DNA of 44,526 nt from an archaeon (GCA_043810865.1 JBDRNS010000005.1:68821-113346); one strand, 5' to 3'. Counted from the first letter of the stretch, positions 1 through 44,526 are shown. Numbers and translations: made by a program. The notes: generated by a model from the sequence alone, not told the origin.

Positions 1-1207
1 CCTGGAGTTGATTCAAACTTTCTGTTGTCGCGCCCTCAATTAATTTTAGAACATCTTCCTGGTCTGATTTCTCAAGTTCTTCATTTATTTTTTTTATTTC
101 ATCTTCATTCAGTGAATATGCGCTGAAATATACATCTGCTCTTCCTCCGAAGACATAATGCGACTGCTGTCCGCCAATTCTTTGGGGAATCCCTCTAAAC
201 TTAAAATCAACAAGTGCACAGCCGTAATATTTTCTTTTTATTGTTTTTAGGAACGCATCATTCGTGAATTCTTCAGGAAGATTGCCTGCTACTGCAAGTT
301 TTTTGGGGTCAATAGGCGATTTTCCGAACAATGCAAGTTCAAGAAGAATTGAATTGAAAACTTTTACAAGTGCAGGTTCTCTTCCAGGTTCTGTGGATTC
401 AAGTTTTTGCGCAGCCGCTAAATATGGTTTTGCCCATCGCGCGTAAAGTTTCAGCGAGTTAACCTGACTTCTGAGATAAGTTTTTTCAAGTTCATATCTT
501 TTTTTTAATTCCATTTCTGACTGGGAAAGCCAAATATTGAATTCTTTTATTCTTGCAGAAAGAATTCTTTTTACCCTTTCATTCAAGTCAATTTCTTTTC
601 CGTTCGGCCATCTTAAAGATTCGTCTCTCGCGATTAAGAACGCGTCTATTAATGTTTGATATGCTCCAACCTGCTGGACTGCCATTGCTTTTATGCTTGA
701 GTTTCCCTTGTTTATATCAACTTTGTCCATCCAAATTTGCTTTAATGCGAGACGTGCTGCCTCTGATTTTTCTTTATCTTTTGTTTTCAAGTCATTGTAA
801 TACTGCAGACGTATTCTGAATTCTTTCAGGTCGTAAATTATATTCAAAACGCTTCGCAGAACTGTGTTTACATCTCCGAGAATTTTTACACCTTGCTGCT
901 GCATGACGGTTGCTCTTTGCCCGAGCTCTCCGAAATGCCCTGAGCCGGGAGAAGATGAGAAGTTGTCAATCAGTTTTTCAGTTTGCAAACCGCGGAGGTT
1001 CATTAAATCAAGAATGAAAAAATAAACCGGTTCGAGAGTTTCCGACGTGGAATCATAGACAAGCCAGTGTTCCAGAACTGGTTTTGGCTTTACTTCTTCG
1101 GCAGGGATTTTTTCAGGAGAACCATATTTTTTCAGCAGTTCTTTTCCGTTTTCGGCGTAAAGCCACGGATTTATTTTTCCAATAATTTGCTTGATTGTTG
1201 CAACCAT
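1..1207 (-). CDS. Conserved hypothetical protein, partial (3' end runs off the left edge)
   Basis: Open frame read manually from ATG at 1207 (MVATIKQIIGKINPWLYAENG...LEPVYFFILDLM...LKLYARWAKPYL...) with no stop down to position 1. Missing from the ORF track because it has no stop in the window. Confidence 0.8.
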   Translation of the reverse strand, partial: MVATIKQIIGKINPWLYAENGKELLKKYGSPEKIPAEEVKPKPVLEHWLVYDSTSETLEPVYFFILDLMNLRGLQTEKLIDNFSSSPGSGHFGELGQRATVMQQQGVKILGDVNTVLRSVLNIIYDLKEFRIRLQYYNDLKTKDKEKSEAARLALKQIWMDKVDINKGNSSIKAMAVQQVGAYQTLIDAFLIARDESLRWPNGKEIDLNERVKRILSARIKEFNIWLSQSEMELKKRYELEKTYLRSQVNSLKLYARWAKPYLAAAQKLESTEPGREPALVKVFNSILLELALFGKSPIDPKKLAVAGNLPEEFTNDAFLKTIKRKYYGCALVDFKFRGIPQRIGGQQSHYVFGGRADVYFSAYSLNEDEIKKINEELEKSDQEDVLKLIEGATTESLNQLQ

Positions 1208-1371
1208 GTTATGAACAAGAAGATTTGCTTAAAAAATGTTTCGAGGAACATTTTTATTATTTAAAGGAGAGATTGTCATTAATAATCTTAATTTAATCCG
1301 AGCGAAGCGAGATAATTTTAAAGAATTATGATTTGCACAATTCTTATAAATGACGCGTTCTTTTATTTTTT

Positions 1372-1728
1372 ATGGGGCTGTTTGGTTTTGGGAGAAAAGG
1401 AAATGATGTTGTTGATTTATCTGAGAGATACAGAAGACAGCAGGAGAAACTTGCTGAAATAAAAAACGAACAAACCAAAAAATTTTCAGAGAAAACACAA
1501 ACCGGCGGAATGTTCAGCATGTTCGACGGGAATCAGGGCTTTAACAATTCTCCCCAGACAGAAGCTGAGAATATTCCTGACAGCATAGAAGAGAGAAGAA
1601 GGAAACTTGCGAAACGGCTTTCTGACATGACGAACAAACTTGAAGAACTTTCTACGCAAATTTATCATTTGCAGCAAAGAATTGAAGTTATTGAACAAAG
1701 GATGAGAGTTAATGATTTCAAAAATTGA
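1372..1728 (+). CDS. Hypothetical protein with C-terminal coiled coil
   Basis: 118 aa ORF with a TATA-like ttataaa about 22 nt upstream; heptad-rich C-terminus. Confidence 0.75.
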   Translation: MGLFGFGRKGNDVVDLSERYRRQQEKLAEIKNEQTKKFSEKTQTGGMFSMFDGNQGFNNSPQTEAENIPDSIEERRRKLAKRLSDMTNKLEELSTQIYHLQQRIEVIEQRMRVNDFKN

Positions 1729-1762
1729 ATAAATTTATTAAGTTAAATCTTTTATTTCTTTC

Positions 1763-2974
1763 ATGAAAAAACTTGAGAGGAAAGCGCTTGCTTACGCGCT
1801 GAAAAATGCGATTGCTTACAAAGGCAAGGCACAAAAAGGAGCTGTTATTTCTGCGTTGTTTCACGAGGGCTTGAAAAAAGATGATATCAAGAAACACATG
1901 AAGGAAATTTCGAAAATTGTTTCAGAAGTTAATTCTCTTTCCTTGATTGAGCAGGAAAAAGAATTTGAGAAATTTGAAGATGAAGTCAGCGAAAGAAAAG
2001 GGCGAGAGGGTTTGGAAGAATTGCCGGGAGTTAAAGGAAAAAAAGGCAAAGTAATTATGCGCTTTGCGCCGAGTGCTTCAGGACCTTTTCATATCGGGCA
2101 TGCATTGACTGCTTCACTTTCTTTTTTGTATGTAAAAAAATACGGCGGAAAATTTTATGTAAGAATTGAAGACACGAATCCAGACAATGTTTTTTCCGAG
2201 GCATACAAAATGATAAAAGATGAATCAAAATGGCTCTTTGATAATTCTGCGGAGATTTTAATTCAGTCAGACAGGATGGGAATTTATTATGATTATGCTG
2301 AAAAGTTAATAAGAAAAAATGCGGCTTATGTTTGCACATGCTCCCGTGAGGAATTTGAGGACTGCGTTGAGGAAATGAAAAATTGTCCATGCAGAAAAAT
2401 TAATTTGAAGGAAAATCTTGAAAGATGGAAAAAAATGCTTTCTTTTTCCGAGAGTGGCTTCAAAAAAGGAACTGCTGTTCTTAGGTTCAAGTCAGGAATG
2501 AAAAATAAAAATCCCGCGTTCAGGGACTTTCCTCTTGCGAGAATAAATGAAACAGAACATCCAAGGCAAAAAAATAAATATCGGGTTTGGCCACTGATGA
2601 ACTTAGCGGTTTCAGTTGATGATATTGAAACAAAAATAACACATATAATTCGCGCGAAGGATCATATTGACAATGCAAAAAGGCAGGAAATGATTTTTAA
2701 AGTTCTTGGCAAGAAATCTCCATGGGCTGGTTTTTTAGGGAGAATTCATTTTAAAGATATGGAATTGTCGACGACAGAATTCAGGAAAGGGATAGAAAGC
2801 GGAAAGTTTTCCGGATGGGCGGACAAAAAACTGCCGACGATTGCTTCATTAATTAAACAAGGTTACAAACCGGAAGCGTTTTGGAAACTTGCAGAGCAAA
2901 TCGGGCTGTCGGAAAATGACAAGGTAATTAACAGAAAAGAATTTTTCACGTTGCTCGATAATTTTAACAAATAA
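1763..2974 (+). CDS. gltX: Glutamyl-tRNA synthetase, archaeal type, lacking the C-terminal anticodon-binding domains
   Basis: Archaeal N-terminal ALKNAI..KGKA, RFAPSASGPFHIGH (HIGH), RIEDTNP, IQSDR, AYVCTC, RVWPLMN, THIIRAKDH, LSTT in the KMSKS position; 403 aa. Confidence 0.93.
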   Translation: MKKLERKALAYALKNAIAYKGKAQKGAVISALFHEGLKKDDIKKHMKEISKIVSEVNSLSLIEQEKEFEKFEDEVSERKGREGLEELPGVKGKKGKVIMRFAPSASGPFHIGHALTASLSFLYVKKYGGKFYVRIEDTNPDNVFSEAYKMIKDESKWLFDNSAEILIQSDRMGIYYDYAEKLIRKNAAYVCTCSREEFEDCVEEMKNCPCRKINLKENLERWKKMLSFSESGFKKGTAVLRFKSGMKNKNPAFRDFPLARINETEHPRQKNKYRVWPLMNLAVSVDDIETKITHIIRAKDHIDNAKRQEMIFKVLGKKSPWAGFLGRIHFKDMELSTTEFRKGIESGKFSGWADKKLPTIASLIKQGYKPEAFWKLAEQIGLSENDKVINRKEFFTLLDNFNK

Positions 2975-3025
2975 ATTTGAAGGGAATATCATAAGATTTT
3001 TAAATGAATTTTTATAAGAGATTTT

Positions 3026-3403
3026 ATGAGAAAACTAACTAGAAATATTTTGTTAGCATCAGGATTTTTGGGCGGTATTTTAACAGGAAATCTTATTCCG
3101 AAATTAGATATTGATTACAGAAAAATTATTGATACTACCACACCAGTATTTTATTATGATGCTAGTGCAGAAAGATTTATAGGAAAAATGGAAAATTCGG
3201 TTATATCTAATTATTCGTGGGATGTTTTTTTCAACCGCTACAGAAGATTTAGTTTGACATTTAGAAAAATTGAAAAGCAAATAGGCGACGAACAATATTC
3301 TGGTTTTGTTGATTCAAATGGTAATCTTAGAAGTTTAACAGGCAGGGTTATTGCTGGGTTTGAAAACAGTCACGATGTTTCAAGATATTTAATTCCCAAG
3401 TAG
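3026..3403 (+). CDS. Hypothetical protein with N-terminal hydrophobic segment
   Basis: 125 aa ORF with upstream TATA; N-terminal signal or anchor-like stretch. Confidence 0.6.
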   Translation: MRKLTRNILLASGFLGGILTGNLIPKLDIDYRKIIDTTTPVFYYDASAERFIGKMENSVISNYSWDVFFNRYRRFSLTFRKIEKQIGDEQYSGFVDSNGNLRSLTGRVIAGFENSHDVSRYLIPK

Positions 3404-3457
3404 AACAAAAATCTTTATAAACCTGCTTTTTCTATTACATTCATTAAAAGAGGAAAA

Positions 3458-3898
3458 ATGGAAAAAAACAAACGAGGACTCTCGGCAATTGTGATAACTT
3501 TGATACTTGTTTTGTTGGGAATTGTTGCCGTCGGTGTTGTTTGGGTTGTGATTAATAATATTGTTCAGAGCAGTTCAGGGCAGGTTAGCACTGGCGCTAA
3601 ATGTCTTGAAATCAGCGTTACTGCAACAAGTGTTGTTGCAGGTGCTGCAGGAGAATATGATGTTACATTGAGAAGAAGTGCTACAGGTGGGGATATCGGT
3701 GGAGTGAAAATGGTGCTCTTTGGGGATACAGGAAATTCTGACGTTGTAGAATTTGGAGAGGCACTTGAGCCACTTGCTACAAAAACACAGACAATAACCT
3801 TTGGAGATGTTGGAACTGCAAATAAGATTGAAGTAACACCATATCTTACAGCAAATGATGGTTCTGCAGCATGCACAACTGCAACACTTGAATTTTAA
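3458..3898 (+). CDS. Archaeal type IV pilin-like protein (class III signal peptide)
   Basis: KNKRG|LSAIVITLILVLLGIVAVGVVW prepilin-peptidase motif followed by a beta-rich domain with two Cys. Confidence 0.85.
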   Translation: MEKNKRGLSAIVITLILVLLGIVAVGVVWVVINNIVQSSSGQVSTGAKCLEISVTATSVVAGAAGEYDVTLRRSATGGDIGGVKMVLFGDTGNSDVVEFGEALEPLATKTQTITFGDVGTANKIEVTPYLTANDGSAACTTATLEF

Positions 3899-4112
3899 AA
3901 TAGTTAAATTTTTAAATTGATTTTCTGTTTGGTTTTTATGATAAACGCTAAGAGTTATCGGCATAATTAAGAACGATTTTCTTAGTTATTACTTTCTTTG
4001 CACAATTTTTAATAAGAATATTTTTATACTATTCCCGACTGAATTAAATATCAGGCCTGACCCGAATTTAGAGGGAAAGTTTGATAAAGAAAACCGATTA
4101 GGTTGCCTTTAT

Positions 4113-4202
4113 GGTGGATGTAGTTTAGTGGCAGAACGCATGGTTGTGGACTACGAACCAGACAAAATCCGTGTGGCGGGAGTTCGATTCTCCCCATTCA
4201 CC
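4113..4202 (+). tRNA. tRNA-His(GTG) with 18-nt intron (4150-4167) and genomically encoded G-1
   Basis: Acceptor GTGGATG/CATTCAC; G-1 opposite C73; anticodon stem CATGG/CCGTG; TTCGATT T-loop; BHB helix TTGT/ACAA with 3-nt bulges; CCA not encoded. Confidence 0.92.
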
Positions 4203-4256
4203 CTCAATCTTTTTAGAAGAGATTGGACAAAACCCGGCCAAAACAAGAAAAAGAAA

Positions 4257-4802
4257 ATGACTCTTTATTTTATGACAGGAAATCATGAGAAGTTCAATGA
4301 GGCAAAACTATTAATTCCTGAGATTGAGATGCTGGCTTTGGATTTGCCTGAGATACAGGGAATGAACACGAGGGAAATAATTGAAAATAAATTATTGGAA
4401 GCGGCGAAAGTCAGGAAAGGCGTGGAATTATTTTGTGAGGACACTTCTTTGGGAATTAATTGCCTTAATGGTTTTCCTGGGCCTTTGATTAAATGGTTTT
4501 TGCAAACAATCGGGAATCGGGGGATTTATGAGCTGGTTTCAAGATATGAAGATAATTCTGCATATGCGAGATGTGTGATAGGTTATCTTGACAAAAAAGG
4601 CGCGATGTATTTTTTTGAAGGAGAAGTGCAGGGAAGAATAGTTCAGCCGAGAGGGGAATCAAGTTTTGGCTGGGATCCTATTTTTCAGCCGAGTGGTTAT
4701 GACATGACTTTTGCAGAAATGGGCATAGGAGAAAAAAATAAAATAAGCCACAGGATTATAGCTTTAAATAAACTAAAAGATTATTTGGAGAAAGGAAGAT
4801 GA
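4257..4802 (+). CDS. rdgB: Non-canonical purine NTP pyrophosphatase (HAM1/RdgB, ITPase)
   Basis: [37 protein letters not shown]. Start moved to ATG 4257 because the longer ORF overlaps tRNA-His. Confidence 0.93.
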
Positions 4803-5212
4803 AAATATTATTTGTATGCAAGTATAATAGATTTAGAAGCCAAATAGCAGAACAATTCTTCAGGAAATATAGTAAAAATAAAAACCTTGAGGTTAGCAGC
4901 GCCGGATTATTAGAAGGAAGATACCCTCTTGATAAAAAGGAAACGGATATTGTTAAAAAATTTGGAATTAAAATTAATAAAAAACCAGAGACGATAAGTG
5001 TGGATAAATTAATGAAGACAGATTTGGTGATAATTGTTGCTAATGATGTCCCAAAGAGCACATTTAATTGCGAGGGAAGATATATCCAGAAAATCATTGT
5101 TTGGAAAATTCCTGACAATTTCACAGAAGACAAAAAGAGAATAGAAGAGATTATTAAGTTAATAGAATTAAAAGTAAAAAAATTGGTTAAAAATCTGGAG
5201 GATGAAAAATGA
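4799..5212 (+). CDS. Low-molecular-weight phosphotyrosine phosphatase / ArsC family protein
   Basis: [17 protein letters not shown] (CxxNxxRS P-loop), SAG, WKIPD. Confidence 0.85.
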
Positions 5213-6339
5213 CAGAAACAGTAAAAGGTTTTCGTGATTTTACAGGCGAAGAAGCAGAGAAAAAATCAGAGATAAAAGGAATTATAAAAAATGTTTTTGA
5301 AAAATACGGATTTGAATATGCTGAGACGCCTTTGATTGAACGCGAGGAATTTGTCAAATCCGGAAATGAAAATGACGAAGCGATTTCAGATATTTTTAAG
5401 TTGAAAGACAAGGGAAAAAGGAATTTGGCTTTGCGTTATGAATTTACTTTTCAGTTGAAACGCCTGATGAAAAACAAAAAACTTCCTTACAAGAGATATC
5501 AGGTTGGCGAGGTTTTCCGTGATGAGCCGGTAAGTTCAAATCGATTGCGACAGTTTACGCAATGCGACGCTGATGTAATAAATTCAACTATAAAAGATGA
5601 AGCAGAAATTCTTGCAATGGCGAATGAAATTTTAAAAAAACTTGGAATTGAGCCGATTATTTTGGTTAATAACAGAAAACTTCTGAATGAAATTCTTGAT
5701 GATTTGAAAATAAAGAAAAACAAGGAACAAGTTTTGCGGGAAATAGACAAATTTGATAAAATTTCTGAAAAAGAACTGAAAGCAAACCTGAAAAAACTGA
5801 AAGCAGAAAAGATTCTTGATGCGTTGAAACAAAAAGAAGATTATTTCAACAAGTTTGAAAGTTACAGAGAAATTATTTCGTTGAGGGATTATTGCAGGAC
5901 TTATGGGATTAAGGTTTTGTTTTCGCCTACGGTTGTGCGTGGACTGAGCTATTACAATGAAAATGTTTTTGAAATAAAAGCCAAAGGAATCAGGGAAACA
6001 ATTGTTGCAGGCGGAAGTTATGTTTTTGACGGAATTCAATGCACAGGAATTTCCTTGGGTTTGGAACGACTTTTGGTTTTGGCGAAAATAAAAATTGAAA
6101 ATGAAAAATATCTTGTTGTTTCTCTTGGCGAGGACAAAAAAGCAATTGCTCTTGCGCAGAAACTTCGCGGTTTGGGAAAAATTGTTTCAATTTATTATGG
6201 GAAGCCGACAAAAGCATTGGAATATGCAAATGCTTACAAAATCGGAAAAGTAATTTTTGTCGGCGAGAAAGAAATAAAATCCGGAAAGTTTAAAGTTAAG
6301 GATATGAAATCAGGAAAGGAAAGTTTGTTGAGGGTTTAG
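5209..6339 (+). CDS. hisS: Histidyl-tRNA synthetase (compact)
   Basis: VKGFRDF, LALRYEFT, VFRDEP..RLRQFTQCDAD, VRGLSYY, AGGSY, GISLGLERL, C-terminal HGTP anticodon domain. Confidence 0.92.
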   Translation: MTETVKGFRDFTGEEAEKKSEIKGIIKNVFEKYGFEYAETPLIEREEFVKSGNENDEAISDIFKLKDKGKRNLALRYEFTFQLKRLMKNKKLPYKRYQVGEVFRDEPVSSNRLRQFTQCDADVINSTIKDEAEILAMANEILKKLGIEPIILVNNRKLLNEILDDLKIKKNKEQVLREIDKFDKISEKELKANLKKLKAEKILDALKQKEDYFNKFESYREIISLRDYCRTYGIKVLFSPTVVRGLSYYNENVFEIKAKGIRETIVAGGSYVFDGIQCTGISLGLERLLVLAKIKIENEKYLVVSLGEDKKAIALAQKLRGLGKIVSIYYGKPTKALEYANAYKIGKVIFVGEKEIKSGKFKVKDMKSGKESLLRV

Positions 6340-6430
6340 ATGAAATGTGAAATTATATTTACAAGTCATGCTAAAAAGAGGATGTTGGAAAGAGGAATTA
6401 AACTAAATAACTGTTATAGACAGACAATGA
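6340..6430 (+). pseudogene. Internally deleted DUF4258-family (RelE-like) toxin remnant
   Basis: N-terminus IIFTSHAKKRMLERGI is joined out of frame to a typical C-terminus ITVIDRQ*, whose TGA overlaps the next ATG (ATGA at 6427-6430). Confidence 0.65.
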
Positions 6431-6633
6431 AAATAACATTTGATAAAGAAGCTGATGCCTCATATGTTTATTTTAAAGATATTTCTGAAAGCGAAGTTGC
6501 AAAAACTATTTCTCTAAATGATTCTATAAATATCGACTTAGACAAAGATGGGAAAACTTTGGGAATCGAAATTTTAGATGCCAGCAAAAATTTGCCTCAT
6601 AATTTTATGAAATCTGCAGAAATTATTGGCTAA
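6427..6633 (+). CDS. DUF2283-family protein (putative antitoxin)
   Basis: MKITFDKEADASYVYF...INIDLDKDGKTLGIEILDASK matches the DUF2283 pattern. Confidence 0.85.
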   Translation: MKITFDKEADASYVYFKDISESEVAKTISLNDSINIDLDKDGKTLGIEILDASKNLPHNFMKSAEIIG

Positions 6634-6651
6634 GAACTGTGTTAAATTTGA

Positions 6652-7086
6652 TTATTCGAAAAGATATGGTGGCAAATTTTGTTCCTGCAATTGTCTTTCT
6701 TGTTCTTGTTGAGTGAAATAATTTTCTATATGGCTTCTCATTAAATTACATATCTCTTTTACTTTAGGATTTCCTGGAGAACTAACTTTTTTAATACCAT
6801 TAAATAACTCTGGAAACACACCTGGATTATCGCCATAAAATTCAAAGTATATTGGCCCCCACGGACGGGTTAGCATGGTTAAACTTCTTCTAATTGTTCT
6901 GCTTTCTGCTTGTGAGCCAGAGAAACTCGTATATGTCACAGAATGAGAACTTAGTTGAAAATATTTTACTCCTTCCATTCTTTGGTTTAGGTATTTTAAT
7001 AAATCTATTGCAGTTCCATCTGTTATTTCTTTTGGAAATTGAATATCAATTCTTTCATTTAATTCATTTAAACTTTCTAGTTCCAT
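6652..7086 (-). CDS. Hypothetical protein
   Basis: 144 aa ORF with upstream TATA; no recognised motif. Confidence 0.6.
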   Translation of the reverse strand: MELESLNELNERIDIQFPKEITDGTAIDLLKYLNQRMEGVKYFQLSSHSVTYTSFSGSQAESRTIRRSLTMLTRPWGPIYFEFYGDNPGVFPELFNGIKKVSSPGNPKVKEICNLMRSHIENYFTQQEQERQLQEQNLPPYLFE

Positions 7087-7140
7087 TTTCTTGTTATTAT
7101 AATTAAATATATAAGTATTATTGTTATAAAGTAGTTATTT

Positions 7141-7251
7141 GGGCTCATAGTTTAATGGCAGAATTTATCGTTCGCAGGCAGAAAAACCATATTTGCGCGT
7201 TGCGCGCAATCGGAAAACGATAAGATTCGAGTTCGATTCTCGATGAGTCCA
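7141..7251 (+). tRNA. tRNA-Ala(CGC) with 40-nt intron (7177-7216)
   Basis: Acceptor GGGCTCA/TGAGTCC with G3:U70; A73; anticodon stem TATCG/CGATA; central helix TTCG/CGGA; intron hairpin TTGCGCG-TTG-CGCGCAA. Confidence 0.9.
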
Positions 7252-7285
7252 TAAACTTTAAAAATAGTTATTTTCTTTGCAGGAA

Positions 7286-7606
7286 ATGAGAAATTACAAT
7301 ACAATTAATTATAAAGGGAAGGAATGGAGATATGTTTATTTAGATCCTGATCCATCGATTGATGAAAGAGTTGTTGATGGTGTTATGTGGAATGTAGTGG
7401 ACATGCACAAAAGAGATTTAGAAATAAAAAGTGTTAATACAGAACTTTATGAAGCAAGAATTGAGATGCATAATCGTGCTGCAATGGGAACGTTTGTTGG
7501 AAAAGTGTTTAAGGCAGAATTAGAGTCATTAACAGGAAAATCTAAATTAGGAATACTTCTTTTAGATACACTTTCAGAAATGCGAGAGGCCCCTGTTTTG
7601 AATTAA
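7286..7606 (+). CDS. Hypothetical protein
   Basis: ORF following tRNA-Ala; ATG 7286 lies about 25 nt after tttaaaaa. Confidence 0.6.
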   Translation: MRNYNTINYKGKEWRYVYLDPDPSIDERVVDGVMWNVVDMHKRDLEIKSVNTELYEARIEMHNRAAMGTFVGKVFKAELESLTGKSKLGILLLDTLSEMREAPVLN

Positions 7607-7609
7607 TTT

Positions 7610-8278
7610 TCACTCAACCTCCAATTCCATTCTCCAGTAATGGTTTTCTCCGTGGATTTTTTTGCTTTTTACTTGCAATCCACGATTGAACATTGGGCAG
7701 TTTAGGACGAATGTTTCAAATTCTCCGCCTTCGCCCGCAGGATGAATTTTGTATTTTTCATTTAATATTTTAACTTCTTCTATAAATTTTTTATCAATTA
7801 TTCTTCCTAACCATGTTTTGTCAAGAGGATATGCTGAGACGCCTATAACAATTATTTTGAATTTGTTTTCAAGCAGTTCATTAAGATATTCAAATTCATT
7901 TTTGTGCCAAAGCGGATTTACACACTGCAAATTTAAATCGTCGCAGATTTTTTGTATTCGCGATGCCTGATAATCACTATGCAACGCGCCTGTGATAATT
8001 CCCTCAATCTTGTATTTTTCTTTTGCTTTTTTTATAATATTCTCTAAATCAATTAATTCTTTTTCTTTCTCGCCTTTTGTTTTTCCTACGAGAAGAGGAA
8101 TTCCCATCACTTCTGATTGTTTTTTTGTTTTTGAAATTGAAGGAGTGTGAAACATGTAGCTGTCTTTGTTTTCAGAGATTACAGAAATCAGACAAACAAT
8201 TTCGTTTCCTGCTTTTTTTGCGAGGTAAGTTGCAAAAGTGGAATCCTTTCCGCCTGAAAAAAGTGTTGCGAGTTTCAT
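7610..8278 (-). CDS. dph6: Diphthine--ammonia ligase (Dph6-like PP-loop ATPase)
   Basis: LFSGGKDS, DSYMFH, GALHSDYQ, NPLWH, HPAGEGGEFETFV. Confidence 0.9.
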   Translation of the reverse strand: MKLATLFSGGKDSTFATYLAKKAGNEIVCLISVISENKDSYMFHTPSISKTKKQSEVMGIPLLVGKTKGEKEKELIDLENIIKKAKEKYKIEGIITGALHSDYQASRIQKICDDLNLQCVNPLWHKNEFEYLNELLENKFKIIVIGVSAYPLDKTWLGRIIDKKFIEEVKILNEKYKIHPAGEGGEFETFVLNCPMFNRGLQVKSKKIHGENHYWRMELEVE

Positions 8279-8340
8279 GTTTTATGAAGTTGTGATTTAT
8301 TATATAAATGTTTTTAAATGGAAATTAATTAAAAAATATA

Positions 8341-8499
8341 ATGGATAGAATAATAGAACTTGAATTAAGTATCGCATCACATTCAGAAGCAATAAGAAAT
8401 TATATTAACGAAATACATGGAAAATATGAATCCCTAAGACGAAGTAAAGTATTAGAAGAAGATAGACAAAACGTAGTTGAATATCAACCCACAGATTAA
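8341..8499 (+). CDS. Small hypothetical protein (52 aa)
   Basis: MDRIIELELSIASHSEAIRNYINEIHGKYESLRRSKVLEEDRQNVVEYQPTD*; TATA about 25 nt upstream; fills the gap and its stop overlaps the scpA stop. Confidence 0.45.
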   Translation: MDRIIELELSIASHSEAIRNYINEIHGKYESLRRSKVLEEDRQNVVEYQPTD

Positions 8500-9314
8500 T
8501 CCCCTTTTTCTTCCTCAACTTTTAAATCCTCAAAAGGACTGTTGTGCTTGAGATAAGTATTTTTCATCCAGATATGAATGTCACCGAAATGCTCGTCCTG
8601 GTGAAGCCAGATTTTTTTCTGGTTTTCAAGATGCAGCAAAGTTATGAAATAAGTTATTTTGTCTTCGCTGTTTTCAGGAATGATTTCCGCGAATTTTATG
8701 CTTGTTTTTTCTCCATTTAAATGCCCGTATAATAAATTGTATATTTCTTTAATCTTGTCTTTTATTCCAGAGTTTTTTTTCGGCAGTGAGAATGATGCGT
8801 CCCTTATTGTGTTTGACTGAATTATTTCTTTTCTTATTCTTCTGTTTTCTGTTATGATTGCTTTGTTAAGTGATTCGACAAGTTCCCTTATGCTGACTTT
8901 TTTGAATCTTGGTATAGGGCTTTTTGGAATTAGTTCAGGAATTTCCTCATCAAGTTCAATTCTTTCAATTATTTGTTTTTCTCTGTCTCTTTTTCCAAAC
9001 AATATTTCGTCTATGCTTTTTATGTATTTGTTCAGAAGAATTTCTGATTTTATTCTTAGCAATAATGCAGCTGCAAGAAGCACTTTGCTTGATATGAAAT
9101 AGTTTTCTTCCTCGAACTGGTTTATTTTTTCAAGATATTTATTTGCAAGAACATTTATATCAATGTCCCATGGATCCAGTTGTTCAGTATTAATTAAATC
9201 GTAGATTATTTCCTGCCAGCCGATTTCCCTGCTGAATAAGATGTCATGCACTTTTTCCTGCTTAAGATTAACAGATTCGGGGAGATTTTTGTTTTGTTCA
9301 CTATCTTTTTCCAT
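8496..9314 (-). CDS. scpA: Segregation and condensation protein A (kleisin)
   Basis: QLDPWDIDI..LANKYL, SSKVLLAAALLLRIKS, FITLLHL...LHQDEHFGDI. Confidence 0.9.
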   Translation of the reverse strand: MEKDSEQNKNLPESVNLKQEKVHDILFSREIGWQEIIYDLINTEQLDPWDIDINVLANKYLEKINQFEEENYFISSKVLLAAALLLRIKSEILLNKYIKSIDEILFGKRDREKQIIERIELDEEIPELIPKSPIPRFKKVSIRELVESLNKAIITENRRIRKEIIQSNTIRDASFSLPKKNSGIKDKIKEIYNLLYGHLNGEKTSIKFAEIIPENSEDKITYFITLLHLENQKKIWLHQDEHFGDIHIWMKNTYLKHNSPFEDLKVEEEKGD

Positions 9315-9609
9315 TATTAAATTAAGAAAATGTATTTTATAAACATGCGTAGTGCCTAATAATTATCTTGTAGTGTTTATCAAAATCACTACTATAAGTG
9401 AATTACCTCTCGTCATTCTTTAAGAGTAACAAAACCGAAAGGTTTAAATAGAAGCTCCACTCATATTTTATATCACCTCTTTTTCCCCAGGAGAGCATTC
9501 AGGTCTACTCTTTTGACGGACTTGAAAACTCTCCCAGGGTTATGATTATAAAATTTATTAAAAAGTCGTGGAGCAAGTTAGTTTTGTTTTTGGAATTAGC
9601 TCCCACGCG

Positions 9610-10059
9610 TTATATTTTTGGATTATTGAATACTTTATTTATTTTATCAACAACTGATAAAAAGAAATCCTTATCTTTTTGATGAGTCAGAAGATTGACT
9701 ATTTCTTCTTTCCTGCACCATCTTGCTTCAGGATTCATAGGGTCAACAGGACTGAGTTTTGACTGTTCTGTTTGGAACAAGAACATAAATATTTTTTTCA
9801 ATTCGGAAAAATCATCTTTTTTGTCAAGGGCTATTTTGTATCTTTCATAACTGCCAAGTTCTTCCAGAAGTTCAAGATTATTTACTCCGGATTCTTCGTA
9901 AATTTCTCTTTTTGCCGCTTCGAGGGCGCTTTCTCCTTTATCAATATGCCCTTTGGGTAATGACCATGATTTTCTGTTTTGGTTTACTATTAAAAATAAT
10001 CCTTCTTTGTTCACAACCACACCTCCTGCACTTTGTGTCTTTTTGATATTTGATTTCAT
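9610..10059 (-). CDS. NUDIX hydrolase
   Basis: SAGGVV; WSLPKGHIDKGESALEAAKREIYEESG Nudix box. Confidence 0.9.
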   Translation of the reverse strand: MKSNIKKTQSAGGVVVNKEGLFLIVNQNRKSWSLPKGHIDKGESALEAAKREIYEESGVNNLELLEELGSYERYKIALDKKDDFSELKKIFMFLFQTEQSKLSPVDPMNPEARWCRKEEIVNLLTHQKDKDFFLSVVDKINKVFNNPKI

Positions 10060-10072
10060 TTAAAGCAGAAAT

Positions 10073-10285
10073 TTATTTTTTACTTTCGAACTCAGAGTAA
10101 TGACATTTGCCGCAGTAAGCTCTTCCTTTTGAAACCATGAGAAAAACTCCCGGGCCGCATCTGGGACAAAACTTTTCTCTTGTTACCTTGCCGTTATCAA
10201 TTTTGTATTTAGTATACTTCTTACTTGTCGGCTTGTTCTTGTGCGGTTTTTTCCCTTTCTTTACTGATTTCTTTTTCTTGCCCAT
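10073..10285 (-). CDS. rps27ae: 30S ribosomal protein S27ae
   Basis: CPRCGPGVFLM...RAYCGKCHY zinc finger; position after S24e. Confidence 0.93.
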   Translation of the reverse strand: MGKKKKSVKKGKKPHKNKPTSKKYTKYKIDNGKVTREKFCPRCGPGVFLMVSKGRAYCGKCHYSEFESKK

Positions 10286-10570
10286 TTATTTTGCAGGTTT
10301 CTCTGATTTAGTTTTTTTATTTTTATTTTCTATTTTGTTTTTGTCTTCTTCTGAGTTGTAAACAAAAGCATTAATTATAAAGTTGTTTGAGCCGAATTTT
10401 CCGTTTATTTTTTTCATTTCCACATTTCCGGCAGGCAGAGAGAATTTGTCTGAAATTAATTTCTTTATCTCTTCTGTTTTCGGCGTTATTTTTGTTTCAA
10501 TTTCAAGTGATATCTCTTTTCTGTTGAAGAGCTTGTTTTCAAATTCATTCAGAACTCTTACATTTTCCAT
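10286..10570 (-). CDS. rps24e: 30S ribosomal protein S24e
   Basis: ENKLFNRKEI, TP, KFG, VY; conserved gene order. Confidence 0.88.
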   Translation of the reverse strand: MENVRVLNEFENKLFNRKEISLEIETKITPKTEEIKKLISDKFSLPAGNVEMKKINGKFGSNNFIINAFVYNSEEDKNKIENKNKKTKSEKPAK

Positions 10571-10571
10571 T

Positions 10572-10757
10572 TTATTTTGCTTTGATTGCGTAATTCCCTT
10601 TCTCTTTGAGATTTAATTTTTTTGCAATTTCTGATTTTTCAGGGTTTAGAATTACTGTTCTTCCCTTGAATGAATCGGTTGATTCCTTGGAATTACAGGC
10701 AGGACATTTTTCCCCCTCGAAAATTCTGCTGCATTCCCTGCATGCTTTTGATTTCAT
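10572..10757 (-). CDS. spt4: Transcription elongation factor Spt4 (RpoE'')
   Basis: KACRECS..CPACNS..NPEKSEIAKKL..GNYAIK. Confidence 0.93.
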   Translation of the reverse strand: MKSKACRECSRIFEGEKCPACNSKESTDSFKGRTVILNPEKSEIAKKLNLKEKGNYAIKAK

Positions 10758-10758
10758 T

Positions 10759-11379
10759 TTATTTTTTCTTTCCTCCTTTTGCTTTTCCTGACTTTCCTGT
10801 TTCTTTAGATTCTGCTTTCAATGCTTTTTTGGTTTCTTTTTCTTTTTTCATTTGCTCTTCCTTAATCCATTCAATTTTTCCAAGTCCCGGCTGTCTCATT
10901 GTAAGTCCAATTTTTGGAGCATCTCCTTTATGGCTTATTGCGACAATTCTCGCGATGCACAAGTCGCCTGTTTTAAGGGCTTTTTTTGTGTTTTTTCCAA
11001 GCAGAGAATTTGTCTTGCTGAAACTTACAAAGTCGTTCATTGTTTGGCTTATGTGAATCATTCCCCTCATTGCTCCCATATCAAAGAATGCGCCGAAGCT
11101 TGTTATCTCCGAGATTATTCCGTAAGCGAGTTCCTGTATCTCCGGCTTCCATGTTACAAGAGTAAATTTTGAACTGTAATATGCCGCGCCGTCTCCCGGA
11201 ATTATCACGCCTTCACCGACGCTGACAACTTCAACCACTGAAATTACTTTTCCTATTTCTTTGTCATAATGGTCTTTGTAGATTTCTCTAAGCTGCTGGT
11301 CGACAGCTTTCTCGGTTGGCAGTCCGAACAGCTTCGGTTCAACTCTTACATAGTCCTCAACTTCAGTTAAATAGAACAT
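10759..11379 (-). CDS. rpoE: RNA polymerase subunit Rpo7 (E')
   Basis: GEGVIIPGDGAAYY, FGAF, GMIHISQ, KIGLTMRQPGLGK. Confidence 0.95.
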   Translation of the reverse strand: MFYLTEVEDYVRVEPKLFGLPTEKAVDQQLREIYKDHYDKEIGKVISVVEVVSVGEGVIIPGDGAAYYSSKFTLVTWKPEIQELAYGIISEITSFGAFFDMGAMRGMIHISQTMNDFVSFSKTNSLLGKNTKKALKTGDLCIARIVAISHKGDAPKIGLTMRQPGLGKIEWIKEEQMKKEKETKKALKAESKETGKSGKAKGGKKK

Positions 11380-11416
11380 GAAAATTATAACGAAGATTGG
11401 TTTTTAAAGATTTCCT

Positions 11417-11564
11417 GCTCGTAAACTCGCAGATATTATCTGGTTCCGAATTCTGCTCCGCTTGAATTCTCCGCTGAAAAGTTTTAATGCATTAATTTTT
11501 TTCTTTAGCGAGATTTCTGACTAAATCAGAGTGAAGTATATTAATAAGCGAGCGATAGCGAGTG
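11417..11564 (-). repeat. Intergenic repeat family copy A (inverted relative to copies B-E)
   Basis: Reverse complement contains cgctaaagaaaaaaattaatgcattaaaacttttcagcggagaattcaagcggagcagaattcgga, matching 25172-25239; ends carry CTCGC/GCGAG motifs. Confidence 0.8.
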
Positions 11565-11572
11565 TATTTTTA

Positions 11573-11911
11573 TTAAACAATCTCCAGTTTTTTCTTTCCT
11601 CTTAGAATCATCTTGTGATTTTTAATTCGGGTTTTTATTTCTCTGTCAAGAGTTGCAATAATGATTTCAGGATTTTTATTCGCAAAATTTATGATTGCTT
11701 TGTCTGTGTTTCTTCCTTTTAATTCAATTTTTTGGAATTTGTTTGCCTTTAAGATGTTCAGCGCGGATTCTTTTTTCAGCCCTTTAATTTCTTTTATTAC
11801 TTTATCAGGAATTAAAATTTTCATTCCGTGCATTTCCAATTCATCAAAGAAATCTATTTTTTGCTTTATGCAGGAGAGGATGAAGCTTGTATCCAAAAGT
11901 ATTTTTTTCAT
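11573..11911 (-). CDS. PIN-domain protein (Fcf1/Utp24-like)
   Basis: ILLDTSFI, VIKEI, NTD, IATLDREI; usual position upstream of rpoE. Confidence 0.85.
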   Translation of the reverse strand: MKKILLDTSFILSCIKQKIDFFDELEMHGMKILIPDKVIKEIKGLKKESALNILKANKFQKIELKGRNTDKAIINFANKNPEIIIATLDREIKTRIKNHKMILRGKKKLEIV

Positions 11912-11976
11912 TTTACTTCAAGGAAAATGTTATATAAAAAGTTAACATTTATTAAGTTAATTTAATTACTTTTTTT

Positions 11977-12792
11977 ATGGCTGGGGAAAAACAAAGAGCC
12001 GGAAAAAGGAGAATTTCTGTCAAAAAAATGAACGGCGAGACAGAAATTTATAATCCTGAAAAGCTGAGGAAATCTCTGGTGCGTGTCGGTGCTGATGATG
12101 AGACAATTAACAGAATTCTTGAAAAAGTTGACAGAATTTTGCATGATGGAATAGAAACAAAAAAGCTTTTTGATTTTGTTCATAAAGAATTAAACAAAAC
12201 GCGTCCTGCTGCAGGATTAAAATATAATTTGAAAAGTGCAATGGTGAGAATGAGAATTCATGGGGGTTTTGTCTTTGAGAAATTTGCAGGAAGAGTTCTT
12301 GAAAAGCAAGGGTATAAGATTCAAATGAATCCTGTAATTCAGGGAGAATATGTAACCCATGAAATTGATGTTTTTGCTCAGAAAGGTAGTGAGAAATTAA
12401 TGGTTGAAGTCAAACACCATATGGATTCCGGAGAGAGAGTTCCGATACAGACGGCTTTGTATGTTTATGCGCGTTTTTTGGAAGTAAAAAAGAAATTTAC
12501 AAAACCCATGTTAATTACAAATGCGAAATTTTCCGAACAGGTTGTTTATTATTCAAAAGGTGTTGGCATTCGGTTAATGGGGTGGAAATATCCTTATCAG
12601 GACAGTTTGGAAGACAATATCGCGAGATACAATCTTTATCCGATAACTATTCTGGAAATGCCTGAAAATGAGATAAGGAAATATCTTGAAAAAAATATTC
12701 TGACAATTCAGGAACTCAGGGAGCAAAAAGGAATTTCTGAAGATATCAGGAGAAAAATTGATGCTGTTTTGAGGAATGAAGGGGAGAAGTAA
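11977..12792 (+). CDS. ATP-cone domain fused to Mrr-like restriction endonuclease domain
   Basis: VKKMNGETEIYNPEKL (ATP cone); GFVFEKF, HEIDV, MVEVKHH, LITNAKFS (PD-(D/E)xK). Confidence 0.82.
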   Translation: MAGEKQRAGKRRISVKKMNGETEIYNPEKLRKSLVRVGADDETINRILEKVDRILHDGIETKKLFDFVHKELNKTRPAAGLKYNLKSAMVRMRIHGGFVFEKFAGRVLEKQGYKIQMNPVIQGEYVTHEIDVFAQKGSEKLMVEVKHHMDSGERVPIQTALYVYARFLEVKKKFTKPMLITNAKFSEQVVYYSKGVGIRLMGWKYPYQDSLEDNIARYNLYPITILEMPENEIRKYLEKNILTIQELREQKGISEDIRRKIDAVLRNEGEK

Positions 12793-12794
12793 TG

Positions 12795-13028
12795 GCTCGC
12801 ACTTTGTGCTCGTTTTATTTGCGTTCGCTTCGCTCACGATAGAGATAAATTAAATGTTAACAAAAAGGATTTTTGAGCAGGACTATTAGGAGTTGCAAAA
12901 TAAATCAATTTTTTCTTTTATGATTATTCATCTTTTTAAGAAAAATTTAATGTATTAGAATCTTTTTCGCGGAGAATTCAAGCGAAGTTTGGCGTAGAGT
13001 ATATTAATTAGCGAGCCGAAGGCGAGCG
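12795..13028 (+). repeat. Intergenic repeat family copy B
   Basis: Contains aagaaaaatttaatgtattagaatctttttcgcggagaattcaagcg and ends atattaattagcgagccgaaggcgagcg. Its left end gctcgcactttgtgct is the reverse complement of 25255-25270. Confidence 0.7.
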
Positions 13029-13076
13029 TATTGTTAACAGACAAACTTAAAAATCACTGACTTCTTTATTTATTTG

Positions 13077-13189
13077 GGGTGCGTAGTACACTGGTAGTAT
13101 GGCTGCCTCCAGCGCAAATCGGAGATTTCCACTCTCCGCAAAATTTGCAGAGAGAGCAGCAGAAGGGAGTTCGATTCTCTCCGCGCCCA
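13077..13189 (+). tRNA. tRNA-Trp(CCA) with 42-nt intron (13113-13154)
   Basis: Acceptor GGGTGCG/CGCGCCC; anticodon stem GCTGC/GCAGC; T arm GGGAG-TTCGATT-CTCTC; relaxed BHB with intron stem GCAAAT/ATTTGC. Confidence 0.9.
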
Positions 13190-13252
13190 TCTTTCTTACT
13201 ATGAAGTAATAACAATAAAAGGATTTATAAAGAAGGGTATCTTTGGTTTGAT

Positions 13253-13384
13253 ATGGATAAAGACAATCTGAAGAAGTTAAATAAGAAAGAACTAATTAAA
13301 GTAATTGACTCATACAAAGAGAGGTTGGCTGTTGCAGAAGAATACATGAAAGTTATGACTTTGGAACCTAAGCAAAGTTTTTAA
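13253..13384 (+). CDS. Small hypothetical protein (43 aa)
   Basis: MDKDNLKKLNKKELIKVIDSYKERLAVAEEYMKVMTLEPKQSF*; tttataaa about 22 nt upstream. Confidence 0.5.
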   Translation: MDKDNLKKLNKKELIKVIDSYKERLAVAEEYMKVMTLEPKQSF

Positions 13385-13414
13385 TTAAAGTTATCTGTTT
13401 TTGTTATAAAAGAT

Positions 13415-13555
13415 ATGATAACTCTAAAGTGCGGATGCAAAGTTGATGAAAGAGGAAAATTTATTCTTGGCGAGAGATGCAAAAACTGCAAGGAATGCAA
13501 TGCGATGAAAGAACTGCATCCGTTTGGAGAAAAAAGATTTAAGGATTTGCATTAA
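13415..13555 (+). CDS. Small Cys-rich putative zinc-binding protein (46 aa)
   Basis: MITLKCGCKVDERGKFILGERCKNCKECNAMKELHPFGEKRFKDLH*. Confidence 0.6.
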   Translation: MITLKCGCKVDERGKFILGERCKNCKECNAMKELHPFGEKRFKDLH

Positions 13556-13634
13556 TTTCTTCACTCTAAAAATAAAACACTTATTTTTAAACTAGTGAAA
13601 AGAAAATATTTTTAAAAATTTTAAAGAGGTGCAA

Positions 13635-13757
13635 ATGTCAATTGACGGAAGACATTATGTCTGCAAAAAACACAAGAAACATAAATATTACAGCAGATTG
13701 AAAATGACGTGGCTTTGTCTTGAATGCGAGTTTGAGGAAGTTGAGTATAGAAATTAA
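13635..13757 (+). CDS. Small putative zinc-ribbon protein (40 aa)
   Basis: MSIDGRHYVCKKHKKHKYYSRLKMTWLCLECEFEEVEYRN*; GAGGTG Shine-Dalgarno directly upstream; CxxH...CxxC. Confidence 0.55.
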   Translation: MSIDGRHYVCKKHKKHKYYSRLKMTWLCLECEFEEVEYRN

Positions 13758-15268
13758 TTTCCCGGATAGTAAATATCTGTTCCATCAGATGATTTTATGC
13801 CAACAAGTTCAACTCCTGTTCTTCCATCTTTTGCAATTTCTAATTGCCCGACGATTCTTCCCTCTAAACCATAATTTTTGATATAGTCGAGAGTTCTTTC
13901 AGGAAATTGTGTTGTGACAAATCCCTCATTTCCCATAGGCCATTTTGCACGAGCAATTTCGGGGAGAATATGTCCTCTTTCTACAAAAATATTTTCTCTC
14001 CAATCAGCAGGAAACAAGTTTTCTAATCTTGCAAAAATTCCGTATTTTGCTAAGGGTCTTGCAAGTTTTCCGTTAAATGCACCACCGCTCATGTGATAAA
14101 AACTTGTTGCTAAATTATTTTCTCTTAATTTTCTGAATAAAAGATAAAACATTGTGGATGGCTCCTGAAGAAATTCCAAAAATTCTCTTCCAGTATCTGT
14201 TGTATGCCATTCCAATCCCAACCATTCAATCATAATTCTTCTTTTATCAGTTATTCCGTTAGACCTTGGGTTTGGTTTTCCCCTTATTGTAATAAGATAT
14301 TCTCCTGCAGATGGTTTTGGAGGATTTCTAAGTGTTGATTCATCAATAGTGCTTACCGCAGAGCCACTTATATTTATTGTTTTAATTCCTTTTTTATAAC
14401 TTCTGATTCTTTCCCTAACATCTTCACATTGAACTATGTAGTCAATATCAAGAGCATGTCCTAAAATTTTGGCTTCTTCTTCGATTGCAAATTTAAAAGA
14501 AGAATCTTCAAGATTAATTCCTCTTGTTTCCACAACATCAGAAACAACTCTTACAATTGCCCCTAATTTTGCTTTATCATCTGTTTTCATTACCAGGGAA
14601 TCTCTTAATGGCAAATATAGATTTCCGCTCCTTTCTGCGAATTCTGGTTTTGTTCCCGTACCATCAGAACCAACATAAACTGCATTTCCATCAGGATCAA
14701 AAATAGCATAATTGGTTTTTCCATTGGTGAAAATTCCTGTTTTATTTATGAGTTTAAATGCCCCAAGTGTTTTATCTTCTTCACATAAATCCTGGGCTGT
14801 CCAGTTTAAGGGTATTATGCTTATCATCGTGCCTGATAGGTTTGCAGGAACTGTCACACGATTTCCTAAACCAGCTAGTTCCCCATTTAATATTGCGAGT
14901 CCAAAGTGATTCGCCCTTTCGACAAGGGAATTTCCTATATTTTTGACGAGTTCAGGATTAATTTCGCTGGCGTCTATAACGTTAGCAAATCCTACAGGGG
15001 TTGCACCTATATCTTCCGAGGCACTTACAAGACGGTCAACCAAAGAACTTGCATATTTTCTTACATCATTTTCTTGAGGGTTTCCTCCTGCAGAATGCAC
15101 GACAACTAATTGGTTTTTTGGAATTCTTAAAACAGAAATTCCATTCATTCCTTCACTAACAACTTCAACATGCCTAGAATTCTTTAAGGTTGGAGAACAA
15201 ATCTTCGCTATTAGAGCAGAACATTCGTCGCCCCTTTGAATAACTTTTTCTTGATATTCATCACCCAT
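13754..15268 (-). CDS. PurM/AIR-synthase-like protein with a duplicated N-terminal domain
   Basis: SDGTGTK (cf. PurM DGVGTK), RSNG, HMSGGAF (cf. HITGGG), PMGNEG; extra about 170 aa N-terminal domain with GATPVGFANVID and ILNGELA. Confidence 0.75.
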   Translation of the reverse strand: MGDEYQEKVIQRGDECSALIAKICSPTLKNSRHVEVVSEGMNGISVLRIPKNQLVVVHSAGGNPQENDVRKYASSLVDRLVSASEDIGATPVGFANVIDASEINPELVKNIGNSLVERANHFGLAILNGELAGLGNRVTVPANLSGTMISIIPLNWTAQDLCEEDKTLGAFKLINKTGIFTNGKTNYAIFDPDGNAVYVGSDGTGTKPEFAERSGNLYLPLRDSLVMKTDDKAKLGAIVRVVSDVVETRGINLEDSSFKFAIEEEAKILGHALDIDYIVQCEDVRERIRSYKKGIKTINISGSAVSTIDESTLRNPPKPSAGEYLITIRGKPNPRSNGITDKRRIMIEWLGLEWHTTDTGREFLEFLQEPSTMFYLLFRKLRENNLATSFYHMSGGAFNGKLARPLAKYGIFARLENLFPADWRENIFVERGHILPEIARAKWPMGNEGFVTTQFPERTLDYIKNYGLEGRIVGQLEIAKDGRTGVELVGIKSSDGTDIYYPGN

Positions 15269-15313
15269 TTTAACAAGTAAAGATTATGGTTTAAATTAAT
15301 TTATATGGCGAAA

Positions 15314-16039
15314 TCACAACTTCCTGACTTTTCCAAAATCGAAAATCTCCCCGTCGTCGTTGATTGCATGAACGCTGAAATTTTTTATGTCTTTTTGCGG
15401 AATTACTGAGAAACCTTTTTCATTTTCATAATAATTTTCGTTTACAGGCGTGCCTTCAATCATGCCGAAAAAACTTGGAACAATTATGGCTTCTTTTTCT
15501 TTGTATTTTCCTGTGAGGAAACATTTGTATTTTTCTCTTTTTATGTTTGCCTTGTCTGAAAGAAGAACAGAAGGATGCAAATGTCCAATTACCCAGATTT
15601 TTACTCTCTCGGCAAAAACCTGCGGAAAATCGAGATGCCCGTGGAAAAACATGATTCCTGAATTGAAATAATAATTTTTCATTTTCTTTCCCGCGAAGTC
15701 AAACTTGTCGTGGTTTCCTTTTATCAGAATAATATCGCTTTCTTTAACATAATCTCTCAGGAATTCAAATATTCTTTTTATGTATGACTTTTCTTTCCAT
15801 TCATAGCCAAAGTAATGTTTCAAGTCGCCGAGGAAAACAATTTTTTTCAGAGGGAATCCAAGATTTTTTATTTTCTCAATGATTTTTTTCAAATCATTTA
15901 TTATATTATCAATTTGTGTCTCAGGAATCTGAAATCCTGACTGCACTAATGCATTTTCATAGCCAAGATGCAAGTCGCCGACTGCTAAAATTCCCCGTTC
16001 TGGGAAGAAAACGGATTTTTGGATAAAGATGTGGTTCAT
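15314..16039 (-). CDS. Metallophosphoesterase (Lhr-associated type)
   Basis: GDLHLGYE, LGDLKH, KGNHD, FHGH, GHLHPSV. Confidence 0.9.
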   Translation of the reverse strand: MNHIFIQKSVFFPERGILAVGDLHLGYENALVQSGFQIPETQIDNIINDLKKIIEKIKNLGFPLKKIVFLGDLKHYFGYEWKEKSYIKRIFEFLRDYVKESDIILIKGNHDKFDFAGKKMKNYYFNSGIMFFHGHLDFPQVFAERVKIWVIGHLHPSVLLSDKANIKREKYKCFLTGKYKEKEAIIVPSFFGMIEGTPVNENYYENEKGFSVIPQKDIKNFSVHAINDDGEIFDFGKVRKL

Positions 16040-16115
16040 GATAAAAAATAATCAAGGAGATGTTTAAATAAGTTATGAGGGAAAAGTTTAATAGATTTGG
16101 TAGTTTAGGAAAAGG

Positions 16116-16721
16116 ATGGGTTATTACTGCTCTGAATGTGGAGAAGATATTGATAAAAAAATTTATGATTATTCTAAAGAAAAATATGAGAAAATTTTAT
16201 GTAGAAATTGTCAAAATTTAAATAATAAAAATGAAGGTCTTTCAGATAAAAAAAGTAGATTTACAGAAGGAATGATTAAAGGAAGAATAGCAGAAACATT
16301 AATTGAAGAATTATTTCTTTCTCTGGACTATAATGTTTTTAGATATGGTATGGAAAATACAGTTCCAGGAATTATGAAATTGTTAAAGGGAGTTAGAGGA
16401 GATGTTGCAACAAATATTAGAAGAATGCCTGATTTTGTAGTGCAAAGAGGAAAAGAAGTTTTTTTTGTAGAAGTAAAGTTTAGAGCAAGCGAGGAATTTT
16501 CAAAGAAAGATTTGCCAAAAAATTATCCTTTTGAAAATGCATTTTTTATTATAGTGTCAAGAAAACGTATCAAATGTATAACTTATTCGGAGATTATGGA
16601 AGGAAAAGAGATTACTCCTACTAGTAAAAACTATCTTGGAGCTAGAAAAGAATTTGATTTAGATAAACAAATAATAATAGATTTCTGTAATTTTGCAGTA
16701 AAATTCTTTGAGAATGTTTGA
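16116..16721 (+). CDS. Zinc finger + PD-(D/E)xK nuclease-like protein
   Basis: CSECG...LCRNCQ; KGRIAE, RRMPDFVV, FFVEVKFR. Confidence 0.75.
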   Translation: MGYYCSECGEDIDKKIYDYSKEKYEKILCRNCQNLNNKNEGLSDKKSRFTEGMIKGRIAETLIEELFLSLDYNVFRYGMENTVPGIMKLLKGVRGDVATNIRRMPDFVVQRGKEVFFVEVKFRASEEFSKKDLPKNYPFENAFFIIVSRKRIKCITYSEIMEGKEITPTSKNYLGARKEFDLDKQIIIDFCNFAVKFFENV

Positions 16722-16789
16722 TATAGAAAAATTTAATAAACTTTAGAGTGAGAATAGAAATTAATTACCACCATCAACAGATGGTTTGA

Positions 16790-19372
16790 TTATCTTTCAC
16801 CAATCACTTTCAAATGTTCTTCGTGAATTCTCTTTAAAAATTCCTGCCTGTCTTCAATCTTGATTAAATCGCTGTAACCCTGAATTATAAGATTCATTGC
16901 GAAAGGTGATGGAATTCTCGTGTCAACTATTTTTGTCTTTACTTTATTTTCTTTAATCCATTTCACGACGAGTTTTGCTGAGGCAACGTCCATTAAATCC
17001 TCCATCACTTCTCTTCTTGCTTCGCGCAAAATTGGGAATTCATTTGTTATTTTTTTGATTGCATGAAAAAGAAAATGACTTTTCATCTGCTGTTTGCCGA
17101 CTGTTTTGTTTCTTCCTTTGTAACTTCGCAAAATCATCAAAGCGCGCGTAGCACAATGCCGAAACCTGCGCGCGAGGACATCTGTTTTTTCAATTGCTTC
17201 TCTCAGAACATCTTCAAAATTTTCCGGAGAGAGGAATTTCAGCACTTTTTCAATATTCAGTTTTTCGCCTGCAACATAAAATCCATTGTCTGAAATTCCG
17301 AGTTCAACATCTCTTCCGCCTGCTTTCCCGATTAGAAAACCAATCACTCTGGAAAGAGCATCATTAACGCGCCTGCCATACATACTGTGAAAGATAAGAT
17401 AATTCTTTTGCGACTTGTATCTCTCAATCAGCATTAAATTTTCTTCCGGAATTTCAAGAAACTTGTTTTGTTCGTTAAAATAATTGTAAATTGAGTCCGC
17501 TGTTTCTTTTCTTACATAAAGATAATCTGAAATTAGTTTTTCTATTTCTTTTCTTGTAATTTTAGAATTTAGCTTTTGCTTCATAAGCTTTCTGAATTTG
17601 TTTATTTCCATGCCTGAGTCAAAACTTAACGGGAGCATTTCACTAAACCACGAGGGAATTGTCGGCGCTCTTGTTATTTCACTTCTTACATAAAGGTTCA
17701 TGCCCCTTGTGTAGCTGTAAAGATATTTTTTTCCGCCGAGAACAAATATGTCGCCTTTTTTCATTCTCTCAAGAAAGCCCTCGTCGATAAAACCAATTTG
17801 CTCGTCTGTTCCCACAAGTTTTACTGTTATAAATGATTCTTCAGGAATTGTTCCGATGTTTGTAAGATAGAGAACACGCGCCATTTTTCCCCTTTTCCCA
17901 AGCTGTCTTGTTTTTGCATCATACCAAATTTTTCCATAGACATTATTTTTTTCCAGTTCATATTCGCCCGCGAGATAACTGATTATATCAAGAAAGTCCT
18001 TTTTTGTAAGGGAATAATAACAATAACTTTTTCTTATCAGTGAAAACAGTTCGTCGATATTCCAGATTTTGTAAATTGCCATGCCGTAAATTTGCTGTGC
18101 TAAAACATCAAGCGCGTTTTTCGGGAAAGTTATTTTATTTATTTTTCTTTCAATCATTTCTTTCTGAATCACGCAGCATTCAATCAAATCATCCCTGTCT
18201 GTAACTATGAATCTTCCCTTTGCTGTTTCATGGAGTTTGTGCCCTGCTCTTCCCAAACGCTGCAATGCTCTTGCACTGCTTTTTGGGCTTCCTATCATAA
18301 GAACCAAATCAATGTAACCAATATCTATTCCTAGCTCAAGAGATGTCGAGCAGATTACAACTTTCAGTTCTCCTTTTCTTAAACGCTCCTCGATGTCGAA
18401 TCTGTGAAGCTTGCTTAATGATGAATGGTGCGCGGCAATGTTGTCGTCGCCATATTCTGTCGGGAATTTTTCCTTCAGATGATTTACAATTCTTTCTGTG
18501 GCTGAACGCGTGTTTGTGAAAATTAAAGTTGTCTTGTGCTTTTTTATCAGGGAATCCAAGAGATTGTAAAAGTTTGGCATTATTTCTTCGCCTTCAATTA
18601 AGTCCTCAACAGGTGTCAGGACATCAACGTCGATTTTCTTGTCAAGCGGAACTTTTACGCAATTTACAATTCTTTCTTTGTCTTCGCCGACAAGATATTT
18701 TGCAACTTCTTCAATCGGCTCAACTGTTGCGCTAAGCCCTATTTTTGTCGGCCAGATTTTGCTTACTTCATTAAGGCGTTCTAAGGTCAGAGAAAGATAA
18801 GTTCCTCTTTTGTTGTCCATTGCATGAATTTCATCAACAATGCAGAATTCAACAGCTTCCATTTTCTCTACGAATTTTTTGCTTGTAAGAAGAATTGCAA
18901 GCGATTCAGGAGTTGTCACGAGAATGTGCGGCGGCTTTCTCAGCATTTTTGTCCTCTCAGAAGTTGGAGTGTCTCCTGTTCTCAAACCAACACGGATTTC
19001 CTGAAGTTTTATTCCTTTTTTCTTTGCAAGTTCGTTTATTTCTGCCAACGGCTCGACGAGATTTTTATGAATGTCGTTGCTCAATGCTTTTAGAGGAGAA
19101 GTGTAAACAGCAACAATTCTGTCATCAAGATTATTTTTTTCAGCCAAGCCAACAAGATAATTCAAAATAGAAAGAAATGCCGTGAGTGTTTTTGTTCCGC
19201 CTGTCGGCGCTGAAATCAAAATGTCTTTTCGATTCCAAATATTCAAAACGCCGTATTGCTGCGTTAATGAAAATGAATCGAATTTTGAGAAAAACCATTC
19301 GCTAACCAAAGGATTTAGAACTTTCCTGATTTCCTTCTCATTATATTTCTCAGCTTCATTTACAGACGTCAT
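16790..19372 (-). CDS. lhr: Lhr-family SF2 helicase (archaeal Lhr core)
   Basis: SPLKALSNDI, RTGDT, TTPESL, VDEIH, GLSAT, FTNTR, HHSSLS, SLELGIDIG, QRLGRAGH, NIGTIP; probable start ATG 19372. Confidence 0.93.
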   Translation of the reverse strand: MTSVNEAEKYNEKEIRKVLNPLVSEWFFSKFDSFSLTQQYGVLNIWNRKDILISAPTGGTKTLTAFLSILNYLVGLAEKNNLDDRIVAVYTSPLKALSNDIHKNLVEPLAEINELAKKKGIKLQEIRVGLRTGDTPTSERTKMLRKPPHILVTTPESLAILLTSKKFVEKMEAVEFCIVDEIHAMDNKRGTYLSLTLERLNEVSKIWPTKIGLSATVEPIEEVAKYLVGEDKERIVNCVKVPLDKKIDVDVLTPVEDLIEGEEIMPNFYNLLDSLIKKHKTTLIFTNTRSATERIVNHLKEKFPTEYGDDNIAAHHSSLSKLHRFDIEERLRKGELKVVICSTSLELGIDIGYIDLVLMIGSPKSSARALQRLGRAGHKLHETAKGRFIVTDRDDLIECCVIQKEMIERKINKITFPKNALDVLAQQIYGMAIYKIWNIDELFSLIRKSYCYYSLTKKDFLDIISYLAGEYELEKNNVYGKIWYDAKTRQLGKRGKMARVLYLTNIGTIPEESFITVKLVGTDEQIGFIDEGFLERMKKGDIFVLGGKKYLYSYTRGMNLYVRSEITRAPTIPSWFSEMLPLSFDSGMEINKFRKLMKQKLNSKITRKEIEKLISDYLYVRKETADSIYNYFNEQNKFLEIPEENLMLIERYKSQKNYLIFHSMYGRRVNDALSRVIGFLIGKAGGRDVELGISDNGFYVAGEKLNIEKVLKFLSPENFEDVLREAIEKTDVLARRFRHCATRALMILRSYKGRNKTVGKQQMKSHFLFHAIKKITNEFPILREARREVMEDLMDVASAKLVVKWIKENKVKTKIVDTRIPSPFAMNLIIQGYSDLIKIEDRQEFLKRIHEEHLKVIGER

Positions 19373-19474
19373 TTTAGAAAAAATCAACTTATATATTTAG
19401 AATATGGGTTTAATAAATTTGCCGTTCTGTTCTAAAATTTTATAAAGGTTTTTTGTTTAGATGACCTGAAAAAG

Positions 19475-19819
19475 ATGGTTGGAAATAATATTGGTTTGCA
19501 TCATTTAAGCAAGAGGAAAAGAATATCCCAAAAACATGAGCAGTATCCTTCGCCCAATAAATTAAAAAGATTTCTGGATAAAATTATTTATGTTGTTGTT
19601 TTTGGCGGAATAATTATGACTGTTCCTCAGGTTGTCAAAATTTGGGCGGATAAAAGTGCCGAAGGTTTGTCTATAGTAACATGGATTTCCTATCTTGTTT
19701 TCTCGGCTGTTTGGTTTTTTTACGGCGTTCTTCACAACGACAAACCAATAATAATCGGGAATTTCTTCTGGATAATTTTTGACGTTTTGATAGTTCTGGG
19801 GATAGTTTTGTATGGTTGA
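19475..19819 (+). CDS. SemiSWEET / PQ-loop family transporter
   Basis: Three TM segments; VPQVVKIW..KSAEGLS, WFFYG, KPIIIGN. Confidence 0.85.
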   Translation: MVGNNIGLHHLSKRKRISQKHEQYPSPNKLKRFLDKIIYVVVFGGIIMTVPQVVKIWADKSAEGLSIVTWISYLVFSAVWFFYGVLHNDKPIIIGNFFWIIFDVLIVLGIVLYG

Positions 19820-19937
19820 AGAGGAAAAAGTTTAATAAAGAAAAGTTTTTGAGTTGGAGGTTAGGAGTTACAAGTTTAAACTAACATATTTTTAGCAGTT
19901 AAATTAACAAATAATAGAACTATTTAGAGCAAAGAAA

Positions 19938-20192
19938 TTATCTTCTTCTTTTCATTCTTCTTCCGGAATTTTTCTTTTTGGATTTCCACTCAGAAAAAAT
20001 ATAAATGTAAAGTATCGGCAAAATTCCGACGGTGTTAAAAATCATAAGGACAACAAACCAAACAACAGAATTTCTTTTTGATGCTTTCCACATTCCAAGA
20101 AGTTTCCACACTAAGTCCCATACTGAAATTATAAATATTGCAAGAAGCACAGGAACACTCCACCCAAAACCATTCATTAAAAGATTATACAT
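19938..20192 (-). CDS. Small membrane protein (DUF5652-like)
   Basis: WDLVWKLLGMWKASK..WFVVLMIFNTVGILPILY. Confidence 0.75.
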   Translation of the reverse strand: MYNLLMNGFGWSVPVLLAIFIISVWDLVWKLLGMWKASKRNSVVWFVVLMIFNTVGILPILYIYIFSEWKSKKKNSGRRMKRRR

Positions 20193-20313
20193 TTCTTAAA
20201 AAATGAAACAGATTTTAAAAAGGTTTGTGCGAACTTTTTTCTTATAAGATTTCAAACCACTTTAAAATAGTTAGAAATATTTAAATAGTTTTTATTTGTC
20301 TAGAAAAAGTAAA

Positions 20314-20361
20314 ATACAACTTATAGTAACAAAAAGTTATAAGATATACAATATATTGTAT
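20314..20361. promoter_or_regulatory. Tandem NrdR boxes
   Basis: ATACAACTTATAGTAA (20314-20329) and the perfect palindrome ATACAATATATTGTAT (20346-20361), 32 bp apart, between a TATA-like tttaaata (about 20280) and the nrdR start. Confidence 0.85.
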
Positions 20362-20374
20362 TAATAAAAAGATT

Positions 20375-20812
20375 ATGAGGTGCCCTTATTGTTCGAACAC
20401 AACATCTAGAGTAACAGACAAAAGAGAGTCGCCAAAGGGAATCAGACGGCGAAGAGAGTGTTTGAAATGCAAAAAAAGGTTCACGACACACGAAAAATTA
20501 AGCAGCGCAGAACTTTATATTATCAAGAAAGATAACAGCAGGGAAAAGTTTGACAGGGAAAAACTTGAAAGAGGTGTTCAAAAAGCGTTTGAGAAACGCC
20601 CTGTGCCAAAAGAGATAATAGATAAAATGGTAAATGAGATAGAAGAACAACTGAGAAAAAAAGGAAAGAAGGAAGTGAGGAGTTCTGTTATCGGAGAATT
20701 GGTGATGAAAAAAATAAAAAAGGTGGACAATGTTGCGTACATAAGATTCGCGTCGGTTTACAGGGATTTTCAGGATATAAAAGATTTTAAGGAGGAATTG
20801 AAAGAGTTATAA
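20375..20812 (+). CDS. nrdR: Transcriptional repressor NrdR
   Basis: MRCPYC, IRRRRECLKCKKRFTTHE, ATP cone, VAYIRFASVYRDF. Confidence 0.95.
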   Translation: MRCPYCSNTTSRVTDKRESPKGIRRRRECLKCKKRFTTHEKLSSAELYIIKKDNSREKFDREKLERGVQKAFEKRPVPKEIIDKMVNEIEEQLRKKGKKEVRSSVIGELVMKKIKKVDNVAYIRFASVYRDFQDIKDFKEELKEL

Positions 20813-23349
20813 TGGAGCAAATTGAAATGCAGCAGGAACTGAAAAATCTCACGCAGTTGAATTTGAGCATTAATCAGCTGAAAGTCATAAAGGACAAATA
20901 TCTTAAAGATTCTCCGACGGTGGAACACTGGTTAAGAACTATTTGCCATAATATTGCCCTTGGTGATTTGCTTAATTCTTCGCAGGTCTCGGAGTTTGAC
21001 ATTTTTGAAGGAGTTAATTACAAAAAAATGCAGTATGAATCGGGCGGAAGAATTGCAAACATGTTTCTTGTTCATTACGGGCTTGTTAATCACAATCTTA
21101 TCCACAAGAATTTTCAAAAGTTTCTTCAGAATTTGGAGGCAATAAATCAAAAAAATCCCGAGATAATTTCCAGAACAGAGGAAAAATTTTATGAAATGCT
21201 CTCAAATTTCAGGTTTCTTCCGAATTCGCCGACGCTGATGAATGCGGGCAGGGATTTACAGCAGCTCAGCGCATGTTATGTTCTTCCTGTCGGCGACTCA
21301 ATTGATGAAATTTATACTTCTGTAAAAAACATGGCGGTAATTCACAAGAGCGGCGGGGGAACAGGATTTTCATTTTCACGACTAAGACCGAGCGGTGACT
21401 CTGTCAGGACAACGAAAGGAATTTCTTCAGGACCTTTAACATTCATGCAAATATTTGACAAATCAACAGATGTTGTAAAGCAGGGAGGAACAAGAAGAGG
21501 CGCTAACATGGGAATTCTTCATTACACTCATCCAAATATTTTAGGATTTATCGACATGAAAAAAACGCCGGGAGTCATGGAAAATTTCAATGTTTCTGTA
21601 ACAATTGATGAAAAGTTCATGAATTCTGTGAAGAATAATCAGGAATATGAACTGATAAATCCCAGGACTAAGGAAGTTGCGGGAAAACTTAATGCGAGAG
21701 AAGTTTGGCAGAAAATGATTAAGGGTGCATGGGAATCAGGAGATCCGGGAATGATTATTATCGACAGAATAAACAATACAGGAAGCAATGCAACGCCGCA
21801 TTTAGGGATGATTGAATCGACAAATCCCTGCGGCGAGCAACCATTGCTACCTTATGAGCCGTGCAATCTTGGTTCAATAAATTTATCGAAGTTTGTAAAA
21901 GAACCGTTTACAGCGCAGGCGGATTTTGATTATGAAAAATTAAAGGATTGTGTTTACACTGCAACTCATTTTTTGGATAATGTTATTGATGTTAATAATT
22001 ATCCGATTCCTGAAATTGAGGAAATGGCAAAGAAGACGAGAAGGATTGGTTTGGGTGTCATGGGCTGGGCAGAGTCGCTTGTCATGATGGGAATTCCGTA
22101 TAATTCTCCGGGAGCATTGGATAAAGCAGAAGAAGTTATGCAGTTCATTAATGTTTCTTGCCTGAAAGCATCTGAAGAACTTGCTAAAGAGAGAGGTGTC
22201 TTTCCTGCATGGAAGAATTCGATTTACGACAGGCAAGGGCCTTATTTCAGAGGACATGAATTTTTCCCAAGACATAGTGCAAGAACAACAATTGCACCGA
22301 CGGGAACTATCGGAATCACAGCAGGTTTGCAGGGTGCGGGAATAGAACCATTCTTCGCTGTTGTTTATGTTCGTTACAATGCAGCAGGAATTGACGCACT
22401 GAAAAAAGGAGAAAAGCCGCTGGACAAGGACACCTTTTTTGAAGTTAATCCTTTGTTTGAGAAAATTGCTTTTGAAAATAATTATTTTGGAATGCAAAAA
22501 GAAGAGCTTTACAAAAAAATAAATGACAATCACAAAACGCTTCTTGGCATGAACGAAATTCCGGAAAAAATCCAGAAATTATTTTTGACTTCGCACGATT
22601 TGAATCCGAAGGAGCATGTTTTGATGCAGTGCGCTTTCCAGAAATACACTGACAATGCTGTTTCAAAGACAGTTAACATGAGAAATGAAGCAACTGAGAA
22701 GGAAGTCGAGGAAGTTTACATGCTTGCTTATGAAAACGGGGCGAAAGGAGTTACGATTTACAGGGACGGGAGCAAACAATTTCAGATTTTGAACATCAGC
22801 GATAAGAAGGAAGACAAGAAAGAAGTTAAAGAAAAGAAAAAGAAAGACAACGAATTCGCGGATTATTACATGGTTGAAACAGGGCATGGGCCTCTTCACA
22901 TCCACATTAATTATGACGAAGACGGACCTACAAGAATTTTTGCAAATATTCCTCCATCGGGAACAGAAATTTCCGGGCTGACAGGATCTCTTGCAATTAT
23001 TCTTTCAAAATATCTTGAACTGGGAGGAGATCCTGTGAGAATTCTGAAGCATCTGAATTCTGTAAAGTCAGAAAAGCCATTTGGTTTCGGGAAGAACAGA
23101 ATTGATTCAATTCCTCATGCAATTTCAACAGCGCTGAGAAATCATTTGATAAGAACGGGGAAAATAAAACCAATCATAGGAGAAGTTCATATTGGAGAAA
23201 ATCCCAAACAGCAAACCAAATTAAATGATTCAGATGAAGAAGAGGATTTGAAACTTCATTGTGCAAAATGTTTCAGTTCAAATGTCGGGATGATTGCAGG
23301 ATGCCCTGAGCCAACTTGTTTTGACTGCGGGTATAGCAAGTGCAGTTGA
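20812..23349 (+). CDS. nrdJ: Class II (adenosylcobalamin-dependent) ribonucleotide reductase with TSCPD-like domain and C-terminal Cys cluster
   Basis: FLPNSPTLMNAG, QLSACYV, GGGTGF, QGGTRRGANM, TNPCGEQPL, CNLGSINL, TIAPTGT, KGVTIYRDGSK, terminal C..C/CFDCGYSKC. Confidence 0.95.
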   Translation: MEQIEMQQELKNLTQLNLSINQLKVIKDKYLKDSPTVEHWLRTICHNIALGDLLNSSQVSEFDIFEGVNYKKMQYESGGRIANMFLVHYGLVNHNLIHKNFQKFLQNLEAINQKNPEIISRTEEKFYEMLSNFRFLPNSPTLMNAGRDLQQLSACYVLPVGDSIDEIYTSVKNMAVIHKSGGGTGFSFSRLRPSGDSVRTTKGISSGPLTFMQIFDKSTDVVKQGGTRRGANMGILHYTHPNILGFIDMKKTPGVMENFNVSVTIDEKFMNSVKNNQEYELINPRTKEVAGKLNAREVWQKMIKGAWESGDPGMIIIDRINNTGSNATPHLGMIESTNPCGEQPLLPYEPCNLGSINLSKFVKEPFTAQADFDYEKLKDCVYTATHFLDNVIDVNNYPIPEIEEMAKKTRRIGLGVMGWAESLVMMGIPYNSPGALDKAEEVMQFINVSCLKASEELAKERGVFPAWKNSIYDRQGPYFRGHEFFPRHSARTTIAPTGTIGITAGLQGAGIEPFFAVVYVRYNAAGIDALKKGEKPLDKDTFFEVNPLFEKIAFENNYFGMQKEELYKKINDNHKTLLGMNEIPEKIQKLFLTSHDLNPKEHVLMQCAFQKYTDNAVSKTVNMRNEATEKEVEEVYMLAYENGAKGVTIYRDGSKQFQILNISDKKEDKKEVKEKKKKDNEFADYYMVETGHGPLHIHINYDEDGPTRIFANIPPSGTEISGLTGSLAIILSKYLELGGDPVRILKHLNSVKSEKPFGFGKNRIDSIPHAISTALRNHLIRTGKIKPIIGEVHIGENPKQQTKLNDSDEEEDLKLHCAKCFSSNVGMIAGCPEPTCFDCGYSKCS

Positions 23350-23355
23350 ATTTGT

Positions 23356-23521
23356 CTCGCAACAAGTTGCTCGTAGATATTTACTTGACTCCAAATCGGA
23401 CTTCATCACGATTTTCCGTATGTTAAAATCTTTTTTGCGAAGAACCGACATCATAGCTTTTGAAGGGGTGGGGGAGCATATTAATTAGCGAGCGATTTGT
23501 TCGAGCAATTATCACATAAAT
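23356..23521 (+). repeat. Intergenic repeat family copy C
   Basis: 23379-23521 is near-identical to 25641-25798 apart from a 15-nt indel and a few substitutions. Confidence 0.9.
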
Positions 23522-23552
23522 TTATATAAATTATATTTTTGTTTTCTAATTC

Positions 23553-24020
23553 ATGCCGCACATTCATGATAAAATTGATTTCACTGTCGAGGTTTTTGTT
23601 GTCTACAATAACAAAGTTCTTTTAAGAAAACATGACAAATATAAAATTTGGCTGAGTATTGGCGGACATATTGAACTTGATGAAGAACCAAATGAGGCAG
23701 CAATTCGCGAGGTTAAGGAAGAAGTTGGTTTAGATGTTGAGTTGTTTAACGATAAAGTTAAGCTTTCGGACGAGGAGGATTACAAAGAGTTAGTTCCTCC
23801 TGAATTTCTTAACATACACAAAATAAATGAAACCCATAAACACATAACTCTTACATATTTTGCGAGAGCAAATACAGATAATTTGATTTTGTCAGAAGAT
23901 GAAAAAAGCGATGAATGCAAATGGTTTTCAAAAGAAGAAATTAGCAATCCTGAGCATAATATTAAAGAGCATATTAAAATGTATGCGAAAAAGGCATTGG
24001 AAAAGTTGGGAAATCCTTAA
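23553..24020 (+). CDS. NUDIX hydrolase
   Basis: WLSIGGHIELDEEPNEAAIREVKEEVG. Confidence 0.9.
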   Translation: MPHIHDKIDFTVEVFVVYNNKVLLRKHDKYKIWLSIGGHIELDEEPNEAAIREVKEEVGLDVELFNDKVKLSDEEDYKELVPPEFLNIHKINETHKHITLTYFARANTDNLILSEDEKSDECKWFSKEEISNPEHNIKEHIKMYAKKALEKLGNP

Positions 24021-24044
24021 ATAATATATTTTTAATTTTGTTCA

Positions 24045-24530
24045 ATGAATTTGGAAACTGATATTTCACTTAGATACTGGAGCAGCGAACATTTGAGTGC
24101 TGTCAATGAAGCGAATTCTTTTGCAGAACTAAGAAGGATAGCAATGGAACATTTGCAGAGAATGCCGCAGCCAATTGCGCAGGTTTGCGGGCCGATTTCA
24201 ACAGGAGGATTTGGTATAGAAAAAAATCTTGAGATTTTCGAAGTAACGATAAGAAAATTAATGTCTCAGGGAAAAACAATTTTTAATCAGATTCCGTTTG
24301 AAACGCCGATGAAGGAACTGAATGAGAGAAGTCCCTTAAACGGCATGAGGGTTAATCAAAATGTTCTTGATGATTTTTATCTTGATATTTTTAAATCAGA
24401 ATTAATTTACAAATTATATTTTGTTCATGGTTGGGAGACATCTTATGGGGCAAGATGGGAACGCAGAAAAGCGAGAGAGCTGGGGATGAGGATAAATTAT
24501 CTTCCTGAAGGTTTTCATCTTATACAATAA
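24045..24530 (+). CDS. DUF4406-like / nucleoside deoxyribosyltransferase-fold protein
   Basis: VCGPISTGG, IFNQ, GWETSYGARWE..KARELG. Confidence 0.6.
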   Translation: MNLETDISLRYWSSEHLSAVNEANSFAELRRIAMEHLQRMPQPIAQVCGPISTGGFGIEKNLEIFEVTIRKLMSQGKTIFNQIPFETPMKELNERSPLNGMRVNQNVLDDFYLDIFKSELIYKLYFVHGWETSYGARWERRKARELGMRINYLPEGFHLIQ

Positions 24531-24557
24531 AATTATATATCTTCTAACTTTTTGAAT

Positions 24558-25112
24558 ATGATGGCTGACAAATCAAAACTCGGACTTGTGCAGGTATTTT
24601 GGGGAAACGGGAAAGGCAAAACGACAAGTTCATTTGGGACTGCATTGAGGGCATGCGGAAACGGATACAATGTTCATCTTGTTCAGTTTATGAAAAACGG
24701 GGCTGAGTCGTTAGAAGAGCAAATTCCCGGGGAAATAAAAGCACTTGAGAAAATCCAGGGATTTACTTACAAGCGTTTCGGCTCTGACGGATGGGTTGTA
24801 AAGAAACCGACTGAAAATCAGGTAAAGGCGTGCAGGGATGCACTGGCTTATGTTAAGGAAAAATTGAATGATGAAAATACAGACATATTGATTGCCGACG
24901 AGATTCTTTATGCAGTGCAACTCGGACTTCTTACAGAAGATGAAATTATTGATTTAATTGAAAACAAACCAAAAAGTAAAGAGTTAATTTTAACCGGTTC
25001 GCACAAGCCATTTCCAAAGATTTTTGAGATTGCGGACTTGGTGACAGAAATAAAGAAAATCAAACATCCTTATGACAAAGGAATTTTAGCGAGGAAAGGT
25101 ATTGAGTATTAA
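24558..25112 (+). CDS. cobO: Cob(I)alamin adenosyltransferase (CobA/BtuR/CobO type)
   Basis: GNGKGKTTSSFG.ALRACG, VQFMK, IADEI, ELILTG, ADLVTE, KHPYDKGILARKGIEY. Confidence 0.92.
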   Translation: MMADKSKLGLVQVFWGNGKGKTTSSFGTALRACGNGYNVHLVQFMKNGAESLEEQIPGEIKALEKIQGFTYKRFGSDGWVVKKPTENQVKACRDALAYVKEKLNDENTDILIADEILYAVQLGLLTEDEIIDLIENKPKSKELILTGSHKPFPKIFEIADLVTEIKKIKHPYDKGILARKGIEY

Positions 25113-25118
25113 TTCCTA

Positions 25119-25270
25119 CACTTCGTTCGCAGATATTTACTGGCTCAGTTCCAGATATTCGTCAAGGAACTTCGCTTAAAGAAAAAATTAATGCATTAAA
25201 ACTTTTTCTCTGAGAATTCAAGTGAAACAGAATTCGGAGCTATTAATATTGCGAAGCACAAAGTGCGAGC
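25119..25270 (+). repeat. Intergenic repeat family copy D
   Basis: Starts ttcgcagatatttac, ends tattaatattgcgaagcacaaagtgcgagc; core matches the reverse complement of copy A. Confidence 0.8.
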
Positions 25271-25327
25271 AAAAATATTATCTTCTCCACCAACAATAAT
25301 TATAAACCCTTAATTTTTTCGATAAAT

Positions 25328-25606
25328 ATGATAATCTGGATTTTGATGATTTTGGATTTGTTTGTTCTTGGCGCGATTAGTTTAGTGCAGTTTAATATTG
25401 CAATTCCTGCAATTGTGCTTTTTTATTCTGCCGGTTATATGGGCTTGAAAGCGTTGCTTTTCAGAGATGTGATGAGCATGCTTGATTTAGTTATAGGGGT
25501 TTACATCTTAATTGTTGCAATTTTTGGTTTCACGAGTTTCTTTTATTACATTGCTCTTGCGTGGATTAGCTACAAACTGGTATTTACTTTGTTCGGGAGT
25601 GTATAA
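25328..25606 (+). CDS. Small integral membrane protein
   Basis: 92 aa, almost entirely hydrophobic. Confidence 0.7.
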   Translation: MIIWILMILDLFVLGAISLVQFNIAIPAIVLFYSAGYMGLKALLFRDVMSMLDLVIGVYILIVAIFGFTSFFYYIALAWISYKLVFTLFGSV

Positions 25607-25624
25607 TATCTTTAGGAGAATTTG

Positions 25625-25798
25625 GTTCGCTTCACTCACAATTTACTTGACTCCAAATCGGACTTCATCACGATTTTCCGTATGATAAAATTTAATATGT
25701 TAAAATCTTTTTTGCGAAGAACCGACATCATAGTTTTTGAAGAGGTGGTGGAGCATATTAATTAGCGAGCGATTTGTTCGAGCAATTATCACATAAAT
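25625..25798 (+). repeat. Intergenic repeat family copy E
   Basis: Direct repeat of copy C. Confidence 0.9.
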
Positions 25799-25828
25799 AT
25801 TTATAAAATTCAAGGATTAGGAATTTTA

Positions 25829-26365
25829 ATGATAGGAACAAAAGAGCTGCTGAATCTTGTGCGGGAAAATAATCTTGTTGAGAATTTGAGCCAGCGGGAA
25901 CTTGAAAATCCTGAGGGAACTGGTTTTGATTTAAGGGTTGGAGAAATCTTTACAATCAATGATGGCGAGGCATTTTTGGGGGAAACAGAAAGATTCACGC
26001 CTGAAACAACGTCAATTGCGAAATATGGAAGCAGCCAGGGAATTATTCTTCAACCAGGGGACTTTGTTCTTGTCAAGACAATTGAGAAAGTAAATCTTCC
26101 CAGTGATGTCGGCGCTATTTTTCGTCCGAGGTCAACTCTTTACAGAAGCGGTGTAAGTTTGGATACTGCAGCTGCGTCGCCAGGATATAGCGGACAACTT
26201 GTTTTTGGAATGTGCAATCTTGGGAAAAATAATTTGAAGCTGGAAATGGGCGCGAGAATTGTTCACATTTTATTTTTCAAGACATCTGAAAATTTTTCTG
26301 CTTACAGAGGGCAGTGGCAGGGCGGAAGAGTTTCTACACAAGGCGAGAGGGAAGTGCAGGTTTAA
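25829..26365 (+). CDS. dcd: dCTP deaminase / trimeric dUTPase family protein
   Basis: GFDLRV, TIEKVNLP, PRSTLYRSG, PGYSGQL, GARIVHI, YRGQWQG. Confidence 0.85.
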   Translation: MIGTKELLNLVRENNLVENLSQRELENPEGTGFDLRVGEIFTINDGEAFLGETERFTPETTSIAKYGSSQGIILQPGDFVLVKTIEKVNLPSDVGAIFRPRSTLYRSGVSLDTAAASPGYSGQLVFGMCNLGKNNLKLEMGARIVHILFFKTSENFSAYRGQWQGGRVSTQGEREVQV

Positions 26366-26437
26366 GATAACTTAACTTCTGAAAAATAACAAAATAATCA
26401 CACATAATTTTATAATTGAAATAATCTGTTGGTTTTT

Positions 26438-28669
26438 ATGACTCCTGAAGAATTTGCGCAGAATCTTGAAAAAATGGGGTGGCCTCAGGAATTTAACGAG
26501 AAACTTGAAATAGGAAATCTGAAAAGCAATCTCGGAATCGCGACGCTGTGGTCGTTCAAGGAAGTTGTTTCACGAAATCTTGACAGAAATGATTTTGCTG
26601 TTTTGGGAAATTATTATGACAGGAGAAACGGGCTTGAGCCACTTGTGAGAAACTGCCTTGCTAATCCAAACATAAGATACATAATTCTTTTGGGAAATGA
26701 CAAGGCGCAAAGCAGGGAGGTTTTGGTGAATTTTTTTGAGAAGGGCTTTGATGAAAAAGGATTTGTTGTTGGAACAGATGCCAGAATTCCAAGAGGGATT
26801 CCTGCAGAGGATTTGAACAAGCTCAGGGAGAATGTAAAATTAATTGATGTGACAGATAAAATTAGCAACAAAGATGATTCTGAAGAATATTCGCGAGTTA
26901 TAAAAGAAGTCGTGCAGACGCTTGAAAAAAAATCTCCTTATGCAGAGCCGAAACTTTACGAAAAACCAAAACTGGAAACAGATTCTTTTCCTTCTGAAAA
27001 AGTTGGTTTTGTTGTCCGCGGAGAAAAAGTCGGCGAGGTTTGGCTGAAATTACTTCATCATGTTTACAATTATGGAAGTATCACTAAAATGAAGGTAAAG
27101 GATACAGAACAGATAAGGGTTTTGACAGATGTGGTTTCTGTTATTTCAAATGAAGATGCTGACGAACCAAAGATGGAACCATACTTTAGATTTACTGAAG
27201 ATTATCTTAAGTCATATTATGATGAGATTTGCAGTCCAAGAATTCCAGAGGGAACACTTTATACTTATGGTTCTCGTCTAAGGGCATGGGAAGGAAAAAA
27301 CGGGGAGAAAATAGATCAAGTTAAAGATGTTATTGAATATTTGAAGCCAGATATTCTGAGAACTTCAGGAGTCATGCAAACATGGATTGTTGAAGACGAA
27401 CTTACAAGAAGATATCTAAATAAAGACAAAAATAGTCCATGTATAGTTTTAATTCATCCGTTTGCCCCTGACGGAAAACTGCACATGACTGCTTACATAA
27501 GAAGCAATGATATGTTTCGGGCGTGGCCGTTGAATGCTTTTGGATTAAGAAAACTTCAGAAAATAATTGCAGAAGGTTTGGAAATTGAAATTGGCGATTT
27601 AGTTATCATTTCGTCAAGCGCGCACATTTATCAGGATTGCTGGACAGACACAAAAGAAATCTTGAAGGAACATTACAAAGACACGAATTGTTTTTTTGAT
27701 CCGAGAGGTTATTATGCAATCAATCTTAATCAGGGAAAAATAAAAGTCGAGCATTTTTCTCCGGACAGCCAGTTGCTGAAAGAATATTTTGGGAAAACAG
27801 CGAGGGAAATTAATGATGCGATAAATTCTTCGCAGCATCCTGTTGATTCTTACCATAGTTCTTATCTTGGGGAAGAATTGATGAAAGCGCAGATTGCTTT
27901 GGAAAACGGACTGGAATATGTTCAGGATTCGCCGATAAAGATTTCAAATGTGAAAACAACGCCAAGCGGAGATGCATGCGCTGTTGATTCTAATTCATCA
28001 GATTCCTGCTCAACAGATTCGTGTGAAATTCCTGAGAATTCAATAAAAATAAATCTTGAAAAAGATGAAACGTATTTGGAAAAAGAAATTGAGAAACTTG
28101 AAGAGATTTTTAGAGAGCATATTACTGAGTCCGATAAACGTGGAAAAGATTTATTTGAGCACTGGAAAAAACCAAAGTGGGACGAATATTTCATGTCAAT
28201 GGCTGTTTTAATTTCAATGCGTTCAATAGATCCAAGCCAAAAAAACGGTTGCGTGATTGTTGATGAAAATAATAAAGTTTTGAGCATAGGGTACAATGGA
28301 TTTCCGAGGGGTTCGCAGGATGAGATTATCCCTCTTACGCGCCCTGAGAAATTTCTTTTTATAGAACATGCAGAAAAAAATGCGATATTGAACAAGCAGT
28401 TTGACATCAAGGGTTCGACACTTTATGTAACAGCACATCCTTGCCTGCCCTGTGTGCGCTCAATAATACAGTCAGGTGTTAAGAGAGTTGTTTATCTGGA
28501 CAAAATAAAGGCGCGAAGCATATCTCCTGAAGATGAAGGCGCGATAAAAAAACTAATGGTTGGAAGAAAGGACTTAATTCTCGACAGGTTTGAAAAAGAT
28601 CCTCTGGAGTGTTTGTATAAATCCATAGAATATTACAAGATAAAAAAGATGTCTAAGGAAAAGAAATAA
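26438..28669 (+). CDS. Fusion: MtrA-like domain + thymidylate synthase (ThyA) + DUF4346 + dCMP deaminase
   Basis: LVRNCLANPNIRYIILLG (MtrA-like); YTYGSRLR, SPC, RSNDM, WPLN, SAHIY (ThyA); DPRGYY, HSSYLGEELMKA..YVQD (DUF4346); WDEYFM, RSIDP, GYNG, HAEKNAI, PCLPC (dCMP deaminase). Confidence 0.88.
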   Translation: MTPEEFAQNLEKMGWPQEFNEKLEIGNLKSNLGIATLWSFKEVVSRNLDRNDFAVLGNYYDRRNGLEPLVRNCLANPNIRYIILLGNDKAQSREVLVNFFEKGFDEKGFVVGTDARIPRGIPAEDLNKLRENVKLIDVTDKISNKDDSEEYSRVIKEVVQTLEKKSPYAEPKLYEKPKLETDSFPSEKVGFVVRGEKVGEVWLKLLHHVYNYGSITKMKVKDTEQIRVLTDVVSVISNEDADEPKMEPYFRFTEDYLKSYYDEICSPRIPEGTLYTYGSRLRAWEGKNGEKIDQVKDVIEYLKPDILRTSGVMQTWIVEDELTRRYLNKDKNSPCIVLIHPFAPDGKLHMTAYIRSNDMFRAWPLNAFGLRKLQKIIAEGLEIEIGDLVIISSSAHIYQDCWTDTKEILKEHYKDTNCFFDPRGYYAINLNQGKIKVEHFSPDSQLLKEYFGKTAREINDAINSSQHPVDSYHSSYLGEELMKAQIALENGLEYVQDSPIKISNVKTTPSGDACAVDSNSSDSCSTDSCEIPENSIKINLEKDETYLEKEIEKLEEIFREHITESDKRGKDLFEHWKKPKWDEYFMSMAVLISMRSIDPSQKNGCVIVDENNKVLSIGYNGFPRGSQDEIIPLTRPEKFLFIEHAEKNAILNKQFDIKGSTLYVTAHPCLPCVRSIIQSGVKRVVYLDKIKARSISPEDEGAIKKLMVGRKDLILDRFEKDPLECLYKSIEYYKIKKMSKEKK

Positions 28670-28697
28670 AAAGTTTGAAAATAAGAGAAAGATTAGA

Positions 28698-28919
28698 ATG
28701 GCTATGCAAAGAAAACTAAGGAGTAAATTGTGTAAAAATTGTCAAAAGATAGTTTTAGAACATGAAAGAGAATACAAGAAAAAACATCCTGAAATTAGGA
28801 CTTATAGAAGAAAATATTATGAAGAAAAACAAGGTGGGGGTAAAAAATTCTTAAAAAATATTAAAGGTCTATTTGAATTAAAAAAACGGATAGATAAAAT
28901 CCCAGATGATGAAATTTAA
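28698..28919 (+). CDS. Small basic hypothetical protein with CxxC
   Basis: 73 aa ORF, LCKNCQ. Confidence 0.5.
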   Translation: MAMQRKLRSKLCKNCQKIVLEHEREYKKKHPEIRTYRRKYYEEKQGGGKKFLKNIKGLFELKKRIDKIPDDEI

Positions 28920-28999
28920 TTTTTTACCTAATTTCCTGACGTTAAATTAACAACCCACAAAAAAGTAACTTTTATAAATCAATTTTGTTCTAATTTAAA

Positions 29000-29317
29000 A
29001 TGGCAAATGTATCTGAAATCTCGGGGAAGGAATTTGATAAATTTGTAAAAGAAGGGAATGTTTTGGTTGATTTTTTTGCCGACTGGTGCATGCCGTGCAT
29101 TATGATGTCTCCGGTAATTGACGAGCTCTCTGAGAAATTTAAGGGAAAGGTTAACTTCGGAAAAATCAATGTTGATGATAACCAGAACATTGCAGAAAAA
29201 TTCAATGTTTCTTCCATACCAAATTTTGTTTTGTTTAAGGACGGGAAGAGAGTTGAGCAGTTTATCGGTGCGATGTCTGCAGAGGACTTCGAGAAGAAGC
29301 TGAAGAAGTTTGTTTGA
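29000..29317 (+). CDS. trxA: Thioredoxin
   Basis: VDFFADWCMPC, KINVD, SIP, FKDG. Confidence 0.93.
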   Translation: MANVSEISGKEFDKFVKEGNVLVDFFADWCMPCIMMSPVIDELSEKFKGKVNFGKINVDDNQNIAEKFNVSSIPNFVLFKDGKRVEQFIGAMSAEDFEKKLKKFV

Positions 29318-29364
29318 GAATCAAGATATAATCATTCTTAAAAAGTTCTTTTGATTAAAGATAT

Positions 29365-29625
29365 ATGTATCAATTAAGAGGAGAAATGCAAAGTTATGTG
29401 CAGATTAAAAATGAAGAGTTAACTCGTTTTTATGAATTTCACAGAATATCTTACGGGAATATTTTTGGAAGAATAGAATTAATGTTAAAATTTCTTGACA
29501 GAGAATTATCAGAAATGCCTATGCATAAATGGGCTGATTTTCTTTCTATTGGAGTTTCCGGAAATTATGCAGGATTAAACAAACTGGAAAAACTGGCTGT
29601 TTCTAAACTGGAAAAGAAAAAGTAG
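29365..29625 (+). CDS. Hypothetical protein
   Basis: 86 aa ORF with upstream TATA-like element. Confidence 0.5.
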   Translation: MYQLRGEMQSYVQIKNEELTRFYEFHRISYGNIFGRIELMLKFLDRELSEMPMHKWADFLSIGVSGNYAGLNKLEKLAVSKLEKKK

Positions 29626-29658
29626 ATTTTTTAAACATAAATTATCTATTTCTAAAAT

Positions 29659-29740
29659 GGCTCCGTAGCTCGGCTCGCAAGCCCAGTTGCGTGAGATACG
29701 TTGCACTAATTTGATGCAACTAAACTGCTCGGCCTGGTCA
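29659..29740 (+). repeat. Interrupted duplicate of the 5' end of tRNA-Lys
   Basis: GGCTCCGTAGCTCGGC[insert]GCTCGGCCTGGTCA versus tRNA GGCTCCGTAGCTCAGCCTGGTCA; GCTCGGC repeated at 29668-29674 and 29727-29733. Confidence 0.7.
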
Positions 29741-29762
29741 ACCATGCTGAGTAATTCCATAC

Positions 29763-29880
29763 GGCTCCGTAGCTCAGCCTGGTCAGAGCACTGGACTTTT
29801 AGGCTGGAACAAAGTTCCGCCATTCATTGCGAATACGCAAAGAAATCCAGGTGTCGAGGGTTCAAATCCCTTCGGGGCCA
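29763..29880 (+). tRNA. tRNA-Lys(TTT) with 43-nt intron (29802-29844)
   Basis: Acceptor GGCTCCG/CGGGGCC; anticodon stem CTGGA/TCCAG; BHB helix CTTT/AAAG; T arm GAGGG-TTCAAAT-CCCTT. Confidence 0.92.
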
Positions 29881-29894
29881 TTATTTATTTTAAG

Positions 29895-30167
29895 ATGAAA
29901 TTAACTGATATGGTTGAAAATATAAAACTAAAGGAAAAACGGGCAAGAAGAAAAGCTATTGCCTATAGAATTTTGTCTTATGTTTGTGCTTTTGGGGTGG
30001 GTTTCGCATTATATGATGAAATTATCAATGACAGAAATTTAATCGTTGGAAGTTTTATTGTCAGTTTTGGAGCAACAGGAGGAATATTTTCTACTCTTTT
30101 AAGTGTTAAGAATGAATTTGAATCAAGATATCTAAGAGAAAACTATCCTGCTTATTTTAGGGATTAA
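29895..30167 (+). CDS. Hypothetical membrane protein (2 TM)
   Basis: 90 aa ORF with two hydrophobic segments. Confidence 0.6.
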   Translation: MKLTDMVENIKLKEKRARRKAIAYRILSYVCAFGVGFALYDEIINDRNLIVGSFIVSFGATGGIFSTLLSVKNEFESRYLRENYPAYFRD

Positions 30168-30266
30168 ATCGTAAAAACCGCAAGTTTTTTAAACTAAAAT
30201 TTGGTTTCTTTCATTATTTGCAAGTTGTTAAAATAAATACAAACCCTTTTAAAGCCCTTTTCCAAA

Positions 30267-30476
30267 ATGCATACCTCCCAGATAAAACATTCCCAACTTA
30301 ATGAAAAAGAGACAGAAGAATTTCTTAAAAAATTAAATGTTTCAAAAGCACAACTTCCCAAGATTTTGCTGAATGATGCAGCGCTGCCTGAAAATTCTCA
30401 AGTCGGCGATGTGATTAAAATTGAAAGGAAAGATTTAGATGATAAGCCGGTTTTTTATTATAGAGTTGTTGTATAA
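30267..30476 (+). CDS. rpoH: RNA polymerase subunit Rpo5 (H)
   Basis: QLPKI..ND, GDVIKIER, YYRVV; upstream of rpoB. Confidence 0.92.
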   Translation: MHTSQIKHSQLNEKETEEFLKKLNVSKAQLPKILLNDAALPENSQVGDVIKIERKDLDDKPVFYYRVVV

Positions 30477-30492
30477 ATTCTGATAAATTAAA

Positions 30493-33400
30493 ATGAAAAA
30501 TAACAAGCACCTTGTCGTGAAGAAATACCTCGCGGAACACTCGCTGGTAGAATCAAACATTACTTCTTTCAACAATTTTATCGGGAACAGAATGCAGGAA
30601 ATTGTAAATGAAATTTCTGAGACAATCAACAAGGAGGACTTTGAAATAAATCTCGGAAAAATTGAAGTCGGCAAACCCCAGATTATAGAGTCCGACGGAA
30701 GTTCTTCCCAAATAATGCCTTATGAAGCAAGAATCAGAAACCTGACTTACTCTGCTCCAATTTATCTTGAGATAACAATAAAAAAAGACGGGCAAATTGA
30801 TTCAGAAGTTGTTGAAGTCGGGAGAATTCCAATCATGGTTAAAAGCAAAGTGTGCAATACTTACGGAATGAGCAGAGAAGAACTTATACAAAATTATCAC
30901 GACCCTTTAGATCCCGGAGGATATTTCATAATAAACGGAAATGAAAGAGTCATGGTTATGTCCGAGGATTTGGCGGAAAATCAGCCGTTCATTGAAACAA
31001 ATGCAAAAGGGCTTCTTCATCTGAGAATGTTTTCATCAAAAGGAACTTACAGAATTCCGACGACAATTTCCGAAAACAAGGAAGGATTGATTGAAGTTTC
31101 ATTCAGCAGGTTTAGAGATATTCCCGCAATTGTAATGCTGAAAGCATTGGGAATGACAAAAGAAGCAGACATTGCAAAATACATAAAAAAAGAAACAGAC
31201 AGCTTGATTGTTAATATTTATGAATTTGTGAACATAGCAACTCCCGAGGATGCGATGATGCATATTGCAGAGAAAACATCGCTGCAGGGAACAAAAAAAG
31301 AAGTTCTTGACAGAATAAAACAAAGAATTGATTCTTATCTTTATCCCCACATCGGGCAGAAAAAAGAGGACAGGATGAAAAAAGCAGTCACGCTTTGCAA
31401 ACTTATAAAACAATTTTTGATTGCAAAAGAAAATCCGAAAGTCAGGACGGAAAAAGATCATTATGCAAACAAGCGCGTAAGATTGTCGGGCGATTTGCTT
31501 ACAAGTTTGTTCAGAGTTAATCTCGGAATTTTGATAAGGGATATTCAATATTCTCTGCAGAAGTCATCAAAAAGAAAAAAGATTTTTTCGATAAAGACAA
31601 TTGCAAAATCAACTTTGTTTTCACATCGTGTGGAATCCGCGATAGCGACGGGAAGCTGGACAGGAGAAAGAAGCGGCGTTACGCAGAACATGGACAAGAC
31701 AAATTATCTCGCAACAATTTCGCAATTGCAAAGAGTTTCAAGCATGCTTTCTTCAGAACAGGAAAATTTCCTGGCGAGAACTCTTCATCCGACGCATTAC
31801 GGGAGATTCTGCCCGATAGAAACGCCTGAGGGAACTGAGATTGGCTTGAGAAAAAATCTTGCAATTTTATGCCAGGTTTCAACAAGAATGAATGTTGATG
31901 AAAATAAATTCATTAAAGAGCTTGAGCCGCTTGGACTTGTTAAAGATGGAGACGGAACAGATGTTTTCATAAACGGAAGATTTGCGGGAAGCGCAAATTC
32001 TCCTGAAGATTTTATAAAAAACATAAAAGAAAAAAGAAGAAACGGTGAATTTCCACTGCAGATGAACATAGGAAGGGACTTTGAACTTGAGATAATAACA
32101 ATCTCCACAGAGCCGGGAAGAGCACTGCGTCCGCTGATTATCGTCGATAACGGCGTTTCGCGACTAACGCAAAATCATCTTGTGCAACTTGAACAGGGAG
32201 AAATTACGTGGAGTGATTTGCTAAAACAAAAAGTTATTGAATATCTTGATACAGCTGAAGAGGAAAACGCGCTTGTTGCACTGTATGAAAATGAACTTAC
32301 GCCGGAGCATACGCATCTTGAAATTGATTCTATGGATTTGTTTGGCGTTGTAACAAGTTTGGTTCCTTACGGAAATCACGACCAGGCGCCACGACTTAAC
32401 AGAGGAAGCAAGACGCAGAAACAGGCACTTGGATTATATGCTGCAAATTATTTGTGCCGACTGGACACAGATGTTTCAATTCTTCAGTATCCTCAACGAC
32501 CAATTGTAAGAAGTTTTGTTTATGATACCCTGAATACTTATCCTGCAGGACAGAATCTTATCGTCGCTGTAATGACGCATGAAGGATACAACATGAAAGA
32601 TGCTTTAGTTTTCAACAAGGGAAGTTTGGACAGAGGAGTCGGGAGAAGTTTTTATTTCCGTCCTTATTCTGCAATTGAAATGAATTACGCGGGAAATTTG
32701 AAAGATGAAATTGTTGTTCCTGACAAAGATACATCAGGATACAAGACAGAAGAAAGTTACAAATATCTTGAAGATGACGGAATTGTTTATCCTGAAGCAG
32801 ATATCGGCGAGGGAGAAGTTTTAATCGGGAAAACATCGCCGCCAAAATTCCTTTCAGAGGCAAGAGAGATTTCTGTAAGAACAAAAAAGGACTCGAGCGT
32901 TACAATGAGGCAGGAAGAAAAAGGGACTGTTGAATCAGTTTTTGTAACGAGAGATGCTGAGGGGAATAAAATTGTCCAGATAAAAACAAGGGATTTGAGA
33001 ATTCCTGAAATCGGCGACAAGTTTGCAACATCGCACGGGCAGAAAGGTGTTATCGGCGCGATTGTTGCTGAAAGCGACATGCCTTTTACTTCAAGAGGAA
33101 TAAAGCCGGATGTAATTTTCAATCCGCACGGACTTCCAAGCAGAATGACAATGGGCTATTTAATTGAAATGCTCGGCGGGAAAATCGGATGTCTCAGAGG
33201 AGAGGTTGTTGACGGAACTCCATTTTCAGGAGAAACGAAAAAAGAACTTGAAGAACAGCTTAAAGAATTTGGTTTCAGATACGACGGGAAAGAAACAATG
33301 TATAATCCTGTGACTGGAAAGAAAATAACTTCGAAAATTTTTGTCGGAAGCATTTATTATTTGAAACTTAAGCACATGGTTGCGAACAAGTTGCATGGAA

Positions 33401-33744
33401 GAGCGTCGGGAAAGATTGCATTATTGACGAGACAGCCAATTGAAGGAAGGTCAAGAGGCGGAGCTTTGCGACTGGGAGAAATGGAACAGCAGGCACTTGT
33501 TGCACACGGAGCAAGCTTGTTGTTGAAAGAAAGATATGACTCTGACAGAGTTGTTTTGCACATTTGCACGAAGTGCGGAGCAGTTGCCGTCGAGGACAAT
33601 ATAAGAAACAAAATTTATTGCCCGATATGCAACAGCGAAGAAGCAGAGGCAGTTGAGATTTCATACGCATTCAAACTTTTAATTGAAGAACTGCAAGGAC
33701 TGCACATTCAGACAAAATTTAAACTTAAAAACAAATACGAATAA
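30493..33744 (+). CDS. rpoB: RNA polymerase subunit Rpo2 (B, unsplit)
   Basis: GGYFIINGNERV, CPIETPEG, GDKFATSHGQKG, NPHGLPSRMT, KLKHMV, RLGEME. Confidence 0.97.
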   Translation: MKNNKHLVVKKYLAEHSLVESNITSFNNFIGNRMQEIVNEISETINKEDFEINLGKIEVGKPQIIESDGSSSQIMPYEARIRNLTYSAPIYLEITIKKDGQIDSEVVEVGRIPIMVKSKVCNTYGMSREELIQNYHDPLDPGGYFIINGNERVMVMSEDLAENQPFIETNAKGLLHLRMFSSKGTYRIPTTISENKEGLIEVSFSRFRDIPAIVMLKALGMTKEADIAKYIKKETDSLIVNIYEFVNIATPEDAMMHIAEKTSLQGTKKEVLDRIKQRIDSYLYPHIGQKKEDRMKKAVTLCKLIKQFLIAKENPKVRTEKDHYANKRVRLSGDLLTSLFRVNLGILIRDIQYSLQKSSKRKKIFSIKTIAKSTLFSHRVESAIATGSWTGERSGVTQNMDKTNYLATISQLQRVSSMLSSEQENFLARTLHPTHYGRFCPIETPEGTEIGLRKNLAILCQVSTRMNVDENKFIKELEPLGLVKDGDGTDVFINGRFAGSANSPEDFIKNIKEKRRNGEFPLQMNIGRDFELEIITISTEPGRALRPLIIVDNGVSRLTQNHLVQLEQGEITWSDLLKQKVIEYLDTAEEENALVALYENELTPEHTHLEIDSMDLFGVVTSLVPYGNHDQAPRLNRGSKTQKQALGLYAANYLCRLDTDVSILQYPQRPIVRSFVYDTLNTYPAGQNLIVAVMTHEGYNMKDALVFNKGSLDRGVGRSFYFRPYSAIEMNYAGNLKDEIVVPDKDTSGYKTEESYKYLEDDGIVYPEADIGEGEVLIGKTSPPKFLSEAREISVRTKKDSSVTMRQEEKGTVESVFVTRDAEGNKIVQIKTRDLRIPEIGDKFATSHGQKGVIGAIVAESDMPFTSRGIKPDVIFNPHGLPSRMTMGYLIEMLGGKIGCLRGEVVDGTPFSGETKKELEEQLKEFGFRYDGKETMYNPVTGKKITSKIFVGSIYYLKLKHMVANKLHGRASGKIALLTRQPIEGRSRGGALRLGEMEQQALVAHGASLLLKERYDSDRVVLHICTKCGAVAVEDNIRNKIYCPICNSEEAEAVEISYAFKLLIEELQGLHIQTKFKLKNKYE

Positions 33745-33745
33745 A

Positions 33746-33922
33746 ATGGCTAATGAGAAATATGATGTTTTTAGATATGACGGAAGTAATGTATTGATTG
33801 TTGGAAGAGGAATGAGTTATGAACAAGCAGCTGAACTGACAGATAATTTAAGGGGGCAAGAAGTTGGATTTAGAATTTCACAGTTAAGTAATATTGAGAA
33901 AGATTTAGGAGACAAAAAATAA
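33746..33922 (+). CDS. Small hypothetical protein (58 aa) between rpoB and rpoA
   Basis: MANEKYDVFRYDGSNVLIVGRGMSYEQAAELTDNLRG...; starts 1 nt after the rpoB stop and its TAA overlaps the rpoA ATG. Confidence 0.65.
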   Translation: MANEKYDVFRYDGSNVLIVGRGMSYEQAAELTDNLRGQEVGFRISQLSNIEKDLGDKK

Positions 33923-36900
33923 TGCAAATCATAAAGAAAAAAGTTGATGAACTGAAATTTACTTTGCTTAGTCCTGAGCAGATTAAAAAAATTTCTGCGG
34001 CGAAAATAGTCACGCCTGAACTTTATGATATTGACAGTTATCCTGTCGACGGAGGACTTATGGACTTGCGTTTGGGAGCAATTGATCCCGGAGTGAGATG
34101 CAGAACCTGCGGAGGACGGCTGAAAGAATGTCTCGGGCATCCCGGAAGAATTGAACTGGCAAGGTCTGTAATTCATCTGAAATATGTTCCGTTAATTGAA
34201 ACCGGCTTGAGATGTTTTTGCCATGATTGCGGAAAACTTTTGGTTTCTGAAAAAGACATGGAAAAATTACAGCCGAGCGAGAGAGCGAAGAAAGCGAAAG
34301 ACGCGAAAAAATGTCCGCACTGCAATGCAATTCATGAGAAAGTAAAAGTTGACAAGCCGACAAGTTTCTTTATTGGAAAAAAGAGATTATTTCCGACAGC
34401 AATAAGAGAAATGCTTGTAAAGATTCCCGACGAGGAATTAAGAAAAATCGGTGTGAATCCTGAAACGTGCAGAATTGAATGGGCTGTTTTGACTTTGCTG
34501 CTTGTTCCATCTGTAACAATAAGACCGAGCATCATACTTGAAAGCGGAGAAAGAAGTGAGGATGATTTGACTCACAAACTTTCGGATATCATAAGAGCAA
34601 ACCAACGTCTATGGGAAAATTTGAATGCAGGTGCTCCCGAAGTTATTATTGAGGACTTGTGGGACTTGCTGCAATTCCACGTGACAACTTTTTTTGACAA
34701 TACTGTTTCAAAAATTCCTCCTGCAAGACACAGAAGCGGACAGCCATTGAAAACAATTACCGAGAGAATAAAAGGGAAGGAAGGAAGAATAAGAAAAAAT
34801 CTTGCAGGAAAAAGAGTAAATTATTCCGGAAGAACGGTTATCTCACCTGATCCGTCGATGGAGTTGAATGAAGTTGGAATTCCTTTTGAAATTGCAAGAG
34901 TTGTAACAGTTGCCGAGACAGTTAATGATTTGAATATTGAAAAAATAAAAAAATTAATTCAGAAAGGTGAGGAATATCCCGGAGCAAGTTACATAATCAG
35001 GCCTGACGGCAAAAGAAAAAAAATAACTCCTGAGCTTAAGGAAGAAATAATAAATGAAATTGAGCCGGGCTACCAGATTGAAAGACATTTGCAGGACGGA
35101 GATGTTGTTTTGTTCAACAGACATCCGAGCTTGCATAAAGGAAGCATCATGGCTCACATTGTAAAAGTTTTGCCCGGGAGAACATTCAGATTACATCCCG
35201 GAACAACTTTTCCCTACAACGCTGATTTCGACGGAGATGAGATGAATATTCACTCTCCACAAACAGAAGAAGCAAAAGCAGAAGCCAGAATTTTGCTTGA
35301 TGTAAAAAGAAATTTAATTTCTCCAAAGAACAATACAAACATGCTCGGATTTGATGCAGATGCAATTACAGGAAATTATCTTCTAGGACTTGGTGAATTT
35401 TCAAAGGACTATGCAAATCAACTTATGTATAGGTCAGGAATTGAAAAACCAATGAATAAAAAAACAATTACGGGGACTGAGATTTTCTCGCAGTTTCTTC
35501 CCAAAATAAATTTCTCCAACAGTTCAATAACAATCAGGGACGGGGAAATAACAAAAGGAAAAATAGACAAGACAGCTTTTGGCGAAGAGGACGGGGAACT
35601 GATAAAAGAACTTGACAAAAATCTTGGAGAGGATGAGACAGCAAACATAATAAAGAAAACATTTGATTTGGGAATACATTTCCTTACAGACAGGGGAATA
35701 ACAATTTCCCTCGAGGATTTGAACATAAATCAAAAAGCAATTGATGAAGCAGATGAAATAATAAAAAAAGCAGAGAAAAAAACAGAGGAAACAATCAGAG
35801 CGTATGAAGATGAGGATGCCGAGATAATTCCCGGAAAAACAAAAGAGGAATCAAGAGAGATTAAAATTCTGCAGATTCTTAACGAAGTCAGAACAAAAGT
35901 CGGAGAAATTGTGAAAAAAGAATTTCCCGACGAGAATCCTGTTAATCACATGATTGTTTCAGGTGGAGGAGGAAACATTTCAAACATAACACAAATTGCA
36001 TGCTGCGTCGGACAGCAGGCGCTGTGGGGAAAAAGAATTGACATTGGTTACAAGGAAAGAACACTTTCATTTTTCAAAAAAGGAGAATTATCGCCTGCAT
36101 CAAAAGGTTTTATAAAAAGTCCGTTCATAAAAGGATTGCGCCCTGATGAATTCTTTTTCGGAGCTGTTACAGGAAGGGATTCACTGATGGATACTGCACT
36201 AAGAACTCCGAAATCAGGATATTTATACAGACGTCTTGCTAATGCATTGCAGGATTTGAGAGTAGAATACGACGGAACAATAAGAGACAGCAATAACAGC
36301 TTAATACAATATCAATACGGATATGACGGCTATGATGTTTCAAAACTCCACATGAAAGGAAAACTTCAGCCGGGAGAAGCAATTGGAATTATCACAGCGC
36401 AGTCGTTCGGAGAACCGTCGACGCAAATGGCTTTGAGTGTTTTCCACTTTGCAGGCGTGCAGGAAATGCAGATTACTGCAGGACTTCCACGACTGATAGA
36501 AATTTTTGACGCCAGAAAAAAACCAAGTTCTCCAAAGATGGATATTTATTTAACAAAAGATTACAATAATGAAAGAGATGCAAAAGCATTTGCCGAGAAA
36601 ATAAAAGAAGTTACTATCAGGGAAATTGCTTCTGAGATAAATGTTAATTTCAGCGACAAGACAATTCAGATAAAAACAGACAGGCGGGGATTGAGACATG
36701 CGCACACAACAATCAAGAAAGTTGCCGAGGGCTTGCATGAACTTGGATACAAAATAAGGGAAAAGGAAGATTCAATTATAATAAATGCGAGCGATTTGAA
36801 TTTCAGGGAGATTTACAAGCTGAAAGAAAAAATCAAGAAATCAATTGTCGCGGGCGTGAAGGGTGTGAGCCAGATTTTAATTGTGAAAAAAGACAGGGAT

Positions 36901-37404
36901 TACATTGTTACGACGCTGGGAACAAATCTGAAAAAAATAGTTGAGATGAAAGAAGTCGATACGAACAAGACATTTTCAAATGATTTCCATGAGACGGTTG
37001 AGATTTTTGGAATTGAAGCGGCAAGGAAACTTATAATCGACGAGATAAAAAAAGTTTTGAACACACAGGGTTTGGACATTGACATGAGGCATCTTGAATT
37101 TATTGCGGATGCGATGACAAACACAGGAGTTGTAAAGGGAATAACAAGAATGGGAATTATTGCGCAGAAATCGTCGATACTTGCAAAGGCGACATTCGAG
37201 ACACCTGTAAAACAATTCATAAACGCGTCGATAAAAGGAAGCAAAGACAAGCTCTCAAGCGTTATCGAAAATATAATTCTTAACCAGCCGGTGCCGATAG
37301 GAACAGGACTTCCCGGACTTCTTGTAAAAGTTACAGGTGCATTGACGAAAAAAGAATCGGATAAAAAAGTAGTTAAAGCCAAAATAGTTGAGAAAAACAA
37401 ATAA
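33922..37404 (+). CDS. rpoA: RNA polymerase largest subunit Rpo1, A' and A'' fused
   Basis: CLGHPG, GKRVNYSGR, YNADFDGDEMN, TPKSGYLYRRL (A'), followed directly by PGEAIGIITAQSFGEPSTQM, GLPRLIE, KATFET, PIGTG (A''). Confidence 0.96.
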   Translation: MQIIKKKVDELKFTLLSPEQIKKISAAKIVTPELYDIDSYPVDGGLMDLRLGAIDPGVRCRTCGGRLKECLGHPGRIELARSVIHLKYVPLIETGLRCFCHDCGKLLVSEKDMEKLQPSERAKKAKDAKKCPHCNAIHEKVKVDKPTSFFIGKKRLFPTAIREMLVKIPDEELRKIGVNPETCRIEWAVLTLLLVPSVTIRPSIILESGERSEDDLTHKLSDIIRANQRLWENLNAGAPEVIIEDLWDLLQFHVTTFFDNTVSKIPPARHRSGQPLKTITERIKGKEGRIRKNLAGKRVNYSGRTVISPDPSMELNEVGIPFEIARVVTVAETVNDLNIEKIKKLIQKGEEYPGASYIIRPDGKRKKITPELKEEIINEIEPGYQIERHLQDGDVVLFNRHPSLHKGSIMAHIVKVLPGRTFRLHPGTTFPYNADFDGDEMNIHSPQTEEAKAEARILLDVKRNLISPKNNTNMLGFDADAITGNYLLGLGEFSKDYANQLMYRSGIEKPMNKKTITGTEIFSQFLPKINFSNSSITIRDGEITKGKIDKTAFGEEDGELIKELDKNLGEDETANIIKKTFDLGIHFLTDRGITISLEDLNINQKAIDEADEIIKKAEKKTEETIRAYEDEDAEIIPGKTKEESREIKILQILNEVRTKVGEIVKKEFPDENPVNHMIVSGGGGNISNITQIACCVGQQALWGKRIDIGYKERTLSFFKKGELSPASKGFIKSPFIKGLRPDEFFFGAVTGRDSLMDTALRTPKSGYLYRRLANALQDLRVEYDGTIRDSNNSLIQYQYGYDGYDVSKLHMKGKLQPGEAIGIITAQSFGEPSTQMALSVFHFAGVQEMQITAGLPRLIEIFDARKKPSSPKMDIYLTKDYNNERDAKAFAEKIKEVTIREIASEINVNFSDKTIQIKTDRRGLRHAHTTIKKVAEGLHELGYKIREKEDSIIINASDLNFREIYKLKEKIKKSIVAGVKGVSQILIVKKDRDYIVTTLGTNLKKIVEMKEVDTNKTFSNDFHETVEIFGIEAARKLIIDEIKKVLNTQGLDIDMRHLEFIADAMTNTGVVKGITRMGIIAQKSSILAKATFETPVKQFINASIKGSKDKLSSVIENIILNQPVPIGTGLPGLLVKVTGALTKKESDKKVVKAKIVEKNK

Positions 37405-37411
37405 GAGGAAA

Positions 37412-37828
37412 ATGGCGGGAACAATTGACATGCAAGCGATGAGGCATCTGAACCTGTTCAATAAAATAACAAGAATCAGCACGCGTTTTTGCTTTAATTA
37501 CAACAATACAATTTTTTTCTGCGTTCCAAGAAACATGCTTTCAAGAGCAATCGGTGAAAACGGAAGCAACATAAAAAAAATGAATGAAGTTTTAAGGAGA
37601 AAAATAAAAGTCATTGCAAGTCCGAGAGGAATTGAAGATGCAAAAAGATTTATAGAATCAATTGTAAGTCCTGTAACTTTCAGGGATTTGACAATCAACG
37701 GAAATGAAATCACAATTAGTGCGGGAACGCAAAGCAAAGCGGCATTAATCGGAAGAGACAAAAGACGATTGCTTGAATTGCAGAATATTGCAAAAGATTT
37801 CTTCGGGAAAGAGTTGAGGATTATTTAA
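37412..37828 (+). CDS. nusA: Archaeal NusA (two KH domains)
   Basis: RAIGENGSNIKK, KAALIGRDKRRL; downstream of rpoA; start at ATG 37412. Confidence 0.9.
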   Translation: MAGTIDMQAMRHLNLFNKITRISTRFCFNYNNTIFFCVPRNMLSRAIGENGSNIKKMNEVLRRKIKVIASPRGIEDAKRFIESIVSPVTFRDLTINGNEITISAGTQSKAALIGRDKRRLLELQNIAKDFFGKELRII

Positions 37829-37927
37829 GATAGGGAATATTATACGTCCATTATACAAGAAAATATTTAAATAATGTAGACGTGTAAACAAGATTCTTGA
37901 TAAAGAGTTAAGAATTATATAAATTGA

Positions 37928-38332
37928 TTAATTTTGGATTTTATTCTCAATAATTCTAATTAAATTGTTTATAATGGTTTTTATTGAGTCCTCATAATTA
38001 GACAGAAATTCTTTCTCGGCTTGTTTGCCATAATAAACAATTCCATGCCTGAGTTTTCTTAAGATGTCTATAGTATTTACAGCATTGCCATTAAATTCTT
38101 TGTAATTTTTAGACAAGTATTGTATTAAGCCAGTATGGCTTAGAGTTTTATATCCGTCAAAATACATTACTGAAGTTATCAATTGGACAATAATCTCATA
38201 ATATTCTTCAATTATTTTATATGATTTATCCCTTGGAAATAAAGGAATTATTTCATTCAACCTGTCTTTTGCCGTATTAAACAAATCTTTAGCCCGTATA
38301 ATATCTTTGCTTATTTTAAATATCTCTTTCAT
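37928..38332 (-). CDS. HEPN-domain protein (partner of the MNT)
   Basis: EEYYEII, DGYKTLSH, LRKLRHGIVYYG; overlaps the MNT gene. Confidence 0.75.
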   Translation of the reverse strand: MKEIFKISKDIIRAKDLFNTAKDRLNEIIPLFPRDKSYKIIEEYYEIIVQLITSVMYFDGYKTLSHTGLIQYLSKNYKEFNGNAVNTIDILRKLRHGIVYYGKQAEKEFLSNYEDSIKTIINNLIRIIENKIQN

Positions 38333-38843
38333 CTATTCCTCCATAGATTATTCGTCCATTTAAAACATTAATTTTAATTGATTTATTTAATTTATTAAGA
38401 TTTTCCACAAAAACAAGATTTATTTTCCTGTTCAATGATTTTTCAAATTTCTTCAGATTTATTTCTTTTTTAACTTTAGATAGTATAATAATGTCTATAT
38501 CACTTGATTCTGTATCTTCCCCTTTTACATAAGAGCCAAAAATCATTATGGATTTAGGATAAAGAAGTTTGGCTATTAATTCTCTTAATTCATAAAGAGA
38601 ATAAAAATTATATGCTTGTTTATAAAATATAAATTTCTCATTTTCTCTGTTTGCAACGAATCCGTCAAATGGCTTTGCTTTTGTTTTAACAATCAGATTA
38701 TTTTTTTCAAGTTCTCTGATATGATTTCTGACAGACGTCGGAGCAAGATTGGTTTTTTTCCCAATTTCTCTTATAAAATGCATATTGGTTGGTTCTATAA
38801 AGAATACTCCAAGAACTTTTAATAAGCTACATTTTTGTATCAT
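38316..38843 (-). CDS. HTH + minimal nucleotidyltransferase (MNT)
   Basis: HFIREIGKKTNLAPTSVRNHI (wHTH); FGSYVKGEDTESSDIDI. Confidence 0.88.
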   Translation of the reverse strand: MIQKCSLLKVLGVFFIEPTNMHFIREIGKKTNLAPTSVRNHIRELEKNNLIVKTKAKPFDGFVANRENEKFIFYKQAYNFYSLYELRELIAKLLYPKSIMIFGSYVKGEDTESSDIDIIILSKVKKEINLKKFEKSLNRKINLVFVENLNKLNKSIKINVLNGRIIYGGIDERDI

Positions 38844-38908
38844 ATGATACATTTATGTTTATATCTCTATATAAATGTTTCTATGGGAAGTTGAGGATTG
38901 TTTAGCAT

Positions 38909-39109
38909 CTAATCATAAGACCTTTCTCCGTGCTCTACTACCATGGCAGAATTATTTTGAGGAGTGTATAATACTCTTTTGCCGTCAGGTAATATTCCAA
39001 TATACTCTGGAGGAAAAGTGCCTCTCACTTCATGGGTTTGAACAAAAGAATTTAGGGGAATTTCTTCTAAAACTGAATCACGAATAATTCCGGAATCATC
39101 TCTTACCAT
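38909..39109 (-). CDS. Small hypothetical protein
   Basis: 66 aa ORF filling the gap. Confidence 0.45.
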   Translation of the reverse strand: MVRDDSGIIRDSVLEEIPLNSFVQTHEVRGTFPPEYIGILPDGKRVLYTPQNNSAMVVEHGERSYD

Positions 39110-39166
39110 ACATTAATAATAATTTTTGGTTTTTAAGAATTGTTGTTTTGAAGGGGAAGGTGGTTG

Positions 39167-40762
39167 TTAAGGTTGGGTTATTGTAAAATTAATTACTTCT
39201 GAACTTCCAACATTTCCCAGTGTATCTACTGCATCAATTTCCAAAGTATGAGCCCCGTTTTGCAAGTTTAAATCGAAAGGAGTATTGCAAACAATTGGCT
39301 GAGGAGTTCCACCATCAATTATAGCACTACAACCACTTGGGTCTAAATTATCATCTAAATCAGCTTCATTATGTTGAACAGTTAACGGGCTATTAGATGA
39401 TTGCCCTTCTGTTGGACTTTGAACTTGAACTGTTGGAGAGTATTCTTTTTCAAAAGATAATGCACTAACTTCATCTGCATTAGTATTTGTATAAACGAAT
39501 CTTAACCAGTCAGCATCTTCAAATATTTCTACAGTTAAATTAAAACCTCTTGAAAGATTCAGAATTTCTCCATTAAAAAGAACATCTTCATTAAGTACTG
39601 TTTGATAATCCTCTGGTAAACTATTAAAAGTATGAACATGAGATGTAGTTCTGCTATCAAAATGCATTTCTTCTAATTCTAAAGGCACAAATTCTTCTGC
39701 AGAATTATGATGTGCTGCTTTAAAGACATACATTCGATTAGTGCTGTCTACACATATGGTAATAGGTAAACGAACTTCTAGAGAATCCCTTTGATAACCT
39801 CCTGAGATTTCATCTTTTAAGAATCTGTGAACAGTATTATTCAAAAGATCTGATACGAGAAAACCTCCTTCAATTTGAACAATTTTATACTGCATACTAA
39901 GAGGCAATGAACCAGCAGGAGTATCCGGAAATAAAGTCCCCAGATTTTCTCCTAAAGGTATGTCTGTTTCAGAAACTTTATCCTGGAGATTTGAATCAGT
40001 TGAAAGAACATAAGGATTTCTAGTAATCTGCCCATTGGATCTAGTTGGAAGCATTACAAAGTAGAATCTCCCATCATTGAATCTCTTAGCATCGACAATT
40101 CCTATTAAATTATTATCCTGAGGGTACTCAGCCCTTTGATAACTTCCAGTAATATCAGGAGAAAACTTTAAAGGTTGACCAGATACATTAGTAAAAAAGA
40201 GTATGTCTGTTGTTCCGGAAATAGTATTTAAAATAAGTCCTTGAGGAACTGAACCGTCTGCTGAATCAGCATATAGTGTTGTTAAGAATTTACCAATATC
40301 TTCCAAACCAAATGAAACAATTTGTTCTATCGGAGATGTTCCTGCAATAACCTCCTCAATTGTTCCAGTATATCTATTTAAGGTAGGGAAAATATCATAA
40401 TTAAAACTTTGAGGAGCGTTATCTTGAAGGGAAGTTCCTGAAGTAAGTGTAGGTCTTGTTGCAAATACTTGCAAGTTTATATCAGTTGAGGATAAAGAAT
40501 ATATCTGGACTCCTCCTCGCTGTTGCTCAACTTTATGAGAAGACAAAGCTTCAGGCATGTAATTGGTTGCTAAGGTCAATGGTACTGAAGGATTTCTCAA
40601 ACTATACCCACCACTCACTTGTTCCTCCTGTGCTGGCGGAGGGGTAATTATTTCTGTATCCCTACTAAGACATCCTCCAAATACTAACCCTGCACCCAAA
40701 AGTGCTGCAAGTCCAAGTGCCTTTAAACCCCTATAACTTGATTTTCTTCCAGAGTATTCCAT
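39167..40762 (-). CDS. Putative surface lipoprotein with C-terminal Ig-like domain
   Basis: LGLAALLGAGLVFGGC lipobox-like signal; beta-rich body; C-terminal PTVQVQSP...NGAHTLEIDAVDTLGN. Confidence 0.7.
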   Translation of the reverse strand: MEYSGRKSSYRGLKALGLAALLGAGLVFGGCLSRDTEIITPPPAQEEQVSGGYSLRNPSVPLTLATNYMPEALSSHKVEQQRGGVQIYSLSSTDINLQVFATRPTLTSGTSLQDNAPQSFNYDIFPTLNRYTGTIEEVIAGTSPIEQIVSFGLEDIGKFLTTLYADSADGSVPQGLILNTISGTTDILFFTNVSGQPLKFSPDITGSYQRAEYPQDNNLIGIVDAKRFNDGRFYFVMLPTRSNGQITRNPYVLSTDSNLQDKVSETDIPLGENLGTLFPDTPAGSLPLSMQYKIVQIEGGFLVSDLLNNTVHRFLKDEISGGYQRDSLEVRLPITICVDSTNRMYVFKAAHHNSAEEFVPLELEEMHFDSRTTSHVHTFNSLPEDYQTVLNEDVLFNGEILNLSRGFNLTVEIFEDADWLRFVYTNTNADEVSALSFEKEYSPTVQVQSPTEGQSSNSPLTVQHNEADLDDNLDPSGCSAIIDGGTPQPIVCNTPFDLNLQNGAHTLEIDAVDTLGNVGSSEVINFTITQP

Positions 40763-40840
40763 AAAAAACCAAACTCAAACATCTATTTAAGATTTTCTGT
40801 TCGCGGTTTTGAGTTGGAAGGAGTGAAAGATAAACCAGTA

Positions 40841-41089
40841 TTAATTGTAAATGTTTTTTCTATGCCCTATTCTTAAAACTATTATCTTGTTTGCAGAAAC
40901 TAAAACATCCACTATTGCCCTGTAATCAGCAATTCTCAATCTCCATAATTTCTCCCCCTGCAATCTTTTTAGAAATCGGAACGGATTTTCCCTTATTGAA
41001 TAAATTTTGTTTAAAATAATATCAGCATCTCTTTTTTGCAATTTCTTAATAAATTCCTTAGAACTTTTTGAGAGTTCAACAGAATACAT
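40841..41089 (-). CDS. RelE/ParE-family toxin
   Basis: MYSVELSK, KRLQGEKLWRLRIADYRAI, IGHRKNIY. Confidence 0.9.
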   Translation of the reverse strand: MYSVELSKSSKEFIKKLQKRDADIILNKIYSIRENPFRFLKRLQGEKLWRLRIADYRAIVDVLVSANKIIVLRIGHRKNIYN

Positions 41090-41090
41090 T

Positions 41091-41327
41091 TTATCTAAGT
41101 TTCACACCCAATTCTCTTGCTACATCTTCAATGGGATAAATTTTTCCTTTCCTTACTTCCTCTAATGCTATTTTTATGTCTCTTATTTCTTCTTCACTAA
41201 GTGTCTCTTCTTCGATATTATCAATAAGATTATTCAAAAGTTCGCTATAAGATTGCCTTTCAAATTGTTTCAATGCTTTCAACCGTTCAAGAGTTCCAAT
41301 ATCCACCTGGATTGTTGTTTTTTTCAT
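41091..41327 (-). CDS. Antitoxin (RHH-like N-terminus, acidic C-terminus)
   Basis: KTTIQV..TLERLK...SYSELLNNLI; IKIALEEVRKGK..PIEDVARELG; directly upstream of RelE. Confidence 0.82.
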   Translation of the reverse strand: MKKTTIQVDIGTLERLKALKQFERQSYSELLNNLIDNIEEETLSEEEIRDIKIALEEVRKGKIYPIEDVARELGVKLR

Positions 41328-41363
41328 TATATAACTACTTATAATTGCTATATAAATCTTTCT

Positions 41364-41456
41364 TCAACACCAAGAATATGAATTATCTTTTGAACACATT
41401 TCTGTCTGCATATTTTCAATTTTTTGTTGGAGGTTTTGGTTTTGTGTTTGGAGATT
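41364..41456 (-). repeat. Orphan copy R3 of the adhesin 3' end
   Basis: Encodes NLQTQNQNLQQKIENMQTEMCSKDNSYSWC* versus DLQIQNQNLQKQIENMQTEMCSKGEWSWC* at 43304 onward. Confidence 0.9.
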
Positions 41457-41493
41457 CAGAAAAGTATTTAAATTCAAAGGTACAGATATTTGT

Positions 41494-41736
41494 ATGAATA
41501 AAATAGGAATTAATATTGTTATAGAAAGGGAAAAAGTAAACTCAGAAGTTATTTTTACAGCTTCTAGCCCCGACATAAATGTTTTTGCGGAAGGAAAAAG
41601 CATAGATGAAGTGAAAGAGAAATTTGTAGAAGGGGTTAAAAACCATTTTGAAGCGTTTCCGGAGGAAAGAATATCCTTGATAAAAGAAAATAATTCTGAA
41701 TTTGAAATGCCTATGATCCAAAAGATTTTCTTATAA
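41494..41736 (+). CDS. HicB-like antitoxin
   Basis: FTASSPDINVFAEGKSIDEVKEKFVEGV; own TATA at about 41466. Confidence 0.75.
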   Translation: MNKIGINIVIEREKVNSEVIFTASSPDINVFAEGKSIDEVKEKFVEGVKNHFEAFPEERISLIKENNSEFEMPMIQKIFL

Positions 41737-41940
41737 TTAATAAAATTCTTCTTTTGATATTCCTGTTAATCTGGATATTTTATTAAAAACTCCAATTGTT
41801 GTTAAAGGCAAGACAACTGTGATATGTATTTTTCCATTTGATAAAGAAACATGACTGCCTTTCCTACTTTTTATTTCATAACCGTGCTGCATCAATACTT
41901 TAATTATATTTTCACCCTTTATTACTTTTGGTGTTTTCAT
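41737..41940 (-). CDS. HicA-family toxin
   Basis: IIKVLMQHGY...RKGSHV, TVVLP, GVFNKI...GISKEEF. Confidence 0.85.
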   Translation of the reverse strand: MKTPKVIKGENIIKVLMQHGYEIKSRKGSHVSLSNGKIHITVVLPLTTIGVFNKISRLTGISKEEFY

Positions 41941-41985
41941 AATATACTAATAAAGAATCAATATTTAAAATGTTTTTGATTAAAA

Positions 41986-42039
41986 TATTTTTCAACACCA
42001 ACTATAAGAATTATCTTTTGTGCAAAGTTCCTGTTTTAG
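41986..42039 (-). repeat. Orphan copy R2 of the adhesin 3' end
   Basis: Encodes LKQELCTKDNSYSWC*; 41986-42033 is identical over 48 bp to 42593-42640. Confidence 0.92.
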
Positions 42040-42044
42040 AAAAT

Positions 42045-42293
42045 TCATTGTTTCTTTTTATGGTATAAATCCAAGATATAAACTATATTTTCATCTTTTT
42101 TGTAAGCATAAGACAATCTAAAAGGTTTAATATAAAGTTCTCTTGTGCCTTTCCTGACATTTCTCATCGGTTTTCCAACATCCGGGTTTTCGGAGATTTT
42201 CTTTATTTGTTTTTTTATTTTTGTTCTCAATAAATTATCTTTTAGTCGGGAGAATATCTCTGTAAATTTTTTATCAAATCGGATTTCTACCAT
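42045..42293 (-). CDS. RelE/ParE-family toxin
   Basis: NPDVGKPMR, TRELYIKPFRLSY, LYHKKKQ. Confidence 0.88.
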   Translation of the reverse strand: MVEIRFDKKFTEIFSRLKDNLLRTKIKKQIKKISENPDVGKPMRNVRKGTRELYIKPFRLSYAYKKDENIVYILDLYHKKKQ

Positions 42294-42556
42294 TTTTCCA
42301 TTTCTTCGAAAAGGTTTTCAGAATCAATGCTTATAAATTCCCCTTTCTCTATTCTTCCCCATGCTTCCTCAGTTCTTCTTGCAAATTCCAAGTCGTCTTT
42401 TATATTTTCAGTTAAGTTTTCAACTTTTTTAAGAATAATTCTGTCATCATCCCTGATTACTATTAAATTATCTCCTTCTTTAAGATTTTTCCTTAGATTT
42501 GCAGGAATTACTATCTGTCCTTTTGAGCTCATTTTTGTTATATCTAAACTAACCAT
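42287..42556 (-). CDS. AbrB/MazE-family antitoxin
   Basis: TKMSSKGQIVIPANLR..LKEGD; overlaps the toxin start. Confidence 0.9.
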   Translation of the reverse strand: MVSLDITKMSSKGQIVIPANLRKNLKEGDNLIVIRDDDRIILKKVENLTENIKDDLEFARRTEEAWGRIEKGEFISIDSENLFEEMEKW

Positions 42557-42557
42557 G

Positions 42558-42573
42558 GTAAGACGTATCTTAC
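42558..42573. promoter_or_regulatory. Palindromic operator candidate for the AbrB-type antitoxin
   Basis: GTAAGA-CGTA-TCTTAC between the TATA (tttataaa) and the ATG. Confidence 0.6.
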
Positions 42574-42592
42574 TAGATTTATAAACTTTTCT

Positions 42593-42646
42593 TATTTTTC
42601 AACACCAACTATAAGAATTATCTTTTGTGCAAAGTTCCTGCTTTAA
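42593..42646 (-). repeat. Orphan copy R1 of the adhesin 3' end
   Basis: Encodes LKQELCTKDNSYSWC*. Confidence 0.92.
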
Positions 42647-42658
42647 TGTTAGAAGTAA

Positions 42659-43054
42659 TCAAACTAAATCTTTGGTTCTTACTAAATTGATTCCTTTCAA
42701 ATCTCTAAAATCTTTATCTTCACTCCAAACAAAACAATTTTCTTTAATACTTAATGCTAATATTTCTACATCTTTTTCATCTATTTTTCCAATAATTTCA
42801 TCTGCATCTTTTATTTTGTCTTTGTAATATTTTTTAGAATAAATTTTTATTGGTAATAAAAATAATGCTTCTTTAATCTCCTCTTCATTAACCAAAGATT
42901 TTTTAGAGATTAATGAGATATATTTTCTAACTTCATCCATTGTATATTCCGAAGATATAAAATTAAATCTGTGGTCAAATAGGATATTTCTACTAATTCC
43001 TCCTATTAAAGCGGAAATAATCGGAGTTGCATCCACTGCAATTTTTATTTTCAT
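42659..43054 (-). CDS. PIN-domain (VapC-like) toxin
   Basis: VDATPIISALI, TMDEV, DEKDVEILAL, WSEDKDF. Confidence 0.88.
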   Translation of the reverse strand: MKIKIAVDATPIISALIGGISRNILFDHRFNFISSEYTMDEVRKYISLISKKSLVNEEEIKEALFLLPIKIYSKKYYKDKIKDADEIIGKIDEKDVEILALSIKENCFVWSEDKDFRDLKGINLVRTKDLV

Positions 43055-43269
43055 TATCTCTTCTCAAAATCATCTAATATTTCTTTAGGACTAATTTTGT
43101 TATTTTTTAATCCTAATGCAACCTTATTACTAATTTGAAGAAATCTCTGCTTTTTTAGTTCAAGTATCTTATCTCTGACAGCTTCTTCTATAAATTCAGA
43201 ATTTCCATTAAATCCGAGTTCAGATATAATCTTGTTTAGTTCTTCAGGCAATTTAATCTTTGTTTCCAT
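43054..43269 (-). CDS. Ribbon-helix-helix antitoxin
   Basis: IKLPEEL...GF..NSEFIEEAVRDKI; coupled to the PIN start. Confidence 0.82.
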   Translation of the reverse strand: METKIKLPEELNKIISELGFNGNSEFIEEAVRDKILELKKQRFLQISNKVALGLKNNKISPKEILDDFEKR

Positions 43270-43303
43270 AATTAAATCAGTTAGAAATAATATTTAAAAC
43301 TTT

Positions 43304-44526
43304 CTAACACCAACTCCATTCGCCTTTAGAACACATTTCTGTCTGCATGTTTTCAATTTGCTTCTGGAGATTTTGATTTTGGATTTGCAAATCTTCAATC
43401 ATGGATTGTTGTTCTTGGATTGCTTGTAAAGTTATCCATTGAATATCTCCATAATTTAATTTAAGATATCCATCCTCTCCCCTCACAACTAATTCAGGAA
43501 ATATTTTTTGGACATCCTGTGCTATTAATCCTCTCTGCATACCTGTTGCATTAATAAATTTAAATTTTTTTATTTCTAATTTATTAATTTTATCTAAAAT
43601 ATTTTCAAAATTGCCGCTAGTTATATTTTCTTTTAATCTTACATCTGATGCACAAGAACCCAAACTACCTCCGTTATATACTAAACAACCCCAGCTTTTA
43701 GCTACGCTTCCAAGATTTTTCGCATTATCTGTATAAGGGGTTATATCATTTGCGCTAAATTGAAAAGTATTGGTAGTATCAGACATCATAATAAAATTGG
43801 TGCCATCATTATAAAATGTCCATTGGATACCCTCTTTATCTTCAAGACTAAGAGCAGGATTTGTAGAACCACTAATTTCTAATAATGCGTCTGACGATCC
43901 GGAGGTTAATTCAGGCGAAGTCGTCCCGATGCCGACTTCTCCTCCTCCCAGAATAGTCATGAAATTTGTATTACCATCAGAATCTTGAAATTGATATGCA
44001 GTTTCTAAAGAACCCAAGTCAGAGGGTGCTCCTTGTGTGTTTACTTTTCCTGCTCTAAATACAACGGCAGGGACGGTGTCTGTAGGGTCAACTGCTCCAA
44101 TATACCCTCTTAATCCCATTCCTGTACCTGTACCTGCGTCTGAATATCCTGTTATAATTCCGCCACCAACAAGGGCACTCCAACTACCAATAGATACGAG
44201 AACCTCATTATCTACTTCTGTAAAAGTATGACTTACGTCATTATCACTTAGGGTAATTTGGGGGTTGCTTCCCGCACTTGTAAATACATCTAATTGACTT
44301 CTCGGCGAAGTCGTCCCGATGCCGACGTTTCCGCCATCCCTCATTAAAATTAAGGGTCTTGCAGAACTTTCAGTTTGTATCAAAGCATATTCTTTATTTG
44401 TTCCTGCTGTTCCAGACAACCTTAATTGTGCTGTTGCATTTCCTGTATAAATTCCATAAGCATTTGTATTTGTAAAAACATCAAGAGGAACATTTGGCGA
44501 AGCCGTGCCGATGCCGACTCTGTCAT
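43304..44526 (-). CDS. Tail-fibre-like adhesin with VGIGT repeats and C-terminal peptidase S74 (intramolecular chaperone) domain, partial (5' end outside window)
   Basis: Frame open to the right edge; three VGIGTxSP motifs; SDVRLKENI, GLIAQDVQKIFPELV, LNYGDI, AIQEQQ coiled coil, EMCSKGEWSWC*. Confidence 0.88.
   Translation of the reverse strand, partial: DRVGIGTASPNVPLDVFTNTNAYGIYTGNATAQLRLSGTAGTNKEYALIQTESSARPLILMRDGGNVGIGTTSPRSQLDVFTSAGSNPQITLSDNDVSHTFTEVDNEVLVSIGSWSALVGGGIITGYSDAGTGTGMGLRGYIGAVDPTDTVPAVVFRAGKVNTQGAPSDLGSLETAYQFQDSDGNTNFMTILGGGEVGIGTTSPELTSGSSDALLEISGSTNPALSLEDKEGIQWTFYNDGTNFIMMSDTTNTFQFSANDITPYTDNAKNLGSVAKSWGCLVYNGGSLGSCASDVRLKENITSGNFENILDKINKLEIKKFKFINATGMQRGLIAQDVQKIFPELVVRGEDGYLKLNYGDIQWITLQAIQEQQSMIEDLQIQNQNLQKQIENMQTEMCSKGEWSWC

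Follow-up and report, generated by a model that had tools for sequence, protein, structure and literature searches.

Tandem accretion of integrated elements at a target gene's 3′ end is known from att duplication of the tRNA type and from cis-mobilizable elements which lack an integrase. A related layout occurs where orphan rhs-CT/rhsI and cdiA-CT/cdiI modules sit downstream of the Rhs and CdiA genes (PMC3967940, excerpt). Repeats alternating with cargo are also found in integrons, which in archaea are mostly CALINs and in which toxin-antitoxin (TA) systems make up 10.5% of the annotated archaeal cassette proteins (PMC9668308, excerpt).

Here, we describe an array from an ultra-small groundwater archaeon in which four TA modules are kept apart by the genuine 3′ end of a Peptidase_S74 fibre gene and by three orphan copies of that end. 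It is located on the minus strand at the end of contig C5 (JBDRNS010000005.1); the whole stretch of DNA analysed, 44,526 nucleotides in length, is referred to as the window. An earlier description of TA arrays delimited by fibre-gene tails was not found in the literature searched. The array is a variant of the known orphan or att-repeat accretion, and the variant itself is new.

With the Rhs and CdiA loci, as the excerpted source portrays them (PMC3967940), the array shares a main gene behind which co-oriented pieces of its 3′ portion follow, truncated at the 5′ side and each accompanied by linked downstream genes, an orphan type of one strain that forms the main end of another (here the tail ending in KDNSYSWC), and a homology between main gene and orphans that permits recombination. 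In contrast, the repeated part is a conserved chaperone tail (coiled coil and Cys loop), 15-51 codons in length, and not a variable toxin domain. In place of cognate immunity genes, the cargo comprises autonomous pairs of the PIN, ParE, HicA or PemK type, which bring their own antitoxins and promoters and in some cases lie on the opposite strand, and the host is an archaeon with an S74 fibre gene. The analogy to CdiA/Rhs loci drawn in an initial annotation of this DNA holds for the layout and for nothing beyond it.

Results

The fibre gene and its orphan tails

The C-terminal PF13884 domain, by which S74 intramolecular-chaperone fibres are recognised, was found at residues 293-346 of the open frame (55.8 bits, cut-off 22), and self-cleavage of the product is predicted. 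The motif SDVRLKENI, read from the translation, stands at the start of the domain, in which it presumably plays a role. The conserved 3′ end of the gene encodes the coiled coil and the Cys-loop tail of the portion that, as in S74 proteins generally, is expected to be cleaved off after folding. The protein ends in EMCSKGEWSWC, with the stop codon at 43304-43306. All features of the array are listed in Table 1.

Table 1. Features of the array and its flank, in the reading direction of the fibre gene
Feature	Position	Strand	Remarks
S74-chaperone fibre ('adhesin') gene, 3′ part	43304..44524	-	open frame of 406 aa; gene truncated by contig end
Live tail R0	43304-43392 (incl. stop)	-	approximately the last 29 codons of the S74 gene
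TA1 putative antitoxin, RHH-like (weak)	43054..43269	-	71 aa; sub-threshold matches to RHH_6 (E 0.011) and RHH_1 (E 0.033)
TA1 toxin, PIN_2 nuclease domain	42659..43054	-	PF10130, 84.6 bits
Orphan tail R1 (...LKQELCTKDNSYSWC, stop)	42599..42658	-	about 19 codons plus stop; no start codon
TA2 antitoxin, AbrB/MazE fold	42287..42556	-	PF04014, 40.4 bits
TA2 toxin, ParE/RelE	42045..42293	-	PF05016, 35 bits
Orphan tail R2 (MNFLKQELCTKDNSYSWC, stop)	41992..42047	-	98% identity to R1 over 53 nt
TA3 HicA-like toxin, borderline	41737..41940	-	PF07927, 27.0 bits (cut-off 27); 26.3 bits, below cut-off, in another search
Presumed HicA partner	41494..41736	+	80-aa ORF convergent with HicA; no Pfam family
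Orphan tail R3 (...QNLQQKIENMQTEMCSKDNSYSWC, stop)	41364..41455	-	29 codons plus stop; profile match E 7.4e-13
TA4 antitoxin, DUF7557	41091..41327	-	PF24434, 31.1 bits
TA4 toxin, ParE/RelE	40841..41089	-	PF05016, 34.5 bits
Lipoprotein-like neighbour (MEYSG...)	39167..40762	-	531 aa; no Pfam family; distal array boundary, synteny anchor
Nucleotidyltransferase-like ORF	38316-38852	-	translation resembles L074 5926-6462; synteny anchor
HEPN-like ORF	37928-38332	-	translation resembles L074 6446-6847; synteny anchor

R1 and R2 share the end sequence LKQELCTKDNSYSWC, with stops at 42599-42601 and 41992-41994, and their starts lie at nearly the same tail coordinate. Their alignment (42593-42645 with 41986-42038) contains one mismatch and a run of 48 identical nucleotides, the length already given in the initial annotation. 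R3 matches the gene end with 83% identity over 69 nt (41387-41455 with 43324-43392), and over its final 30 nt it agrees with R1 and R2 at 90% identity. R0 and R1 have only about 12 nt in common. A six-frame regular expression for C-x-K...W-C-stop returned exactly these four sites across the 575,717-base genome, which excludes a chance origin of the tail copies; blastn revealed no further R copies in this genome.

The TA cargo

The succession of TA modules and fibre-gene tails reported by the initial annotation was recovered with all elements on the minus strand, Pfam assigning the cargo, and with the short spacing it had noted, each orphan lying 0-40 nt from the cassette that precedes it. As adjacent small genes with the toxin at or above the curated Pfam cut-off, the modules qualify as type II TA systems; toxicity and neutralisation are predicted. 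Every cassette has discrete boundaries and comprises two genes, with a TATA-like box approximately 25-30 nt upstream of the first ATG. This 2.5-kb segment harbors four of the eight ParE, PIN, PIN_2 or HicA loci of the genome.

Two of the earlier assignments require correction. The RHH family proposed for the TA1 antitoxin survives as a sub-threshold resemblance, nothing reaching the cut-off; homologues of this protein adjoin PIN_2 genes in L074, L076, L083 and L109. The presumed partner of HicA had been called HicB, but it is encoded on the plus strand, has no Pfam match above the cut-off and was not linked by BLASTP to any Pfam-confirmed HicB. With HicA it forms one conserved blastn unit (query 1481-1927), which 12 of the fetched loci share.

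For the nucleotidyltransferase (NTase)/HEPN anchor, Pfam families come from homologues only (NTP_transf_2 in L074, L109 and L083, HEPN in L083), and the MEYSG protein has a homologous N-terminus at L109 8833-10926.

Contig breaks coincide with S74 genes (C5 and G270:C33 at one end, C10 at both), and the R2 junction is bridged by none of the contigs listed, which would fit a collapse of several paralogous loci into one contig. Exact Logan contigs from other runs, one of them from another study, nevertheless bridge three junctions: gene end/TA1 (42849-43394), TA1/R1/TA2 (42570-42720) and R3/TA4 (41217-41412). Moreover, the architecture was assembled independently in eight genomes and one metagenome contig. 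An assembly artefact is hardly credible in view of these data, and the misassembly that the initial annotation had raised against its own proposal is contradicted by the bridging contigs.

Recurrence in related genomes

A tail profile (A1) was run on 401 genomes of the same family, one per species, at E<=1e-4. It gave 44 matches in 25 genomes, comprising 24 full genes, two frameshifted gene ends, three copies truncated where a contig stops, and 15 orphans, which are spread over eight genomes (G000, G270, G121, G108, G344, G202, G256 and G246), and the groundwater metagenome contig L109 carries an additional array. The array is thus not a one-off: related genomes repeat the layout with other cargo, and this recurrence suggests a recombination hot spot that stacks modules. 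In L109, the gene is followed by a PemK pair, an orphan, a ParE pair, an orphan, a TA1-type antitoxin, NTase/HEPN and the MEYSG protein. In L074, six orphans accompany DUF433/DUF5615 (twice), PIN_2 and a homologue of TA1, with NTase/HEPN next in line, and L075 has a full gene, DUF4258/DUF2283, an orphan, a further pair, an orphan and ParE. The arrays occupy syntenic loci, while cassettes and their order vary. Pfam TA families are present in 13 of the 18 inter-tail segments and an NYN gene in one more; none contains a housekeeping gene. In G270, two cassettes out of five are encoded on the opposite strand, as is the NYN gene of G344, and the G270 tail types alternate (A/B/A/B).

Variable TA cargo behind a conserved tail and stop, as expected in the initial annotation, was found in 8 of the 401 family genomes and in L109. 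This test had been named beforehand.

The orphan tail type of the window ending in KDNSYSWC forms the live gene end in L109, G301, G178, G227 and G013:C65. The junction between tail stop and TA1 promoter is found in the window, G270, L109 and G121, though the tail types differ, and the junction of R with TA4 is present again in G013:C65. Most homologues of the four cassettes have unrelated surroundings that lack tail repeats; of 60 fetched loci of cassette homologues, one contained the R core, no better than the reversed control (two hits versus three), and tail repeats of other types flank three further loci of this set (L056, L057 and L058). Most full-length genes bearing the tail have no downstream array.

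Each orphan points in the same direction as the gene and retains its last 15-51 codons only. Deletion bias in small genomes is expected to trim non-essential DNA, and such trimming could have reduced several full-length fibre genes, each with a TA module, to their 3′ ends. Tandem genes of this kind exist, two tail-bearing S74 genes lying 3.7 kb apart in L098, one of them short, and two in G227:C5. However, orphan open frames measure 21-64 aa (the 133-aa frame of R3 continues into unrelated DNA), the genes measure 156 aa or more, no intermediate length occurs, and no orphan contains a remnant of the S74 domain. The surviving pieces are exclusively 3′ ends, each 0-70 nt from the preceding cassette, and R1 and R2 have a common boundary. 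Decay of tandem paralogues is therefore quite improbable; a relative with complete genes at each orphan position, which the initial annotation had regarded as a possible refutation, was not encountered.

Divergence of the tail copies

Tails within one array differ mainly at synonymous sites. For R0 and R3, pS is 0.80 and pN 0.07; values for G270 tail pairs are 0.28-0.57 and 0.02-0.15 (except o1-o3, pS 0 and pN 0.07), for G344 tails 0.43 and 0.05, and for G256 tails 0.30 and 0.02. This pattern shows that, as judged from the substitutions, the tails diverged inside working genes and were imported or displaced rather than duplicated in place; the orphans thus originate from functional alleles.

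A pN far below pS would also result if the orphans were functional small genes under selection for Cys-loop peptides, and R2 and the G202 orphan do start with ATG (MNF...) and span 18-19 codons. We consider this very unlikely, since R1 has no start codon, orphan 1 of L109 has exchanged a Cys for Tyr and orphan 2 has no stop, the last Cys is missing from a G344 copy, the G121 and G013 copies carry deletions, and the 5′ ends are heterogeneous.

Search for recombination sites and recombinases

In common with integrons and CALINs, the array shows repeat-cargo-repeat order and small, TA-rich cassettes, often without an integrase, and TA systems are thought to stabilise such arrays, according to the excerpted literature. 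The integron analogy of the initial annotation nevertheless fails on attC structure, since attC sites are imperfect inverted repeats which form single-strand hairpins with R''/R' core sites. Ten folds (R1, R2, R3 and two G270 tails, both strands) showed no attC-like folding, with z values of 0.06 to 1.69 and one of -1.33, 20-193 of 200 shuffles folding equally well. Unlike attC sites, the repeats are relics of coding sequence without a hairpin, anchored at a protein gene's end and not at attI, and no IntI-type recombinase adjoins the array, in genomes that are 78-89% complete. The cassettes carry two genes with their own promoters in both orientations, whereas integron cassettes are mostly promoterless, co-oriented and of a single ORF.

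Tandem islands at gene 3′ ends have a matching layout: a complete end, an element, a partial 3′ end and a further element, the gene being regenerated at each insertion. Here too, direct repeats matching the 3′ end of the target gene flank each element. Integrase-less satellites of the cis-mobilizable kind could have been inserted in tandem by a virus or plasmid tyrosine integrase or by host Xer acting in trans, the att site including the gene 3′ end and its core being duplicated. The discrete cassette boundaries agree with this, as does a comparable case in relatives, where the TA4 homologues of L014, L016, L018, L019, L020, L024 and L025 carry a different repeat on their flanks, which in L024 comes after a tRNA-Ala gene and terminates in a copy of that gene's 3′ end. 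The genome of the window also encodes one PF00589 tyrosine recombinase, its only one, on another contig (C20:100620-101108).

On the other hand, the initial annotation was right that no recombinase is visible in the window, and the five further array contigs that were examined lack one as well (six in all: G000, G270, G202, G344, G246 and G108); none was found anywhere in G270 and G202 (genomes 78-89% complete). Tails of different genomes have no DNA core in common beyond TGG-TGY-stop (W-C-stop). The elements measure merely 0.5-0.8 kb, orphan length varies, and the many synonymous differences between tails are unlike a conserved binding site. Site-specific integration in trans is a rather unlikely explanation, albeit the least so of the alternatives.

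Discussion

The reading we prefer, with a probability of roughly 0.6, is a lineage-specific accretion hot spot at which recombination at the gene end, be it homologous or site-specific in trans, adds units of tail plus TA module and displaces older ends, TA addiction blocking their loss. Stacking of modules by recombination, as the initial annotation proposed, gains support from the recurrence with differing cargo; neither a recombination event nor circles nor presence/absence polymorphism were seen in the low-depth contigs which are all that the runs holding the locus provide.

In such a hot spot, the conserved fibre-gene 3′ end would serve as the anchor of recombination, and small autonomous TA cassettes, each extending from its own promoter to the stop codon, would be added behind it. 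Per event, a functional tail with its linked cassette would arrive from a relative, the incoming tail would take over as live gene end, and the former end would stay as a 5′-truncated orphan ahead of its old downstream cassette. The two tail copies enclosing a cassette could serve as homology arms, permitting double-crossover transfer or circle excision with Campbell-type re-insertion, which may explain the near-identity of R1 and R2 around TA2. Two independent illegitimate joins do not predict the shared start of R1 and R2, so that a second mechanism, Campbell-type insertion or conversion, would be needed. With so little sequence in common, homologous recombination between R0 and R1 is impossible at present. 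Also weighing against this reading are the many cassette homologues in surroundings free of tail repeats, the many tail-bearing genes with no array behind them, and the mixed orientations and alternating tail types in G270, for which it offers no account. Since loss of a TA module would harm the cell, replacement would be disfavoured and additive products would survive, so that the array may grow like a ratchet. We infer the direction in which the array grows, general recombination of the homologous or illegitimate kind as its means, and the addiction ratchet.

As a tentative and rather doubtful extension, the fibre-gene tail may have become, in this family of archaea, a recombinase-independent cassette platform, its copies acting as portable homology arms that move TA modules between genomes by general recombination while TA addiction forces additive outcomes; the tRNA-Ala version with TA cargo in the relative L024 would then follow the same principle with another anchor. 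If this is true, the array would be a ratchet-like record of successive fibre-gene-end swaps.

Results

Copies of a fibre-gene end separate toxin-antitoxin modules

The archaeal genome under study comprises 575,717 bases in 21 contigs with a G+C content of 35%, and the window forms the end of contig C5. At this end lies the 3′ part of an S74 fibre gene whose product terminates in ...EMCSKGEWSWC-stop. Downstream of it, on the minus strand, follow four two-gene toxin-antitoxin (TA) modules, TA1 to TA4, and three short copies of the gene end, termed orphan tails R1 to R3, the tail of the gene itself being R0 (Table). Over 53 nt, R1 shows 98% identity to R2 and differs from it by a single synonymous base; R3 matches the fibre-gene end over 69 nt at 83% identity and, in its last 30 nt, R1/R2 at 90%. 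A six-frame search of the whole genome found the motif C-x-K...W-C-stop at four sites, all of them in this array; a second S74 gene of the same genome, on contig C10, has a different end. The junctions gene end/TA1, TA1/R1/TA2 and R3/TA4 are each spanned by error-free contigs from other sequencing runs, and no contig spanning the R2 junction was among those listed. Repeat identities, motif search and junction-spanning contigs together establish that the TA modules are separated by copies of the fibre-gene end, as the initial annotation had proposed. Among sequencing runs, the stretch is represented solely by Logan contigs of low depth from groundwater (best share 0.32), and the parts covered by them showed no reliable alternative joint; one joint, 41391->44304, has a shorter side of just 25 letters and lies in a repeat.

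Table. Features of the window and of related loci
Locus	Feature	Coordinates	Strand	Description
Window	RNA polymerase A′ gene	33922-37404		archaeal type
Window	Nucleotidyltransferase/HEPN-like pair	37928-38852		also L074 5926-6847, L109 7800-8749, and in L097, L101, L103
Window	S74 fibre gene, 3′ part	stop at 43304, runs off contig end	minus	C-terminal Peptidase_S74 intramolecular-chaperone domain (PF13884, 55.8 bits)
Window	Module 1 (TA1)			PIN_2 with small ORF upstream; then R1
Window	Module 2 (TA2)			AbrB/MazE and ParE/RelE; then R2
Window	Module 3 (TA3)	41494-41940		HicA-like gene and convergent 80-aa ORF; then R3
Window	Module 4 (TA4)			DUF7557 and ParE/RelE; after R3
Window	Palindrome GTAAGAT(n4-5)ATCTTAC	42557-42600		directly 5′ of AbrB/MazE start codon
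Window	VGIGTTSP-encoding motif	43914-43945, 44278-44335, 44470-44518		repeated within S74 gene
L074 (G270:C2)	Array	522-4734		six orphan tails, ...MKQSLCNLGA[ST]EWC-stop, ~0.8 kb apart; cargo: two DUF433/DUF5615 pairs, PIN_2 pair, TA1 homologue, some on opposite strand; three alternating tail DNA types in the order C, B, A, B, A, C
L075 (G202)	Array			full 821-aa gene, DUF4258/DUF2283 pair, orphan, pair, orphan, then ParE
L076 (G121)	Array			TA1 homologue flanked by degenerate tail and intact orphan tail
L013 (G013:C65)	Array			...KDNLYSWC-type gene end, then TA4 homologue between two degenerate tail copies
L109 (groundwater metagenome)	Array			fibre gene (...CLKDNSYSWC-stop), PemK pair, orphan, ParE pair, orphan, TA1-type antitoxin, nucleotidyltransferase/HEPN, homologue of the window's 531-aa neighbour
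L086 (G270:C33)	Frameshift	3420-3495		just 5′ of coiled coil
L013 (G013:C65)	Frameshift	1215-1340		just 5′ of coiled coil
L024 (G199:C8)	tRNA-Ala-linked array	818-2645		tRNA-Ala gene (818-907), GNAT-like ORF, RelE-type pair, TA4 homologue

Two labels from the initial annotation needed correction. The small ORF upstream in TA1, called RHH, gave sub-threshold matches only, and the identification of 41494-41736 as HicB, an ORF on the opposite strand, found no support in Pfam or BLASTP comparison. This 80-aa ORF, for which no family was assigned, lies tail-to-tail with the HicA-like gene; the two form one blastn unit (query 1481-1927) that is kept together in 12 fetched loci of other genomes. Such a convergent arrangement of toxin and partner is unusual among type II modules. 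The palindrome in front of the AbrB/MazE gene recurs upstream in nearly all TA2 homologues (L034-L053) and is probably the autoregulatory operator. In the S74 gene, the stretch of VGIGTTSP repeats reaches a summed Logan contig depth of about 70-120, compared with about 2-10 elsewhere. Probably the motif is common to a large number of the community's fibre genes, and this would account for the contig breaks at S74 genes (the C5 end, both C10 ends and the G270:C33 end).

The cassettes behave as separate units

Among 401 genomes of the same family, one per species, the 2.6-kb array gave blastn matches in 299, at 66-78% identity for most among the matches listed. These matches form four blocks. 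Each opens at a TATA-like box, right behind the stop of the preceding tail and ~40 nt 5′ of the first start codon, and closes at the last stop codon of the cassette. In 60 loci with TA1-TA4 homologues fetched from these genomes, the homologues stand mostly in unrelated contexts. A fuzzy search found the R1 core in one of the 60, with two matches, both in L071, versus three for a reversed control. Since this is no better than the control, the R sequence as such is not carried along with the cassettes. TA modules of these types are therefore common, mobile-looking units, and the tail repeat belongs to this type of locus and not to the cassettes themselves.

Of 18 inter-tail segments, 13 either score above cut-off for a TA family of Pfam or match TA1 in blastn, one carries a NYN nuclease and four carry small unassigned gene pairs; housekeeping genes occur in none. 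ParE, PIN, PIN_2 and HicA matched eight loci in the window's genome, and four of these fall inside the 2.5 kb that the array occupies, 0.4% of the genome sequence.

Tail-delimited arrays recur within the family

A tail profile of 35 positions (E<=1e-4) matched 44 times in 25 of the 401 family genomes: 24 full genes, two frameshifted gene ends, three cuts at contig ends and 15 orphans in eight genomes. Short orphans such as R1 and R2 are missed by the profile, so these counts are minima. The open frames of orphans span 21-64 aa, except for R3 (133 aa, continuing into unrelated sequence), and those of genes at least 156 aa. A degenerate DNA tail pattern, applied to the same genomes, was too noisy, passing TGG as a stop and allowing out-of-frame gaps; it served for leads only and was replaced by the profile.

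Besides the arrays in the Table, more were mapped in G344, G246, G108 and G256. The window, G270, G202 and L109 have flanks in common, either a large gene for a secreted or lipoprotein-like product or the nucleotidyltransferase/HEPN pair; one syntenic slot is therefore filled by arrays of differing content and order. Most full-length tail-bearing genes have no array; directly behind them stand the nucleotidyltransferase/HEPN pair or larger genes for secreted proteins. Variable TA cargo behind tail repeats, as anticipated for related genomes, was found, and the tail-delimited TA array is a real, recurrent and, among the genomes compared, family-restricted feature. The profile had no match in 45 genomes from other families of the order. 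A contig scan with the generic VKAIQEQQ pattern gave no multi-tail locus among the 27 S74 loci in the matches listed, nearly all from Bacteroidota. A metagenome scan with the S74 C-terminus yielded 79 loci, mostly generic S74 genes and all at most 61% identical (most 31-47%), with L109 as the sole informative locus.

Across genera, tail-bearing S74 genes recurrently lie beside the nucleotidyltransferase/HEPN-like pair and a secreted protein whose N-terminal part carries the motif ...ADV[IV]S[LV]NSGG..., suggesting a conserved surface-fibre gene neighbourhood. In L086 and L013, the live fibre gene joins its tail only via a frameshift, which could be due to programmed slippage, to decay or to an error in sequencing.

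Relatives have a further kind of array, observed in L024, where a repeat of 35-115 nt stands between the units and ends in a copy of the tRNA 3′ end and about 7 nt downstream. Such repeats also flank TA4 homologues in L014, L016, L018, L019, L020 and L025, and two hairpins (z -1.2 to -2.6) are present in the longer copies. The arrangement resembles either tandem accretion at a tRNA gene or the attC-like sites reported for archaeal CALINs (PMC9668308).

Orphan tails derive from functional alleles

Tails inside one array differ mostly at synonymous sites, as seen from the synonymous (pS) and nonsynonymous (pN) differences for R0 versus R3 (0.80 and 0.07), G270 orphans o3 versus o4 (0.57 and 0.06), other G270 pairs (0-0.52 and 0.02-0.15), G344 (0.43 and 0.05) and G256 (0.30 and 0.02); for R1 versus R3 (0.54 and 0.21), a serine switch between AGT and TCT is included. 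Divergence therefore took place while the copies belonged to expressed genes, and, with the exception of R1 versus R2, they are not duplicates made recently in place and decaying neutrally. Furthermore, the window's orphan type (...KDNSYSWC) is the live fibre-gene end in L109, G301, G178, G227 and G013:C65. Rhs orphans are reported to behave likewise, the orphan type of one strain being the main gene end in another (PMC3967940). The window, G270, L109 and G121 share the junction from tail stop to TA1 promoter despite differing tails, and TA1 comes first in the window's array and last in G270 and L109. In G270, type A tails precede plus-strand cassettes and share a post-stop TATA box; type B tails precede minus-strand cassettes.

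No site-specific recombination system is evident at the array

On either strand, the tail repeats fold no better than shuffled sequence, and their identity as attC sites was rejected. In line with the initial annotation, no recombinase is local to the array; the genome's one tyrosine recombinase is located on another contig, and no serine recombinase scored above cut-off in this genome. In five other array-bearing genomes, tyrosine recombinases are absent from the array contig, and two of the five show none at all; completeness of these genomes is 78-89%. Tails of different genomes have no DNA core in common beyond the W-C-stop codons, which makes a sequence-specific enzyme unlikely on sequence grounds; a recombinase acting on the tails in trans is still conceivable.

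Discussion

The proposed mechanism rests on repeats from functional alleles, variable TA cargo in one syntenic slot, tight cassette boundaries and no local recombinase; recombination through homology in the gene is what we infer. DNA of relatives, comprising the fibre-gene 3′ region and a downstream cassette, would recombine via homology in the gene, with the far join inside the resident tail, immediately ahead of it, or within an orphan tail that the donor already carried. The product would be a complete new tail and new cassette, followed by the truncated old tail with its old cassette. In this displacement model, the unit consists of the tail and whichever cassette lay behind the gene at the time, new units go in beside the fibre gene, and the most distal orphan would precede the gene's original neighbour, the position held in G013:C65 by a GTPase-like gene. 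The origin of the tails, the recurring tail/TA1 junction and the shifting position of TA1 fit the displacement model, which leaves unexplained the near-identical start of R1 and R2 and the way in which tail types and cassette orientations alternate in G270. A cassette between two tails would gain homology on both sides and might spread via double crossover or via circle excision and re-insertion, either of which would account for the near-identical R1/R2. TA addiction would penalise recombinants and deletions that drop a resident module, favouring additive products and shielding short spacers against larger deletions; that addiction guards against module loss is an idea cited for integron arrays in PMC9668308. 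The initial view, that recombination at the gene end adds, stacks or swaps TA modules, is supported in outline.

In layout, Rhs/CdiA orphan arrays and tandem att-flanked islets at gene 3′ ends come closest; the tail arrays lack the variable toxin domain with immunity gene that defines the former. In cargo, chromosomal integrons and CALINs are closest, whereas attC and IntI, which define integrons, are absent here. Full-text literature searches brought up no description of tail-delimited TA arrays or of S74 genes in these archaea, although some of the tRNA-linked repeats might be covered by attC tables among the PMC9668308 data files. As far as these searches extend, the tail-delimited TA array is not previously described, and its layout and cargo are kin to known arrays.

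Implications for DPANN-type archaea

DPANN-type archaea have tiny genomes with few mobile-element enzymes and are widely thought to depend on contact with other cells; how they gain and retain accessory genes is poorly understood. Our results suggest a simple acquisition route without a dedicated recombinase, in which arrivals would land at a conserved gene end and be locked in place by addiction modules. In practice, it is precisely at these repeats that assemblies of these genomes break. If true, this route would explain the clustering of TA modules at this locus and would place, beside integrons and Rhs/CdiA orphan arrays, a third kind of cassette array delimited by repeats; the orphan tails would record in readable form how alleles were exchanged at a fibre gene that probably serves host contact.
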